Shown: positions 1 through 64,000 of the stretch, piece after piece
Layout of the letters: the number at the start of each line of letters is the position of its first letter
How positions within the stretch are numbered: position 1 is the first letter of the stretch
Source: Rhodanobacteraceae bacterium
GTDB taxonomy: Bacteria; Pseudomonadota; Gammaproteobacteria; Xanthomonadales; SZUA-5
DNA length: 64,000 bases
Assembly (NCBI GenBank): GCA_031425695.1
Contig: JANPJV010000116.1
Coordinates: 120 to 64,119, forward strand
Reading direction: 5' to 3'
Position numbers and translations under genes: made by a program
The notes under the pieces: model-generated
Told to the model about the DNA's origin: nothing
Seen by the model: only the letters and a program-made list of their open reading frames with translations
Databases searched by the model: none

Positions 1-4
1 GAGC

Positions 5-25
5 GTCCGCGCGCAGCGCAGACCC
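5..25. repeat. REP-like GC-rich palindrome, family 2 (GTC[TC]GCGC-N3-GCGCAGAC), single copy at window edge
   Basis: gtccgcgcgcagcgcagaccc matches the units arrayed at 6297-6466. Confidence 0.4.
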
Positions 26-249
26 ACCAATAGAACAGCGGTTGCTCCGACAGCTGTTTAACTTGATCTTTACAAATTGCAGGCGTATCTTCCGCGCCGT
101 TCGTCCTAACTCGCCTGATCCAGGCCGCCATCATGTCCTTGCTGCCCACCCCTGTGAAAAAGCCTCGGCCCGACTGAGGCCCTCCTGGCGCCGATTCGCG
201 TCAGGTCTTTTTTCATTGCAGTGATGGCGCCCTCGAGGCGCAGGACAAA

Positions 250-2286
250 ATGAACACAAAAATTGAAAGTGGCGACGAGCACGCGCTCGCGGGCGTGTTG
301 CGCCTGCGCCTGCTCGAATGGGTGTTGCGGAAGTTCGGCGGCTCGGTGCCGGAGAAAGTCGTGAAGCGGCTTTCCCTCCGCATTGGCGTGGACGTGAGCG
401 GTCACGAGGAACTGCTCGCGCACGTCAGCGGGTCTCCTGAAGCTTTGCTGGTTGCGCCCGAGGCGGTCGAGGAGTATCTCGCGAGCCTCGGGCTGGTCGC
501 GCTCGGCCGCACCTTCGCGCTGACCACGCAGGAACAGTGGCTGCTGGCCGCGCTGGTACAGCTCGAGCTCGATGCCGAGCTGGGCGAGTGGCTCACCCAC
601 CTCGGCGACACCATCGGCCACCACTGGCACGCGCACCTGCACCTGCTGTCCGGCGTGCTGCAGATCCATCGGCGGGTGCTTGCGCGGCTGCTTTCGCCGC
701 GCGCAAGCCTGGCGCGTATGGGGCTGGTTGACGTCCATCGGCGACCGGCCATCGCTCTCGAAAGCCGCTTCCCCGTGCGCGACGAGGTCATCGAATACTG
801 TGGGGACGGCACCCACGATCTCGAACGGGTGACCGCCAGCTTCTTCACCCCGTGTGGCGGCGGGACCCTCGGGCTGGCCGATTACCCGCAGCTCGGTTCC
901 GGGCTCGATCGAGTGCTCGGGATGCTGCGGACGCGTGCGGCGGGAACGCACCTGTTGCTGCATGGTCCGCCCGGCACTGGCAAGACCGAGCTCGCGCTCG
1001 CCCTCGCGCGGGAGCTCGGGCTCAGCCTGTACGCCGTACCGTGCCAGGACCAGGACGACGAACCGATCGAGCACCACGCGCGGCTGGTCGCCTTCGCGCA
1101 GGCGCAGCTGGTGCTTGGCGCGCGCCCGGACGCACTGCTCTTGTTCGATGAGGTCGAGGACGTCATCCGCTCCTCGAATGTGTCGCGCGACGGCAAGCAC
1201 CGTTCGGTGTCATTCAAAGGCTGGCTGCACGAGCAGCTGGAGCGGGCGCCGCTGCCGAGCATCTGGATCAGCAACTCGCTGGCTGGATTTGATGCCGCGC
1301 AGCTGCGCCGGTTCGCCTGCATCCTCGAAGTCCCGGTGCCGGGCCTTGAGCGACGTCGCGCGCTGGTAGCCAGCGCCACGCAGGATCTTGGGCTCGACCC
1401 GGCCCTGCTCGAGGGCCTGAGCCGGCGTACCGACCTGCCCCCCGCCGAGCTCGCCGCGATCGGCCGCGAGGCGCGCCAGTGCACGGATGCACCGGTGGCC
1501 TTCATCGACGCGACCCGCTCGCGCCTGCGTGCTTCCGGCCGTCCTAGGCTGCGCAATGAGATCGCGCGTGACTACGACCTCCGGTTCGTTCGCTGCGAGC
1601 CGTCGTTGCCGCACCAGTTCGAGGCGTTCTCGCGCCTGTCCGGCGCACGCGTGCTGCTCAGCGGTCCGCCGGGCAGCGGCAAGACCGCGCTCGCCGCGCA
1701 TTTTGCGCTGACGGCAGAGCGTCCGTTGCTGGTCAAGCGCGCATCCGACCTGCTCTCGCCTTGGCTCGGGGAAACCGAGCAGAACCTGGCGCGCGCGTTC
1801 GAGGAGGCCGAGGCCGACGACGCCGTGCTGCTGCTCGACGAGGCCGACAGTTTCCTCGGCGCACGCCACGAGGGCCAGCGCAGTTGGGAACGCTCGCAGG
1901 TCAACGAGTTGCTGAAGCAGCTGGAAGACTTCGATGGCTGGTTCTTTGCCGCGACGAATCTGCCGGAGACGTTGGATCCGGCCGCGATGCGCCGCTTCGA
2001 TTTCAAGCTGCGTTTCGGCTGGCTGGAAATCGGCGCGCGCCTGGCGATGGTGGAGGATTTTCTTGCCCGCGAGCACATCGTGCATGCAACCGACAGCACG
2101 GCGCTCCGCCGCGCCCTGCTGGACCTGCCCTACCTGCTCCCCGGCGACCTCGCCGCCATTCGTCGTCGCGTCCAGGCATTTGCTGACAGCATCGACCTCG
2201 ACCAGATCCTGGGCTGGCTGGGAGAGGAGCATGCCGCCAAGCCCGAAGCGCGACAGCGCAGCATCGGCTTCACGCGCGTGGCCTGA
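250..2286 (+). CDS. AAA+ ATPase with two AAA modules and an N-terminal domain of unknown function
   Basis: Two Walker A motifs (GPPGTGKTE, GPPGSGKTA), each followed by a Walker B (LLLFDEVED, VLLLDEADSF). The second module resembles the classical FtsH/CDC48-type AAA core. Long ORF with coding-like G/C at third positions. Confidence 0.85.
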   Translation: MNTKIESGDEHALAGVLRLRLLEWVLRKFGGSVPEKVVKRLSLRIGVDVSGHEELLAHVSGSPEALLVAPEAVEEYLASLGLVALGRTFALTTQEQWLLAALVQLELDAELGEWLTHLGDTIGHHWHAHLHLLSGVLQIHRRVLARLLSPRASLARMGLVDVHRRPAIALESRFPVRDEVIEYCGDGTHDLERVTASFFTPCGGGTLGLADYPQLGSGLDRVLGMLRTRAAGTHLLLHGPPGTGKTELALALARELGLSLYAVPCQDQDDEPIEHHARLVAFAQAQLVLGARPDALLLFDEVEDVIRSSNVSRDGKHRSVSFKGWLHEQLERAPLPSIWISNSLAGFDAAQLRRFACILEVPVPGLERRRALVASATQDLGLDPALLEGLSRRTDLPPAELAAIGREARQCTDAPVAFIDATRSRLRASGRPRLRNEIARDYDLRFVRCEPSLPHQFEAFSRLSGARVLLSGPPGSGKTALAAHFALTAERPLLVKRASDLLSPWLGETEQNLARAFEEAEADDAVLLLDEADSFLGARHEGQRSWERSQVNELLKQLEDFDGWFFAATNLPETLDPAAMRRFDFKLRFGWLEIGARLAMVEDFLAREHIVHATDSTALRRALLDLPYLLPGDLAAIRRRVQAFADSIDLDQILGWLGEEHAAKPEARQRSIGFTRVA

Positions 2287-2311
2287 GTGCTCGCTCGTGG
2301 AGCCAAGGGCT

Positions 2312-2515
2312 TCAGGGACGGCAGGCGAACCAGAGCCGGACCTGCGAGTCGGCATCACTGCTGCCGAGCCAGCGGCAGATCAGGGAACGCTGCGACCCTG
2401 GCTCTGCGCGGTGCACTTCAGGCAGCGAACCAACGAGCCCGGTCGGCTCCTGCAGTGCCGAGGCGCCGCCGGCCGCAGCAGCCAACAAACCGAGAACGAG
2501 GAATGCGCCTTTCAT
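2312..2515 (-). CDS. small secreted protein (67 aa), unknown function
   Basis: Internal ATG with GGAG 7 nt upstream. N-terminus MKGAFLVLGLLAAAAGGASA looks like a Sec signal peptide. Confidence 0.45.
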   Translation of the reverse strand: MKGAFLVLGLLAAAAGGASALQEPTGLVGSLPEVHRAEPGSQRSLICRWLGSSDADSQVRLWFACRP

Positions 2516-2588
2516 TTGCAATCTCCAGGAGGGATTGCAAACAAGTACGGCGCCGCGGGCCACCGGCGACACGCACCGTACAGCGCAC

Positions 2589-3035
2589 CTATTGAAAGCG
2601 TCTGCCGTCGCGCTCCAGCCACCCACCTTCGCGACGGCCGGCTGGGTCGTGATGCGTCCAATGCAGGGTGCCGCCCTTCTGGTTCCAGATGTACTCGCCA
2701 CTGAAACCGACGCGGTCACCCACGTCCAACGGAGTGACACGGGGTGCGAGATCGATGTTGTGAGCCACCAGGAGCGTCTGTCCCGACGCCATGCGCAACA
2801 GGAATCGTTGATGGCGCGAACCGTCGTTGTCATCCCCGAGCACTTTCACGACGGTCCCGGAGCCAATGACCCGGGTGCGGTCGGCGTCGCGGCCGAGCCC
2901 TTCGGATTGCTCGTCGAGCGGGCGCTCAGCCGGGACGGGAGCACTCGGTGCGCGCCCGTCGCGAGGTGGGGCAAGCTGATCGAAGCCGGCGAGCGACAAA
3001 CCGACCAATACCAACACCACGATCCACTTGCGCAC
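2589..3035 (-). CDS. DUF3465-family protein
   Basis: GTG start preceded by AGGAG, then an N-terminal TM/signal segment. The motif GSRHQRFLLRM..GQTLLVAHNIDLAPRV..GD.V.F.GEY.WN.KGG.LHWTHHDP matches my memory of DUF3465. Confidence 0.7.
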   Translation of the reverse strand: MRKWIVVLVLVGLSLAGFDQLAPPRDGRAPSAPVPAERPLDEQSEGLGRDADRTRVIGSGTVVKVLGDDNDGSRHQRFLLRMASGQTLLVAHNIDLAPRVTPLDVGDRVGFSGEYIWNQKGGTLHWTHHDPAGRREGGWLERDGRRFQ

Positions 3036-3153
3036 GGCAGCTCCTGTTCGATCACCACGAGGGAACATAGAGCTTGTCGACCGCATTTGGATCGGCGTGG
3101 CGATACCATTTTCTGCCCGCAAGGTGAGCACGATGCGCTGCTGGCGATCGGCG

Positions 3154-3714
3154 CTAACGGATGGGCCGCGCGAGCCGCCACTGGAGAAAATCCTCCGGCA
3201 AGCGCACGTCTAAGCCGGCAACGCGCGAGCACCGTCGTGAGAGCTTCAGCAACTCGCGATCGCGCGTAAACAGCACCGCGCAACCGGCATCACGGGCGAG
3301 CTCGAGAAAGACCTGGTCGTCGGGATCGCAGCAACGCGGGAGCGGCGCCTGCCCGTGAGTCGCTGCACCGCCCTCGACATCGAGCACTTGGGCATCGAAG
3401 GCATTCATCGCTTGCTGTCGGATCCCAGCGGAGAACGCGAGCGTATCGCGCCCCAGCACGCGCAGCCATTCGGCACGCGTGGCAGCGTTGGCCACTGCCT
3501 GCAGGCGCCGCTCGCGCAGGACATCGGCGAGCGCCTTGCAGGACGGGTCGGCATAGGCAAACAGCGCCAGCGCAGCGTTGGTGTCGAGAACGATGCGCGG
3601 CAGGTCGTGTGCGTTGATTACAGCCCCCGGTGGTGAGTGGCTTGCGCTCGGTAATGGACGGCGGCGCAGCACTCGCAATGAGCTGACTCGGAAAGCTAGC
3701 GTGCGCCCGATCAC
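3154..3714 (-). CDS. PIN-domain protein (toxin-like ribonuclease fold); start uncertain
   Basis: IVLDTNAAL near the N-terminus and a C-terminal ..DPDDQVFLELA....AVLFTRDRELL pattern are typical of the TIGR00305-type PIN family. Only GTG/TTG starts are available. No cognate antitoxin ORF is seen upstream. Confidence 0.6.
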   Translation of the reverse strand: MIGRTLAFRVSSLRVLRRRPLPSASHSPPGAVINAHDLPRIVLDTNAALALFAYADPSCKALADVLRERRLQAVANAATRAEWLRVLGRDTLAFSAGIRQQAMNAFDAQVLDVEGGAATHGQAPLPRCCDPDDQVFLELARDAGCAVLFTRDRELLKLSRRCSRVAGLDVRLPEDFLQWRLARPIR

Positions 3715-3987
3715 GAAAGCGTCCGCGCCGCGAGAAAATCCGTCGGCGGCCCCCCCCTCTCCGTTGAAGCGCGGGAACGTGAACCAATGCGCAGCGGCCG
3801 CCGAGCGCCGCCCTGGTTAGTCGAAACCATTCGAGAACAGCACCGTCACCCCGTCATCGTCGAGGATGGTGCCTGTGCCCTGGTGGGCGATCGCGATTGC
3901 GCACAAGACTGGGCATTCCATTTACGCGTGAGAAAGTTTGCAGCGCACGAGCGTCCTCTGAAGCACACCAACTGGAGGATGCTGTCG

Positions 3988-4575
3988 ATGCGCAATTTTT
4001 TGACCCGCCTGATCCCCGGCATCGTACTGGCTGCCGCGCTGCCGTGCGCCAGCGCAGCTGGCATAGTCGTCGTGAATGGCACCGAGCTCGATCCGGCGCA
4101 GGCGGAAACGCACGCCAGCCAGCTCGGCCATCGGATTCCCGACGGGCGCTACTGGTATGACCGCATGACGGGCGCCTGGGGCCGCGAGGGCCAGGGTACG
4201 GCTGGCTTCACGGTGGTCGGCCTGGACCTCGGCGGACCGCTGCGGGCTGACGCCTCGCATGGGCGCACTGGCGTCTACGTCAACGGTCGCCAACTGGCTC
4301 AGAGCGACGTCGCCGCGTTCGTGGGCATGGGTATCCCGGTCTATCCCGGTCGCTACTGGGTCGATGCCTTCGGCAACGGCGGCCTCGAGGGCGGCCCGGT
4401 CAGTTTCAATCTGCGCGTGCTGGCGCAGCAGGCGGCGGCTGCCGGGCGCGACTCGATCTACACGAAGTCCGGCAGCGGCGACAATGAAAGCTCGACCTTC
4501 ATCGGCAGCGACGGCTCGCTTTCCCACAGTACAACCATCAACGGCAAGACCACCGATTACTACATTGGCGATTGA
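3988..4575 (+). CDS. secreted hypothetical protein
   Basis: ATG with GGAGG 9 nt upstream. Signal peptide MRNFLTRLIPGIVLAAALPCASAAG. No family recognised. Confidence 0.65.
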   Translation: MRNFLTRLIPGIVLAAALPCASAAGIVVVNGTELDPAQAETHASQLGHRIPDGRYWYDRMTGAWGREGQGTAGFTVVGLDLGGPLRADASHGRTGVYVNGRQLAQSDVAAFVGMGIPVYPGRYWVDAFGNGGLEGGPVSFNLRVLAQQAAAAGRDSIYTKSGSGDNESSTFIGSDGSLSHSTTINGKTTDYYIGD

Positions 4576-4583
4576 GAGCGGTC

Positions 4584-4652
4584 GTAGCCCGCGTAAGCGC
4601 AGCGCACGCGGGGAAAATCTCACGACCGTCCGCGCCTGCGCTACGCGGCTAC
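4584..4652. repeat. REP-like inverted-repeat element, family 1 (GTAGCC..GTAAGCGCAGCGCAC..GGG / CC..GCGC..GGCTAC)
   Basis: gtagcccgcgtaagcgcagcgcacgcgggg ... ccgcgcctgcgctacgcggctac lies in the convergent gap. Related copies are at 14386, 16416 and 30469. Confidence 0.6.
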
Positions 4653-5782
4653 CGACTTGCGGCGCCGCGGCTGTTCCTGGCCGGGTCGTTGCAAGCCGTT
4701 GCCTCACTCGGCATTTCGAAATGGAAGCTGTCAGAGGGCAGTTCCGTGGTCCACGGCTCGGGACTGGCGATCATCTCGAGCACTCCGGCATCGTTGCTGC
4801 TGGCGGCCAGGTTGAGATAGGCATTGGCCAGCCTGGGATCGAACGGCAGGCCGCTTATCGGTGACTCGTGGGCCCGGGCGAGCCAGACCAGCAAGGGTGC
4901 CATGCGCAGCCAGTCGATCGGAGCCGGGCGCGCATCGGCGAGCAGCCGCTCCGACCGCTCGATGCGCCGGCGCCATTGCGCACTTCCGGCGGGCGGTGCG
5001 TTGGCGAAATCGAGCGAGCGCAGCAGGATTTCGGCGAGGATCACCTTGGCCGTGGCCGAAGGCGGCTCGCCACGGCCTTCAGCCAGGCGCAGGGCTGCCA
5101 GTCGCTGCGCAGCGCCCAGTGCATTCGACGCATCGTCGTACGCGTCACCACCATCGGCCAACCGTTTTTCCCATTCCGAGTCGGGCTCCGGGGCCGGCCG
5201 GACATCGGTAAAGCAGCTGGCGGCAAAGTCATCGTCATCGACGTCTAGAAGCATGCCCACCTGCATCGACAGCGCATGACTGTCCGCACTGCGAGCGAGC
5301 ACGTGGTTCTCCCAAAAGCTCCACCGCCAGGCGCCATTCTGGCGAGCGAAGCCCAATCCTACCCCCAGGTATTCGCCGCCAGCGGTCAGGAACGGCACCC
5401 AGGCAGCATCGCGCACCACCACCGGGTCCGCTGCACGCATCCGCGGCAGCGCCGAGCGCATTCCCGCCGTCTGCTCGGCCGTGCACGCCGCCGCATAGAC
5501 ATCGGACATCTCGAAGCGACTGGCACTGCGCAAGACCGCGACCGCAGCCATTTCGGTGGTTGCCAGCGCCGACCAGAAATCCGGCTCGTGCATCGCCATC
5601 GCGCGCAGCTCAGCCAGCGAACCCAGCGCCGCCTGGTCGAGAACTTCAGCCGGATCTGTCAGTCGGCATTCGATCAATGCGATCCGCACCGCCTCGACCT
5701 GCTGAAAGCTCGGCGCGCCGGGTGCCGCTGCCGCGGCCACTCCCGACAGCCCCCACAGGACCGCGATCGCAACGCGCTTCAT
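4649..5782 (-). CDS. secreted hypothetical protein
   Basis: Signal peptide MKRVAIAVLWGLSGVAAAAAP. Its ATG overlaps the stop of the upstream gene (ATGA), suggesting an operon with 5779..6195. Confidence 0.7.
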   Translation of the reverse strand: MKRVAIAVLWGLSGVAAAAAPGAPSFQQVEAVRIALIECRLTDPAEVLDQAALGSLAELRAMAMHEPDFWSALATTEMAAVAVLRSASRFEMSDVYAAACTAEQTAGMRSALPRMRAADPVVVRDAAWVPFLTAGGEYLGVGLGFARQNGAWRWSFWENHVLARSADSHALSMQVGMLLDVDDDDFAASCFTDVRPAPEPDSEWEKRLADGGDAYDDASNALGAAQRLAALRLAEGRGEPPSATAKVILAEILLRSLDFANAPPAGSAQWRRRIERSERLLADARPAPIDWLRMAPLLVWLARAHESPISGLPFDPRLANAYLNLAASSNDAGVLEMIASPEPWTTELPSDSFHFEMPSEATACNDPARNSRGAASR

Positions 5783-6195
5783 GGCGATTGTGGCTCCACC
5801 GGCATTCCCGCCGGCGCGCTCGTTTCCGCGTCCATCCAGGCATCGTCGGCTTTCTCGCTTTCCAGGAAGACCAGCTCAGTGACACGGCCGATCCCGCCGC
5901 CTGTGACTTCCACCGTATCCAGCCGGGCGGTGTCTTCATTTTCATCGGCGTCCTGCGCGTTCGCGGCGGAGCTGGCCAGCAGCATCGCAGCCGCCGGCAA
6001 AAGCATCGAATAACGCACGCACAGCGGGCCGCCGCCATTCAGCAATCGCTCGCGCTCGACTGCGCTCATCGCCGACAGGTTGTGCACCCGCGTCTGGCAC
6101 AGGTTGCAGAACGTCGACTTCTGCCCGCGCGCGAACGTGGGCAGCTGCGGACACGGTGAGCTTATGCGCGGGCACTGGGTGTGGACGATCGGCAT
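5779..6195 (-). CDS. Cys-rich small protein with a hydrophobic segment, unknown function
   Basis: MPIVHTQCPRISSPCPQ..FCNLCQTRVHNLS gives a four-Cys, zinc-ribbon-like pattern, followed by LLPAAAMLLASSAANA. Translationally coupled to the downstream gene. Confidence 0.5.
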   Translation of the reverse strand: MPIVHTQCPRISSPCPQLPTFARGQKSTFCNLCQTRVHNLSAMSAVERERLLNGGGPLCVRYSMLLPAAAMLLASSAANAQDADENEDTARLDTVEVTGGGIGRVTELVFLESEKADDAWMDAETSAPAGMPVEPQSP

Positions 6196-6296
6196 GGGCA
6201 GGCTCCGTGGGCGTGTCGGGTGCTCGGCAGCCATATTACTGCGGCGACGCGCGCTGCGGCATTCAAAGCGGGGCCCGAACCGCTGGCTTATCGTGG

Positions 6297-6466
6297 GTCT
6301 GCGCTATGCGCGGACGCTCGTTCCTGCAGGTTGCCAAGAACGTCTGCGCACCGCGCAGATCTACCGTGAGCAACAGCGTCCCGCGCACAGCGCAGACCTG
6401 CCATGGGCAAAATCGTCTGCGCCCAGCGCAGACCCGCCACCAGCGTGGGAGTCTGCGCATTCCGCG
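6297..6466. repeat. Cluster of five REP-like palindromic units, family 2
   Basis: Units at about 6297, 6342, 6378, 6415 and 6451, each GTCTGCGC-N3-GCGCAGAC-like, spaced about 36-45 bp apart, between two minus-strand genes. Confidence 0.65.
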
Positions 6467-6470
6467 TCGT

Positions 6471-9400
6471 TCACTCGAAACCGTTCGCGTGGATCAGGTC
6501 ATCCAGCAGCGCATTGCTATCGGTCACGCTGTCGTTGGTCGCATTTGGATCGCTGAAGGGCGAGACAACCTGCGCCGCGACTGTGGCATTGATCGTCGCT
6601 CCGCTCGCGTCAGCCGCCACGGTTGCACTGACCAGGTAGCTGACGGAACTGCCCAGAGGCAATGCGAGCGTGGTGGCGACGGCGCCATTCCCAGTGGCCG
6701 GGCAGCTGGCACCCCCGCTGGCGGTGCACGTCCAGGAGATGTTGGTCAGCGCTGCCGGCAGCGTCTGCGAAATCTGCACCGCCGGCACGTCGAGGACCGT
6801 GCTCAAGTTGCTGACCGTCACCGTGTAGACGGTGGTCTCGCCGCGCAGCAAACTGGTCCGGCCATCACTATTGCTGACCGCAATGTCCGCCTGCAGGTCG
6901 TCATTGACGATGGTGCCGGTGCCACGCGCGGTGGACGTCGTTACGCCAGCAACCGACGGCGTGCCGAGGTCGACGAAGAAATTCTCGGTCGCTTCGGCAA
7001 CGGTGTCACCGGTCACAGCTATCGCGATCGGCCGCGTCTGGCCGGCGCTGCCGGTGAAGCTCAGGCTGCCGGTTGCAGCCGTGTAGTCCCCGGGCGCGAC
7101 CGCGCTGCCGTCTGCGGACTGGTATGGGACGCTGAAGCCATCCTGCACCGCCCCGTTCAAGGACACGGTGAACACGAAACTGGTGGTCCCGCTATCGCCT
7201 TCGGCAGCCGTCTGATTGCCGATGCTGATGGTAGCGCTGTCATCGTTGTTGATCGTTCCGGTCGCTTGCGGATCAGCAAGCGTTACCTGTGCATTCGAAG
7301 GCGTCGAGAGCGTCAAGACAAAAGTCTCATTGGCCTCGACCACGGTATCGCCCAACACGACGGCATCGAGGGCACGAGTCTCTCCAGCGTTGCCAACAAA
7401 GACCAGCTGAGTTCCGGGCGCGAGTCCCGTGAAGTCAGACCCGGCGCTCGCCGTGCCATTGGCGTGTGTCACCCCGACGGTGAACCCGCCCTGCACTGCC
7501 GCCGACAGCGTCACGATAAAGCTTGCATTGACCGCTGCACCGTTGCCCTCAACGACGCTGGCGTCGCTGATCGCCAATGTCGCACTGTCGTCATTGGTGA
7601 TCGTGCCCTGCCCGCTGCCGTCGGCAATCGTCGCGCCGCCGGGTGCGCTCAAGGTCACGCTCATGCTCTCGTTTGTCTCCAGTTTGAGATCACCGTTCAC
7701 CACGATGGCAATATCCCGCGTGGTCACGCCGGGCGGGAAACTCAGGGTGCCGGCATTCGCTTGATAGTCGCTGTCCGCCACCGTTGCCGTGCCATCGCTG
7801 CTGGCAAACTGCACCACCACGGTATTGCTCACCGCGGCCGAGAGAGTTGCGGTGAAACTCAATATGCTGCTGGACTGTCCTTCAGTCACGCTCACGTCAT
7901 TGATCGACAGCGTCGGCGTCGTTCCGAGAACAACGAGGTCGCTGCGGAATTTTCTCCAGTTTTCCTGGGGCAGGTCTTTGGCGATGACGCCATCACCGTA
8001 GAAAACGGTGTCGCCGAGGTCGGAAAGGATCTGGATCTGGCTGCTCGCGCCAAGGGTCGCCGGCAGTTCGACAATGCCCTCGGGATTGAGGCCGCTTAAG
8101 GTCGCACTACGCTCCTCCGGTTGCGTGGCTGGGTCGCCATTCCACGTGAACAAGCGGAAGCTGCCACTGGCAGCCGGACCAGCAATGATCAGGCACTCGC
8201 TGGCATTGCAGTCGAGCGAACGGATTCCGCGACCACCGAGGTCGAGCTGAATCGGCGCCCCAAAGACGGCTGGGCCCGCGCTCGGATTGCCCGAAACCAG
8301 TGCCGCCAAGTTGGTCACCGGCACGATCAGTCCGCGTGTACGCGCCGTGGCTGGCACGATCGGCGCGCGGAAGGCGAGATAGGCCGTACCATTCGGTGCG
8401 ATCGCCAAGCCTTCAATATTGAAGCCTGCGCCATTGGGCTCTTCCGGAATCACGCCAGCGGCGGTGCTCGCCGTCAGCCCGAAGAAATTGGCACCGAGGC
8501 CATGCACATTGCCGCTGTCCCAATTGAGCAAGTCTGCGCGCAGACCGTCGTAGCGCCCGACATAGCTCAAGCTCGCAGGAGCAGTGTAGTCGACCGCAAA
8601 CAATCGATAGCGGTTCGGTCGCAATGCACCGCCGGCACTATTGCTGTGCGAGCCCATGAAGTAGATGCGGTTGCCGACGCGCACCGAGGATTCAATGTCC
8701 ACTTCGCGCGGATTGCCACCGGAAATATCGGTCAGGCCGAGCAGTGAAGTCACATTGAATTCGGCGCGCGGCAGCCCGGACTGATCGCGGTCGACGAGGC
8801 GCAGGCGCTGGTCCTCGTCGATTGCCATCAGCATGGTATCGGCGTCCAAGGCGACTGCAGTCGACGCATCGGCGCCGCCGGTGTGCCAACGCGTCGTGGC
8901 TGGCGCCGCGCTGCCGTCCGAGGCGGCGTAGTTGATGACGTAGCTGTCGGTGTTCCCTTGCGGGTCGCTCACGCTGACGGTGAGGTTCGAAAAGCCGACA
9001 GCGGCCGGCGTGATCTTCAAGTTGCGCGCGGCCCCGCTTCCGCTCAACTCCAGGTTGGCGGCCGGGACCACGGATAAATTGCTGCTGACGACGCTGACGC
9101 TCAGGCTGGCCGCAGCGGTATCGGCATCGAGCAGGCTGAAGGCCAGACCGAGTGTCCGCGCGGGATCAGTGCTGTCGCCGATCACGCCACTGACGGCGCC
9201 AGGGCCGTCCAATGGGACCTGCAAAAAGCTGGTCGTGGCCGCGGCATCGAACTGGATGGTCGGCGCCATTCCGTTGGTGACGCTGGTCGTTACGGCCGCG
9301 GTACTGCTGTTGTTGCTCTCATTGGCTTCGGTGACTGCGCCTGCGCTATCGGCCACGACCGAGCCGACAGCGACCACGACATTCCCGGCGGTCTGTGGGA

Positions 9401-10739
9401 TCACGCTGACCACCGGCGAAGCAGCCGCTCCAGCGGCAAGGCCGCTGCAGCTGAAGCTCACCGTGCCGGCCGCATGGCTCCCGGTGCAGCCCCCGTTGGC
9501 TACCACGCTATCGAAGTTGACGCCCGCGGGGAGCACGAAGCTCGCCGCGAAAGCGCCGGCAGCAGCGGTTCCGATGTTGCTCAGACTAAGGGTGTATCCG
9601 TAAGGCGTACTAGCCACGCCAGTCGCCGGACCGGCAATGCTTGCCGTCAGGTCCGGTTGCGACTGGGCCGCAGTCGGTACTAAGGCGACGCCGCGGAAGG
9701 CTGTGTTCGTGGTCGCAGTCGCGAGCAGTGACGGCGTACCGGTTAACGCACCGTTGTAGCCCGAGAGGTCCGTGAGGCTCACCAATTCGCCACCGCCGGT
9801 CGTTCCGCTGCCGCCCTTGCGTGTAGCAAACAGGGTCACCGCCGAGCCGTTGACGGCTGCCGTCAGACCACGATAGTCATCCGCGTCAACCCCCGCGCTG
9901 CCGTTGGCAACCCAGCTCCCCGCGACCAGCGAAAACTTGCCGAGTGCAGGTGCGCCGTCGTCGGCGACGTACAGCGTGTCCATGCCCGCGACGCCGGCGT
10001 CCAAATCCAACAGCACGAAGGCATACGGACTGCCGGTCGAGGGCGAAATGCCCGGGAGACTGGTGATCGCCTGACCTGCGACGACCGGCAGCCCGGCACC
10101 CACTTGTCCGATCCGCAGCGCGCTCCCGGATCCGGTTGACACGTAGAGGTTCCCGCCGAAAATGGCAGGCTGGCGCAGATTCGTGACGGTGGTGCTGAGC
10201 TGCGTCGAGGTAGTCGCGCCCAGCGTCGTATACCGGATTCCGCCCGCGCCACCGGCCAACCACAATGCATTGCCATCGGAACTGGTCGCGCCGCGTGGGT
10301 TATTGCCATCGGCAAAGTCGGCGAGCGCCGTGCTCGTATCGACGGCACCCGCACCGTTGATCCGAACCACCAGCCGCGGTACCGCGGCCCCGGTTGTGCT
10401 GGACAAGCTGCCGGTGCCACCGAGGTCGCGCTTGTAGCAGGTGGCCAACAACGCCGACGCATCGCTGCTGCGGCTGAGGAGTCCTTCGCTGGTGGAGGTG
10501 CCACTGGCGAGGCAGGCATTGACGCTGGCAGACGTCGTCGTCGGTAAAGCGATCGACTGCACCAAGGTGCCGCTCGGCGAGTATTCGTCGATAAATACCG
10601 GGTTGCCCGTGTTCACCAGCGTTCCAGTGCCAGTGCCTACGCGATAAAGCGCCAGGTTTCCCGGAGTGAACGCCGCCGCCGTCGCCAGGCCTGGTAGCGC
10701 CAGGACCAGCCCGATGCACAAAAGTCGCTGTGAACGCAT
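6471..10739 (-). CDS. large secreted surface protein (1422 aa): N-terminal domain, CARDB/DUF11-like, DUF3616/phytase-like propeller, about five Calx-beta repeats, DUF11-like, GFE tail
   Basis: Signal peptide MRSQRLLCIGLVLALPGLATAAA. Repeated ..SV.EG......F.V.LS.A.....V.....DGTA..G.DY......L.F..G.......V.V.GD...E..E.F...L Calx-beta signatures. Ends ..DDLIHANGFE-stop. Confidence 0.9.
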   Translation of the reverse strand: MRSQRLLCIGLVLALPGLATAAAFTPGNLALYRVGTGTGTLVNTGNPVFIDEYSPSGTLVQSIALPTTTSASVNACLASGTSTSEGLLSRSSDASALLATCYKRDLGGTGSLSSTTGAAVPRLVVRINGAGAVDTSTALADFADGNNPRGATSSDGNALWLAGGAGGIRYTTLGATTSTQLSTTVTNLRQPAIFGGNLYVSTGSGSALRIGQVGAGLPVVAGQAITSLPGISPSTGSPYAFVLLDLDAGVAGMDTLYVADDGAPALGKFSLVAGSWVANGSAGVDADDYRGLTAAVNGSAVTLFATRKGGSGTTGGGELVSLTDLSGYNGALTGTPSLLATATTNTAFRGVALVPTAAQSQPDLTASIAGPATGVASTPYGYTLSLSNIGTAAAGAFAASFVLPAGVNFDSVVANGGCTGSHAAGTVSFSCSGLAAGAAASPVVSVIPQTAGNVVVAVGSVVADSAGAVTEANESNNSSTAAVTTSVTNGMAPTIQFDAAATTSFLQVPLDGPGAVSGVIGDSTDPARTLGLAFSLLDADTAAASLSVSVVSSNLSVVPAANLELSGSGAARNLKITPAAVGFSNLTVSVSDPQGNTDSYVINYAASDGSAAPATTRWHTGGADASTAVALDADTMLMAIDEDQRLRLVDRDQSGLPRAEFNVTSLLGLTDISGGNPREVDIESSVRVGNRIYFMGSHSNSAGGALRPNRYRLFAVDYTAPASLSYVGRYDGLRADLLNWDSGNVHGLGANFFGLTASTAAGVIPEEPNGAGFNIEGLAIAPNGTAYLAFRAPIVPATARTRGLIVPVTNLAALVSGNPSAGPAVFGAPIQLDLGGRGIRSLDCNASECLIIAGPAASGSFRLFTWNGDPATQPEERSATLSGLNPEGIVELPATLGASSQIQILSDLGDTVFYGDGVIAKDLPQENWRKFRSDLVVLGTTPTLSINDVSVTEGQSSSILSFTATLSAAVSNTVVVQFASSDGTATVADSDYQANAGTLSFPPGVTTRDIAIVVNGDLKLETNESMSVTLSAPGGATIADGSGQGTITNDDSATLAISDASVVEGNGAAVNASFIVTLSAAVQGGFTVGVTHANGTASAGSDFTGLAPGTQLVFVGNAGETRALDAVVLGDTVVEANETFVLTLSTPSNAQVTLADPQATGTINNDDSATISIGNQTAAEGDSGTTSFVFTVSLNGAVQDGFSVPYQSADGSAVAPGDYTAATGSLSFTGSAGQTRPIAIAVTGDTVAEATENFFVDLGTPSVAGVTTSTARGTGTIVNDDLQADIAVSNSDGRTSLLRGETTVYTVTVSNLSTVLDVPAVQISQTLPAALTNISWTCTASGGASCPATGNGAVATTLALPLGSSVSYLVSATVAADASGATINATVAAQVVSPFSDPNATNDSVTDSNALLDDLIHANGFE

Positions 10740-11161
10740 AACCACCCACCGATGAGAGCCAAGCGGCGGAACATACGTCGCGTCCATGACGGTGGCGTGG
10801 CAGGGGGCAGCCCTCATCGCGCGCAACAGCGAGCAGGTCAAAACAATGACCGGCCCTGTCTTTGCGATGCCTTCGGCGCATCTGTGTTTGAAGTGAGCCA
10901 CCATGAGCCGGCGCACTCATCCGCAGGTCACCTGGCAAGAGGAAACATGGAATTCAGTTGATCTACAGCGAGCCCGACTCGGCGTTCGCCAAGCGCAATA
11001 TCGGCCACGGCGTTCCGAGCATCAACCGGTACTCCACCAGATGCTCGGCCGCGTACAGTGTCAACTTAGGCGGAGAGTGAATTCCTATGGCCGCCGCCGT
11101 GGTCCGAGCGAGCAAGGCATCAGTGCCTTCCGACACGGTTGCAACGATATTCCACCTTGCT

Positions 11162-11186
11162 TACCATTCATGCAACTTGAATGGTT
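11162..11186. promoter_or_regulatory. perfect 9-bp inverted repeat (TACCATTCA-N7-TGAATGGTA), candidate operator
   Basis: AT-rich palindrome 8 nt upstream of the ATG at 11194 of the winged-helix regulator gene. Confidence 0.4.
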
Positions 11187-11193
11187 ACAGCTC

Positions 11194-11853
11194 ATGGGCC
11201 CTGCGCGCGACAACCACGACATCGCTGACCTACTGCCAATCGACCCGCTGCTTTTGCGCGTCCTTGCGGAGCCGGCGCGTTCTTTCATTGTGTATTCGCT
11301 GGTGCCGGAAGCGAAGACTGTGAAGATGCTGGCGGCGGAGCTCAAGTGTCCGCCGACGCGGCTCTATTACCACGTCCAGCAGCTGGAGAAACATGGACTG
11401 ATTCGAGTCGAGCGCGCCCGGCTCGTTTCCGGAATCCTGGAGAAGCACTACCGCTCCGTAGCCCGCGAGTTCCCGCTCGATCGCGCCGCCTATGGCGACA
11501 GCCCCAAGTCGGACGCACAGCGCAACGAAGCCCTGCTTGCCTTCGTCTTCGACCAGACCCGCCTTGAAATTTCGCGAGGCATGGCTGCCGCGACGATCGA
11601 CATGCGCAAACGCGCCCCGACGGTGGGGGCGCTGATGGCCTACCGAAATGTGCTGAAACTCGACGAAGACCAGGCCGCACGCCTCTATCGGCGCCTCCTC
11701 GACTTCTGGTCGGAGTACGACGCGATCGCCCGCGAACCGGCGCAAGACGGGCAGTTCTACGCCTTTTGCGTGGCGCTATACCCGAATGCCATCGCCGGCG
11801 CTGCCCCAGAAGCGCCTGTTCGCCAACCGAAATCACGGGGGAAACCGAAGTGA
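11194..11853 (+). CDS. ArsR-type winged-helix transcriptional regulator (start uncertain: 11170 or 11194)
   Basis: LLRVLAEPARSFIVYSL...KTVKMLAAELKCPPTRLYYHVQQLEKHGLIRV fits an HTH_20/ArsR-like fold. Confidence 0.7.
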   Translation: MGPARDNHDIADLLPIDPLLLRVLAEPARSFIVYSLVPEAKTVKMLAAELKCPPTRLYYHVQQLEKHGLIRVERARLVSGILEKHYRSVAREFPLDRAAYGDSPKSDAQRNEALLAFVFDQTRLEISRGMAAATIDMRKRAPTVGALMAYRNVLKLDEDQAARLYRRLLDFWSEYDAIAREPAQDGQFYAFCVALYPNAIAGAAPEAPVRQPKSRGKPK

Positions 11854-12173
11854 CGAAGACTGCCGGACGTCTTCCGGTCCGCCTGCTTCTGCTCGCCATC
11901 GCATTGGGTGTCGGCGGAGCTGTCCTCTTGAGTGGCGGCTACGCGCTCCCCGGCCTGCGCGAGCATTTCGATGCGCTCGAGGACTGGGATCTGCGGGCGC
12001 TGCTGGCGCTGCTGCCGCTGGCGTTGCTGGTCCACGCGGTTCATGAGCTCGGACGTTGCATCGCGACCGATACAGGATCGCGCCGGGACGGGCCGATCAA
12101 CCCAAGGCCGGGGCAGCACACCGCGATCGCGCGAAGCAACGCACGACAATGCAAGCTGAAAGAAACCGCATGA
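11850..12173 (+). CDS. possible small membrane protein
   Basis: GTG overlaps the regulator stop (GTGA). Two hydrophobic segments (LLLLAIALGVGGAVLL, LLALLPLALLV). No homology recognised. Confidence 0.3.
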   Translation: MTKTAGRLPVRLLLLAIALGVGGAVLLSGGYALPGLREHFDALEDWDLRALLALLPLALLVHAVHELGRCIATDTGSRRDGPINPRPGQHTAIARSNARQCKLKETA

Positions 12174-12204
12174 CCCAGGAAATCGTTATCCAGGAGATGA
12201 CCAA

Positions 12205-12462
12205 ATGGAACTGTGGCTAGGGCTGGTGTTGGCAATCGTCGTGGTCGGCGCAGCGATAGGGCTGGCGCTGCGGCAGCAACGCAGCCGCCAGCGCAGCGAG
12301 ATCGAATTCCCCGATGACATCCCCGAGCTGGCGAGCTCACGCTCGCCAGCCCCGGTCAAGAGTGGGAAGGTCCTGCAGGACGACCGGGGCGAAGGTGATG
12401 CCGGCGACGGAGGGGACGCGAGCGCTGGTGGCGATGGCGGCGGTGGCGGTGGCGGTGATTGA
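12205..12462 (+). CDS. possible single-pass membrane protein with an acidic Gly-rich tail
   Basis: AGGAG about 10 nt upstream. N-terminal TM MELWLGLVLAIVVVGAAIGLAL. Ends GGDGGGGGGGD. Low-complexity tail, so weak support. Confidence 0.3.
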   Translation: MELWLGLVLAIVVVGAAIGLALRQQRSRQRSEIEFPDDIPELASSRSPAPVKSGKVLQDDRGEGDAGDGGDASAGGDGGGGGGGD

Positions 12463-12590
12463 CGGCCAAGGTGCTTGGCGCGAACAGCCAGCACACTTTT
12501 CGAATATGGACCGAAAGGAAGCTTTGCGTGACGCGCGGGGTAGCATTCGCCGCGCGCGGATGACAGCGCACCAGACCATTGGAGATGAGA

Positions 12591-14315
12591 ATGAGTTGGA
12601 GCCCCATGTTGCCGAAGCTGGCCGCCCTGTTGAGTTTTGCCGTGGGGGGCTCGCCGGCCGCCGCAGGCGTGTCCAACGATAGCTGGGCGCAACGAGTCAA
12701 CATTCCGATTGCCGGTCTTGCGAGTGGTTTCAACTTTTCACAGAGTGATATCGGCGGTGCCACGACGGACCCCGGCGATCCCCTGCTCGTGTGCAAGAAC
12801 GGCGATCCGGCACAGCGCGGCAATACCGTCTGGTTTTCAATCGATCTCACCGCGGAGAGCCAGCCCGTCTGGGTCAACACCAGCGCGATCGGTTACGACA
12901 GCGTGGTCGCCATTTTCACCGGGGCGCCGGGATCGTTTGCGCCGGTAGCCGGGGGCTGCAACGACGATGGCGGAGCGGGCTTCTCGGCAGCGTTGAATGG
13001 CTTTCGACTCACCCCTGGAAGCGCCTACTCGATCATGGTTGCGCGCCCGGCGCAGAGCACGAACGCCGCCACGCTGAGCTTTGCGATGCGCTCGGCGCCG
13101 CTCTATGTGGTCAGCAAGACCACTGACACGCTGGATGGTAGCTGCGACGCCGACTGTTCACTGCGCGAGGCGATCAGCGCAAGTAATGCGGCGCCGGGCG
13201 CGGTGCTGCTGCCGGCAGGTGAGTTCATCCTGAGCCGCACGGGTGCCGGTAATGAAAACTTGAACGCCAGTGGTGATCTCGACGCCACGGCCGGTTTTGG
13301 CCTGTACGGCGCTGGCTTCACCACTCGTGTGCGGGCAGTGAGCGGCGAGCGCGTGCTCGATCTCGAGCCGGCCAATCCCACCAATATCGGCAGCACCTTC
13401 AACGTGATGGACGTGGCGATCAGCAATGGCGGCGGCATCGGTCCCGGCGCCGGGATCAACGCCAATAACGGCAATGACCACCTGGCCTTGCGGCGCGTGC
13501 TGCTGGAAGACAACGTGTCCACGCTGCTGCCCGGCGGCGGCGCCAACAGCCGCGGCCCTACCGTGATCGAGGGGAGCGTCGTGCGCAACAATTCCTCTGC
13601 CGGCAATGGTGGGGGACTCGCGCTCGCTGGCGACAGCGTGCTCATCCGCGTCGATGTCGTAGGTAGCACCATCAGTGGCAATCAGTCGCTGTCGACGAGC
13701 TCCGGCGGCGGTGGTGGCATCTATGGCTCGACCAATCTCGTGGTCTACAACTCCACCCTCTCGGGCAACCGCGCGCGCTTCAACGGCGGCGGATTGCTGT
13801 CCACCACCTTCAACGGACGCCTGACCCTGCTCAACGTGACCGCCGCCAACAACCAGGCCGACAGCGATTCCAATGGCAGCGGCGTCGGTGGCGGGATCCG
13901 GGTCGAAGGCAATGCTGCCAGCACGTACAACTCGGTGTTCAGCGTGAACAGCGCGGGCGCCGGCGCGGACGACTGCAGCAAAGTGCCAGCCGTCAACATC
14001 ACGCCCGCAATCGCGAATCACGCCGACGTCGTCACCGCGGGCAGCGATTGCAGTTTCGGCGCCGGCAACACGGCGGGCGTTCCGGCGCTGCTCGGGCCGC
14101 TTGCCGATCACGGCGGAACTGGCCAGACACACCGCCCGCTGGCGGGCGCGCCAGTGATCGACAGCGGCAGCAATGCCGACTGCCTGGCGGTCGATCAACG
14201 CGGCATCGCGAGGCCCCAGGACGGCGATTCAAATGGGTCGCTGGTGTGTGACAAGGGCGCGGTCGAAATCAATGCCAACGAGGGCGACCTGCTTTTCCGC
14301 AACGGCTTCGAGTGA
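12591..14315 (+). CDS. secreted right-handed parallel beta-helix protein (choice-of-anchor-Q-like) with PPC-like N-domain and GFE tail
   Basis: Signal peptide. C..DCSLREAISASNAAPG motif. Repeated N..GGG(I/L) beta-helix rungs. VDQRGIARPQDGDSNGSLVCDKGAVE, then ..LLFRNGFE-stop. Confidence 0.85.
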   Translation: MSWSPMLPKLAALLSFAVGGSPAAAGVSNDSWAQRVNIPIAGLASGFNFSQSDIGGATTDPGDPLLVCKNGDPAQRGNTVWFSIDLTAESQPVWVNTSAIGYDSVVAIFTGAPGSFAPVAGGCNDDGGAGFSAALNGFRLTPGSAYSIMVARPAQSTNAATLSFAMRSAPLYVVSKTTDTLDGSCDADCSLREAISASNAAPGAVLLPAGEFILSRTGAGNENLNASGDLDATAGFGLYGAGFTTRVRAVSGERVLDLEPANPTNIGSTFNVMDVAISNGGGIGPGAGINANNGNDHLALRRVLLEDNVSTLLPGGGANSRGPTVIEGSVVRNNSSAGNGGGLALAGDSVLIRVDVVGSTISGNQSLSTSSGGGGGIYGSTNLVVYNSTLSGNRARFNGGGLLSTTFNGRLTLLNVTAANNQADSDSNGSGVGGGIRVEGNAASTYNSVFSVNSAGAGADDCSKVPAVNITPAIANHADVVTAGSDCSFGAGNTAGVPALLGPLADHGGTGQTHRPLAGAPVIDSGSNADCLAVDQRGIARPQDGDSNGSLVCDKGAVEINANEGDLLFRNGFE

Positions 14316-14385
14316 TCTCCACGGCGCCATCAGCTCGCGATGGCACCGCCTCCCGATTCCGTTGGCCGGCAAGCGAGCGCGGTTT

Positions 14386-14465
14386 GTAGCCTGGGTAAGC
14401 GCAGCGCACCCGGGACGCCGATTGCGAATCCATCCCCGGGTGCGCCTTTGGCTTACCCGGGCTAC
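14386..14465. repeat. REP-like inverted-repeat element, family 1
   Basis: gtagcctgggtaagcgcagcgcacccggg ... ccccgggtgcgcctttggcttacccgggctac. Confidence 0.65.
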
Positions 14466-14523
14466 AAAGCCGTCTCTCGCCGACCTATTGTCCCGGTCAC
14501 TGTTTGTCTCCCGGGAAATTTCC

Positions 14524-14931
14524 ATGTCCGACACCGCCCGCGCCCTGATCCAGCGCTATTACGATGCGTTCAATGTCCAGGACGTCTCCAGCTTTCTCGA
14601 ACTGCTGACCGACGATGTCGTGCACGACATCAACCAGGGTGGGCGGGAGATTGGGCGCGACGCGTTTGCCGGCTTCATGGCGCGCATGAATCGCTGCTAT
14701 CGCGAGACGATCGTCGACCTGGTTGTGCTGACCGAGCCCGCAGGTCGTCGCGCGGCGGCCGAGTTTGTCGTGCTCGGCGAGTACCTCGAAGCTGACACCG
14801 GCCTGCCGCCGGCCAGGGGTCAGCGCTATCGGCTTCCTGCCGGCGCTTTCTTCGAGATCCGCGACGGTCGGGTCGCCCGGGTCAGCAACTACTACGACCT
14901 GAACGACTGGCTGAGCCAGGTCGGCGGGTGA
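14524..14931 (+). CDS. SnoaL-like / ketosteroid-isomerase-related NTF2-fold protein
   Basis: ALIQRYYDAFN..D...F.ELLTDDVVHD....G ... F.EIRDGR(V/I)ARVSNYY.L.DW is a typical NTF2-like pattern. Confidence 0.8.
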   Translation: MSDTARALIQRYYDAFNVQDVSSFLELLTDDVVHDINQGGREIGRDAFAGFMARMNRCYRETIVDLVVLTEPAGRRAAAEFVVLGEYLEADTGLPPARGQRYRLPAGAFFEIRDGRVARVSNYYDLNDWLSQVGG

Positions 14932-15521
14932 GCGAACTGAAGTTCAGTGCCGCTCGCGGGAATGCGATCGCGGCGTTGGTGCCCGAGATTGCCGCGCTGC
15001 GCATCGAAGTGTTCCGGGCGTTTCCGTATCTGTACGACGGCAGCCTCGCGTACGAGCAGCGCTATCTGCGCACCTATGTCGAGGCACCTGAGAGCCTGTT
15101 CGTACTCGTGCGGGATGCCGGCGCCCTGGTCGGTGCGTCCAGTGCACTGCCGCTCGCCGCCGAGACGACAGAGCTGCGAGCACCCTTCGAGCGTGCTGGG
15201 ATCGAGGTCGGGCGAGTGTTCTATTGCGGGGAGTCGGTGCTGTTGCCGGCGTATCGCGGTCGCGGCCTTGGCCATCTTTTTTTCGATGCGCGCGAGGAAC
15301 ATGCGCGGGCGCTCAATCGTTTCGACATGATGAGCTTCTGTGCCGTCGAGCGGCCGTTCGATCACCCGCGGCGCCCAGCGGATCATCGACCGCTCGATGC
15401 CTTCTGGCGCGCGCGCGGCTATCGGCCGCAGCCCGGTCTCACGACCACCATCTGCTGGCAGGATCTCGACGAGCCCAGCGAGAGCCCAAAGACCATGCAG
15501 TTCTGGACGCGCGCCCTGTGA
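14928..15521 (+). CDS. GNAT-family acetyltransferase
   Basis: GTG overlaps the previous stop (GTGA). YRGRGLGHLFF acetyl-CoA-binding motif. Confidence 0.8.
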   Translation: MSELKFSAARGNAIAALVPEIAALRIEVFRAFPYLYDGSLAYEQRYLRTYVEAPESLFVLVRDAGALVGASSALPLAAETTELRAPFERAGIEVGRVFYCGESVLLPAYRGRGLGHLFFDAREEHARALNRFDMMSFCAVERPFDHPRRPADHRPLDAFWRARGYRPQPGLTTTICWQDLDEPSESPKTMQFWTRAL

Positions 15522-16411
15522 TCGACCGCCTGCACGTCGCGGCCGCGCAGTATCCGATCCGCGCCTACGCGAGCTGGGACGATTACGCGGAGTCGCTGGG
15601 TGCCTTTGTCGCCAAGGGTGTCGCCACCGGCGCGGGGCTGCTCGTGTTGCCCGAATACGCGAGCATGGTACTGACCTCCGTGATAGCCGCGCCGCGCGCG
15701 CTGAGTGCGCAGCTCGCGGCCATGCAGCCGCTGCTCCCCGCCTACGCGTCGCTGCACGCAGAACTCGCGCGCAGGCACGGGATCCATTTGCTCGCCGGCA
15801 GCATCCCGACGCTGCGCGAGGACGGCCGGTACGTGAACCGCGCCTGGTTGTTCACGCCTGCGGGAGCAGCCGGATTCCAGGACAAGCTCATCATGACGCG
15901 ATTCGAAAACGAGTCGTGGGGCATCGCATCGGGGGACTCGCTGCGCGTCTTCGCCACCGAGCTCGGGACGCTCGCCGTATCGATCTGCTACGACTGCGAG
16001 TTCCCATTGCTTGCCCGCGCGCAAGCCGAAGCGGGAGCGGAGCTGCTGCTGGTGCCGAGCTGCACCGACACCGTCGCCGGCTTCCACCGCGTCCGCTACG
16101 GCAGCCAGGCCCGCGCGCTCGAAAACCAGATCCACGTGGTCCAGGCGGTCACGGTCGGCGATGCGCCGTGGTCGGATACGCTCGACGTGAACATCGGTGC
16201 CGCAGCCGTCTACACGCCTGTGGACCGCGGATTCCCTGCCGACGGCATCGCCGTCATGGGGACTCGCGAGCAACCGGGCTGGGTGGACGCGACGATCGAT
16301 CTCAAGTTGGCGCGAGGGCTGCGACGGGACGGGCAAGTGTTGAACTATCGCGATTGGTTGCGACAGGGCGCGTACACGGCAACGCGGGCTCAACAAGTGG
16401 ACTTGCGGTGA
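15518..16411 (+). CDS. carbon-nitrogen hydrolase (nitrilase superfamily)
   Basis: GTG overlaps the previous stop. LVLPEY (catalytic Glu region) and SICYDCEFP (catalytic Cys) motifs. Confidence 0.85.
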   Translation: MIDRLHVAAAQYPIRAYASWDDYAESLGAFVAKGVATGAGLLVLPEYASMVLTSVIAAPRALSAQLAAMQPLLPAYASLHAELARRHGIHLLAGSIPTLREDGRYVNRAWLFTPAGAAGFQDKLIMTRFENESWGIASGDSLRVFATELGTLAVSICYDCEFPLLARAQAEAGAELLLVPSCTDTVAGFHRVRYGSQARALENQIHVVQAVTVGDAPWSDTLDVNIGAAAVYTPVDRGFPADGIAVMGTREQPGWVDATIDLKLARGLRRDGQVLNYRDWLRQGAYTATRAQQVDLR

Positions 16412-16415
16412 GCGT

Positions 16416-16445
16416 CCCCGGGTGCACTGCCCTTACCCGGGCTAC
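16416..16445. repeat. half REP element, family 1 (right arm only)
   Basis: ccccgggtgcactgcccttacccgggctac. Confidence 0.45.
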
Positions 16446-16463
16446 GGAGACGCGCAACCCCAA

Positions 16464-17837
16464 CTACTCGAAGCCATCTTCGAAAAGCCCGGCAGCCCTT
16501 TCATAGGCACCGATATCGCAGCGCGCATCGCCGTCGCCATTGCCGTCGATGGGGCGTGGCATTCCACGCTGGTCGATGGTCGCGCAGTGCGCAGCCTGGG
16601 CGGCATCGATCGCCGGGCTCCCGACATCGAGCGCATGCGTACGTGTGTAGCCGCCGTTGTCGAGAAGCGCTTCGACGCCGGGGCTCGCCACGATGAGGTC
16701 GCCCGGCCCGGCGCTCATGCGGCACGCGTTTCCGGGCGCGCGCAGGGTGCCGCCCGCGGAGACGATGACGTTCGAGAAGACCACGTGGCACTCATTGCCG
16801 GAGGGCTGGGTGTTGCCGGCGGCGATGCTGTTGACCAGCGTGATCGCGCTGAAATTCGCCGACGATGGGCCGCGCACGTCGGCGATGGCACCGCCACCGT
16901 TGGGGCTGCTCGAGTGATTCGCGGTGATCGTGCAATGCTCGCAGCGCAACTGGTGGCCACCGTCGCCGAAGATGCCCCCACCCTGGTTCCCGCTGATGGT
17001 GACGTTCTGCAGAAGCCAGTGGGCGTTGCCAGTATTGAGGGCGATGCTCCCGCCATCGTTGCCGGCGTCGTTGCCGGCGATCAGGCAGCGACGGATGGTA
17101 ATGCTTGGGTTGGTGCCGTCGCCATAGATCCCCGCGCCGGCGCCCGCGCGATTTTCGGTGAGCTCGCACTCTTCGAGCTCGAAGAGGGTAGCGGTGTTGC
17201 CAATATAGAGCGCGCCGCCCACGCCGAAGGACGGGTTGGCGAGATTCGCATGCATGCGCAGCCGGGTGGCAGAGAGGCTGCCAAAGACGGAGACGCCTGC
17301 CCCGTCGCGATTGGAACCGTTGTCGTGGATGCGCACATCGTCGAGCTCGATGCCGCCGCCTGCGCGCACCAGCAGCCCTCCACCCGTTCGCTCGACCATG
17401 TCGGGGGGATTCAAGAGTGCCTGCCAGCCGCCGGTCACGCTCAGCGTGCGCAGCCGCAGTAAGCCGCCGGAGCGGACGTCGAACACGCGATCAAGGCTAT
17501 CGGCGTCGATGCTCGTTGCTGCGGTGGATGCGCCGGCCATGTCGATTTCGGAGGTGACGTCGAGATCGCCGCTTGCTGCAAGGTTCTCGAGGCTGCCAGC
17601 GCGCGTCAGGAGGTGGATGCCCGGCCCGAGCTCGATCGCATCGGGGCCAGCAGATGCGTTCGCCTCCTGGATCGCCGCACGCAGCGTGCAGGCCGCACTC
17701 TCATCTGCGCAGACGCCGTCGCCCGGAACGACATCGAGCGTGTCGGCCAGGCTGACGACCGCGAATTTCGCGGCGGCCACCGGGCCGGCGAGGCAAAGAA
17801 TCAATAGCGCGATCGGTGAGCTTGCTTTGAGCGTCAT
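16464..17837 (-). CDS. secreted right-handed parallel beta-helix protein (choice-of-anchor-Q-like) with GFE tail
   Basis: Signal peptide MTLKASSPIALLILCLAGPVAAA. C..ACTLRAAIQEANASAGPD motif and beta-helix rungs. IDQRGMPRPIDGNGDGDARCDIGAYE, then ..GLFEDGFE-stop. Confidence 0.85.
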   Translation of the reverse strand: MTLKASSPIALLILCLAGPVAAAKFAVVSLADTLDVVPGDGVCADESAACTLRAAIQEANASAGPDAIELGPGIHLLTRAGSLENLAASGDLDVTSEIDMAGASTAATSIDADSLDRVFDVRSGGLLRLRTLSVTGGWQALLNPPDMVERTGGGLLVRAGGGIELDDVRIHDNGSNRDGAGVSVFGSLSATRLRMHANLANPSFGVGGALYIGNTATLFELEECELTENRAGAGAGIYGDGTNPSITIRRCLIAGNDAGNDGGSIALNTGNAHWLLQNVTISGNQGGGIFGDGGHQLRCEHCTITANHSSSPNGGGAIADVRGPSSANFSAITLVNSIAAGNTQPSGNECHVVFSNVIVSAGGTLRAPGNACRMSAGPGDLIVASPGVEALLDNGGYTRTHALDVGSPAIDAAQAAHCATIDQRGMPRPIDGNGDGDARCDIGAYERAAGLFEDGFE

Positions 17838-18034
17838 CCCAAGCCCCGGCCGCGGAAAATGTCGAGTATGGAGGACGCCCGACGCTGGCGAATCCGACTT
17901 TTGTCAGCTCACCCTGGGCTTGCTCCATCGGCCAGGTCGCACTGGCGATGGTACGCGCGCATCATGCCGGGCGATGGAAGGCTCGCGCTCGTGGGCGCGG
18001 CGATGGCCGCGCTACCTTCGCACTCGCACCGCTT

Positions 18035-18493
18035 TTAATCCCGCGCCAGGGCCCGCTTCCGCGCGGCTGATCCCGGCAGGCTCGTGCGCGGGTCGAGCAG
18101 CCAGCGGGTAGCGCCGTCGAGTTCGGTGAAATAGTGGACGTCGGCGCCGTGCTGTTCGGCGACGTGCGCGGCAAAGTCCTCGAGCGGCTCGATCGGCCGG
18201 CCGGGAATGACGATGGCGGTCCGCACATCAGTGAGTGCGCGCCCGAGCGACTCGCCGAGCTTGTACGCCTCGAATCCCCCGCTCAGGTGAACTTCCGGCA
18301 CTTCGCAGACCACCAGCAGCCGGGTCGACCCCGTCTCCCGGACCACTGGCGCAATCAACGTGACCAGGTCGGTCTTGCCCATGACTTCCAAGGTCTCGGG
18401 ATGCACCACGAGCTCTAGATAGCCATCACGTTCGCTGACGTCGAGCTTGTGACTGGCGGAACGCTGGGGATTGGCGGGCATGCGAACCACCAT
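18035..18493 (-). CDS. hypothetical protein
   Basis: Intact ORF with coding-like composition. No motif recognised. Confidence 0.5.
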   Translation of the reverse strand: MVVRMPANPQRSASHKLDVSERDGYLELVVHPETLEVMGKTDLVTLIAPVVRETGSTRLLVVCEVPEVHLSGGFEAYKLGESLGRALTDVRTAIVIPGRPIEPLEDFAAHVAEQHGADVHYFTELDGATRWLLDPRTSLPGSAARKRALARD

Positions 18494-18535
18494 GCTGGAG
18501 AAGGAGCGCGGATCCGGAGCTTACCCCTTCGTCGA

Positions 18536-19105
18536 TCAAACTGCCGTCGTTCCTTCCAGATCCCGCAACAACAGGCCCAGCAACACCGCATCCTGTGTCT
18601 CACCCGCCACCACCCAGCGCTCGCGACACAGACCCTCGCGCTGGAAGCCGAGGCGTTCGATGCAGCGCAAGGAGGCGGTGTTCCGCGGGTCGACATCGGC
18701 CTCGATCCGGCGCAGGAGCATCCCGTCCCGTGCGTAGCCCAGCAGGCTGCGCAAGGCTGCTCCCGCGTAGCCATGACCCCAATGGTCCGAGCGCAGGATG
18801 TAGCCAATCTCCGCGCGTTGTTGCTCGGTGTTGATGTAGAACAAGGTGGTCGTGCCGATGACGCGCGCCTCGTCGATCAGCTCGATACCCCATTGCAGCA
18901 GGTCGCCCTGCTCGCGACCGCGGTCGATCGCAGCCAGGTAAGCGCGGGTATCGTCGAGATCGGCGAAGGCGGGCCGGCTCCAGTAACGCATTGATCGCAC
19001 ATCGGAAAACACCGCGTGCAGATCAGCGAGATCGGCCGCGCCGAGTTGGCGCAGGCGCACGCGGCCGGCATCGAGAGTGGGTAGGGTCGACATGGCTCGG
19101 ATCAA
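18536..19105 (-). CDS. GNAT N-acetyltransferase (RimJ/RimL-like)
   Basis: WGHGYAGAALRSLLGYA....LRRIEADVDPRNTASLR.IERLGFQREG. Confidence 0.85.
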   Translation of the reverse strand: MIRAMSTLPTLDAGRVRLRQLGAADLADLHAVFSDVRSMRYWSRPAFADLDDTRAYLAAIDRGREQGDLLQWGIELIDEARVIGTTTLFYINTEQQRAEIGYILRSDHWGHGYAGAALRSLLGYARDGMLLRRIEADVDPRNTASLRCIERLGFQREGLCRERWVVAGETQDAVLLGLLLRDLEGTTAV

Positions 19106-19446
19106 AGAAATGGGCGCACGGCAGATTACACAGAGACGGCCAGTCCTTTGCCAGCTTTGTGCCTCCTCGCGGGGATTGATCTATCGCACACCGCCGCCGT
19201 CGGCGCTGAAACCGTCGAGCTGCACTTCTCGAACCCATCCGCGTGCAACGGATCCGGGCGCAAGATCCAGATCTCGCGGTTGTCGCCGACAGCGACGTAT
19301 GTACCGTCGAAATACTTGCCGTCGTAAAGTGTAGCGGCGTCGGGCAGCGCGCCGCCCTCCGAGGCCCACTCGTTATCGCGAGCGCCAGTCGATCACGCAG
19401 GCGCGCACATGGCGCGTATTTTTTGCATCACCCGCCCTGCTCCGCC

Positions 19447-21894
19447 CTACTGTTGCAGCGCGGCGACCGGAGCGATCGTCGTTGCCCTGATGGCAGGCAC
19501 CAGGGTGGCGAGCAGCGCAGAAATGCCGAGCACCGAGAGCGCGCCGGCGTAGGCGCCGACATCCCAGGGACTGATTCCGTAGAGCAGTCCGCTCAACAAC
19601 CGCCCTACTGCGACCGCTCCCAGCAATCCAAGTGCGACGCCGATCGCGACCAACTTGAAGCCCTCGCCAACGACCATGCGCACGACGTCGACGGCACGCG
19701 CGCCGACAGCCCGACGGACGGCAATTTCCTTGGTCCGTTGTCCAACCAGGTGCGCGAGCACGCTGAAGATGCCGACGCCGGCCAGCACCGCCGCGACGCC
19801 TGCGAAAATGCCGATCAACTGGCTGCGAAAGCGCGGATACGCGATCGCGCCGGAGAACATCTGCTGCATCGATTCGAAGCGGGCGGGAATGCCCGGGTCC
19901 GCTTCCCGCAGGAGCGAACGCAAGGTGCCGGTGAGCGTTGTGTCGGCCAACGACGTGCGGGCGATGATCGAGAGCGAGCCGCCGACGTCCTGCATCGACG
20001 CCGCGTAGACCATGGCGGGCGGTGCCAGGTCCGGATCTTGCCAACGGGTGTCGCCGACCACGCCGATGATTTCCCTCCAGGGCGCATCAGGGCCGGAGCG
20101 GATGCGCTTTCCCAGCGGCGACTCACCGGGGAAAGTGGCGCGCGCCAGGGTCTCGTTGATGATGACCACCGGCGGTGTTTCCGGAGTGTCCGAGCGCGCG
20201 AAGTCGCGCCCGGCGCGCATGGGAATCTCCAGCGTCTCGAAGTATCCAGGCGTGATCGCGTTGATCTCGGCCTTGAGCCGCTCACCCGGCAGCCCATCTG
20301 GCCGCCCCTCCACGCTGTATTCCCGAGCCGGCCTGCGCTCCTTGCCCATGGGCAAGAAGGAAACACCGGCCGCTGCAGTGACGCCAGGCTCCGCACTCAG
20401 TCGTTCGATCACATCGGCATAGAAGGTGATCCGCTTGCGCCGGTCTTCTTCGGTATCGGTCGGATACTGGGTATAGGCCACCATCACGCGGTCAGTGGCA
20501 AACCCGACGTCCACCTGTTGCAGCTCCTGGAACGATCGCAGCAACAGTCCGGCTGTTACCAGCAGCACGACCGACAACGCGACTTCGGCGATCACCTGTC
20601 CCGAACGCAGCCCATGACTGCTGGCTGACGTAGTTCCCTTGCCACCACCCTGCTTCAGCGCGTGTGACAAATCCAACTTGGATGCATAGATCGCGGGAAC
20701 CAGGCCAAAGAACATCACTGCAAGCATGGACAGGCCGTAAGCAAACACAATCACTGGCACATCGATTCGCACCTCACCCAGGCGCGGCAAGTCGGCCGGC
20801 AGCCAAGCCACCAATGCCCACAAGAAGCCCGCGCTCAACAGCAGGCCAGCAGTCGCAGCGAGAGCGCCCAGCAAAGAGCTTTCGGTCAACAGTTGCAGCA
20901 CCAGACGCCCACGGCTGGCACCGAGCGCGGCACGCAATGCCATCTCGCGCGCCCTGGCCGACGCGCGCGCCAGCAGCAGGCTGGAAACGTTCACACACGC
21001 AATCAGCAATACGATGATCACCGCGCCCATCAGCAGCCACAGCATGCTCTTGACGCCGCCGGTGAGCCGATCCTGCAACGGGATCAACGCCACCGACTTC
21101 AAGCGGTTCTCCGGATGCTGCTCAGCCAGCTTGTCGCCGACGGTCCGCATCTGCGCCTGCGCGCCGGCGAGATCCACCCCTGCTTTGAGCTTGCCGACCA
21201 CCTGGAATTCGGACGCGCTACGGTCCGTGTTGGTGGTGCGCCACGGCGCCCACAAGTCGGTGGCTTCCGGGTAGCTGAATCCAGGTGCTGCTACACCGAC
21301 GATCTGCATCGATGCGCCATAGACCATGATCGTTTGCCCGACCGCGGCCGCGGCGCTGCCGAAGTGGGTCTCGGCCCAGCCATGCCGTACGACGACGACG
21401 GTGGGCGGCGCGCCGACCGCCGCTACGTCCTGCTCAGCAAGCAAACGTCCGGCCGCAGGCGCCTGTCCGAACACCGCGAAGAACTCCGCCGAGACATACA
21501 TATCGTTGGCAAACTCGGCGCGATCTCCGACCACGATGGCGACATCCTTCTCGCCGCTCAGGTAGGCCATCGATTCGAATACATCGTTCTGTGCTTGCCA
21601 ATCGTAGAAGTCCGGCCCCGACGCCTCTGGGCTTGAGCGTCCGGTGTTCGCCCAGAAGGTTTCGACCGCGACGATCCGATCTGCGTCCCGATAGGCGAGC
21701 GGTTGCAGCAGCACCGTGTTGACGATGGCGAACATCGCGGCATTGGCACCGATGGCGATCGCCAGCAGTGTTGCGGTGCCGAGAGCGAAGCCCCAGTGCT
21801 TCAGCAATCCGCGTAGCGCAATCTTGATCTCACGAAAAAGCGCGTCCCGGACCGACCCTTTCGTCGGGGCTTGCGCAGTGGTTGTCCGCCTCAT
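19447..21894 (-). CDS. ADOP-type duplicated FtsX/MacB-like ABC transporter permease
   Basis: N-terminus ..FREIKIALRGLLKHWGFALG..LLAIAIGANAAMF, and two MacB_PCD + FtsX halves. ATG at 21894 is preceded by GGGAG. Confidence 0.88.
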   Translation of the reverse strand: MRRTTTAQAPTKGSVRDALFREIKIALRGLLKHWGFALGTATLLAIAIGANAAMFAIVNTVLLQPLAYRDADRIVAVETFWANTGRSSPEASGPDFYDWQAQNDVFESMAYLSGEKDVAIVVGDRAEFANDMYVSAEFFAVFGQAPAAGRLLAEQDVAAVGAPPTVVVVRHGWAETHFGSAAAAVGQTIMVYGASMQIVGVAAPGFSYPEATDLWAPWRTTNTDRSASEFQVVGKLKAGVDLAGAQAQMRTVGDKLAEQHPENRLKSVALIPLQDRLTGGVKSMLWLLMGAVIIVLLIACVNVSSLLLARASARAREMALRAALGASRGRLVLQLLTESSLLGALAATAGLLLSAGFLWALVAWLPADLPRLGEVRIDVPVIVFAYGLSMLAVMFFGLVPAIYASKLDLSHALKQGGGKGTTSASSHGLRSGQVIAEVALSVVLLVTAGLLLRSFQELQQVDVGFATDRVMVAYTQYPTDTEEDRRKRITFYADVIERLSAEPGVTAAAGVSFLPMGKERRPAREYSVEGRPDGLPGERLKAEINAITPGYFETLEIPMRAGRDFARSDTPETPPVVIINETLARATFPGESPLGKRIRSGPDAPWREIIGVVGDTRWQDPDLAPPAMVYAASMQDVGGSLSIIARTSLADTTLTGTLRSLLREADPGIPARFESMQQMFSGAIAYPRFRSQLIGIFAGVAAVLAGVGIFSVLAHLVGQRTKEIAVRRAVGARAVDVVRMVVGEGFKLVAIGVALGLLGAVAVGRLLSGLLYGISPWDVGAYAGALSVLGISALLATLVPAIRATTIAPVAALQQ

Positions 21895-22201
21895 GAAAAC
21901 TCCCATCGATACTGTAGGCCGGCACAGAGCAATTACCGGGCCAACAACGCCATCCTGGATTTCCTCCGCGAAACCTCCGGCAAACTGCCAGGGTGAGCCC
22001 CGCGACGCAATCAAGCACATTGATTTTGATGCATTTTCTGAGCTTCACCAGGCCGCGCTCGAGCGCTGACCGCAGGCTCGAAGGGTCCGGATCACGAGAG
22101 CGCAAAGGCCCACTCTACGATTCTGGACAAGAGCGTCCGTAATTGCGCCCCGACCAGCGCAACGCAGCTCATCGCGCTGCGAACGCGGCTATAACACCAT
22201 C

Positions 22202-23620
22202 ATGGCTTCTGATCCCATCGTCGAGCAGGCTTCCGTTCCAGCAAGCGCCAGCCGCGTCAGCTTCGAGCGTCTGCGCGAGCGCACGGACGAACTGGAACTG
22301 CTGATCTCGGGCTTGTCCATGGTGGCGCTGTTCTCGCTGCCGGGCTGGCTGATCGACCAGTACGATGGGCTGCAATCCTTACTGCCGTTGTGGCTGCTGA
22401 GCGCTGCAGTGATGGCCATGCCGATGGCAGTGTTGCTCTGCTACCTGCTGGCCAGCTGCTTCGCGCTGCACCTCGCGATGCGCGGCTACTGGGTCGGGCT
22501 GATCGGCTTGAAATCCGCCTACCCGGGCGGTATCCGCTGGTCGCGCGCGATTGGCACCGGACCCATCACGCGCGAATGGCTGCAGCGCAGCCTGCCCGAA
22601 ATCGACGTCAGCATCGAACGCGCCGACCGGGCAGCGTCAATGCTGTTTTCGGTGATTACGCTGTCGGGCTTGACCCTGCTCTGGTTAGGGCTGCTGGCGA
22701 CCGCGACCTTCGTCGGTGCTGCGATGGTCGGCAGCGCTGCCGGCACCAATGCCGCGATCAATGCGGCGATGGACTGGTTCGCCAGACTGATGATCGGCAG
22801 TCTGTTGCTGCTGTGGCTGCTGGACGCGGTGCTGGCGCGCTTCCTGCCGGTGCTGCGCGGCTGGGCCTGGTACCGCGGATTGGTCTGGCTGCTGGCACGC
22901 ATCGTTGGCGTGTACTTTCCACCGCGGTTGATCGCACCGATACGCCTGACGCTGCAGACAAACTCGCAGCCGCTGCTGTTCATGCTCGCGTTCGTCGCCA
23001 TGATTGTCATATTGCCAATGCTGGCGCTGCGCCAGTTCCAGGCCAGCTACGGCTTCGACCGCTTCGGCACCCACGGCTACCTGCACGCGCGCGACATCGA
23101 CGACGGTCATCGCAGCGTGCACTACGAATCGCAGCGCATCGGGCGCAACCGTTCGCGCAGCGTGCCGATGATTCCGGCGCCGGTGATCGAATCGGCGTGG
23201 CTGCCGCTGCTGCTGCCGTATTCCCCGATTCGCGACGATGCCCTGGTTGCGCTGCGCTGCCCGGAGCGCGAACGAAATGCCGGCAGCGCCTTCGGCGTAG
23301 CACCGGCAGATGATGCCCGCGCCCGCCAACGCTCGCGCGACACGGTCACTTGTCTCGGTCGATTGTGGGAGGTGCGTCTGAACGGAACGCTGGTTGCGCT
23401 AGACGGGTTCGTTCCGACCGAGCGCACCGATGTCGGCTTTCGTGGACTGTCCGGCTACGTCGACCTCCGCGAGCAGCCACCCGGTCCGCAGCAGTTGGAA
23501 ATCGTATTTCGACCGCGTCCGGAACAGGAAGCCAGCGCGGTCGACGAGTCCCTCTCAGCTCGCATCCGCTACGCCATTCCGTTCCTGTGGAGCCCGGAAT
23601 CCACTGGCGCTTCGCCCTGA
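22202..23620 (+). CDS. multi-pass membrane protein, unknown function
   Basis: Several long hydrophobic segments in the first ~270 aa, then a soluble C-terminal region. Confidence 0.65.
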   Translation: MASDPIVEQASVPASASRVSFERLRERTDELELLISGLSMVALFSLPGWLIDQYDGLQSLLPLWLLSAAVMAMPMAVLLCYLLASCFALHLAMRGYWVGLIGLKSAYPGGIRWSRAIGTGPITREWLQRSLPEIDVSIERADRAASMLFSVITLSGLTLLWLGLLATATFVGAAMVGSAAGTNAAINAAMDWFARLMIGSLLLLWLLDAVLARFLPVLRGWAWYRGLVWLLARIVGVYFPPRLIAPIRLTLQTNSQPLLFMLAFVAMIVILPMLALRQFQASYGFDRFGTHGYLHARDIDDGHRSVHYESQRIGRNRSRSVPMIPAPVIESAWLPLLLPYSPIRDDALVALRCPERERNAGSAFGVAPADDARARQRSRDTVTCLGRLWEVRLNGTLVALDGFVPTERTDVGFRGLSGYVDLREQPPGPQQLEIVFRPRPEQEASAVDESLSARIRYAIPFLWSPESTGASP

Positions 23621-23636
23621 CATCGGCACCCACACC

Positions 23637-23948
23637 TTACCCCAACATCCGCGCCACCTCGCCACCGGTCGGCCGGACCACCCGAGCCACCTCCTGGCTA
23701 TCGCGAATCAACACCAGGGTCGGCCACAACTTGACCCGGAAAGAGCGCCCGAGCGGCTTGCCGCGACCGTCCTCGATCTTCAGGTGCCGCAGCTCGGGAT
23801 GTGCGCCGAGCGCCTCCTCGATCTGCCCCTGCGCAGCGATGCAGTAACCGCACCAGGGCGCCCCGAACTCGATCAGGGTGTCCCCGGGCAACGCGTCGAT
23901 CTCGGCGCGGGAAGGCTCGATGTTGGCGAATTGCTGAGTGAACGGCAT
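23637..23948 (-). CDS. thioredoxin-fold protein
   Basis: FGAPWCGYC active-site motif. Start at the internal ATG (MPFTQQF..). Confidence 0.8.
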   Translation of the reverse strand: MPFTQQFANIEPSRAEIDALPGDTLIEFGAPWCGYCIAAQGQIEEALGAHPELRHLKIEDGRGKPLGRSFRVKLWPTLVLIRDSQEVARVVRPTGGEVARMLG

Positions 23949-24308
23949 GGCATCACTCCGGCTATGAACATTATGCAAGGGAAGATGGCAGGGAGCCCGC
24001 AGTGTGCTCGTGAAGCGCCGCCTTGCCCTGCTCCCCGTCGCGCACCACCTTCGCGACCTCAACCCCCGCCGAAGACCCGCATGCAGTGCACCTTCTCGGT
24101 TGCATCGAGCTCGGGATCAATCTGCACTTGCTGCACGCCGTGCTCTCCTTGCGGACGGGGCAGATAGCGAATCTTGATTCCGTTCCGTTGTACTTGACCA
24201 CGTCGGCCAGAAAGTCGTGTCGCCTTGCCGCTTCCCCTGCTCCACAGCTTTTCCAGCCTCCGGCAGCGGCGCGATAAGATCTCACCCCAGGTAGCCGAGA
24301 CACGACTG

Positions 24309-24860
24309 ATGCAGAACACGGATGTCCTCGAACTGCAGTACTCGCGCCCAGTCGCCATCACCGTGTGCGGCTTGGCAGTTTTCAGCGCGGCACAGATCGT
24401 GGTCGTGCTGGCAGCACTGCTGAATCTTGGCGCGACTGCAGTATTCGGACTGCTCGCCCTGGTGATCATGGGGCCGATCCACTTTCTGCTGTTCCGCTTC
24501 GTGTATCGCGCCCTGACCCAGCGCCAGGCCATCGTCACTCTGGACGAACACGGCATCACCGACATCCGGCAGCGCGTCGAATTCGTACCCTGGGAGGACG
24601 TGCGGCGCGTGCGCGTCGGCGCAGGCAGCAAGGCCCACTACCTTTGCGTGGAGCTCAAGCAAGACGCGGCCGGGCGCTACACGTCGGCACCCGTCGGCTG
24701 GAGGCTGTTGATGCGCTTCGCAGAGTCGCTGGGCGACTGGAATGTGCAGTTGCTGACGCTGAGTTGCTCGCGTTCGGAAGTCGCGAAGACCGCGGAAGGG
24801 TTGCGCAAGGCAGCACTGCGGCGCCAGGTCGAACGCTTGAACTCTGCGAAAGCAGCTTGA
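24309..24860 (+). CDS. membrane protein with two N-terminal TM helices, unknown function
   Basis: VCGLAVFSAAQIVVVLAALL / VFGLLALVIMGPIHFLLF, then a soluble domain. Confidence 0.55.
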   Translation: MQNTDVLELQYSRPVAITVCGLAVFSAAQIVVVLAALLNLGATAVFGLLALVIMGPIHFLLFRFVYRALTQRQAIVTLDEHGITDIRQRVEFVPWEDVRRVRVGAGSKAHYLCVELKQDAAGRYTSAPVGWRLLMRFAESLGDWNVQLLTLSCSRSEVAKTAEGLRKAALRRQVERLNSAKAA

Positions 24861-25090
24861 TGTGAGCCGCCCCTGCGAAGCTTCTCCGATCTTCAATGCG
24901 GGATCCCGTAAGGCCAGTCGCGATGTTCGTACAAACCCTGCTGTCGCGCATCAGCGAGAAGGCATGATCGCGACTCGTCGGCGCAAAGCGAAGCGCTCGC
25001 GGCCAAGGCTGCTCCCACGAATGCCAAGCAAAGAATCGCGGCCATGGCCGCTCCCACAAGAGCAGGGCGAAGACAGGGGTCGCCCACCCA

Positions 25091-26200
25091 CTAATCACTT
25101 GGTGCGCTCAACGCGTCGAACTTCGGATTGCCGCGCAGCGCGGCCCAGGCCGGGTCGAGACGCAACGCGGCCGTTGTCGTGCCAAATGGCGTCGCGAGTG
25201 AATCGCGAAGAATCCCGACCGCGGCTTGTGCATCATCGAAGCGGGCGTGGATTTCCGCGAGTCGCAGCAGTGCGCCCTGCTGCGCCTGGTGATCATCGGT
25301 GATGGCGGCCAGGTGGCGCTCGGCAGCGCCGACGGCCAGTGCCTCGTTGCCGAGTCCCGCGTGTGTCAGGCCGAGCACGCTGCCCAACAGAGCCGCATCG
25401 AAGTCAACTGCACGCAATTCGCCGTCGAGGTGCAGAGCCAGCTGATACTCGGAGCTCGCGGTGGTGTGGCCCAGGAGCTCCCGCAGTCGCCCTACCTCGA
25501 TGTGGAAATTCAGGCGCACCCAGCCATTGGCCGTCTTCGCCCGCGCAGCCTGGCCGAAGACGTCGTCCAGGAGCCATACCGCGTCCGCGTAGCGCCGCTG
25601 GTAGAGGAACTGGCGATGGCGTACTTCCACGAGCTTGCGATCACGCGGATGCGGAGGTGGCAGGGTCTTCAGCAGGGCATCGGCGGCCGCGAGGTCGCCT
25701 TCGGCCTGGTGGCTCGAAATCTTGTCGGCGACAAGTTCGAGCCTTGTGGGTGCCAACGCCAAGGCCCGATCAAAAGCGGCTCGCGCTTCGGGAAATGCGC
25801 GCATGCCCGCAAGCAGTTCACCCACGAGCACTGGACGGTCCGGGTTGGACGGCTCCGCGCGTTCGGCTGCGTGCGCGTGTTCTAGCGCCGACGAGACCCG
25901 GCCCAGCTTGCGTTCAAGCCCGGCCGTCGCGCCAAGCAGTGCCACGTCGTCAGGCGATTCCTGCAGCAACAGATACAACGCACGCAGTGGTGGCGAGTCC
26001 TCTTCGACCATCCGATCGCGCGCTTCCGAGGCCCGGGCCGCTCGAGGCTCCACTCGCTGCGGGAGGTTGACGCTCGGTACCACGCTGAATTGCTGAGCGC
26101 CGGTGCCCTGCTCGGAATCGCGCCGCCAATGCACCAAGACGGCGACCACCACGCCGAGCAGCAGCGCGGCACCAACGAGCTTCCGGGGCTTATCCGACAT
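25091..26200 (-). CDS. TPR-like repeat protein with N-terminal membrane anchor
   Basis: MSDKPRKLVGAALLLGVVVAVLV, then repeated helical A..A/L.. TPR-like units. Confidence 0.65.
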   Translation of the reverse strand: MSDKPRKLVGAALLLGVVVAVLVHWRRDSEQGTGAQQFSVVPSVNLPQRVEPRAARASEARDRMVEEDSPPLRALYLLLQESPDDVALLGATAGLERKLGRVSSALEHAHAAERAEPSNPDRPVLVGELLAGMRAFPEARAAFDRALALAPTRLELVADKISSHQAEGDLAAADALLKTLPPPHPRDRKLVEVRHRQFLYQRRYADAVWLLDDVFGQAARAKTANGWVRLNFHIEVGRLRELLGHTTASSEYQLALHLDGELRAVDFDAALLGSVLGLTHAGLGNEALAVGAAERHLAAITDDHQAQQGALLRLAEIHARFDDAQAAVGILRDSLATPFGTTTAALRLDPAWAALRGNPKFDALSAPSD

Positions 26201-26275
26201 GAGCCTACTGTGCGGCCCGAAGCGTGAAGTTCCGGGGAGTGGCGCCACGTCGAATCTGGTCGGAATCCCGCTTCC

Positions 26276-27967
26276 TCACCCTTTGCGCCAGATTTGCAGC
26301 AAAGCGCCAAACTTCATGCGCGCCGGCAAGGACTCGTTGGAGAGCGCATCGAGGAAATCGGAGAGGCGCTGGGACTTGATGATGGTGTACAGCGTCAGCC
26401 AGATCGTCGGGATGAATACGGCGGCGAAGTAAGAGAGTTTCTGCCAGAGCGGACTCTCGGCTTCGGCGAGGAGGTTCATGCCGAGGAAGCCGGTGGTAAT
26501 GGTGCCAATCAGGCCGAACATGGTGACCACGGTGAGGCGCACGACGGTGTTGGCTTGGCGCCGCAGCGAATCGCTGTCGAGGTAGTCATTCATGTCCTCG
26601 ACCTCCTGGCGCAATTCGGCATAGAGGCGTTCGCTGTCGAGCCAGCCCTGGCACATCCGGTAGAGATCGCGTGCCTGCGTCTGCGCGGAGACCTGCTGGA
26701 ACCAGTAGCCGTGCGTGAAGCCCAGCAAGGTGCGTTTGAGCAGGCGGATCTGCCGCTTGAATGCGCGGACCGAATCGGCATTGCGCAGCTTGAGATGGTT
26801 GATGGCATCGACCAGGCGGTCGGACATCATGAACAAGGCGGCGCGCTGCATATGGGCAAGCAGGAACAGCAGGAAGTACTGGTGACGGAATTGCGCCAGC
26901 AGCCCGCGTTCGGCGTCGACGAAATTGCGATCGTCGGCGCGCCCCACCAGGACGAATGCGGCACCGCTGCACAGATAGCGTGCCGCCGAGCCGTCGGCGC
27001 CGGGCGCGTGCCAGTAGCGATCAGAGCAGTAGCGGCTTTCAAAGTCGAGCAGCTCGCGCTCAGGAAACGGCGAACTGTCGGACGGGCCAGGCGCGGTCGC
27101 CAATGCCAGGCGCACAAAATCCGCGCGCGTCAGTGCATAGGGGTCGGCGACGCCCAGTAACGCCATCTGCGGCATGCGGTGATGGTCCACCAGGCGGTAG
27201 CGCACGGCGCCCGCCGCGTCCGAGTAGTGCGGCACCAGCGGGCGCAACAGGAAATCCCAGTGGGCCGCGACGCGCGGCGCGCGCTGACGGCACACCTGGC
27301 TCAGATAGAGCGCGCGGTCATCGTAGTCGGAGCTCGCTGCGACCACACCGTCGATGCGCAACCACTCGACCTGCGCCAGGCAGTGCTCGGCGCGACCGTC
27401 CTCGGTCCACTGAGTTGGATAGACGCGCCCAAATCGATAGAGCAGGTCCTGGACGCGCGCGAGCGGCAGGTCCTCTCCGGCCAGTTCCAGCACCAGGATC
27501 GCGACATCCAATCCCTGGAAGAAATATAGATCCACATGCACGACGCGCAGCACTTGCGAGTCCACGCCGTCGTCGGCGCGTACGCGCGCGGCGCAAATAT
27601 CCTGGCGACGATAGACGCGAACAGGCGACGCCGTTGCCGCCTCCGTGTCGGCCTTGCCCTCACCGTAGAGCAGACGCTGCACGTACGGTAGAAAGCTGGT
27701 GAGCTCGTGATAGTGGCGCTCCTGGAACTGCGTCGCATCCGCGGTGAATTCGTCTGCGAGTCTTGCCCACGGCGCTGCGTCCCGCTGGTCCAGCGCATGC
27801 CAGTGTTCTCCCGTGATCCCCGCATCGGCGCTCGGCATCAACTGCACCGGCCACAGCAGGATTTGGCGGAACTGGCGCACCAGGGTCGGATCCTCTCCAT
27901 CCGCTCGCATGCCGACTCCCGCGTCGCCGATGGCAGCAACATAGCGCGCTTCCACGACTCCGACCAC
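26276..27967 (-). CDS. CorA-like divalent cation channel family protein with a large N-terminal domain (start uncertain)
   Basis: C-terminal two TM helices with ..GFLGMNL.. (GMN motif). Confidence 0.75.
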   Translation of the reverse strand: MVGVVEARYVAAIGDAGVGMRADGEDPTLVRQFRQILLWPVQLMPSADAGITGEHWHALDQRDAAPWARLADEFTADATQFQERHYHELTSFLPYVQRLLYGEGKADTEAATASPVRVYRRQDICAARVRADDGVDSQVLRVVHVDLYFFQGLDVAILVLELAGEDLPLARVQDLLYRFGRVYPTQWTEDGRAEHCLAQVEWLRIDGVVAASSDYDDRALYLSQVCRQRAPRVAAHWDFLLRPLVPHYSDAAGAVRYRLVDHHRMPQMALLGVADPYALTRADFVRLALATAPGPSDSSPFPERELLDFESRYCSDRYWHAPGADGSAARYLCSGAAFVLVGRADDRNFVDAERGLLAQFRHQYFLLFLLAHMQRAALFMMSDRLVDAINHLKLRNADSVRAFKRQIRLLKRTLLGFTHGYWFQQVSAQTQARDLYRMCQGWLDSERLYAELRQEVEDMNDYLDSDSLRRQANTVVRLTVVTMFGLIGTITTGFLGMNLLAEAESPLWQKLSYFAAVFIPTIWLTLYTIIKSQRLSDFLDALSNESLPARMKFGALLQIWRKG

Positions 27968-28024
27968 GGGGGACCGAGGCTGACAAGCCGGGTATGGTAG
28001 GGGCGCCTATCCGCTGACGAGAAC

Positions 28025-30472
28025 ATGCCCATGCGTTGCATCCTGAGAGCGCTACTGGCCAGCCTGGTGATCTGGTCGACCGGCAGCGGCGCCGAGGAGC
28101 GCTATCGGGAGCCACCTGCGGCGATTCGCGAGGTCCTGGATGCAACACCGGCGGCGAGCCACGCGTTCAGTGCTGACTCGAAATATCTGCTCAGCGTCCG
28201 CTACGAGTTGTACCCGCCAATCGCGGAGCTGGCGGCGCCCATGCATCGATTGGCCGGCGTGCGCGTGAACCCGCGCAACAACGCACCACACGCCATGCCG
28301 CGCTTTCCATGCACGCTCGCGCTACGGGCGTTGCCGAAAGGCGTCGAGAAGCAAATCAAGACGCGTCCCGGCTTGCGCTGCGCACGCCTCGACTGGAGCC
28401 CGGACGGGCGACATTTCGCGTTCCTGGGGATCGAGGAAACGGGCGTGCATCTGTGGATCGGCGATGCGCTTGACGCCAGCGTTCGCGAAGTACCAGACCT
28501 GCGCTTGAACCCGGTCCTGATGCATCCGCTGGCATGGATGCCGGACGGCCGCTCATTGCTGGTCGGGAGTGTCCCTGCCGAACGCGAGCCGGTGCCGGTC
28601 GCCGCGGCGCCGCTCGGTCCGGAGGTCCGCGACTCGACCCGTGTGACCAAGCCAAGCAGCACCTACGAAGAACGCGATCTTCTGGAAACACCGCACGATG
28701 CCGACCTGTTCGAGTATTACGGCAGCACGCAACTGCGCGTGCTGGATCTCGGCAGCCTGCAGTCGCAGCCCGTCGGTCCGGTGTCCGTGGTCGGCAACCT
28801 GCAGGTGTCGCCGGATGGTGCGTACCTGCTGGTGACGCGCATCAATCGACCGTATGCGTTCTCGCGATCCTGGAACCGTTTCCCGCGCAGCATCGAGATC
28901 TGGACGGCGGATGGCGTGCTGGTCGAGACGGTCGCGGACAAGCCGCTCGCCGACCAGGTCCCGATCCATGGGGTCGAGACTGGACCGCGCTCCGTGAATT
29001 TCATCCCGACACAAGCGCACACGCTGTGGTGGGTCGAGGCGCTCGACCAGGGTGACTGGGCAGTTAAGGTGGCCAAGCGCGACCGGGTAGTCCGCAAGCA
29101 GATCGGCCAGCCGGCGCAAAGCTGGTTCGAGCTCGACCAGCGTCTGTCCAATCTCGGTTTCATCGAGGGCGGCGACACCGCGCTGGTCACCGAATGGGAG
29201 CGCGATCGACGTTGGACGCGAAGCTTCCTCGTGGATACCGGCGCCCAGCCGCCGAAACCAAGATTGCTCTGGGACCGCAGCTTCAACGACAGCTATGCCG
29301 ATCCGGGTTATCCGCTGTATCGGCCCCTGCCCGGCAATCACTACGTCATTCGTCGCGACGGCAAACGCATCTGGCTGAGTGGCGACGGTGCCACCACGCT
29401 CGGCAAGCGGCCCTTTCTCGACGTGCTCGACTTGACGACGCTCGAGTCCACGCGCCTGTTCCGGGCGACGCCGACCATGCTGGAAAGCTTTCGCGCCTGG
29501 GACGATCCCGTGCGCGGCACCTTCTACAGCATGCGCGAATCGCCGCGTGACCCGCGCAACCTGATGCATGTCACGCTCGGCAAGACGGTCAGGAATGCAG
29601 CCGCCGGCGAGGCCACGCGCACGGCGGAACGCACGCAGATCACCCGCGAGCTCGACCCGGCGCCGCAGTTGCGCGGAATCAAGAAGCAACTGGTCAGCTT
29701 CAAGCGCAAGGACGGGGTGCAGCTCGCGATGACGGTCTACCTGCCGCCCGGCCACAAGGCCGGTACGCGGGTACCGACGCTGCTGTGGGCGTATCCGCTG
29801 GAGTACTCCGACGCGGCCACGGCCGGACAGGTGAATGCGGCGCCGAACGCATTCGTCGTTCCCTATGGCGCTGCCTTCGAGCTGCTGCCCCTGGCTGGCT
29901 ATGCGGTGATCGACGTGGCCATGCCGATCGTCGGACCGACCGAAACCGTGTACGAAAGCTTTGTCGAGCAGATCGTCGACAACGCCGCGGCGACGATCGA
30001 CGAAGCCGTAAGGATGGGCTTTGCGGATCGCGATCGCATCGGCGTCTTCGGCCACAGCCACGGCGCGTTGATGACCAGCAACCTGCTGATCTGGTCGGAT
30101 CTATTCCGCGCCGGCGTCGCCCGCAGCGGTGCCTACAACCACACGCTGCGACCGTTCGGCTTCCAGACGGAACACCGCACGCTGTACCAGGCCAGGGACA
30201 CCTACCTCAAGCTCTCGCCGACGCTCAATGCCGACAAGGTCGACGAACCGCTGCTGCTGATCCACGGCGCCATCGACGCCAACCCCGGCACCGTACCGCT
30301 GCAGAGCGAAAAGCTGTTCGAGGCCGTGCGCGGCGTCGGTGGCACCACGCGGCTGGTCATGCTCCCGTTCGAATCCCACGGCTACCAGGGGCGCGAATCG
30401 GTCGGGCATGTACTGGCCGAGACCATCGACTGGTTCGATCGCTACGTCAAGAACGCGGAATTGAATAAGTAG
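28025..30472 (+). CDS. S9-family serine peptidase, S9D (glutamyl-endopeptidase-like) by recollection
   Basis: Signal peptide. GVFGHSHGALMT (nucleophile Ser), ARSGAYNHTLRPFGFQTEHRTLY, LLLIHGAIDANPG (Asp) and FESHGY (His). The C-terminal catalytic region closely resembles my memory of plant/bacterial CGEP-type S9D enzymes. Confidence 0.88.
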   Translation: MPMRCILRALLASLVIWSTGSGAEERYREPPAAIREVLDATPAASHAFSADSKYLLSVRYELYPPIAELAAPMHRLAGVRVNPRNNAPHAMPRFPCTLALRALPKGVEKQIKTRPGLRCARLDWSPDGRHFAFLGIEETGVHLWIGDALDASVREVPDLRLNPVLMHPLAWMPDGRSLLVGSVPAEREPVPVAAAPLGPEVRDSTRVTKPSSTYEERDLLETPHDADLFEYYGSTQLRVLDLGSLQSQPVGPVSVVGNLQVSPDGAYLLVTRINRPYAFSRSWNRFPRSIEIWTADGVLVETVADKPLADQVPIHGVETGPRSVNFIPTQAHTLWWVEALDQGDWAVKVAKRDRVVRKQIGQPAQSWFELDQRLSNLGFIEGGDTALVTEWERDRRWTRSFLVDTGAQPPKPRLLWDRSFNDSYADPGYPLYRPLPGNHYVIRRDGKRIWLSGDGATTLGKRPFLDVLDLTTLESTRLFRATPTMLESFRAWDDPVRGTFYSMRESPRDPRNLMHVTLGKTVRNAAAGEATRTAERTQITRELDPAPQLRGIKKQLVSFKRKDGVQLAMTVYLPPGHKAGTRVPTLLWAYPLEYSDAATAGQVNAAPNAFVVPYGAAFELLPLAGYAVIDVAMPIVGPTETVYESFVEQIVDNAAATIDEAVRMGFADRDRIGVFGHSHGALMTSNLLIWSDLFRAGVARSGAYNHTLRPFGFQTEHRTLYQARDTYLKLSPTLNADKVDEPLLLIHGAIDANPGTVPLQSEKLFEAVRGVGGTTRLVMLPFESHGYQGRESVGHVLAETIDWFDRYVKNAELNK

Positions 30473-30545
30473 CCTGGGTAAGCGCAGCTGAGCCGGGAAC
30501 CGATCCGCAGGAATTTCCCCGGGTGCGCCTGCGGCTACCCAGGCA
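30469..30545. repeat. REP-like inverted-repeat element, family 1
   Basis: gtagcctgggtaagcgcagctgagccggg ... ccccgggtgcgcctgcggctacccaggc. The peptidase TAG stop lies inside the left arm. Confidence 0.65.
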
Positions 30546-30574
30546 ACCGAAGCGCCGCTCTACCGCCAGCCCGT

Positions 30575-31648
30575 TTACTCGAACCCTGCTGCAAACACCA
30601 ATTCCTGCACGGCTGCGAAACCGTTGAGGACGGCCTGGTTGTCGACCAGGGCGACTTCGTTGGACGCAGGCGGTGCAAAGGCCATGGCGCTGACGGAATA
30701 GGGGCTGCCCAAGGGGGCAAACGCGCCCAATGTGCGGGTAACCGACAGGACCACGCTCGAGCCAGGTGCCAGGGAAACGTTGCTGAGCGCAATGTTCCCG
30801 GAGCCACTCGTACTGCCACAACTGGCGCCCGCGGTCGGCGTGCAATTCCAGCTGCCAGCAGAAAAATTGACGACCAGGCCGCTGGTGTTTTTCGGATACC
30901 AGTCACGCACACGTACGCCGGCGATGCCGCTCGGGCCGGTATTGCTGACCACGATCGAATACGCGAGCGTCGAACCGGGCATCACGCTAGCGGGTCCCAT
31001 CAGCGACACACTCAGGTTTGCGCCAGCGCCTTTGTAGGGGACAGAAGCACCCGCACCGAGACCCCCGTTGTCACCCTGGAAGCAGCTGGCATTTGCGGCC
31101 GGCAACATCGCGCAGCACGCCAATTGCGTACTTGCGTCCACCCGGAACGAGGAAGACCCGCCGCCGTTGGTGACAAAATTGAAGCCGGAAATCCCGCCAT
31201 AAAGTACCGCGCCCACTTCGTTATTGGGGTCGGTGATTCGCAATCCGACCGGATTGACAGCAGCGCTCGGAACCGGCGCGAAATCGACACACAGCAAAGG
31301 TTGCGCGACCCGCAGGCTGATGACGCGTCGGCCCTGAGCGACGGTTCGATTGAAATAATCGACCGGCGTCATCAGCAATTGAATGCGCCCCGAATCGTTG
31401 ATCTCAAGACCGGTATTGCCGCCCAAAACCGATTTCTCGTTGTCAGGCGCTTCAAAGCCCGCACATTGGGTCAAGCCGCCGATGAGAGAACGCGCGGTGA
31501 CGTTGCCACTGGATGGGTTGATGCTGACAGCGGCAATTGACGTCGACGCTGAAAGCGGTATCGGCGCCACATTGTCGAGGGAAATGATCTGCGCGCTCGC
31601 TGGCAGCGCCGCACTGGCAGTAATCGCCAGCACCGAAAGCCTTGCCAT
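30575..31648 (-). CDS. secreted DUF11/CARDB-like repeat protein with GFE tail
   Basis: ATG at 31648 preceded by GGAGGG. Signal peptide MARLSVLAITASAALPASAQ. ..STLAYSIVVSNTGPSGIAGVRVRD.. then SWNCTPTAGASC. Ends ..ELVFAAGFE-stop. Confidence 0.8.
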   Translation of the reverse strand: MARLSVLAITASAALPASAQIISLDNVAPIPLSASTSIAAVSINPSSGNVTARSLIGGLTQCAGFEAPDNEKSVLGGNTGLEINDSGRIQLLMTPVDYFNRTVAQGRRVISLRVAQPLLCVDFAPVPSAAVNPVGLRITDPNNEVGAVLYGGISGFNFVTNGGGSSSFRVDASTQLACCAMLPAANASCFQGDNGGLGAGASVPYKGAGANLSVSLMGPASVMPGSTLAYSIVVSNTGPSGIAGVRVRDWYPKNTSGLVVNFSAGSWNCTPTAGASCGSTSGSGNIALSNVSLAPGSSVVLSVTRTLGAFAPLGSPYSVSAMAFAPPASNEVALVDNQAVLNGFAAVQELVFAAGFE

Positions 31649-31897
31649 AATTTTCACAAAACCACCCTCCGGGTGGTGCAAAGCTCGCAAATGCGACGCC
31701 AAGCCGACCCAATCCGCCCAGGATCTTACTAGCAAGGTATCGGCGGGACAACTCGACCATTCATTCCGGCGTTCAGACGCAACGGTCGCGGGCATTAATC
31801 AAAGCGGTTGACCGCGCCGCGTTCTGGTTCGCCCCGACCCATCAGTCATCGTCCCTGCCCTGTCCCATCGCGACCCGTGCGCGGTTATTGTGCTGGG

Positions 31898-34800
31898 ATG
31901 GAGTACCGCATCTGTACGCGCTGTGAGGGACTGGGGGGCGTCACCGCGAGCGCTTGCGGGCGCTGTGGTGGCGTACTGCGACTGGCCGACGAGACGGAGT
32001 ACGTCGGCCACCAGTTCGGCAGTTACCTGCTGACAGCTGTGATCGGCATCGGCGGAATGGGCGTCGTCTATCGCGCTCGGCATGTGCGCCTCGACAAGCC
32101 GGCGGCGGTCAAGCTGGTGCCGCCACAGGGGAGCGCCGGGGAGTTTGACTAGCGTTTCCTGCGCGAAGCGCAGCTGCTGGCGACGCTCAAGCATCCGGGC
32201 GTGGTCGAAATCTACGACTTCGACGTCACCGACAAGGAGGTGCCCTGGTACGTCATGGAGTTTCTCGAGGGCGCCAGCCTGGCCGAGTTGCGCGAGCGCC
32301 TGGGCACGCTGTCGCCAGCGCACATCGGCCGCATCCTGTCCGAGCTCGGCGAGGCGTTGATGCACGCGCACGAGCACGGCGTGGTCCACCGTGATCTCAA
32401 GCCGGCCAACGTGTTCCTGGCCCGCCAGTCGAGCCGCCGCAGCAAGGTGAAGCTGCTCGACTTCGGCATCGCCAAGCGGATCGACCTCTCTGCCTTGTCC
32501 GCCGCGCAGCTGACCAGTACGGGCGTGGTGATGGGCACGCCGATGTACCTCGCGCCGGAACAGGTCGATGCCGGCGCGGTCTCGGCGGCGACCGACCAGT
32601 ACGCGCTGGCGTTGATCGTCGCCGAGCTGCTGATTGGCGAACCGTGGCGGCTGGGCCTGTCGATCTCGCGCATCGCCAGCGAGGAGATCCTCTTCCCGCT
32701 CGACGTTGCACGCCTTCCGGAGGGAATCGGCGCGGCACTGTCGGCTGCATTGGTGCGCGCGACCCAGCCGCGTCCGGCCGATCGATTCCCCTCCATCGCC
32801 GATTTCGTCGCGGCGTGCGCGTTGCCGGTCGACGCCGAACTGACCGAGCTGCTCGAAGCATTCGAGGAACCGGCGACAACCGTGCGCATCACGGAAGGGC
32901 GCGCCGGCGCGGCGTCGGCTCGCGACTCGGCGCGCGCACGGCGGACGCCGGATGGCTCCAACCCGCAGCGTGAGCGTAGCGCCATCGCGGCCACCACGCC
33001 GGCGGAGAACCAGCTCGCGGCGACCACGACACCGTTGCCATACACGATTGATCCCCTGTCCGCGCCAGCAAGACGAGTGCGCCCGCGCATGCTCCTGTGG
33101 ACGCTGCTGACGGTATTGCTGGCGTTCGCCACCGCTGCCGCAATTCGTTGGCGGGCTGCACCGGCGGCGCCCCAGCAGCTTTCGGGAAGCGTGCAGAGCG
33201 AGGTTCCCGTGCCGGCAGACGCGCGCGAGATTCTCGACGTGCGCAACGGCATCGTGGTACTGGATGCCGGGAGTGCCCTGGTGTTGCGGCCGCTCGATCC
33301 CGCGGGCGAGAGCAGTCGCGTCGAGCTGCAGCCGGGCACCCGCATCGTCGGGGCGCTCGAATCCCACGAAATCGTCTTGCACCAGCCGCCGAACCTGGTG
33401 GCGCGCGCGCCCGAGGACGGTAGCCTGCGCGTACTCGCGCAACTGCCGGCCCTCGACGCATGGCCGGGTGCGACACGTGAACCGCGGCGCATGTGGATCG
33501 ACCATTCCGGTCAACTGCTGTGCGTGCGACAGGGACAGCTGCTCGAGTTGTTCGCGATCGGCGCGGGTGCGTTGCGGAGTGTCGCGCGCATACCGGTGGA
33601 GCCGAGTGTCGGTCTGCGTATAGCGCTGTCGGATCGCCACCTCGCGGTGTTCAGCAATGCCTCCCGTACGCTCGCCCTGTACGCCAGCGACGGCCCGCAG
33701 CGCTGGCAGCGCAGTCTGGACGAACCGCGCGTGCATGCGCTCGATCTCGACGAGGGCGCCGGCGTGGTCGCAGTGGTCGGCTGGTTCCCGAAACTCCGGC
33801 GGCTCGAGCTCACCGATGGCAATGAATTGCCTGCCGTCGACCTGCACGGCAATAACGAAAGCGTGCTGCAACTCGCTGACGGCCGCGTCGCCGTGGGTGG
33901 CGATTCCGGGGTGGTCCTGGTGGGCCGCGATGGCAAAGTCGACCCGCTCGCGAACGCGGGCAGCGGAATAGCCGGGCTGCACTGGGGCGGCGGCCACCTC
34001 GCAGTGCTCGACGTCGGCAAGCAGCGTCTGCGCACGGTCAATCTCGGTGGTCCGCGCATACTGACTTCGACTGCTTTCGGTGACTCGGAACTGTGGACGC
34101 TCGCCCGCGATACGCAGCAACGGCTGTATGTCGGCGGTCGCGATGGCAAGCTTTATCGACGCACCGATGCGGGGGTCGACAGCCATGCGCTGCACGCAGA
34201 TGGCATCACCGACCTGGTCCTCGACGACACGCATCTGGCGAGTGCGTCCGACGACCGGACCATTGCGGTCTGGCAGCTCAGTGACATGCGCACCGCCTAT
34301 CGCTCGCGCAGCCATGACTTCCTGGTCAACCAACTGTGGCTGCAGCGGCCGGCGGATCAGGCCGGGCCCGCAACGTCGCTGTGGTCGAGCTCGCACGACG
34401 GCAAGCTGAAGCGCTGGAGCTGGCCGGACCTCGGCGAACAGGAAGCCATCGACGTCAATGCGCTCACCGGAAAATCGCTGCAGCTGCATGCGCTGTGGAT
34501 GAATGCGAGCAGCGACCGAGCGCTGGTCGGCACCTGGAATCATCAGTTGCTGCTCCTGCAACGCGCGGCACCGGGAATCTGGATCGCGCGCGGGCTACCG
34601 GTCGCGAGCCAGGCCACCTACCGTCTGGTCGCACTGCCGCAAGCACGCGCCGTGTTCGTGGTGGGCCTCTATCCATCGCGGCTGTGGCTGTTCGATCTCG
34701 ACACGGGTGCGCTGCAGCCCTTGCCCGACCATGGCCAGGAATGGACCTACGCCGCCACCGGCCTCGAAGGCGGACAAGTCTGGACAGTCGGCATCGGCGC

Positions 34801-34993
34801 CATCGGCCACTTTAAAATCGAGCGCAGCGGCGAAGCGTTGCAGCACACAGGCAGTGTGACTCTTTGCAGCAGTTGCGGGAGCTTGAGCGTGCTGCTCGCC
34901 CAGCAAACTGCCGGCACATTGACCGTTGCCGACTCGAGCGGTCGCGTACACGAGCTCGATGTCGGCGTGCTCGACGGGGCGACGTCACCATAG
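31898..34993 (+). pseudogene. Ser/Thr protein kinase with N-terminal zinc ribbon and C-terminal WD40/beta-propeller, interrupted by one in-frame TAG (32150-32152)
   Basis: ORFs 31808..32152 and 32201..34993 are in the same frame. GIGGMGVVY / AAVKL lie before the stop. RFLREAQLL, HRDLKPANVF, DFGIAK and GTPMYLAPEQ lie after it. WD40-like ..SASDDRTIAVWQ.. and ..SSSHDGKLKRWSW.. Confidence 0.8.
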
Positions 34994-35022
34994 GTATCGA
35001 GAAGCACACCGGAGAACTGGTC

Positions 35023-35114
35023 GTAGGTCATGTTGACCGCGTGAGCGGTCTACTTGACGCGTTCGAATCTTGCGACAGGGTCTAGCAGGCCGCTGCGCGG
35101 TCAACATGACCTAC
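35023..35114. repeat. 19-bp perfect inverted repeat (GTAGGTCATGTTGACCGCG / CGCGGTCAACATGACCTAC) with a 54-nt spacer
   Basis: Read directly. A second short inverted pair, TACTTGACGC (35051) / GCGTCAAGTA (35136), and a direct GCGTGAGC (35039, 35120) interleave with it. Confidence 0.6.
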
Positions 35115-35451
35115 CAGAAGCGTGAGCTTGCAAGAGCGTCAAGTAAGTTGCACTTCACGACTTCCGCCGTGTGGATCGCAAACCGCGATAGCCAGAACGA
35201 CGCGTGCTCTGAAAGCGAAGGGTCATCACCTGTGGGCATGGGTGAGCGTCCGTAGCCGCGCCATGTTGGCGCCTCCAGCGCCGAAGAAATTTCTTGGCCC
35301 GATGATCTCCGGCGTGTCGAGCGGCCGTACGTTTAGATCAATGGCGCTGCTGCCAGCGAGCGCACAAACCGTTGTTGTACCCAACGTCCACCAGCGTCAG
35401 CCGACGCGCATCTGCTGCCGACCCCGGCGGCACCACTCGAGGAGTAGCACC

Positions 35452-35610
35452 ATGCACCCGAACGACAAGGCACCACAGGACCCGCCGATTCCGTCGATCA
35501 AGATCGAAGACCTGCCGGTCGAAAGCGGCAAGGACGCAGACGTCAAGGGCGGCCCCGCCTACATGAAACTCGGCGACATCAAGGCCGAAGTCGCTCCGAA
35601 CCGACCCTGA
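35452..35610 (+). CDS. putative double-glycine-leader peptide P3 (52 aa)
   Basis: GAGGAG 8 nt upstream of the ATG and a strong terminator hairpin immediately downstream. MHPNDKAPQDPPIPSIKIEDLPVESGKDADVKGG / PAYMKLGDIKAEVAPNRP has the same architecture as the two small ORFs at the C39-ABC locus. Confidence 0.5.
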   Translation: MHPNDKAPQDPPIPSIKIEDLPVESGKDADVKGGPAYMKLGDIKAEVAPNRP

Positions 35611-35618
35611 TTCCCGAC

Positions 35619-35651
35619 GGATTCCACCGATGGATCGGTGGAATCCTTTTT
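35619..35651. terminator. rho-independent terminator, bidirectional between P3 and katG
   Basis: ggattccaccga-tgga-tcggtggaatcc gives a perfect 12-bp stem, followed by ttttt. Confidence 0.75.
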
Positions 35652-35663
35652 GGGTGGCTCGTG

Positions 35664-38111
<2,448 letters not shown>

Positions 38112-38403
38112 TCACACAGAAGGTCATGCATCCGTTCTAACCGTCGTGCGCAAGATCTGTCCCATGGCTTGACTGGGCCAGGCGACATGGCCGACCAATC
38201 CAGCGACCGGAATCTATCCGTCCATTTCCACTCCGCCTGCCACGAGGTCCAATTCGCGCGGGGTCGTCTGATCTGTGGATCCTGGCTCCGGACGATTGGA
38301 ATGTTTTTGCGGACGCATCGATAAGAATCGAACACGGGATCTCAATCAGGCGCCGCGTATCTCTCAGCGACATTGCTCGGTCGTTTGAGCCCGCGACGCT
38401 TCC

Positions 38404-39504
38404 TTGTCCCCGGAGAAGTTCATGAAAACCTCAACGCAGCTCAGCGGCCTGGCCATCGGCTGCGCTCTCGCGCTTAGTCCGGCGCTGGCCGCGGTGGAGC
38501 CATCCATGCCTGCGGCCGCTGCTCCGCCAAAGGCCAACGCGCAGATGCAGGCGGTATTGGATGAGCACGCCAAGTTAGGTCCAAAAGCGATCGAAACGCT
38601 GGCGCCGTCCGAGGCCAGGAAGCAGCCCTCGCCGGCCGATGCGGTGATGGCGCTGCTCAAGTCCCAGGGCAAATCCACGGCGCCCGAGAAGCTCGCCAAG
38701 GTGGAGGACCGTTCGTTCGAGGGTCCCGGTGGAGCAGTGCCGATCCGCATCTATACGCCCGCGGGCAATGGCCCGATGCCGGTTGTGCTCTACATTCACG
38801 GCGGTGGCTGGGTCATCGCCGATCTCGATACGTACGACGCCAGCCCACGTGCAATCGCAAACGCCGCAAAGGCGGTGGTCGTGTCGACGCATTATCGGCA
38901 AGGGCCTGAACACAAGTTTCCGGCTGCCCACGAAGACACCCTCGCCGCCTACAAGTGGGTACTCGCAAACGCGCACCAGATCGGCGGCGACCCCATGCGC
39001 GTAGCCGTCGTTGGCGAAAGCGCGGGCGGCAACATGGCTGCCAACATTGCGATCGCTGCGCGTGACCAGAACTTGCAGGCACCCTTGCATCAGGTGTTGG
39101 TTTATCCGGTCGCCAACAATGACTTGGATTCGGCTTCCTACCAGCAGAACGCGAACGCCAAACCACTCAACAAGGCCATGATCGAGTGGTTCGTGAAGCA
39201 CTACCTCGGCGGCGCAGCGGGAGCTGCCGATCCGCGCATCGCATTGGTCAAGCAGCCGAACCTCGCGGGCTTGGCACCGGCGACGATCATCCTTGCGGAA
39301 ATCGATCCATTGCGTTCGGACGGCGAGGCCTACGCCGCGGCGCTGGGCAAAGCTGGCGTGCCGGTCATGCTGAAACACTACGAGGGCGTCACGCACGAGT
39401 TCTTCGGCATGGGCGCCGTCGTCGATGCAGCAAAGCAGGCGCAACAGCTGGCCGGATCGCAGTTGCGCGAGGCGTTTGCGCAGGAGGCTGAAGCAGAACG
39501 TTAG
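38404..39504 (+). CDS. secreted alpha/beta hydrolase, family IV (HSL-like) esterase/lipase
   Basis: Signal peptide, HGGGW oxyanion motif, GESAGG nucleophile elbow. Confidence 0.85.
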   Translation: MSPEKFMKTSTQLSGLAIGCALALSPALAAVEPSMPAAAAPPKANAQMQAVLDEHAKLGPKAIETLAPSEARKQPSPADAVMALLKSQGKSTAPEKLAKVEDRSFEGPGGAVPIRIYTPAGNGPMPVVLYIHGGGWVIADLDTYDASPRAIANAAKAVVVSTHYRQGPEHKFPAAHEDTLAAYKWVLANAHQIGGDPMRVAVVGESAGGNMAANIAIAARDQNLQAPLHQVLVYPVANNDLDSASYQQNANAKPLNKAMIEWFVKHYLGGAAGAADPRIALVKQPNLAGLAPATIILAEIDPLRSDGEAYAAALGKAGVPVMLKHYEGVTHEFFGMGAVVDAAKQAQQLAGSQLREAFAQEAEAER

Positions 39505-39540
39505 GCAAACCCTCGGGGCGCCCTCTGCCCCGAGTGCTTT

Positions 39541-40713
39541 TCAGCGAAAATTGCGCTCGCGCAGGGCGCGCATCGGCTCCAATGCGAGCTCGAGCAGGGT
39601 GCGGCGTCCGGTCAGGACGCGCGCCTCGCCGGTCATGCCGATGCGCAACGGCATCTGTGGACCGCTGCCGATCGGCAGCGCTGCCAGTGCGAAGAATTCC
39701 GGCGCGGTGCGGCCGCGTTCCGGGGTCGGGCTGATGAAGGTCAGTTGCGTGCGCACCGAGCCGTGGCGCTGATAGGGATAGGCGGCCAGCAGCAGCCGCA
39801 CTTCCTGCCCCGTCCGCACGCGCGGCACGTCCGGCTCCGGCAGCACCAGGCGCACCTGCGCCGCGGCATTTTCGCGCGCCAGCTGACACAGCTCGGCCCC
39901 AAGCGCGATCACGCTGCCTGGTGTCTGTTCGGTCAGGCTCACGACGACCGCATCGTATGGCGCACGGATCGATTCGAGGTCGCCCTGGCTTTCGCGCAAT
40001 TGGGCGCGCAATGCGCCGCTCTGCACGCCCAGCTTGTCGACCAACAGCGCCTCTTCGCTGCGCTCGCGTGAACGCTGGTCGATTCGTTCCTGGCGTTGGC
40101 GCCGCAGTTGCTGTAGCTGCTGTTGGGCGAGTACGCGGGCGCTCTCGGATTCTGCGACGACCAGCTGGTCCGCGAGCAACGTGAGCTGGGGCAAAAGCCC
40201 ATCGGCCACGGCCTTTTCCTTGCGCGCGACGATCGCTCGCGTGGCGGCATGGTGCTGATCGCGAAAGTCGAGCTCGCGCCGCGCCAGCAGCAGCTGCGCA
40301 TCGTATCCCGCGAGCTCGGACCGATGCGCGAGGTCACGCTGCACGGTCTGTTCGGTGAGTGCGTGCTGGTCCTGGCCGACCTGCTGCAGACGTGCATCGG
40401 CGTCGCGCACGCTGTCACTGCGAATCGCGAACAGCTCGTCGCCAGCCTTGACCAATTGCCCCGCGCGCACTCGGACGCTCGCGAGCTGTCCGCCCACGCT
40501 CGCCTGAACCGGCGCGGCGCCATCCACCGGCTCGATGACGAATGGCGCGACCACCGTTTCCGGCAGCTGGAAACCGACCGCGAACAGAGCCGCCGCGAGC
40601 GCCAGCGAAATCAGCAACCAGCCCGTCCAGCGCGCGACCTTTGCCGGCGGGTCGACAGGCAACAGGCCGGAAGGTTGGTCGAAGGAGCGGTCGGGCAGCG
40701 CTGGCGCGCTCAT
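39541..40713 (-). CDS. HlyD-family membrane fusion / secretion protein
   Basis: N-terminal TM (WLLISLALAAALFAV), biotinyl-lipoyl-like hairpin (G.L..V.V..GQ.VKAGD.LF.I), long coiled coil, C-terminal beta-barrel (..PLRIGMTGEARV). Confidence 0.9.
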   Translation of the reverse strand: MSAPALPDRSFDQPSGLLPVDPPAKVARWTGWLLISLALAAALFAVGFQLPETVVAPFVIEPVDGAAPVQASVGGQLASVRVRAGQLVKAGDELFAIRSDSVRDADARLQQVGQDQHALTEQTVQRDLAHRSELAGYDAQLLLARRELDFRDQHHAATRAIVARKEKAVADGLLPQLTLLADQLVVAESESARVLAQQQLQQLRRQRQERIDQRSRERSEEALLVDKLGVQSGALRAQLRESQGDLESIRAPYDAVVVSLTEQTPGSVIALGAELCQLARENAAAQVRLVLPEPDVPRVRTGQEVRLLLAAYPYQRHGSVRTQLTFISPTPERGRTAPEFFALAALPIGSGPQMPLRIGMTGEARVLTGRRTLLELALEPMRALRERNFR

Positions 40714-40735
40714 GAGTGGAGTCCCCTTTGAGCGT

Positions 40736-43875
<3,140 letters not shown>

Positions 43876-43879
<4 letters not shown>

Positions 43880-44076
43880 ATCGAGTCGTCGAGCGTCTGC
43901 GATTCGTTGTGATTGAGGCGCGCGCTGCCGCCCCAGCCGCTGTCCGAAAGCGGTCCGCCCTTGATCTCGTCGCCGGCTTCGACAGCCAGGTCCGCAAGCG
44001 CCGGCTCAGCTTCGAGCGGAGCTACGGACGACGATGTGTCGGTCGCGGGCGTAGGGTCGGGACTCGAGTTGATCAT
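43876..44076 (-). CDS. putative double-glycine-leader peptide P1 (66 aa)
   Basis: GGAG about 10 nt upstream. MINSSPDPTPATDTSSSVAPLEAEPALADLAVEAGDEIKGG / PLSDSGWGGSARLNHNESQTLDDSM. Its TGA overlaps the GTG of the C39-ABC gene (GTGA). Confidence 0.6.
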
Positions 44077-44159
44077 TTGCTGCTTGCTCCAGTGAGGTGA
44101 CGAGGCGAATGCAATGGACCCATGCACTCGAAGTACGCACCTCCGCTGTCCCACAGATC

Positions 44160-44591
44160 ACGCCTCGTCAGATTATTTTTCGGCAGCCGGCACGCTCTAG
44201 CTTTGCCAGATTCGCCCGACAGGTGAGAAGGCGCGGATGGTCCGCCGGCAACGCCTGCTCAAAGATGCGCAGCGCACGCTCCTACAGCTGGGCAGCCTCG
44301 ATGAAATCCCCCTGACGCTTGCGCAACAACCCGAGATTGGTGAGGGTCAGGGCTGTACTTGCCCAGCACGGCGCGGTTGTTGAGCAGCGGCACGAGTGCT
44401 GGAGAATCCGCGCCGAACAACTGTTCCGCGAGCGCCAGCGCCTGCTCGAACGCCGACCGCGACTGCGGGTACTGGCCTAGATCGCACAGCCGATTGGCAA
44501 GCTCGTGGAGTTCCTGCAGACGAGCAAGCTCGGTGGCAGCCGGTCGCGATATGTCCCCGCGTAAGCTCAATCCAGCCCAGCCAGCATCCAA
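44160..44591 (-). pseudogene. TPR-repeat gene remnant (frameshift plus in-frame stop)
   Basis: One frame reads ..ANRLCDLGQYPQSRSAFEQALALAEQLFGADSPALVPLLNNRAVLGKY. The TPR-like sequence continues in another frame as ALTLTNLGLLRKRQGDFIEAAQL-stop-ERALRIFEQALPADHPRLLTCRANLAKL. Confidence 0.55.
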
Positions 44592-45571
44592 TGAACATGC
44601 CGAGTCAGCAAGGCGCCCACTAGCTGTTCCACCAGCACATCTTCGAGCCTGGCCGCGAGGAAGGGATCGGCGAGGTTGGGTTCGATCAAGCGCGTGAACC
44701 CCAGCAGCAACTGACGCTCACCGTCGACTATGACCTCAGTGACCATGCCGGGCCGGATCTGGAACAACGCCTGGCGCCACGATCCGGGCAGATCGGACAC
44801 CCACCAGCGTTCAGTGCGATGCGCAAAGCCGCCAAGGGCGGCAATCTCAAGAAGGCTCTGCCCGTCCTCGATCACGCAGTGACGCGCCTCGCGCGCCGCA
44901 TCGAGGCGATCGAACTCGACGACTTCACCTTCGATCCGCAGCCACTGGCGCCGGTCCTGCGCGAGGAGGCGCTCGCGGGCGTCGTTGGTGATCGTTTCGG
45001 AGAGATGGGCAGAGAAGCCGGCGTCGAGCGCGTCCCAGCACTGCAGCGCCGGACCATCCACGCACGCTCGTACCTCAGCGGCCGCCGCCACTCGAGCTGC
45101 GAACGCTCTTGCGACCAGCCGGAAGTCGTCCGAAAGAATGATATCAATCTCAGCGTTGGCTACAGAAGCCGCGCCGCTGTCCAGCAGGCGTCGTCGCATG
45201 CCCGCACGCAGATCGGCGAAGCTGAGTGCGCGCGCAGAAAGCCAGGCCAGGCAATCCTGCGCGCTTACCAGGCCATGCGCGTAGCGAAAGGCCTGGACAG
45301 CCGCATCGACGGCTGACTCGTCGACTGGTGCGCTCGTTGGTTGTCGTGCACTCGGAGCGGATCCAACGTCGTCGCCCAGCACCAGTGGCGCGACGGCGCG
45401 AACATCGGCAACGGTCCAGACCCGCTGCGCTGCTGTGAATACGGGCAGTTGCAGTCGAGGGTGGGACTCCGCTTCCGCGGAACTGGCGTCTTTGCGCATT
45501 GCAAGGCCCATGCAAACTCCGGCAATTGTGCCCGCGATCGCCATCAGTGATATTTGGCCTTCGCGCGCCAC
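44567..45571 (-). CDS. accessory protein of the peptide locus; possibly a degenerate PpiC/rotamase-like peptide-maturation protein (start uncertain)
   Basis: Sits 18 nt downstream of P2. ..AVQAFRYAHGLVSAQDCLAWLSARALSFADL.. and C-terminal ..LLEIAALGGFAHRTERWWVSDLP..ALFQIRPGMVTEVI... resemble parvulin-type accessory proteins by eye only. Confidence 0.6.
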   Translation of the reverse strand: MAREGQISLMAIAGTIAGVCMGLAMRKDASSAEAESHPRLQLPVFTAAQRVWTVADVRAVAPLVLGDDVGSAPSARQPTSAPVDESAVDAAVQAFRYAHGLVSAQDCLAWLSARALSFADLRAGMRRRLLDSGAASVANAEIDIILSDDFRLVARAFAARVAAAAEVRACVDGPALQCWDALDAGFSAHLSETITNDARERLLAQDRRQWLRIEGEVVEFDRLDAAREARHCVIEDGQSLLEIAALGGFAHRTERWWVSDLPGSWRQALFQIRPGMVTEVIVDGERQLLLGFTRLIEPNLADPFLAARLEDVLVEQLVGALLTRHVHWMLAGLD

Positions 45572-45589
45572 CGCGCGCGAGCAGTGGAA

Positions 45590-45745
45590 TCAGGCAATTC
45601 CGAGCTGCTTGAGATTGTTGGAGCGGCTCCTGCCACCGATGACGTCCTGTTCGGGTTCCAGATCAGTGCCGTCGATCTGATTGGGAACCGGTTGCGAGGC
45701 GTCGTCACCGCTGGTCGGTGGGTTTGAATTGTGAGTAGTGTCCAT
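45590..45745 (-). CDS. putative double-glycine-leader peptide P2 (51 aa)
   Basis: GAGGA 6 nt upstream of the ATG. MDTTHNSNPPTSGDDASQPVPNQIDGTDLEPEQDVIGG / RSRSNNLKQLGIA. Confidence 0.55.
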   Translation of the reverse strand: MDTTHNSNPPTSGDDASQPVPNQIDGTDLEPEQDVIGGRSRSNNLKQLGIA

Positions 45746-45943
45746 GTGCGTCCTCAATGGGCATGGCGCATCCCGAGTGGCCCGTGGCTGGACACGCGGT
45801 CGAGTGCACAGCACCAGTACGCAAGATCGCGCGGCCACAGATCAGAATAATCGTTGCGGATCGGTTCAATGGGCCACCCTGACACCACCGGGCCATATGG
45901 CATGATCCGGCGCCTCGCTGAAATGTGATGCGATCGGGTCAGG

Positions 45944-48900
45944 ATGCGGCGCATCTCCCTGCTTCACCGGATTTGTCTGCTGGGTGGCCTGCTGCTGGCG
46001 AGCACTGGCGCCTTTGGCCGGACCATGGTGGTTCGCCATTTCAGCAGCACCGAAGGTCTGCCGGTCGCCAGCGCGAGCGCTGCGCGCGTCGACGCGGATG
46101 GTTTCCTCTGGGTGGCGACTCACGACGGCCTGGCGCGTTTCGATGGTCGCGAGTTCACCGTCTACGACGCCGCCAGCAACCCGGACATGTCGAGCAACCG
46201 CATGAACGGGCTGCACGCGGATTCCGCGCGGGCGCTATATGCGGTGTCCCTGCGTGGCGAGCTGCTGGCGGTGCGTTCTTCCGGCATCAAGCGCCTTCGC
46301 CCGGATGCCAGCGACCCTGAATCGCCCATCCATTACCTGGAGCCTGAGAGCCTTTGCCTGACACTGAACCGGGGCCGGTTCTGTCCAAACGGCAGCGGCG
46401 GGTTCTCGCTGCGGAAACAGTTTGCGGAGCCCGGACGCGTCAAACTCGCGCTCTCGGCGGGCGCTGATGCAGTTTGGGAAATCGTCCCATTCCAGGGCGT
46501 CTACCTGGATGCCATCGGCGGTCGAAGCCTGGTGCACGCGGATCCGGGCCTGGTGCTGCAGCCGAGCCTGGGCGAGACGGCGATCGCCGTCGCAACCGAT
46601 GACGGAGAATTGCTGCTCGCTACTGAGAACGGACTGCTCCGGGTAACCGCCGACGGCGGCCGTTATCTTGAAACCGCCGACAAGCAGCTCGTCGTGCTGC
46701 AGCTGCGCGCCGAACCAAAGGGCGGGCTCTGGGTGGGCGCCGATGATGGCCTGTATCAGTTGCACGCTGGCGAACTCAAGCGCGTGGAGGCGACGGCGCG
46801 GTCGCTCGCCAGCTCACGCAGCTGGCGCGGACCGGACGGCGCGCTGTGGCGCTCCACCGATGGCGAACTCTACCGCGAGGCGACCCTGCAGCTTTCCAGT
46901 CGCGGGCAGATTCGCGACCTCTACTTTGACCGCGACGGCAGCGTATGGGTCAGCACGCTGCGCGACGGCATCTACGCCTTGCACGAGGCACGCGTCGATC
47001 TGCTCAACGCTGATTCCGCGATGGTCAGCGACAACACCTACTCAGTCTCCCGAGCCACCGACGGCAGCATGTGGCTGGGCAGCCTCGGCGGCGGCATCCA
47101 GCGTGTAGATGGCGCCGGCACGGTTCGAAACTATGGACTGGAGGCCGGGCTGCCGGGGCTCAATCCGTGGGTCGTGGCGGTTGCGCCGGACGCCAGCGTG
47201 TACGCCGCGACCTTTGCGCCGGGTCTCTATCGCAAGGCGGCGGACAGCGAAAATTTTTCACCGGTTGCGTTGCCTCCGGCGCTCCAGGAGCGCCAGATCT
47301 TTGCGCTCAGCTTTGCCCCGGATGAAAAGCTCTGGCTCGGCAGCGCCGACGGCGCATGGCTTCGAGAGGGCGACGGCTGGCAACGGATCTGGCCCGAGGG
47401 CCGCAGCGAACGGGTTCACGCCGTGCTGCATGGGGATGCTGGCGGGGTGCACCTGGCAAGCGGCGACGGGCTGTGGCGGATCGACCACGCTGGTGCGCAC
47501 GCAGTCGCAAGCTCATTGGTGGCCGGTGTGCCCGTGCGCGGCCTGGCCCGTGACAGCCAGGGCACGCTTTGGGGCAGCACGGAAGGTCGCGGGCTGGTCC
47601 GCATCGCCGCCGACGATGTCGAAGGCAGCAAGGCGGTCCTGATCGGCCGTCCCGCCGGGCTGCCCTCGAACAGTCCGCATGCCGTGGTTGAAGATGCGAC
47701 CGGCAGTCTCTGGGTGAACAGCAACCAGGGCATCTTCCGTCTGACGCGCGCCGGCATTGCCGATTACCTGGAGGGTCGCAGCCGCGTCATTTCGCCGCTG
47801 ACGCTGGGCCTGGCCGATGGCTTGTCGGAGCTCGAGGGTAATGGCGGCGTTCAACCCGCTGCGGCAGTGGACTCCGCCGGGCGCATCTGGTTTCCATCGC
47901 AGCGCGGCATCGTCCGCATCGACACTGCGCGCTTGCCGCTGCGTCGCCAGCCACCGCGCGCCGTGATCGACGGGATCGACAGCCAGGGCTCGCCGGTGAC
48001 GCTGGCCGAGCACGGACTGCCGCTCGGGGTGCGCTCGGTCCAGGTGCGCTACAACGCGGCTGACCTGCACGCCGGCGCGGAAGTGCGCTTTCGGTACCGC
48101 TTGTACCCAGTCGACCAGAACTGGACTGACGCCGGCACCCGGCGTGTGGCCGCTTTCGCGGCGCTGGCGCCCGACCGCTACCGGTTCGAGGTCATTGCCG
48201 GCAACAGCGATGGATTCTGGTCAGCCGCGCCGGTGGTCCTCGAATTCCTGGTGCCAGCCCATTGGCACGAATCGAGGGAGTTTCGCTGGTCCCTGGGTCT
48301 GGGGGTGTTGCTGCTATCGATCGCATTGGCGCAGTGGCGCGTGCATCGACTGCGCCAGCGCGCAGTAGCCCTCGACGCCCAGGTGGATCTGCGCACGCGC
48401 GAGCTCAGCACCGAGAAGGAGCGCGTCGAATCGACCTTGGCCAGCCTGGCCACCGCACATTCCGATCTCGCCCTCACCCACGGTGAAATCGAGCTGCGCA
48501 ATCGCAAGCTTGCCGAGCAGACGGCGCGACTCGAGAGCCTGGATCGATTCCGTACCCGACTGCTGGCAGATGTCAGCCACGAGTTGCGCACGCCATTGAT
48601 GCTGATCAAGTTGCCGCTGCGTGAGCTCGTCGAGGGCGCGAAGAAACTCGCCGCAACGGATCGGCAGCGCCTGCAGTTGCCCTTGCAGCAGACCGAGCGC
48701 TTGAGCCATCTGGTCGAACAGTTGGTGGGACTGGTGCAGGCCGAAGCCGGGCAGTTGCGGCTCAAGGTCCGGCGCATCGACCTCATCGGGTGGGCCCGTG
48801 GACTGATTGCCGCGTTCGAGCCGATCGCCGAGCGCCACGGAGTACAGCTGGAGTTGCACACCGGGTTGGACAGCCTGGCGGCCTATGTCGACGCCGATCA

Positions 48901-49957
48901 CCTCGCGACGATCTTGGGCAATTTCCTGGACAACGCCCTGAAATACGCCCCAGGCGCTTCGATCGTCCGCGTGAGCATCGAGACCAATGCGCCGGGCGAT
49001 TGGGCGCACGTCAGCGTTGCCGACCGCGGACCCGGCTATCCACCGGAACTTGCCGACTCGCTATTCGACCGCTTTTTTCGTGCCGAGGGGCCGCCGCGTG
49101 CGGGTCGCGAAGGCTTGGGGATCGGCCTGGCGCTCGCCCGCGAATTGGTCGAACTGCACGGCGGGCGCATCGGCACTTCGGTCAGCCCGGCCGAGGGCAC
49201 CGTGTTCTGGTTGGATCTTCCGCTCGGCAGCGCCCATATCGCACTCGACGAGGTAGCACTGGAAGGCGCGGGCGAAGGCTTGCTGCCGATCGCGCAGGCC
49301 GGTGATGGCGGCATCCTGCTGGTCGAAGACCATCCGGAATTGGCGGCGTATTTGACCGAACGGCTGGCCGAATTCTTCCCTGTCCGCACCGTCGCGAGTG
49401 CCGAATTGGCCGTGCCGGAAATGCAGCGCGGCGATATTCGATTACTGGTCAGCGACGTCAAGCTTCCCGGGATGGACGGCGTCGAGCTCTGTCGCACACT
49501 GAAAGCGATGCCGGCTTTCAAGGCATTGCCGGTGATATTGATTTCGGCAAAATCCACGCTGATGGATCGCGATGCGGGGATCGCGGCAGGAGCAGTGACC
49601 TGGATTACCAAACCATTTGAACTTTCCACGCTGATTGCAGAAATTCGCCATTTCTGGCCCGACAGCGGTCGCCCCAGTCGCCCAGCCGGCATTCCCAATC
49701 AAACTCGCAGCCAATCTCCAAGACCCGATCCTGCAGGTCGTGCGTACTCGCATGGCGGATCCGGAATTCGGGGTGGCCGAATGGTCCGCTGCGGCGCATC
49801 TGTCCGACCGGCAATTGCGCCGCAGGGTGACCGAACTCACCGGTCTTTCGCCGATTGTCTGGTTGCGCGAGCAGCGTTTGGAGAAGGTCCGGGAATTGAT
49901 CAGCAACGGTGCCTGCCAGACGATCGCCGAGGCCGGCCGTCAATGCGGCTTCGATAA
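45944..49957 (+). CDS. hybrid sensor histidine kinase/response regulator with two-component-regulator-propeller + Y_Y_Y sensor (HTCS-like). The last ~100 codons of the drawn ORF are probably out of frame.
   Basis: Signal/TM, repeated propeller blades (..LWVAT.DGL.RFDG..), Y_Y_Y (VRFRYRLYPVDQNW..YRFEV), TM, H-box LLADVSHELRTPL, HATPase (DRGPGYP..GLGIGLALARELVELHGG), receiver (LLVEDHPEL..LLVSDVKLPGMDG..ISAK..ITKPF). Confidence 0.85.
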   Translation: MRRISLLHRICLLGGLLLASTGAFGRTMVVRHFSSTEGLPVASASAARVDADGFLWVATHDGLARFDGREFTVYDAASNPDMSSNRMNGLHADSARALYAVSLRGELLAVRSSGIKRLRPDASDPESPIHYLEPESLCLTLNRGRFCPNGSGGFSLRKQFAEPGRVKLALSAGADAVWEIVPFQGVYLDAIGGRSLVHADPGLVLQPSLGETAIAVATDDGELLLATENGLLRVTADGGRYLETADKQLVVLQLRAEPKGGLWVGADDGLYQLHAGELKRVEATARSLASSRSWRGPDGALWRSTDGELYREATLQLSSRGQIRDLYFDRDGSVWVSTLRDGIYALHEARVDLLNADSAMVSDNTYSVSRATDGSMWLGSLGGGIQRVDGAGTVRNYGLEAGLPGLNPWVVAVAPDASVYAATFAPGLYRKAADSENFSPVALPPALQERQIFALSFAPDEKLWLGSADGAWLREGDGWQRIWPEGRSERVHAVLHGDAGGVHLASGDGLWRIDHAGAHAVASSLVAGVPVRGLARDSQGTLWGSTEGRGLVRIAADDVEGSKAVLIGRPAGLPSNSPHAVVEDATGSLWVNSNQGIFRLTRAGIADYLEGRSRVISPLTLGLADGLSELEGNGGVQPAAAVDSAGRIWFPSQRGIVRIDTARLPLRRQPPRAVIDGIDSQGSPVTLAEHGLPLGVRSVQVRYNAADLHAGAEVRFRYRLYPVDQNWTDAGTRRVAAFAALAPDRYRFEVIAGNSDGFWSAAPVVLEFLVPAHWHESREFRWSLGLGVLLLSIALAQWRVHRLRQRAVALDAQVDLRTRELSTEKERVESTLASLATAHSDLALTHGEIELRNRKLAEQTARLESLDRFRTRLLADVSHELRTPLMLIKLPLRELVEGAKKLAATDRQRLQLPLQQTERLSHLVEQLVGLVQAEAGQLRLKVRRIDLIGWARGLIAAFEPIAERHGVQLELHTGLDSLAAYVDADHLATILGNFLDNALKYAPGASIVRVSIETNAPGDWAHVSVADRGPGYPPELADSLFDRFFRAEGPPRAGREGLGIGLALARELVELHGGRIGTSVSPAEGTVFWLDLPLGSAHIALDEVALEGAGEGLLPIAQAGDGGILLVEDHPELAAYLTERLAEFFPVRTVASAELAVPEMQRGDIRLLVSDVKLPGMDGVELCRTLKAMPAFKALPVILISAKSTLMDRDAGIAAGAVTWITKPFELSTLIAEIRHFWPDSGRPSRPAGIPNQTRSQSPRPDPAGRAYSHGGSGIRGGRMVRCGASVRPAIAPQGDRTHRSFADCLVARAAFGEGPGIDQQRCLPDDRRGRPSMRLR

Positions 49958-50006
49958 TCCAAGCTACCTTTACCGGCTGTATCGCGCCCAGTTCGGAGAA
50001 GGCTGA
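49635..50006 (+). CDS. AraC/XylS-type HTH domain ORF, probably the frameshifted output domain of the preceding hybrid sensor
   Basis: ..ADPEFGVAEWSAAAHLSDRQLRRRVTELTGLSPIVWLREQRLEKVRELI.....TIAEAGRQCGFDNPSYLYRLYRAQFG. The frame opens right after a TGA at 49632, and only a TTG start is available. Confidence 0.7.
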   Translation: MQKFAISGPTAVAPVAQPAFPIKLAANLQDPILQVVRTRMADPEFGVAEWSAAAHLSDRQLRRRVTELTGLSPIVWLREQRLEKVRELISNGACQTIAEAGRQCGFDNPSYLYRLYRAQFGEG

Positions 50007-50241
50007 GCGCGCACCTGTCGGTATCGACAGCTTGCTGCACCCGCTTCCCTGGCCGTGGCGCGCCAGCGCCCAGAGCCTACGCCCGGGCGTGACCAAGGGA
50101 CGATACGTCACGAAGTCCGAATCGTGCCACTCGACGGCCGATTCCTGTCTGTGCGCGATGACCGCGTGTCTGCATGCTGGATTGGCCTCGCACCCTCGCG
50201 GGTCCGGGCGCTGCTCCCCACGCACGCAAAGGTCGACCGCC

Positions 50242-53200
50242 ATGACGAACGCACGCTCGCCGCACCCCTTTCAAACGTCGTTGCTTGCAAAACTGCGACG
50301 AATAGGAATGGTCATGGCGATGTTGCTGGCGGCCTTGCCATTGTCAGCCCAGGTCGTCTCCACCCTTGCCGACAACGTTTCGTCCCCACCGGCCGGCAGC
50401 TTGCGCGCGGCACTCAACACGGCCAACACCGCTGGAAGTGCGGCGACGGTGACCTTCAACGTCCCCGGCGGCGGCACCATCAATCTCGCCGGCGCACTGC
50501 CGGTCCTTCGCAATCCGAACGGAATCAGTGTCGACGGTGCCAACGGCGGCCAAGGCGCCATCGTGATCGACGGCGGCTCGTCCTCGGCCACCACCGGCGA
50601 CCGCATCTTCTTCCTCGGTGTACGCGGCAGCGACAGCACCGGATTGACCGCCACCCCTGGCGCCAACTGGACCATTTCCAACTTGACCCTGCAGGACGGC
50701 AATGCGCGCGGCGGCGCCGGCGGCAATGGCGGTTCCCCCGGCGACCCCTATTCCGGCGGTGGCGGCGGCGCTGGCCTGGGCGGCGCTCTGTTCGTCAACG
50801 AGGGCAACGCCACCTTGAGCAACGTCGTGTTCGCGAATAACCGCGCGACGGGTGGCAACGGTGGCACCCTGTCCGGCCCGACCGGGTCCACCGGTGCCGG
50901 CGGCGGCATGGGCGGCAATGGCGGCAGCGCCGCCGCCTTCAGCGGTGGCGGCGGCGGTGGTTTTGGCCTGGGTGCAAAAGGCGGCAATGGCAATGATCCG
51001 ACGGCGGGCGCGGGCAGCCTCGGCCGTTGGACCGGCGGCAGCAGCGCCGGCGCGGGCGCGGGCGCGGGTGGCGGCGCGGGCGCCGCCAGCGGAGGCGGCG
51101 GCGGCGGCTCTTCAAACAACCAGAGCGCTGGCGGCGGCGGTCCCGGAGCGGCAGCCGGCACTACCACGGGCGCGCCCGGCGGCCAGGGCAAGGGCGGCGA
51201 CGGCGGCTTCGGCGGCGGCGGCGGCGCCGGTGGTGGCAATAACCTGCAGGTGGGCGGAATCGGCGGTTATGGCGCCGGCGGCGGTGGTGCCGGTGCCGGC
51301 GATGGCGGCAACGGCGGCTTCGGCGGCGGCGGCGGCGGTGGCGCGGGTTCCCCCATTGGTACCGGCGGCTTCGGCGGCGGCAACGGCGCGAGCGGCTACC
51401 AGGGCGGTGGCGGCGGCGCTGGCCTCGGCGGCGCGGTGTTCGTGCGTCAGGGTGCGACGCTGGCGATCAGCGGTAGCAACATCGCCGGCGGCGCCGTCGC
51501 GGGCGGCAGCGCGGGTCCGAGCGCGGGCGCCGGCTCGGGCATAGGCACCGCGGCCTTCCTCGCCGGTTCGCTCAACTGGAGCGTGGCCACCGGCCAGACC
51601 GTGACCCTCGCTCCTGGCCAGACCCTTGGCGGTGGTACCAACGCGCTGATCAGTGGCGGCCTGACCAAAACCGGTCCCGGCACGCTGCAGCTGAATAGCG
51701 ACAACAGTTACGTCGGGCCGACTGCGGTGTCGGCCGGCCAGTTGCAGGTCAACGGCAGCCTGCTCGGCAGCGGTGCGATCAGCGTGGCCAGTGCCGCCAC
51801 GCTGGCCGGCACCGGCACGCTGACGGGCGCCACCAGCGTGTCCAGCGGCGGCACCCTGGCACCCGGCCAGGGCGCGCCCGGTCGCCTGAACTCGGCTAAC
51901 CTGGCGTTGGTCGCCGGCGCGACCTTCGCCGCCGAAATCACCGGAGCGACCGTCGCCACCCAGTACGACCAGCTCGATGTCACCGGCACCATCAACCTGG
52001 GCGGCGCGACGCTGACGCTGTCCGGCGCGCACGTGGCGAGCACCGGGCAGAGCTTCGTGCTGATCGACAACGACGGCAGCGACGCGGTGACCGGCACCTT
52101 TGCCGGCCTGGCGCAGGGCAGCACGATCCTGCTTAATGGTGTCAGCTTGTCGATCAGCTACAACGGCGGGGATGGCAACGACGTCGTGCTGACGGCAGCG
52201 GTCGATCCGTGCTCGTCTTACGCATTCCCCTACACGCTGGCAGGTGCCGACAACACCGCACTGGTAGCTAACCTCCGCCAGGCGGTCCAGTGCGCGAACG
52301 CCAACGGCGCGGGTGCGGACACGATCCTCCTGAGCGGCCAAACTGTCGCCCTGCCCGCGTCCGCGCCGTTTGCTGACTATTCCGGGCAGACCGGACTTCC
52401 GCAAATTACGTCCACCATCAATATTCGCAACGGCACGCTGTTGCATGACTTGAGCATGGGCGGTTTCCTGTTCCGCACGTTCTCCATCGCCGCAGCCGGC
52501 ACCTTGAATCTGCAGAACATGGAATTGTCGGGCGCCTCGGCGCCGTCGCCTGGCGGTGCCTTCCACAACTCGGGCACGGTGAACGTGACCAACAGCACCA
52601 TCCACGGGTATGACACCAACAATCGTGCCGGTGTCTTGCACAACGCCAGTGGTGCCACGGCGACCATCACCAATGCCGTGCTTTACGACAATAACGCCGT
52701 CAATGCGCACGCCATCGACAATTTCGGCTTGGTCACCATCGTCAACTCAACCTTCGACAAGCACACGTCGATCAGTAATTTTGGCGCCATTCTGGAAGGC
52801 ACCGGCTACATCGTTCGCAACAGCATCCTCTGGAATCCCGGCAGCGGACCGACGCAGATATCGTCTGGAAATACGGTCAGCGACAGCATCGTGAAAGGCG
52901 GCTATGGCAGCGGGACCAATATCCTGAATACCAGCCCGCTGTTTGTGAACGAAGGCGCCAATGACTACCGTATTGGGTTATCCAGTCCTGCCTTGAATGT
53001 GGGTGTGAACAGCTATGTGCCACTCGATAGCACCGATGTCGATGGCGACAGCAACACCAGCGAAAGCCGACCAGACCGTGATCTCAATCCACGCATCGTC
53101 GCGACAACAGTCGATATGGGTGCGTACGAACGTCAGGACGCAGTTGCTGCCGACTTCACCGTCACCACCACTTCGACGAGCATCTCGGTCACCGACAGCA

Positions 53201-56200
53201 CCAGCAACGGCAGCACGTTGGCAGCCAGCGAGCCGGTTGCCAACACCCTGCGCTTCGACGCCGCGGGCCGCACGTTCAGCGTCAATGGCGGGCCGCTCAT
53301 CAACGGCAACTCTGGCGATCTAGCGCTGGCCGGGATCACCAGCCTCACAGTCACGGCCGCCGGCGGCGTGTCTGCGGCTTCCGGCGCCGTCTTCAACATC
53401 GGCGCCACCAGCTTCAACGCCACCGCACCGGTGATGCTGACCGGCGGCACGCTGAAATCCACCGGCACCGCCACGGTCAATCCGGCCATCGTGATGACGG
53501 CGAACAGCGATCTGGCGGCAACTGGCGGCGTGATGACGCTGGCCGGCGCCATCAGCGGCGATTTCACGCTGCGCACCTTCGCTGCTGGCACCTATCGATT
53601 CGCCAGCACGGCCAGCACCTTTGCGCGGCTGCAACTGGCTTCGGGCACGGCGGCCCTGGCTGGCAACAACACCCTGCCGCCGGCGATCGACATCTTCAAT
53701 TCGGCCAGTTTCAACCTGAATGGCTTCAGTCAAACGATCGATTTCTACGCCAGCAGCGGCACCACCCAGAACACCGGCGCCGCGGCCAGCCTGACCCTCG
53801 GCGTGGCCGGCAGTTCGTCCAGCTTCGGCAGTCCGAATTACGCTGGACCAATCAGCGGACCGATCAACCTGACCATTGCAACAGCCGGCGGCCAGACGCT
53901 GAGTAGCAACAGCAGCAATTTCACCGGCACCATCGACATATTCGCGACGCTTGCCGTCACCGGCGTGAATGCGCTTGGAGCCGTCGGCGCGGGCAACACC
54001 ACGACGGTTGCGGCGACGGGCGTTCTCGACCTGCGCAACGTTGCCTACGCGGGACTCGAGGCGATCACCGTGAATGGCGGCACGCTGCGCGTCAGCACCG
54101 GCGTCAGCAGCCTTCCCGGCACTGTCACCTTGAATACCAGCACCGCCACCATCCAGGTCACCAATGTCGGCAGCGAATTGAACCTCAATGGCGTGGTGAG
54201 CGGCACTCAAGGTTTCAGCAAGACGGGCAACGGGATTCTGTACTTGAGCCAGTCCAACAACTACGTGGGTCCCGTCGTCATCAACGGCGGCAGTGTGCTG
54301 GTCACTGGCTCTACGCTTGCGGCCAGCACGGTCAGTGTAGCGAGCGGTGGCACGCTGGGTGGTACGGGCACCGTCAATGGCGCCGTTTCGGTGGCATCCG
54401 GCGGCACGTTGGCACCTGGCGTCACAGTCGGCACGCTGCACTCCGCAAACGTGACACTGAGCTCCGGCGCCACGTTTGCGGTCGGCATCACCGGCGCGAC
54501 GGTCGACACCCAGTACGACCAGCTCGACGCCAACGGCACGGTGAACCTCGGCGGCGCCACACTCGCGTTGTCCGGCGCCTTCGTGCCGACGACCGGCCAG
54601 AGCTTCATGCTGATCGACAACGACGGCAGCGACGCGGTGACGGGCACCTTTGCCGGGCTGTCGCAAGGCAGCATCGTGAACTTCAACGGTGTCACGCTGG
54701 CCGTCAGTTACACCGGCGGCACCGGCAACGACGTCGTGCTGACCGCGGTGGTCATCCTGCCAACCACCACCGTGGTCTCGCTGAACCGCGCCAGCGGCAA
54801 TCCGCGCAACACGCCTAGCGTCACCTGGACCATCACCTTCGCGAATCCAGTCGACGGCTTGACGCCTGCCAACTTTGCGGTGGTACCGACCGGGCTCGGC
54901 GGTACACCCACCGTGACAGGCGTCAGCGAAGCGAGCGGTCCACCCGCCACTCAGTGGAACGTCACCGCCAGCACCGGCACCGGCAGCGGCACGCTGGGCT
55001 TGAACCTGGTCAACGACAGCGGTCTCACGCACGACGTGACCAACCTGCCGTTTACGGGTCAAGTTTTCAACATTGACCGCGCGCCGCCAACGGTGACCAT
55101 CACGGTGGCGGACACCAGCTTGACCGCCGGCGAGACTTCACCGGTGAGCTTCGTGTTCAGCGAAGCCGTCAACCAGGTTCCCCCGGCTAACCTGACCGTC
55201 GCGAACGGCACCCTTTCTTCGCTTACGACCTCCAACAACATCACCTGGACGTCGACACTCACCCCGACTGCGGGGATCTCCGATCCGACCAATGTGATCA
55301 CGCTGGATACCAGCGGTTCCAGTGATCCGGCTGGCAATCCCGGCGTCGGCATCGCGACGTCGAACAACTATGCGATAGATACTTCACTCCCGATCCTTAC
55401 CGTCGGCGATTTTTCACGGACGGAAGGCTTCAATGGTGTTTCCGCCTTCGACGTGACGGTCAGCCTGTCGGCACCCGCGCTGGCGGGTGGAGTGAGCTTC
55501 GATATCGCAACGGCGGATGGCACCGCCACAGCCGGAAGCGACTACAGCGCCCGCAACTTCACCACGCAGACAATTCCCGAGGGCAGCTCCAACTATGTCC
55601 TCTCGGTTCCGGTTTTCGGCGACGCTGTGCAGGAATTGGACGAGACGCTCCTGGTCAACGTGAGCAATGTCAGCGGCGCCACGATCGGCGACGGCCAGGG
55701 TCAGGTCACGATCGTCAACGATGACACCGCCGGCATCGGCGTCACACCGGCGAGCGGGCTGGTGACCACCGAAGCCGGTGGCACGGCGACGTTTACCGTC
55801 GTGCTGGCCAGCCAACCGACCGCCAATGTGACCGTTGGCCTGGCCAGCTCGGATCTCACCGAAGGTACCGTCGCACCTGCCAGCGTGGTCTTTACGTCCG
55901 CCAACTGGAACGTCGCGCAGACCGTCACCGTGACCGGCGTCGATGACCTGATCGTCGATGGCACTGTCGCCTACACGATCACCACCGCGCCGGCGACGAG
56001 CTCGGACAGCAACTACAACGGCATCGATCCAGCCAATGTCAGCGTCAGCAATAGCGACAACGACGCCGCGGGGATCACCGTCAGCCCCACGGCCGGCCTG
56101 GTCACCACCGAAGCCGGTGGCACGGCAACGTTTACGGTCGTGCTGGCCAGCCAGCCTGCCGCCAACGTGGGCATCGGATTGTCGAGCTCCGACACCACCG

Positions 56201-59200
56201 AAGGCACGGTTGCGCCAGCGAGTCTGGTCTTCACCCCGGCCAACTGGAGCACTGCGCAATCGGTCACGGTCACAGGCGTCGACGACGCCCTGGTCGACGG
56301 CACCATCGCCTACTCGATCGTCACCGCCGCCGCGACCAGCAGCGATTCCAACTACAACGGCTTGAACGCGAGCGATGTCGGCGTCAGCAACAGCGACAAC
56401 GACAGCGCGGCCGTTACGGTGATCCAGTCGAGCGGCAATACCGCCGTGACGGAAGGCGGCAGCACCGACAGCTTCACCGTGGCCTTGAGCAGCCAGCCGG
56501 CCAGCAATGTCACCATTGCATTAACCGGAACCCAGGTAACCACTGGACCAACCAGCCTCACCTTCACGACCGTCAATTGGGCAACGGCGCAAACGGTCAC
56601 GGTGACCGCGATCGACGATGCCGTCGACGAAGCCACGCCGCACGCCGGCTCGGTGACCTTCGTGGTAACCAGCAGCGATGGCAATTACAACGGCGCCACC
56701 GTCGCCCCGGTCAGCGTCGCGATCACCGATAACGACGCATCCGGCATCACCGTCGCGCCGACCACTGGCCTCATCACCACCGAGGCCGGTGGCACCGCCA
56801 GCTTCACCGTCGTGCTGGGCAGCCAGCCGACCGGCAACGTCACCATCGGCTTGTCGAGCTCCGACACCACCGAAGGCACGGTTGCGCCAGCGAGCCTGGT
56901 CTTCACCCCGGCCAACTGGAGCACTGCGCAATCGGTGACGGTCACAGGCGTCGACGACGCCCTGGTCGACGGCACCATCGCCTACTCGATCGTCACCGCC
57001 GCCGCGACCAGCAGCGATTCCAACTACAACGGCTTGAATGCAAGCGATGTCGGCGTCAGCAACAACGACAACGACAGCGCGGCCGTCACGGTGATCCAGT
57101 CGAGCGGCAATACCGCCGTGACGGAAGGCGGCAGCACCGACAGCTTCACCGTGGCCTTGAGCAGCCAGCCAACCAGCAACGTGACCGTGCTGTTCAGCAC
57201 CAGCGGGCAGCTCGACGCCAGCCCGGGCAGCGTCGTGTTCACCACCCTCAATTGGAACGTGGCGCAATCGGTAACCGTGACGGCGACGGACGACAACCTC
57301 GTCGAGGGTGCCACCGTCGAATCGATTGGTGCCTCGGTGAGCAGCAGCGATCCGAGCTACAACAACATTGCGGTTGCAGCCGTGAGCGTGGCGGTGACCG
57401 ACAACGACGCCGCCGTGGTCAGCTTCGCGCCAGCCAGCGTCAGCCAGCTCGAGGCGACCAGCCCGATGGCGTTCACGGTGACCTTGAGCAAGCCGGTTGC
57501 ATCGGGCGTCACGCTGAGCTTGAACAGCGCCTTCGGAACCGCGCTCGCGAGCGACTTCACGCCCATCGTGGGCGCAACGGTCAGCTTTCCGGCCAGCAGC
57601 ACGGCAGCGCAGACGGTGAACGTCGTGATCACCAACGACGCCATCGACGAGAGCGACGAGCAGTTCAGCCTGACGCTGTCGAATCTCGTCGCAACTGGCA
57701 ATGTGTCGCTGGGGACCGCCATCGCCGGCGGCACCATCCTCGACGATGACGCCATTCCGACCCTGGCGATCAACAGCCTCAGCCAGCCAGAAGGCAACGC
57801 CGGCACCACGACCATGACTTTCACAGCAAGCTTGTCGGCGGCATCGGGCCAGGATGTGACTTTCATGCGGGCTACCGCAGACGGTACGGCGACGGTCGCC
57901 AACAACGACTATGTCGCGCTGGCCCCCGCACTGCTGACGATTCCGGCCGGTCAACTGAGCCTTAGCATTCCGGTTACGATCAACGGCGACGGCGTTTTCG
58001 AAGGCAACGAAAGCTTCAACCTCAACCTGACCTCCGTCACCAACGCCAGCCCCGGCAGCCTCACCGGCACCGGCACGCTCGAAGACGACGACCAGCAGCC
58101 GACGACGACCACGATCACCGATACGCCGGACCCGAGCGTGGTCGGCCAGCCGTTTATAGTGAGCGTGACCGTTGCCGCCCAGACCACCTCCCCGGTCGGA
58201 ACGTTGACGATCGGCGATGGCAGTGCCAGTTGCGGACCGCTCACGCTGACTCCGGCGGCGGCTCCGAACAGCACCGCGAGTTGTGCGCTGATCAGCACCA
58301 GCGCGGGCCCACGTACGTTGACGGCTGTCTACACGCCGGCAAGCCAGAGCTTTGCGGCCAGTACCGGCACAGCCACACATCAGGTTAATCCGGCCAACAC
58401 CTCGATCAGCGTGGCCGGACCTGCGCGCGTCCGCGTCAACCAAACAGGCAGCTTCACTTTCGCATTGAGTGTCGATGCGCCCGGCGCAGGATCACCAGCC
58501 GGCACGGTCACGCTGAGCCACGGTGCGAGCAGTTGCCAAGTGACGGTACCAACCGCCATGCCGAGCTGCACCCTGCCCTTCTCGACGCTGGGTCCTCGCA
58601 CGATCGCGGCCGCGTTTGCACCCAGCGACGGGTCTTTCAACGCCTCGAACTCGAGCGGCGCTGGCAATGCACGGACCGTGGTCTATGCACTGAGCGATAT
58701 CGAGGTGGAAAAGTCGGATGCTCAGAGCGTGGTCTCGCCCGCCGACCTGCTGGTGTACACCGTCAGCGTACGCAACCTCGGCCCGGATGCGGCTGTGAAT
58801 ATCCGCGTGCTGGACCGTGTGCCGGTCGGGCTCGGTAATGTTGTCTGGTCGTGCTTCGGCAACGGCGGTGTCAGTTGTCCGCAGGCGAATGGGACTGGCG
58901 ACCTGGACCTCACGGTCGCGAACTTCGCGGTTGGCGCGACGCTCAACATTTCCTACCAAGGCAATGTCGTTGGCGATCCCGCGCAGATCGTCAACACCGC
59001 GCAGGTCGAGCTGCCCAATGACACATCCGTCGAGGACCCCAACCTAAGCAACAACAGCGACACGGATGTGAATATCAAGGACAACCTGTTCCGCGATGGC
59101 TTCGAGGGTCCGCAGGTCGATGCGCCGTCAGGATCGTTCCAGCTGCCGGCCAGCAACCTGCGCAGCGCACTCGACCGCGTCGCCGTAGTGGCTTATCGGC

Positions 59201-59400
59201 TGACCGACTCGAGGGGCGAAGCGCTGCGCATCTACGCTCGCGTGATCGACGGCGAACTGCAGTTTGCCCTGGCCAAACGCGATACGCAGGGTTTCCTGTC
59301 GCTTGACCCATGGCGCAGCTACATGGCTGATCCGACGCTGCACTGGTCAGCCGTGCCTTCGGCTGGTGGCTGGACGATGGTGGGAGCCGAATTGCGCTGA
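50242..59400 (+). CDS. giant secreted surface protein (about 3052 aa): beta-helix/autotransporter-associated beta-strand repeats, Gly-rich region, many Calx-beta/Ig-like repeats, DUF11-like domain, DGFE motif and a 97-aa C-terminal extension
   Basis: Signal peptide (..MVMAMLLAALPLSAQ). GGLTKTGPGTLQLNSDNSYVGPT.. and GFSKTGNGILYLSQSNNYVGPV.. repeats. Two copies of ..TQYDQLD..G..NLGGATL.LSGA.....GQSF.LIDNDGSDAVTGTFAGL. About 15 repeats of ~110 aa (TEAGGTATFTVVLASQP.. / DGTA.AG.DY). VWSCFGNGGVSC...NLFRDGFE. Confidence 0.9.
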   Translation: MTNARSPHPFQTSLLAKLRRIGMVMAMLLAALPLSAQVVSTLADNVSSPPAGSLRAALNTANTAGSAATVTFNVPGGGTINLAGALPVLRNPNGISVDGANGGQGAIVIDGGSSSATTGDRIFFLGVRGSDSTGLTATPGANWTISNLTLQDGNARGGAGGNGGSPGDPYSGGGGGAGLGGALFVNEGNATLSNVVFANNRATGGNGGTLSGPTGSTGAGGGMGGNGGSAAAFSGGGGGGFGLGAKGGNGNDPTAGAGSLGRWTGGSSAGAGAGAGGGAGAASGGGGGGSSNNQSAGGGGPGAAAGTTTGAPGGQGKGGDGGFGGGGGAGGGNNLQVGGIGGYGAGGGGAGAGDGGNGGFGGGGGGGAGSPIGTGGFGGGNGASGYQGGGGGAGLGGAVFVRQGATLAISGSNIAGGAVAGGSAGPSAGAGSGIGTAAFLAGSLNWSVATGQTVTLAPGQTLGGGTNALISGGLTKTGPGTLQLNSDNSYVGPTAVSAGQLQVNGSLLGSGAISVASAATLAGTGTLTGATSVSSGGTLAPGQGAPGRLNSANLALVAGATFAAEITGATVATQYDQLDVTGTINLGGATLTLSGAHVASTGQSFVLIDNDGSDAVTGTFAGLAQGSTILLNGVSLSISYNGGDGNDVVLTAAVDPCSSYAFPYTLAGADNTALVANLRQAVQCANANGAGADTILLSGQTVALPASAPFADYSGQTGLPQITSTINIRNGTLLHDLSMGGFLFRTFSIAAAGTLNLQNMELSGASAPSPGGAFHNSGTVNVTNSTIHGYDTNNRAGVLHNASGATATITNAVLYDNNAVNAHAIDNFGLVTIVNSTFDKHTSISNFGAILEGTGYIVRNSILWNPGSGPTQISSGNTVSDSIVKGGYGSGTNILNTSPLFVNEGANDYRIGLSSPALNVGVNSYVPLDSTDVDGDSNTSESRPDRDLNPRIVATTVDMGAYERQDAVAADFTVTTTSTSISVTDSTSNGSTLAASEPVANTLRFDAAGRTFSVNGGPLINGNSGDLALAGITSLTVTAAGGVSAASGAVFNIGATSFNATAPVMLTGGTLKSTGTATVNPAIVMTANSDLAATGGVMTLAGAISGDFTLRTFAAGTYRFASTASTFARLQLASGTAALAGNNTLPPAIDIFNSASFNLNGFSQTIDFYASSGTTQNTGAAASLTLGVAGSSSSFGSPNYAGPISGPINLTIATAGGQTLSSNSSNFTGTIDIFATLAVTGVNALGAVGAGNTTTVAATGVLDLRNVAYAGLEAITVNGGTLRVSTGVSSLPGTVTLNTSTATIQVTNVGSELNLNGVVSGTQGFSKTGNGILYLSQSNNYVGPVVINGGSVLVTGSTLAASTVSVASGGTLGGTGTVNGAVSVASGGTLAPGVTVGTLHSANVTLSSGATFAVGITGATVDTQYDQLDANGTVNLGGATLALSGAFVPTTGQSFMLIDNDGSDAVTGTFAGLSQGSIVNFNGVTLAVSYTGGTGNDVVLTAVVILPTTTVVSLNRASGNPRNTPSVTWTITFANPVDGLTPANFAVVPTGLGGTPTVTGVSEASGPPATQWNVTASTGTGSGTLGLNLVNDSGLTHDVTNLPFTGQVFNIDRAPPTVTITVADTSLTAGETSPVSFVFSEAVNQVPPANLTVANGTLSSLTTSNNITWTSTLTPTAGISDPTNVITLDTSGSSDPAGNPGVGIATSNNYAIDTSLPILTVGDFSRTEGFNGVSAFDVTVSLSAPALAGGVSFDIATADGTATAGSDYSARNFTTQTIPEGSSNYVLSVPVFGDAVQELDETLLVNVSNVSGATIGDGQGQVTIVNDDTAGIGVTPASGLVTTEAGGTATFTVVLASQPTANVTVGLASSDLTEGTVAPASVVFTSANWNVAQTVTVTGVDDLIVDGTVAYTITTAPATSSDSNYNGIDPANVSVSNSDNDAAGITVSPTAGLVTTEAGGTATFTVVLASQPAANVGIGLSSSDTTEGTVAPASLVFTPANWSTAQSVTVTGVDDALVDGTIAYSIVTAAATSSDSNYNGLNASDVGVSNSDNDSAAVTVIQSSGNTAVTEGGSTDSFTVALSSQPASNVTIALTGTQVTTGPTSLTFTTVNWATAQTVTVTAIDDAVDEATPHAGSVTFVVTSSDGNYNGATVAPVSVAITDNDASGITVAPTTGLITTEAGGTASFTVVLGSQPTGNVTIGLSSSDTTEGTVAPASLVFTPANWSTAQSVTVTGVDDALVDGTIAYSIVTAAATSSDSNYNGLNASDVGVSNNDNDSAAVTVIQSSGNTAVTEGGSTDSFTVALSSQPTSNVTVLFSTSGQLDASPGSVVFTTLNWNVAQSVTVTATDDNLVEGATVESIGASVSSSDPSYNNIAVAAVSVAVTDNDAAVVSFAPASVSQLEATSPMAFTVTLSKPVASGVTLSLNSAFGTALASDFTPIVGATVSFPASSTAAQTVNVVITNDAIDESDEQFSLTLSNLVATGNVSLGTAIAGGTILDDDAIPTLAINSLSQPEGNAGTTTMTFTASLSAASGQDVTFMRATADGTATVANNDYVALAPALLTIPAGQLSLSIPVTINGDGVFEGNESFNLNLTSVTNASPGSLTGTGTLEDDDQQPTTTTITDTPDPSVVGQPFIVSVTVAAQTTSPVGTLTIGDGSASCGPLTLTPAAAPNSTASCALISTSAGPRTLTAVYTPASQSFAASTGTATHQVNPANTSISVAGPARVRVNQTGSFTFALSVDAPGAGSPAGTVTLSHGASSCQVTVPTAMPSCTLPFSTLGPRTIAAAFAPSDGSFNASNSSGAGNARTVVYALSDIEVEKSDAQSVVSPADLLVYTVSVRNLGPDAAVNIRVLDRVPVGLGNVVWSCFGNGGVSCPQANGTGDLDLTVANFAVGATLNISYQGNVVGDPAQIVNTAQVELPNDTSVEDPNLSNNSDTDVNIKDNLFRDGFEGPQVDAPSGSFQLPASNLRSALDRVAVVAYRLTDSRGEALRIYARVIDGELQFALAKRDTQGFLSLDPWRSYMADPTLHWSAVPSAGGWTMVGAELR
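56179..57185 (+). repeat. near-identical ~335-bp direct duplication inside the giant gene (56179-56513 and 56851-57185, offset 672 bp)
   Basis: By eye the two copies differ at only about ten positions, most of them in the last 25 bp. The flanking repeat units are much more diverged. Confidence 0.8.
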
Positions 59401-59424
59401 TGTCGCCGCGTGCGCGCCAGTCGC

Positions 59425-59486
59425 GCGCGGGCGGTTGAGTACGAGCCGCCCGCGCCAGCTTCGCAATGTGCTGGCGGGCGGTTCCT
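59425..59486 (+). terminator. GC-rich overlapping hairpins downstream of the giant gene (possible terminator, no clear U-tract)
   Basis: gcgcgggcgg-N11-ccgcccgcgc, then ccgcccgcgccagc..gctggcgggcgg sharing the middle arm, followed by ttcctt. Confidence 0.35.
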
Positions 59487-59978
59487 TAGCTCTCGTTCAG
59501 TGGAGCTTGCTCCACTGCGCTTACGCGTCCTTGGGACCAAAGCAGAGGGCCGAGCTCCACTCTACAAAGGCGGGTTACGGGTAGATCTCGCCGCTGGCGA
59601 GTTTGCCTGGCGGGCAGACCTTCCAAAATAACTTCAACCCTGGCGATCTCCGAACGCGTGCCGTCCCGTACGTGAGAGGGAACGGCACTGCGCCGTCGGA
59701 GCTCCGCCGATGTCCCTCGATCTCGCCCAGACGCTTTTCGATCGCGACGCAGCAGCGCTCGCTGAGCGGGCGGGTCCGATGCATCTTGGCCCGAGACGGC
59801 GATTGCGCGGCATGCCGCGCGCCGACTCGAACGCAGGCACTTGTTGCGGGCTGGACGCAGGCACAGATCGCCCGCGGCTGCTGTCCCGGGGCGGCCAAGC
59901 CAAGGACGCAGTGGGCCAAACGGCCCAATACCCGGCGCGGGCCCAGGCCGCACGGCTGGAAAGCCGCAAATCGGCGGT

Positions 59979-60917
59979 TCACCTCTGCGCGCGCGCAAGG
60001 CCATTGCACGGTAGCGGGCTGGCATTGGAGATGAAGGCCTCCAGCGGCAGGCCGGGAGCGCGGACCCGGATGCCCAGCTGGTAGCTCATGTTGGGCGCGA
60101 CGACCATCGGCAGGTCGACCGTCGGTGCCGGGCCATTTGCGCGATTGCCGCCCGGCACCTGGGTCGTACGCATCACCGGCCTTGAAAGTCCTTGCGCGCT
60201 GGTGCTGCTTCCGACCTGCTGACGCGCGGGACCGCCGCCGCCACTTGCCCCTGGCAATGGCCGCAAAGTCAGCCGATGCGGCCCGGCCGGCAGACGCACT
60301 CGGCCGAGAACATTGGTGTCCGCCGTCTCCCCGTCGATCTTGACGATCTCCACCTTGCGCACATCCTCCTTGATGCCGATGCGCGCGCCGCCACTGACCA
60401 TGCCGCAACCGCTCAGTGCCTGCGTCATCGATGGCTGGATGGTCAGCGTATAGGCAGGAATCGAGACCAGGTCGGCCGGGCCCTTCAGGCTGAGTTGCTC
60501 GTCGCCACGACGTACCACGAGCGTCAGCTCCCCGTCGCCAGCCGCGACTGCCGCGAGCAGGACCGGACCAGGATCAAGCTGGGTGGTGACGGCTTGATCA
60601 TTGATCGCCAGCAGGCGGTCGCCCACCCGAAGGCCGAGGCGCGCGGCCGCACTGTCAGGCGTGACCGCGAGCACCGGCAGCCCGGTGGCATCGGCCTTGC
60701 GCACGTCCACCACGGCACCGAGCTCGATTCGCTGGCGTTCCGGACGCTCGATCAGCAGCGGCTGGGTGGCGGGCAACTGGCCGGACAGGGCATTGATCAG
60801 CACTTTGTCGATGGCGCGGCTGATTTCCATTTCGGCGGCGCCTTCGGCAGCGGAAGCGCTGTTGCCGGCCACGGTCATGGCCAGGACGAGGGCGGTCTTG
60901 ATCAGTTTGCGGGACAT
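59979..60917 (-). CDS. secreted PDZ-domain protein
   Basis: AGGAG 8 nt upstream. Signal peptide MSRKLIKTALVLAMTVAGNSASA. PDZ-like ..GLPVLAVTPDSAAARLGLRVGDRLLAINDQAV... Confidence 0.75.
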   Translation of the reverse strand: MSRKLIKTALVLAMTVAGNSASAAEGAAEMEISRAIDKVLINALSGQLPATQPLLIERPERQRIELGAVVDVRKADATGLPVLAVTPDSAAARLGLRVGDRLLAINDQAVTTQLDPGPVLLAAVAAGDGELTLVVRRGDEQLSLKGPADLVSIPAYTLTIQPSMTQALSGCGMVSGGARIGIKEDVRKVEIVKIDGETADTNVLGRVRLPAGPHRLTLRPLPGASGGGGPARQQVGSSTSAQGLSRPVMRTTQVPGGNRANGPAPTVDLPMVVAPNMSYQLGIRVRAPGLPLEAFISNASPLPCNGLARAQR

Positions 60918-60927
60918 GGGACGACTC

Positions 60928-61320
60928 CTAGATTCTTATGGTCTGCTGTGCAGACGGTGTAGCGGCTGGTTGCCGCAGCAGGTCTTCGCGCTGGCGCCAA
61001 AGGGGTGCCAGCTCGGCATCGCTGGCGCCGTCGAGGTAGAGCAATTGCAGTTCGCGATCGAGGCTGCGCAGTTGCGCAGCGCGGTCATCCGGAATCGGCG
61101 GCGGGTTCAACGCCGGCTGGCGCACCCAGAGCAGCGGTGCCAGCAGCATCAGCACCGCGGCCGCGGCCGCGGCGACATATCGCAAGCGCTGCGGGCGCCG
61201 TCGTGGATGCAGTTGCGCGTGGGTGGCCTGCAGAGCCAGCCAGACCGATGGCGGTGGCGCTTCTTCCGGCAATTGCGACAGGCGCGCGCGCAGCGCATCC
61301 AGATCATTCTGTTCGCTCAT
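60928..61320 (-). CDS. putative anti-sigma factor (single TM)
   Basis: ATG overlaps the sigma-factor stop (ATGA). Central TM YVAAAAAAVLMLLAPLLW. Confidence 0.6.
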   Translation of the reverse strand: MSEQNDLDALRARLSQLPEEAPPPSVWLALQATHAQLHPRRRPQRLRYVAAAAAAVLMLLAPLLWVRQPALNPPPIPDDRAAQLRSLDRELQLLYLDGASDAELAPLWRQREDLLRQPAATPSAQQTIRI

Positions 61321-61859
61321 CGGGAGTCCTCCCAGGCGATTTTCAGGCGCGCCAATGCGCGCGAGAGCAAGGATTTCGACCAGCTTTCGGTATGTCCGAA
61401 GCGGTCGGCCAATTCGCGATGAGACCAGCCTTCCATCACCGCGAGCCAGACCACGCTGCGGGTCACCGGATCGAGTTGAGACAGCGCCGCGGCGAGATCG
61501 ATCGAGAGTTCGCGATCACCGCTGCCCGGACCCGCGAGTTCGATCTCGTCGATGGCTTCAACCGGGCGCGAGCGTCGCAGCCGGTCGATCGCTAGATTCG
61601 CGGTGATGCGCTTGAGCCACGGGCCGAGTGGGGCGTCTTCGCGAAAACCTGCGAGTGATTGCAGCGCGCGCAGAAAGGTTTCCTGGGTCAGGTCATCGGC
61701 TTCGCTGCGCTGCCCCGACAGCCGCAGTGCGAGCGTGTAGACCCCGGGCGAATGCTTGAGATAGATCGCCGCAAAAGCCGCGTGGTCGCCGCCACGCGCC
61801 TGGCGCAACCAGGCATGTTCGCTGTCGAGGGGAATGGCGAGGCTCATGTTCATGAGCAT
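61317..61859 (-). CDS. ECF (sigma-70 family group IV) RNA polymerase sigma factor; start uncertain (ATGs at 61859, 61853, 61847)
   Basis: ..GDHAAFAAIYLKHSPGVYTLALRL..EADDLTQETFLRA (region 2) and ..SVVWLAVMEGWSHRELADRFGHTESWSKSLLSRA (region 4). Confidence 0.85.
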   Translation of the reverse strand: MLMNMSLAIPLDSEHAWLRQARGGDHAAFAAIYLKHSPGVYTLALRLSGQRSEADDLTQETFLRALQSLAGFREDAPLGPWLKRITANLAIDRLRRSRPVEAIDEIELAGPGSGDRELSIDLAAALSQLDPVTRSVVWLAVMEGWSHRELADRFGHTESWSKSLLSRALARLKIAWEDSR

Positions 61860-62179
61860 AAGTACGGGATGCAGCAGCAAATCGTCGCAGGCCGAATGAA
61901 AACTCGTCGCGGGTCGAACGCCTCGAGATCACGATCAAGGACGAGCGCGTCATCGAGCGCGATTCCGCCAACTACCCGCTGCTGCGTGAGCGCCGCGCCC
62001 GAGATCGAAAGGCACATCGGCGCGAGCGAGGAACATCCTGCAGGCGCCGGCGAAATGGGCATCCCACCGCAGCGACTGCCCAAAGCAACGCCATCATCGC
62101 CGCGAGCGGCGGGCGCCTGGAGCAGGCCGAAGAGGTCGCTGGGAAGTGCGGGCGGCGGCGGACGGCTCCTCGGCTGAAG

Positions 62180-62662
62180 TCAGGCCAGCGCCTGCTCGAT
62201 CGCCGCGATCAGCTCGGGCGCGTCCGGCTTTACCGTGGGCGCGAAACGCGCGACGACCTGCCCATCGCGGCCGATCAGGAACTTCTCGAAGTTCCACTGG
62301 ATGGGCCCGGGAAACGCGGCGCCCTCGCCCGCCAGCCAGTCGTACAGCGGGTTGCGATCTGGACCATTGACGTCGAGCTTGGCCGCGAGTGGGAACGTGA
62401 TCCCGTAGCTCATCTTGCAAAAATGCAGGATCTCGGGCGCCGTGCCGGGCTCCTGTCCGCCAAACTGATTGCACGGCACGCCCAGCACCTCGAAGCCAAG
62501 TGCGTCGTAGCGGCGGGACAAGGCCTCCAGGGACACATATTGCGGCGTCAGCCCACAGCGGCTGGCGACATTGATTACCAGTACCACCTTGCCCGCGAAC
62601 TGCGACAAGGGCAGCGGCTGGCCGTCGATTCCCGGCAGGACAAACTCCGAAAGCGTGCTCAT
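62180..62662 (-). CDS. glutathione peroxidase
   Basis: GGAGAG upstream of the ATG. GKVVLVINVASRCGLTPQY, LGVPCNQFGGQEPG, WNFEKFLI. Confidence 0.92.
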   Translation of the reverse strand: MSTLSEFVLPGIDGQPLPLSQFAGKVVLVINVASRCGLTPQYVSLEALSRRYDALGFEVLGVPCNQFGGQEPGTAPEILHFCKMSYGITFPLAAKLDVNGPDRNPLYDWLAGEGAAFPGPIQWNFEKFLIGRDGQVVARFAPTVKPDAPELIAAIEQALA

Positions 62663-62830
62663 GCGATCTCTCCAGGCGGTGCTGACTGCCGGACAAGCAT
62701 GCCATGCCACGAACCATTGGAGATCTGAGTAGCGTGGCTCTGAGCGCGCGGAAAACCGGGATAGGGCCTTGCATTCCGATCGCGCCAGCGCCGCGTCTCG
62801 CTACGTAGCAAGAGCCCCGCCTCGCCGCCT

Positions 62831-64000
62831 TCACTCGCTCAGCAATCGCAACTCCGCCACGAACTGGTCGTATACCTCTTCGCGCCCCTCGCGCAGTCGC
62901 AGGAGATAAGACGGGTGGACCGTGGCCAGCCCGCGCCGGCCGTTCCCGAGCTCGACCCAGCGCCCGCGCTGTTCCATCAACTTGAACCCGGAACCGAAGA
63001 CGGCCTGCGCTGCGGTCGCTCCGAGCGCGACCACGGTGTCGGGTTGCAGGCGTTCGAACTCGGCCCGCAACCAGTGGTGGCAGGCAGCCTGCTCGGACGC
63101 GTTCGCCCGCTTGTGCAGGCGTACCTTGCCGCGCACTTCGAATTTGAAATGCTTGACCGCGTTGGTCAGGTACAAGCGCGTGCGATCGATCCCGGCATCG
63201 CGCAGTGCCCGGTCGAGCAACTTGCCCGCCGGGCCGACGAAGGGGCGCCCGACCAGGTCTTCCTGGTCGCCTGGCTGCTCGCCCACCAATACGATGCGGG
63301 CATCCTCAGGACCTTCTCCGAACACCGTCTGCGTGGCCGGCTCCCACAAGGGGCACGCGCGGCAACTGCGTGCTTCCGCACGAATGCTGGCGAGTGGCGC
63401 CAGCGGCTCGATCGCTGCCGGCGCAACCTGCGCGATGCGCTTGCGCGGCGCTTCGGCGGGGCGTCGCAGCATGCTCTCGACCGCAACCGGCGCCTGCTGC
63501 AGCAACGTCGGAATCGACTGCGCCTCCGGCAGGTTCTTCCAATATTTCTGCGGCATCTCCTGGCGCATCATGCGTGGATTGAGGCGCGCAGGATTGAAGA
63601 TGCTCGCGTAGTACGTCAGCCAGATGCGCTCGACGGCATCCTCGCGGACGCTGTCGGAAATACGGGCGCCGGCTGCATAACTCAGCACCTCGCCATCCCA
63701 ATGCGCCGATCGATACGGCGTCAGCACCGACCAGTGCATCCCGGTGAAGCGCCGGACAAAAAAAGGCGCTACGCGTTCGAGCACGTACTGCTCGGGCTCG
63801 AACCACGCAATGAAGACGGGCGCCCCGGTGCTGGTGCTCTCCCTGAAGCGCACGAAGGCTTTCATCTTGTGGGTCGCGCGGGTCACGTCTTTCGCCATTG
63901 CGCGAGCACGGCAGATGTCGTCATCGGTCAGGTCTTCCATGAGCCGTGGCGTGCCGTGCTGGATCCGCCACAAGATGCGATAAAGCACGGCGAATCGTTG
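62831..64000 (-). CDS. family-4 uracil-DNA glycosylase domain fused to a DUF4130-type domain; 5' end runs off the window
   Basis: ..LYRILWRIQHG.. and HKMKAFVRF (DUF4130 part), then C..CPLW...TQTVFGEGP..A.IVLVGEQPG..ED..G.PFVGPAGKLLD (UDG family 4). The frame stays open to position 64000. Confidence 0.85.
   Translation of the reverse strand, partial: QRFAVLYRILWRIQHGTPRLMEDLTDDDICRARAMAKDVTRATHKMKAFVRFRESTSTGAPVFIAWFEPEQYVLERVAPFFVRRFTGMHWSVLTPYRSAHWDGEVLSYAAGARISDSVREDAVERIWLTYYASIFNPARLNPRMMRQEMPQKYWKNLPEAQSIPTLLQQAPVAVESMLRRPAEAPRKRIAQVAPAAIEPLAPLASIRAEARSCRACPLWEPATQTVFGEGPEDARIVLVGEQPGDQEDLVGRPFVGPAGKLLDRALRDAGIDRTRLYLTNAVKHFKFEVRGKVRLHKRANASEQAACHHWLRAEFERLQPDTVVALGATAAQAVFGSGFKLMEQRGRWVELGNGRRGLATVHPSYLLRLREGREEVYDQFVAELRLLSE

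Follow-up and report, generated by a model that had tools for sequence, protein, structure and literature searches.

P1, a one-unit double-glycine peptide precursor from a family that appears to be undescribed, is a candidate substrate of a cNMP-domain C39 exporter

Introduction

HetC of Nostoc PCC 7120 is a peptidase-containing ABC exporter (PCAT) whose function requires its ppGpp-binding cNMP domain; its substrate is unknown, and no GG peptide gene is located nearby (PMC10986499). An exporter of similar domain layout is encoded in the stretch of DNA analyzed here, which comprises 64,000 nucleotides of contig JANPJV010000116.1 from a Rhodanobacteraceae bacterium (GCA_031425695.1) and is referred to as the window. 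An earlier note, made from the sequence without database searches, had described a 66-aa open reading frame (ORF), termed P1, next to this exporter gene and had proposed it as the cognate substrate. The locus thus raises the question whether P1 is a real gene and, if so, whether its product is processed and exported by the neighboring transporter.

Results and Discussion

P1, a Real Gene Subject to Purifying Selection

Translation of the minus strand at 43876..44076 yielded a product of 66 aa identical to the sequence quoted in the earlier note. Since the window has a G+C content of 65% and spurious ORFs are abundant, the P1 ORF by itself proves nothing. Its GC content per codon position (0.64/0.55/0.79) resembles that of the window's real genes. 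The GGAG reported about 10 nt upstream was located and is retained in the related metagenome contig L002, and the hydrophobic residues described for positions -4, -12 and -15 of the leader are I, L and L, complemented by V at -10; position -7 is occupied by Gly and not by a hydrophobic residue. Gly-Gly corresponds to residues 40-41 and KGG to residues 39-41. The C-terminal 25 aa are acidic, lack Cys and include WGGS, as previously stated (4 acidic residues, 1 basic residue, 1 His; pI 4.2; 2674.8 Da). All features of the locus are compiled in Table 1.

Table 1. Features of the P1 locus and of related genes in the window.
Feature	Position in window	Strand	Basis
P1, GG...NHNE family member with one unit	43876..44076 (incl. 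stop codon)	minus	translation, ortholog, dN/dS, profile search
P1 leader, residues 1-41, ending ...LADLAVEAGDEIKGG	43954..44076	minus	alignments
Predicted cleavage motif of P1 (Gly-Gly)	43954..43959	minus	
Predicted exported part of P1, residues 42-66: PLSDSGWGGSARL + NHNE (43903..43914) + SQTLDDSM	43879..43953	minus	conservation
Shine-Dalgarno-like GGAG, 10 nt 5' of the P1 ATG	44087..44090	minus	kept in L002
Conserved 5' intergenic region, TPR remnant to P1	44077..44167	minus	alignment with L002
TPR pseudogene remnant, kinesin-light-chain-like	44168..44591	minus	tblastn fragments, two frames
orf334, SurA/parvulin-like	44567..45571	minus	synteny, structure profile, Pfam
Second GG-leader peptide gene, 51 aa: ...TDLEPEQDVIGG|RSRSNNLKQLGIA	45590..45745	minus	ortholog in L102
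Exporter: two cNMP-binding domains, C39 peptidase, ABC membrane and ATPase domains	40736..43879	minus	Pfam
HlyD-family periplasmic adaptor	39541..40713	minus	Pfam, NCBIfam; exact copy on Logan contig
Third GG-leader peptide gene, 52 aa: ...IEDLPVESGKDADVKGG|PAYMKLGDIKAEVAPNRP	35452..35610	plus	ortholog in L002

Exact-sequence look-ups with the window's P1 and exporter returned no record. A search of 5.8 billion proteins retrieved an NCBI-annotated protein identical to P1 and one homolog, P0002. The latter, encoded on L002, has two tandem copies of the P1 unit within its 108 aa. L002 is syntenic with the window and shows the same ribosome-binding site and the same ATGTGA junction to the exporter gene. 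In L002 a stop codon lies immediately 5' of the equivalent ATG (stop-to-stop frame from 4285, ATG at 4288), which fixes the start codon of the P1 ortholog.

Between P1 and unit a of L002, dS amounts to 0.70 and dN to 0.17 (omega 0.24), 21 of the 39 changes fall on third positions (p=0.007), and Fisher's test on synonymous versus non-synonymous sites of P1 and its ortholog gave p=1e-4. The two L002 units are saturated at synonymous sites (dS ~1.5) and nevertheless retain GGP.xSxGWGGSTRLNHN (omega 0.13); core and NHNE are kept in all three copies from the window and L002. Based on both omega values, the peptide, and above all its core, evolves under purifying selection, and P1 is a real gene. 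The conservation in related genomes that the earlier note wished to see is hence given by a syntenic ortholog with the KGG site preserved and by the family recovered in the profile search described below.

The two BLAST segments of L002 overlap on the window at 43904..43964. This overlap suggests that P1 arose by a deletion between two repeats or that the L002 arrangement arose by duplication, and deletion between repeats is probably the origin of the one-unit P1.

Upstream of P1, the intergenic region shared with L002 is conserved beyond the level of synonymous sites and may represent a promoter or operator, or hold a 9-10 bp stem. Screening of this region for riboswitches or structured RNAs gave no Rfam match and a non-significant fold z of -0.52, and no sigma-70-like promoter was found near P1.

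P1 Belongs to a Family of Mostly Tandem Precursors

For detection of more distant relatives, a family profile was built from P1 and the two L002 units and searched with HMMER against 1.84 billion representatives (E<=1e-3). The profile matched 39 proteins, 12 of them at E<=1e-10 and with E-values down to 1e-56; P1 itself scored E 4e-36. One of the matches, P0130 (1762 aa), was discarded as a false positive, being a repeat protein without NHNE. Most family members are tandem polyproteins of 2-6 units, and 15 proteins contain one unit. Within a unit, an acidic spacer is followed by a leader-like segment 'L.DLPV..DEQVKGG' (DLxV...(K)GG), a Gly-rich core with a median length of 12 aa (e.g., PGGYGSGGVLI, GWGYGESTVKL, PGSGWCTQCGGIYS, PWGSDGMGGSTRL) and NHNE. 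An alignment of 43 units shows D-L, the first Gly of Gly-Gly and N-H-N to be invariant and the second Gly and the Glu of NHNE to be nearly invariant. In P1, the leader residues concerned are D29, L30, G40 and G41, and NHNE corresponds to N55-E58. Of 100 family units, 92 contain NHNE, with T (73%) or S (8%) as the following residue; NHNEP and NHNQ variants occur, and some cores contain CxxC.

The family sheds new light on several features of P1. Its leader of 41 aa, previously judged unusually long, is ordinary in this family. Furthermore, the 'core' is more aptly divided into a Gly-rich segment of 13 aa, the invariant NHNE and a short tail. An alternative product cut at the second GG had also been considered. 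WGGS as a second cleavage site is unlikely, because it lies inside the conserved GGS(T/A)RLNHNE and lacks leader-like context upstream.

Curated models for double-glycine leaders (TIGR01847, PF10439, PF03047 and NF038153) did not match P1 at E<=0.01. The internal leader repeats of the protein P0154 passed all four of them: TIGR01847 with 25.0 (cut-off 15.7), NF038153 with 30.4 (cut-off 22), PF10439 with 29.9 (cut-off 27.1) and PF03047 with 23.7 (cut-off 20.4). Having passed these four curated models, the internal repeats of P0154 are genuine GG leaders.

The NHNE unit is not represented by any Pfam or NCBIfam model, and literature searches returned no description of the GG...NHNE family, which thus appears to be previously undescribed. 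A scan of JGI metagenomes with the alignment of P1 and the L002 units revealed no relative. Searching with the degenerate DNA pattern GGSxRLNHNE yielded 10 loci, only two of which (L090, L097) are real. The idea that NHNE mimics the LHNYHD following a DUF1559 N-terminus was rejected, as the natural tail adds 5.6 bits and shuffled tails score 32.3-39.6.

The Exporter Cassette and Its Distribution

Pfam analysis of the exporter identified two cNMP-binding domains (PF00027), Peptidase_C39 (PF03412, E 4.4e-38), ABC_membrane and ABC_tran. Within the C39 domain, Q339, C345 and H418 are invariant and D434 is nearly invariant, and the peptidase is accordingly complete in its catalytic residues. The exporter reached 523 bits against TIGR03796 (NHLP/Nif11 type), below the cut-off of 853.

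One scan of species-representative genomes yielded 545 confirmed stretches that encode a relative. By means of an alignment of the N-terminal half of the exporter, 80 related loci were retrieved from such genomes. The nearest of these come from two MAGs, one of an uncultured Xanthomonas (79% aa identity) and one of Lysobacterales (67%); the remaining 78 all belong to Verrucomicrobiota (mostly Chthoniobacterales/Udaeobacter, 51-64%) except for one Thermoanaerobaculia MAG. By these sequence identities, the window stems from a Xanthomonadales-like organism, and the nearest relatives of its cassette are placed in another phylum. Such a distribution suggests that the cassette as a whole has been exchanged between Verrucomicrobiota and Xanthomonadales-like bacteria. 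A homolog of orf334 is encoded directly 5' of the exporter gene in 76 of the 80 loci. The orf334-family profile gave a weak but consistent match to the parvulin and C-terminal part of SurA (1m5y, E 3.8e-5), and Pfam Rotamase_2 was matched in four of eight family members.

The P1 stop codon TGA overlaps a GTG (ATGTGA) that opens a frame of 1047 codons for the cNMP-cNMP-C39-ABC protein. The earlier note had taken this GTGA as evidence for translational coupling. In the 20 additional exporter codons that follow from the overlap, changes between the window and L002 are mostly at third positions, so a start at this GTG is possible. Three other loci argue for a downstream start: L101 has ATC TGA at the junction, and its exporter frame is closed by a TGA before the GTG at 'VNSRFEEVL'; in L003 the exporter frame opens only at 'VNPRFEDTL'; and in L097 the exporter match begins with residue 21 of the query and overlaps the TPR stop codon. 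Judged from these frames, the conserved and probable true exporter start is the GTG at 43819..43817, 57 nt 3' of the P1 stop. The overlap itself therefore exists in the window and in L002, but its role as the start is doubtful. Co-transcription of P1 and the exporter gene is very likely, and strict stop/start coupling is not supported by the compared frames.

Association of GG-Leader Peptides with the Exporter

NHNE precursors adjoin the cNMP-C39-ABC cassette, including the SurA-like protein and the HlyD adaptor, in five contexts: the window, L002, L010 (an Opitutus MAG), L097 and L098/L099. In the last of these, a 4-unit precursor (GC 0.56) is located beside an orf334-like gene and the exporter. 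In L003, the closest Xanthomonas-like exporter locus, no peptide gene is present between the TPR gene and the exporter gene.

Two further GG-leader peptide genes are present in the window (Table 1). The minus-strand peptide at 45590..45745 is the window's best match to a profile of verrucomicrobial leaders (E 0.044). The leader of the plus-strand peptide at 35452..35610 is similar to that of P1, and its L002 copy matches the NHNE-unit profile through the leader (E 0.0012). A resemblance of the core of the latter peptide to the N-terminus of Hcp received no support from Pfam.

Small GG-leader ORFs were detected in the fetched flanks of 58 of the 80 exporter loci. They share the leader consensus 'IKVRDLKPKKDAKGG' and have short hydrophilic cores; most are arranged in tandem just 3' of the HlyD gene, and their leaders are similar to those of the two additional window peptides. 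P1 was not detected by the verrucomicrobial leader profile. Its link to the verrucomicrobial leaders rests on the resemblance between the leaders of P1 and the 35452..35610 peptide and on intermediates such as P0156 and the L087 peptides. In P0156 and in the products of five tandem genes on L087, a verrucomicrobial leader (KVKDLKPKKDPKGG) is joined to a P1-like core (PWGSEGTGGSTRLNHNE or PWGSEGTGGSTRLNHNET).

P1 is encoded on the same strand as, and directly 5' of, an exporter with a catalytically complete C39 domain. Based on the recurrence of this adjacency in distant lineages and on the leader features, the best reading of P1 is that of a cognate substrate of the adjacent exporter, in agreement with the original proposal.

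A Recurrent TPR Partner Gene Is Broken in the Window

In eight contexts (L002, L010, L083-86, L087, L097, L100, L101 and L102), NHNE precursors have as a neighbor, in varying gene order, an intact gene for a TPR protein of ~270-300 aa. In five intact partners, all model matches were to TPR-type repeats (TPR_12, TPR_10 and others), and no output domain (HTH or phosphatase) was found; signal peptides were not seen in the partner sequences. Among solved structures, the peptide-binding TPR domains of kinesin light chain are the closest to this protein (E 6.5e-32).

In the window, residues ~5-64 and 225-268 of this protein survive in different frames, with a residual TPR_10/TPR_12 match. An internal deletion of 456 bp, absent in L002 and L102, and an in-frame TAG replacing TAC mark the gene as an inactivated pseudogene. 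In L102, which shares 83% identity with the window across the sensor kinase and orf334 genes, the TPR gene is intact and is preceded by a 3-unit precursor, and the position of P1 is occupied by a multi-unit precursor. Whereas one unit is present in the window, L002 and L101 carry two units and L102 at least five across two genes. By these counts, the window is seen to carry the most reduced version of the peptide/TPR module, and with its TPR pseudogene and the fewest units among close relatives the locus may be decaying. Both the multi-unit precursor family and the broken TPR gene just upstream of P1 had escaped the first reading of the sequence.

These observations bear on the reading that P1 is an intact relic which no longer works in this genome after loss of the TPR protein and collapse to one unit. 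The lesions of the TPR gene are specific to the window, and the low unit number and the overlapping BLAST segments, with the deletion between repeats that they suggest, are in line with such a history. However, the P1 ORF, its ribosome-binding site and all family-invariant residues are intact, as are the exporter, adaptor and SurA-like genes, and one-unit members are common elsewhere. We therefore regard the relic reading as unlikely and favor a functional P1.

Comparison with Known Systems and Alternative Explanations

P1 falls within a known kind, namely double-glycine peptides and their PCAT exporters. As in class II bacteriocins and microcins such as colicin V/CvaB, pheromones such as ComC/ComA, and PCAT1-CtA, the leader ends with Gly-Gly, hydrophobic residues occupy -4, -12 and -15, and the gene adjoins a C39 Cys/His exporter with an HlyD-type adaptor. 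Unlike in these systems, the P1 leader features DLxV at -13..-10, has no hydrophobic residue at -7 and is missed by the curated models, and the core is tiny, Gly-rich, acidic and conserved across phyla instead of diversified. Moreover, NHNE follows every core, tandem polyproteins with GG leaders inside them prevail among the relatives, two cNMP domains are present in the exporter, and the family has a TPR partner gene. The NHLP/Nif11 export systems (TIGR03796) differ in that the window's exporter stays below the equivalog cut-off and no NHLP or Nif11 leader was matched in P1.

The likeness to HetC consists in the domain layout, with cNMP N-terminal to C39 and ABC, and in a cargo role presumed to be regulatory and not toxic. 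In contrast to HetC with its single cNMP domain, the window's exporter has two, and candidate substrates are encoded beside it.

Precursors made of repeated peptides are known from tandem-repeat prohormone or pheromone polyproteins such as yeast alpha-factor and from multi-core RiPP precursors such as those of cyanobactins. Family members with 2-6 copies of spacer, cleavage signal and short peptide resemble both; they differ in using a bacterial double-glycine leader as the cleavage signal and in the lack of visible modifying enzymes, and P1 in having one unit. In an alternative reading, P1 would be a RiPP precursor in which an enzyme encoded elsewhere recognizes, glycosylates or processes NHNE (often N-E-T/S), with the TPR or SurA-like protein as a scaffold. 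This would fit the multi-core layout, the invariant motif after each core with T or S next in 81% of units, and CxxC in some cores. However, no recognizable modifying enzyme family recurs in the NHNE gene neighborhoods, of which at least nine contexts were examined, and the P1 core lacks Cys. Regarding the N-glycosylation sequon idea (N-E-T/S in 81%), no recurrent glycosyltransferase was found near NHNE genes, and the NHNEP and NHNQ variants break the sequon. A RiPP precursor is thus considered improbable.

Pairs of peptides and TPR receptors of the RRNPP type are known from Firmicutes, and TPR-peptide recognition is also known from kinesin light chain, whose type of TPR fold binds short, acidic linear motifs. 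As in RRNPP pairs, a small peptide gene adjoins a gene for a cytoplasmic TPR protein; unlike in RRNPP pairs, the TPR protein lacks an HTH or phosphatase output, the hosts are Gram-negative, the proposed export is by PCAT and not by Sec, and the window's TPR gene is dead. The peptide might likewise act inside the cell as an unexported ligand or antagonist of the TPR protein, the adjacency to the exporter being incidental. The TPR protein has no signal peptide, and in L083-86 and L087 no exporter was found beside the NHNE peptides and TPR gene within the available sequence. Against this stand the GG-leader features, with internal repeats passing bacteriocin-leader models, the adjacency to the cassette in five contexts, and the L087 peptides, which share their leader with cargo peptides at verrucomicrobial exporters; purely intracellular action is consequently very improbable.

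Finally, a chance ORF or a purely regulatory uORF controlling exporter translation, as might be suspected from the stop codon overlapping a GTG in the exporter frame and from the many spurious ORFs of high-GC genomes, is effectively refuted by purifying selection at the protein level, an old tandem duplication with a preserved core (omega 0.13), the spread of the family over distant lineages and an overlap that is not conserved in L101.

Proposed Function of P1

Taken together, P1 is likely a functional one-unit GG...NHNE precursor that is cut after Gly41 by the C39 domain of the adjacent exporter, the 25-aa product being exported. We infer the following route, including its cleavage site, export, nucleotide gating and TPR-peptide interaction. 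The 66-aa precursor would be synthesized in the cytoplasm, where the C39 domain would recognize the 41-aa leader (DLxVExG..IKGG) and cut after Gly41. The acidic 25-aa product (PLSDSGWGGSARLNHNESQTLDDSM) would then leave via the exporter, its HlyD adaptor and an outer-membrane channel encoded at another locus. As in the analogous case of HetC from Nostoc, an intracellular nucleotide signal probably controls export through the two cNMP domains, and the SurA-like protein may hold substrates. In relatives with an intact gene, the TPR protein probably binds the precursor or peptide through the NHNE/acidic segment.

A conserved partner-binding or signaling role of the mature peptide appears more likely than a killing role, because the core is small, hydrophilic, Gly-rich and conserved across phyla, and because a partner with a peptide-binding fold recurs. 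A broader proposal is advanced only tentatively, as a possibility: GG...NHNE peptides may be released ligands in Gram-negative soil bacteria, where the second-messenger-gated exporter would cut tandem polyproteins at internal GG sites and the kinesin-light-chain-like TPR protein would recognize the peptides or their precursors by the NHNE/acidic motif.

Conclusions

The tandem-repeat layout of the precursors is unusual among bacterial double-glycine peptides, and the recurrent TPR partner could be the binding protein of GG...NHNE peptides. If the released-ligand proposal is true, the system would represent a bacterial counterpart of eukaryotic prohormone processing and the first concrete substrate class for HetC-like cNMP-PCAT exporters. 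Peptidase-containing ABC exporters with cNMP domains are widespread, and HetC, the one studied example, is without a known substrate; the locus described here and its relatives provide directly testable candidate substrates for this group of exporters.

Second GG-Leader Peptide Type

A second type of GG-leader peptide was found in the window, in its close relative L102, in the syntenic metagenome contig L002 and in three exporter loci from species-representative genomes (see table). The cores of these peptides (LLLPAVQKVREAAAR... and ...CQNNLKQLGIA) match the first 22 positions of the Pfam family DUF1559 (SBP_bac_10), where the model covers a conserved N-terminal stretch found in planctomycetal and verrucomicrobial pseudopilin-like proteins. 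Both core types joined in one concatenation scored 32.8 bits (E 1e-7), while the single peptide of L102 reached an E-value of 0.039. The second-type peptides may represent mimics or fragments of DUF1559 pseudopilin-like proteins.

Coordinates of features at the exporter locus and related loci
Feature	Sequence	Position	Strand	Remarks
GG-leader peptide gene	window	35452..35610	+	52 aa; …IEDLPVESGKDADVKGG|PAYMKLGDIKAEVAPNRP
Kinesin-light-chain-like TPR protein, pseudogene	window	44168..44591	-	456-bp internal deletion, frame change, in-frame TAG
SurA/parvulin-like protein gene	window	44567..45571	-	
Second-type GG-leader peptide	window	45590..45745	-	
Second-type GG-leader peptide	L102	5874..6029		
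Second-type GG-leader peptide	L002	1909..2076		
Second-type GG-leader peptide	L004	about 4950..5094		
Second-type GG-leader peptide	L008	5773..5979		
Second-type GG-leader peptide	L009	4546..4857		
Hybrid sensor kinase gene	window	45944..49957	+	about 1340 aa
Hybrid sensor kinase gene	L102	1604..5677		

Gene Neighborhood of P1 and the Exporter

The SurA/parvulin-like gene is located immediately upstream of the cNMP-C39-ABC exporter gene in 76 of the 80 related loci; its product received no Pfam assignment at standard thresholds. Two close relatives, L002 and L102, both carry an intact copy of the TPR gene that is a pseudogene in the window. Within the intergenic region 5' of the peptide precursor gene P1 (44077..44167, minus strand), conservation versus L002 exceeds that of synonymous sites. 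This region contains a possible 9-10 bp stem (GACGAGGCG/CGCCUCGUC); among the three sequences compared, its outer pairs differ in L002 (UUUC/GAAA) in an apparently compensatory manner.

In the window and in L102, the peptide and exporter operon is divergently adjoined by the hybrid sensor kinase gene, whose L102 product comprises Reg_prop, HisKA, HATPase_c, Response_reg and HTH_18 domains, and by which the locus could be regulated. Furthermore, a very long ORF (3163 aa; 49909..59400, plus strand) adjoins the kinase gene.

The plus-strand GG-leader peptide gene lies 8 kb away from the exporter, with katG and an esterase gene in between. It is preceded by a GGAG of its own, followed by a hairpin and T-run 3' of the stop codon, and has an ortholog in L002. 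A possible likeness between the core of this peptide and the N-terminus of Hcp found no support in Pfam.

Related Loci and Origin of the Cassette

Verrucomicrobial exporter loci (L013-L082) harbor two to four small tandem genes about 5.4-6.2 kb past the exporter start, featuring the leader ...DLKPxKDAKGG. Their cores comprise low-complexity repeats (e.g., GGSSLDKGGSSLDK..., GASRQGASRQ... and HGVAGAGVAG...) or the conserved motif RQLLFGATDxxQ.

Compared with the loci from species-representative genomes (L003-L082), the closest relatives of the window cassette (39541..45745) are two gammaproteobacterial MAGs. Beyond these, relatives belong to Verrucomicrobiota (up to 64% amino acid identity), with one exception, a Thermoanaerobaculia MAG. 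Since the next-nearest relatives of this Xanthomonadales-like cassette are thus verrucomicrobial, sequence comparison suggests that the exporter cassette moved between phyla.

Follow-up and report, generated by a model that had tools for sequence, protein, structure and literature searches.

The P2 gene heads a peptide-export operon on the minus strand of the window (that is, the whole stretch of 64,000 nucleotides analysed), where it is followed by the genes for a SurA/PrsA-like chaperone, the remnant of a TPR protein, a further small precursor (P1), an exporter of the cNMPx2-C39-ABC type and an HlyD-family protein. A sensor-kinase gene lies divergently to P2, and a third precursor, P3, is found beyond the operon. 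The features, with the type of evidence on which each was delimited, are as follows.

45590-45745, minus strand: P2 precursor gene, 51 codons and a TGA stop (translation, homologues, alignment, codon analysis)
45745-45632, minus strand: P2 leader, codons 1-38, with the C-terminal end DLEPEQDVIGG
45631-45593, minus strand: predicted P2 core, codons 39-51, RSRSNNLKQLGIA
45751-45755, minus strand: Shine-Dalgarno-like GAGGA, 5 nt 5' of the P2 ATG, with GGAG or AGGA equivalents in four of four homologues
45756-45943, minus strand: intergenic region from the divergent sensor-kinase gene to P2 (DNA alignment and promoter scan)
44567-45511, minus strand: SurA/PrsA/PEB4-like chaperone, 314 aa (AF2 model, Foldseek, alignment)
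44168-44591, minus strand: TPR-protein gene remnant (ORF translations compared with the related loci L001 and L002)
43876-44070, minus strand: P1, second GG-leader precursor, with the core PLSDSGWGGSARLNHNESQTLDDSM, of the GGSxRLNHNE cargo family
40736-43879, minus strand: exporter, 1047 aa, with two cNMP-binding domains, a C39 peptidase, an ABC membrane domain and an ABC ATPase (Pfam)
39541-40713, minus strand: HlyD-family membrane-fusion protein, 390 aa (Pfam and NCBIfam)
45944-49997, plus strand: divergent hybrid sensor kinase with a Reg_prop/Y_Y_Y propeller, HisKA, HATPase and receiver domains (Pfam)
35452-35610, plus strand: P3, third GG-leader precursor, MHPNDKAPQDPPIPSIKIEDLPVESGKDADVKGG followed by PAYMKLGDIKAEVAPNRP, with GAGGAG 7 nt 5' and about 4 kb beyond HlyD

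The size of the P2 ORF is in itself uninformative, because ORFs of this size are common by chance at the prevailing GC content (65%; 61%-70% across the region): 164 ORFs with 30 aa or more overlap the 16 kb between 40000 and 56000. Minus-strand translation of 45590-45838 ends in THMDTTHNSNPPTSGDDASQPVPNQIDGTDLEPEQDVIGGRSRSNNLKQLGIA and a stop, with the ATG at 45745-45743 and the TGA at 45592-45590, so that the 51-codon ORF quoted in an earlier, sequence-only reading, which had left the strand unstated, is found on the minus strand. The GAGGA which that reading had placed 6 nt upstream of the ATG is also present (45755-45751), although the measured distance is 5 nt. A search of 5.8 billion proteins with the P2 protein as query returned a single match, the window's own protein, the small homologues being absent from that collection; relatives were reached instead through the contigs carrying the 17 relatives of the neighbouring SurA-like protein and through one metagenome scan. 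In L001, L004/L005 and L006-L008 the P2 homologue likewise immediately precedes the SurA-like gene, whereas the homologue in L095, which came from the metagenome scan, is divergently oriented. The SurA-like proteins encoded beside P2-type peptides are 57%-74% identical to that of the window.

Among the five distinct P2 sequences compared (the window, L001, L004, L007 and L095), 21 residues are invariant, including the first Met, DLEPEQ.V.GG and NNLKQ.GI, and the kept motifs can be summarized as DLEPEQxVxGG in the leader and NNLKQ[LM]GI[AG] in the core. The codons of conserved residues differ by synonymous third-position changes only; the pN/pS ratio is 0.20-0.47 for the recognition motif together with the core, compared with 0.43-0.83 for the N-terminal part of the leader, and 0.47-0.51 between the window copy and its closest relative. 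All five homologues are preceded by an RBS-like AGGA or GGAG. Judged from the conservation of the homologues, the purely synonymous variation of conserved codons, the low pN/pS and the ribosome-binding sites, P2 is a genuine gene under purifying selection, in which the predicted cleavage point and the C-terminus are fixed. The ORF is thus present and kept in each of the loci L001, L004/L005, L006-L008 and L095, the kind of conservation on which the sequence-only reading had let its proposal stand or fall. DNA alignment shows that L001 and L007 also share with the window approximately 110 nt adjoining P2, among them a GATGCGCCA box that lies about 20 nt 5' of the ATG, and this intergenic region is presumed to be a promoter or operator; a promoter scan detected neither a consensus sigma-70 promoter nor a terminator on the P2 strand. 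A hairpin or attenuator 3' of P2 was considered and rejected, the region folding no better than shuffled sequences (z = -1.06 to +0.39).

P2 has the hallmarks of a double-glycine precursor linked to a peptidase-containing ABC transporter (PCAT): residues 35-38 are VIGG, all five homologues keep the GG and the boundaries of the core, and the gene lies in the same operon as the C39-ABC exporter and HlyD. Several proposals made from the letters alone are borne out here. A double-glycine-type peptide does head the locus, with the C39-ABC/HlyD export operon downstream; the boundary proposed for the 13-aa core, after VIGG, falls on the invariant GG of all homologues; the leader resembles that of P1, a family motif being common to both; and the description given of P1 agrees with the translation of its ORF. 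The family motif, DLxPxxx[VAP]xGG, occurs 86 times in the 2.36 M translated residues of 94 related loci, compared with 2.5 occurrences expected from composition. In 78 of the 86 cases it is followed by no more than 60 aa before the stop, and it is present in 43 of the 94 loci. The P2 leader (DLEPEQDVIGG) fits this motif but not the canonical LSxxELxxIxGG pattern with hydrophobic residues at -4, -7, -12 and -15: at -4, -7, -8, -10 and -15 it carries V, E, P, L and I, respectively. P2 yielded no significant match to TIGR01847 (bacteriocin_sig) or to the Pfam ComC, NHLP and lanthipeptide leader models.

The exporter contains two cNMP_binding domains (E = 2.6e-38) N-terminal to Peptidase_C39 (E = 4e-38) in Pfam searches. 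In the peptidase, the Cys of QIDEMDCGAAC, the His of GNHWVV and the Asp of IADP align with their counterparts in LahT150 (6MPZ), ComA and PCAT1, and C345, H418 and D434 are invariant in the family alignment; the catalytic triad is intact. Searching 185,579 species genomes with the cNMP-C39 part recovered 80 loci. The nearest matches are from a Xanthomonas MAG (79%) and a Lysobacterales MAG (67%), followed by many from Verrucomicrobiota (50%-62%) and then by those from Acidobacteriota, Gemmatimonadota, Hydrogenedentota and Planctomycetota. The exporter scores 523 bits against TIGR03796, the model for NHLP/Nif11 systems, below its cut-off of 853 bits, and P2 matches no NCBIfam model. No modification-enzyme domain was found between 39.5 and 46 kb with Pfam and NCBIfam, and no Rfam family or tRNA was found in the 64-kb window.

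The 314-aa protein encoded between P2 and the TPR remnant matches no Pfam or NCBIfam model, including Pfam Rotamase. Its AF2 model (pLDDT 86.9, pTM 0.77) retrieved with Foldseek, as top matches, 3nrk, 3rgc (PEB4/Cj1289), PrsA, SurA and LIC12922, with E-values down to 5e-5; the TM-scores are low (0.20-0.35) because the matches are multi-domain proteins with another arrangement of domains. The protein consists of helical N- and C-terminal parts and a parvulin-like domain, and on the predicted structure its fold is SurA-like. Given that it has a hydrophilic N-terminus without a signal peptide and that no His is invariant within the parvulin-like part, it is probably a cytoplasmic, non-catalytic chaperone. 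The family is large, its profile matching 1641 clusters at 50% identity, and in nearly all of the 80 genome loci the homologue of this gene ends at the start of the transporter gene. A P2-specific role for the SurA-like protein was rejected accordingly, as the protein accompanies the transporter in nearly all 80 loci whatever the cargo.

Other parts of the locus are less well preserved. The TPR remnant retains the N-terminal ~65 aa and the C-terminal ~25 aa, with an internal deletion of ~480 nt relative to L001 (300 aa) and L002 (259 aa); P2 is present both in the window, where the TPR gene is deleted, and in L006, where it is absent. After ~49685-49692 the kinase gene of the window switches frame, so that its C-terminal AraC-type HTH is out of frame with the preceding part; the L001 orthologue reads through without interruption and includes HTH_18; the two are 89% identical over residues 1-1249 (tblastn), after which the frame changes. 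The SurA-like, transporter and HlyD genes of the window are intact. The locus may be decaying, or part of these differences may be assembly errors; given the kinase frameshift and the TPR deletion, the window copy of P2 may be weakened too. Only the conserved divergent synteny of the kinase and P2 in the window and L001 suggests a link between the two; the kinase is no neighbour of P2 in L004/L005 and L095, and in L007 an upstream gene lies on the minus strand.

The exporter module is of a known kind. Cyanobacterial group I/II bacteriocin clusters encode a long-type (CAP_ED) C39 ABC transporter, HlyD and SurA (Wang et al., 2011, PMC3140520), and in HetC of Nostoc PCC 7120, a protein whose substrate is unknown, the peptidase and the cNMP domain are both required, the latter binding ppGpp (PMC10986499). 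The window locus shares with these systems the cNMP-extended C39-ABC exporter, HlyD, a SurA-like (rotamase-fold) accessory and small double-glycine precursors nearby, and shows the features of the CAP_ED type, namely, the N-terminal cNMP extension and the SurA-like protein, the latter by fold only. It differs from the cyanobacterial clusters in that the host belongs to Lysobacterales and the nearest transporters come from Lysobacterales and Verrucomicrobiota, that the SurA-like protein matches no Pfam rotamase model, that the leader is of the DLxPxxx[VAP]xGG type, and that the cores copy a pilin helix (see below) rather than being NHLP, Nif11 or HetP-like. With ComC/ComA, LahA/LahT, CtA/PCAT1 and colicin V/CvaB it has in common a short precursor with predicted cleavage after GG, a C39-ABC exporter with the triad and a membrane-fusion partner. 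Compared with these canonical PCAT systems, the P2 leader has Pro at -8, Glu at -7 and hydrophobic residues at -4, -10 and -13/-15, and the exporter has two extra cNMP domains and a predicted cytoplasmic SurA-like accessory.

What sets P2 apart is the origin of its core, for which the conserved sequence in the family is (R)(S)QCxNNLKQ[LM]GI[AG]. The only Pfam family matched by the P2 homologue of L004 is PF07596 (DUF1559), with the match covering profile positions 9-22 (E = 0.01), and those of L001 and L007 match the same region (positions 9/10-22; E = 0.12 and 0.16), whereas the window P2 alone has no match in Pfam. The scores of the homologues, 12-16 bits, lie under the 23.3-bit cut-off of a profile with ~268 positions, and natural cores searched singly give weak E-values (0.01 to 3). 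A joined query, assembled from three natural pieces, the L004 peptide-1 core, EAARR (L049/L078) and the L004 P2 core, matches PF07596 positions 1-22 above the gathering score (E = 6.8e-9). In 7.3 Gb of plasmid DNA (PLSDB), the same query found only four genes, all annotated as DUF1559 and all on planctomycete plasmids, with 67%-80% identity over its full length; each natural core alone (tblastn, PLSDB) led only to those DUF1559 genes, the two matches abutting at 14748-14801 and 14799-14840 of NC_019893. Against the reference DUF1559 protein WP_015250674, which starts with MRRQG ahead of the cleavage point and has N_methyl (PF07963) and DUF1559 domains, the L004 P2 has 12 identities in 14 positions (pairwise E = 6e-7), compared with 7 in 9 for the window P2 (pairwise E = 0.003). 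The window core is the most diverged member, having Ser (TCC) where the four homologues and DUF1559 have Cys. In the PDB there is no DUF1559-like helix, the only match of the joined core being a chance one to Cas2.

These matches show the P2 core to be, in sequence, a copy of residues ~33-46 in the N-terminal helix of mature DUF1559 (H-X9-DG type) prepilin-like proteins (RSQCxNNLKQxGxA). P2-family cores are up to 12/14 identical to the DUF1559/H-X9-DG proteins of Planctomycetota and Verrucomicrobiota (PF07596 and PF07963), but P2 has no prepilin motif, hydrophobic anchor or globular domain and carries a GG leader instead; a regex scan for the prepilin cleavage/methylation motif (G/FTLIE..., cleaved at the slash) with its hydrophobic helix found it neither in P2 nor in the fetched PCAT loci. 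On these alignments, P2 is a fragment-sized mimic of a DUF1559 segment and no member of the DUF1559 family. Full-text literature searches for LLPAVQ or NNLKQ peptides, H-X9-DG and pilin-mimicking PCAT cargo returned nothing relevant; whereas the exporter module and the peptide class are already known, cargo that copies a pilin helix is previously unrecognised. The likeness of the core to the DUF1559 helix had not featured in the sequence-only reading.

A sister family of GG-leader peptides, the LLPAVQ type, has cores of the form (I/L)(G)LLLPAVQKVREAARR, which copy residues ~19-33 of the DUF1559 helix, immediately preceding the P2 segment, so that the two kinds of core tile residues ~19-33 and ~33-46 of the mature pilin-like helix. 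In Pfam and PLSDB the sister family, like that of P2, retrieves DUF1559 alone. In L014, L049, L078 and L004 (in the last, ahead of P2) the gene for the sister peptide immediately precedes that for the SurA-like protein, and in L015, L067, L068 and L072 it is found elsewhere in the locus; the loci belong to Lysobacterales, Verrucomicrobiales and Hydrogenedentota. The P2 (NNLKQ) type is much rarer and was found in the window and in four relatives from metagenomes only. With the L049 precursor as query, a search retrieved ~40 small proteins with LLLPAVQKVREAAR(R). Part of these have GG leaders; many others, from Sphingopyxis isolates among other sources, begin with a hydrophobic segment that closes with an AxA-type site, read by us by eye as a Sec-type signal peptide, and carry the motif at the extreme C-terminus. 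The Sphingopyxis gene stands solitary among housekeeping genes. One of the proteins contains two copies of the motif, and another, P0206, is a genuine prepilin fragment with an identical helix. As the sequence is packaged for export by two routes, the GG leader and the Sec-type signal, this distribution argues that the helix sequence itself is a selected functional cargo.

The same exporters appear to serve other cargo as well. P1-type peptides belong to a family of their own, marked by GGSxRLNHNE, and have relatives in L001 and L058 (tblastn), the former being multi-core, with tandem 'leader-GG-core' repeats. P1-type and RKxLFG-type cores have no match in Pfam or PLSDB that would indicate mimicry, and none was detected for the Gly/Ser-repeat cargo. 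P3 has homologues in L078, L072, L067/L068 and L009-L012. P3-type cores match neither Pfam T6SS_HCP nor entries of the PDB or PLSDB, and align to Hcp residues 2-34 and 6-17 only in targeted pairwise BLASTP against Hcp1 (1Y12; E = 5e-4 to 2e-3). As a lead only, the cores of this third family may be copies of the N-terminal strand of Hcp, the tube protein of the T6SS.

Taken as a whole, the evidence makes it somewhat probable that P2 gives rise to a small exported peptide, probably free of modification, whose sequence copies the DUF1559 helix and which, once outside the producing cell, works as a mimic or decoy of that helix. The 38-residue acidic leader would carry the recognition motif, (I/V)x(V)xDLxPxxx(V/A/P)xGG, and the C39 cysteine-protease domain of the cNMP-regulated exporter would very likely cut P2, after Gly38. 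The exporter and HlyD, together with an outer-membrane channel presumably encoded elsewhere, would then release the 13-mer RSRSNNLKQLGIA (computed monoisotopic mass, 1455.83 Da), while the SurA/PrsA-like protein, as a general accessory of the exporter family, most likely holds or presents the precursors. Pilin N-terminal helices contact neighbouring subunits and assembly proteins and, in Pseudomonas, also the sensor kinase PilS, which makes subunits, assembly proteins and a PilS-like kinase plausible partners of a free helix fragment. The free peptide might accordingly engage the normal binders of the pilin segment, be it neighbouring subunits, the assembly platform or a pilin-sensing kinase, and the cells affected would be bacteria that build DUF1559-type filaments; since the host belongs to Lysobacterales (Xanthomonadales), the target of the mimic may lie in other phyla. 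We know of no route by which a 13-mer would reach the pilus assembly site of a target cell. The divergence of the window core, the signs of decay in its locus, the weak E-values of cores searched singly and the absence of detected mimicry in the other cargo families likewise speak against this reading.

It is rather unlikely, although worth weighing, that P2 is instead a secreted autoinducer sensed by its producers, possibly via the divergent hybrid kinase, its likeness to DUF1559 reflecting the origin of a captured fragment and nothing else. PCAT-exported GG peptides of the ComC type are classic signals. The kinase gene diverges from P2 in both the window and L001, the ~110-nt conserved intergenic region being shared by L007 too, and the cNMP domains imply regulated export, HetC being a ppGpp binder (PMC10986499). 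Yet the kinase is not adjacent to P2 in L004/L005 and L095 and is frameshifted in the window, and origin alone hardly explains why two adjacent helix segments were recruited, one of them also behind Sec-type signals in unrelated taxa. Also against an autoinducer, Reg_prop/Y_Y_Y propeller sensors are, to our knowledge, not known as peptide receptors. We regard as improbable that P2 is a small unmodified bacteriocin or microcin that damages membranes or hits an intracellular target unrelated to pilins, even though the architecture was first described in 'bacteriocin gene clusters' (PMC3140520) and the window core is basic. There is no evident immunity gene, the cores are hydrophilic (GRAVY -0.04 to -0.93) and only 13-15 aa long, and the conserved residues are polar (NNLKQ), with no amphipathic cationic pattern. 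The net core charge, moreover, runs from ~+0.4 in L095 to +2.8 in the window. This variation also undercuts the earlier suggestion of complementary cores, cationic in P2 and acidic in P1, as does the occurrence of P2 without a P1-type gene in L004/L005 and L006/L007, and in L004 P2 is paired with an LLPAVQ-type peptide.

That P2 is a RiPP precursor, modified by enzymes encoded elsewhere or by the SurA-like or TPR protein, seems very improbable. Cyanobacterial group II clusters often include modification genes (PMC3140520) and the Cys that four of the five homologues share might undergo modification or oxidation, but no modification-enzyme domain was found from 39.5 to 46 kb, no His is invariant in the parvulin-like part, the P2 core is devoid of proline, and P2 persists where the TPR gene is absent (L006) or deleted (window). 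We give the least credence of all to the notion that P2 is non-functional here, as a decaying copy or an ORF conserved for a non-peptide reason, such as a regulatory leader. The replacement of the conserved Cys by Ser, in a locus that also has the kinase frameshift and the TPR deletion, would fit such a state; however, the ORF, its ribosome-binding site, the GG motif and NNLKQLGIA are intact, as are the SurA-like, transporter and HlyD genes, and the pN/pS of 0.47-0.51 against the closest relative is not close to 1.

The reading of P2 as an exported helix mimic can be extended, in a form that we hold to be doubtful for the present, to a more general one, whereby bacteria of several phyla would secrete near-exact copies of consecutive DUF1559 helix segments (LLLPAVQKVREAARR and RSQCxNNLKQxGxA) via cNMP-gated PCATs or Sec-type signals, along with possible Hcp-strand cargo, as inter-bacterial decoys that disturb or report the assembly or sensing of the filaments and secretion machines of their neighbours. 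If true, such secreted 'subunit-mimic' peptides would constitute a new class. There is a precedent for a secreted molecular mimic using the PCAT route within Xanthomonadales: RaxX of Xanthomonas oryzae (the RaxX/RaxB/RaxA system) is a PCAT-exported GG-leader peptide that is tyrosine-sulfated by RaxST and mimics plant PSY hormones. Unlike the rax system, the locus described here encodes no sulfotransferase, the peptide sequences are unrelated and the mimicked protein is bacterial. The module of cNMP-PCAT, SurA and HlyD has been known from genome mining since 2011, its substrates lacking an understood function; it now has a defined leader motif and two cargo families that point to a concrete target, the helix of DUF1559, itself a large family of unknown function. 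Should the mimicry prove functional, the peptides would offer a probe for the role of DUF1559 filaments and, by analogy with RaxX, a bacterial precedent for a peptide that mimics the structural subunit of another bacterium; if it is only an evolutionary relic, P2 would simply add a new small family to the cargo of an exporter type already known.

The exporters with N-terminal cyclic-nucleotide-binding domains (cNMP-PCATs) are accompanied by a pronounced excess of one double-glycine leader signature. Across 94 related loci (the window, L001-L092 and L095), the motif D-L-x-P-x3-[VAP]-x-G-G was observed 86 times against an expectation of 2.5. Several types of core recur beside cNMP-PCATs. Precursors in which IRLxDLxPxxxVxGG precedes (R/K)xx(L/V)FG... 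are found in Acidobacteriota, Verrucomicrobiota and Gemmatimonadota; the last of these also has very basic ALRKRxRN-type cores, and Chthoniobacterales have cores made of Gly/Ser/Asp/Asn repeats.

A further core, LLLPAVQKVREAARR, equals the segment at residues about 19-33 in the mature form of DUF1559 pilin-like proteins and occurs in the following loci:
L004, 272-424: peptide with this core
L014, L015, L049 and L078, + strand: ORFs with this core, ending at about 6094, 5979, 5364 and 5522, respectively
L067, L068 and L072, - strand: ORFs with this core, ending at about 11739, 9601 and 11931, respectively

Judged from their sequences, these ORFs and the small proteins matching the L049 precursor (P0169-P0207) appear to form one exported family. 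Beside cNMP-PCATs of several phyla the core is preceded by GG leaders, and in Sphingopyxis and other organisms by what by eye are Sec-type signal peptides, the motif then lying at the extreme C-terminus; one of the small proteins, P0172, carries it twice. The Sphingopyxis gene stands alone among housekeeping genes (L096-L098).

Members of the P1-type cargo family, which share the conserved motif GGSxRLNHNE, were located at three loci:
L001, 6051-6545 and 7495-7800: P1-type precursors
Window, 43876-44070: P1
L058, about 5860-5955: P1-type member

Both L001 precursors are multi-core, one with three tandem units and the other with at least two, each unit having its own DLPxxxxxVxGG recognition motif. 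Searches of Pfam families and plasmid genes returned no similarity to this family.

The window also encodes a third GG-leader peptide, P3, with homologues at the compared loci L078, L072, L067/L068 (in the form of KxGDIKGES tandem repeats) and L009-L012:
Window, 35452-35610, + strand: P3 precursor, MHPNDKAPQDPPIPSIKIEDLPVESGKDADVKGG followed by PAYMKLGDIKAEVAPNRP, with GAGGAG 7 nt upstream
L009-L012, about 5090-7360: region that includes two or three P3-like GG peptides

The P3-type cores align with the extreme N-terminus of the type VI tube protein Hcp1 (PDB 1Y12; residues 2-34 and 6-17), with E values of 5e-4 to 2e-3 that come from targeted pairwise BLASTP only; no match to Hcp emerged from Pfam, from PLSDB or from a search across the PDB. 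L009-L012 are distant loci, their SurA-like protein being 30% identical, and they may represent a modified variant of the system, in which the P3-like peptides are followed by a methyltransferase-domain protein of ~480-500 aa and a GerE-type regulator, and then by the SurA-like and PCAT genes.

Upstream of P2, the double-glycine precursor heading the window operon, ~110 nt are conserved among three loci:
Window, 45756-45870, - strand: conserved stretch
L001, about 4650-4768: conserved stretch
L007, about 1590-1701: conserved stretch

The stretch contains TGATCTGTGG...GCGATCTTGCGTACTGGTG.TGTGCAC and, ~20 nt ahead of the P2 ATG, a GATGCGCCA box, and is possibly the operator or promoter of the operon; no sigma-70 consensus was found upstream of P2 on its strand.

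Some neighbouring genes are altered. Between P1 and the SurA-like gene lies a gene for a TPR protein (44168-44591, - strand) that lacks ~480 nt internally relative to its counterparts in L001 (300 aa) and L002 (259 aa); in L006 this gene is wholly missing. The hybrid sensor-kinase gene is frameshifted at about 49685-49692 relative to its 89%-identical L001 orthologue, which places the C-terminal AraC-type HTH (49692-49997) in a different frame; this could reflect real pseudogenisation or an assembly error. The frameshifted HTH is overlapped by the annotated start of a giant ORF, the true start of which is therefore probably further downstream:
Window, 49909-59400, + strand: 3163-aa ORF carrying repeats of the PATR, Big_12, Calx-beta and DUF11 types

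Its product is an adhesin-like surface protein, and a stretch of 77-81% GC lies within the ORF at about 50.8-51.6 kb.
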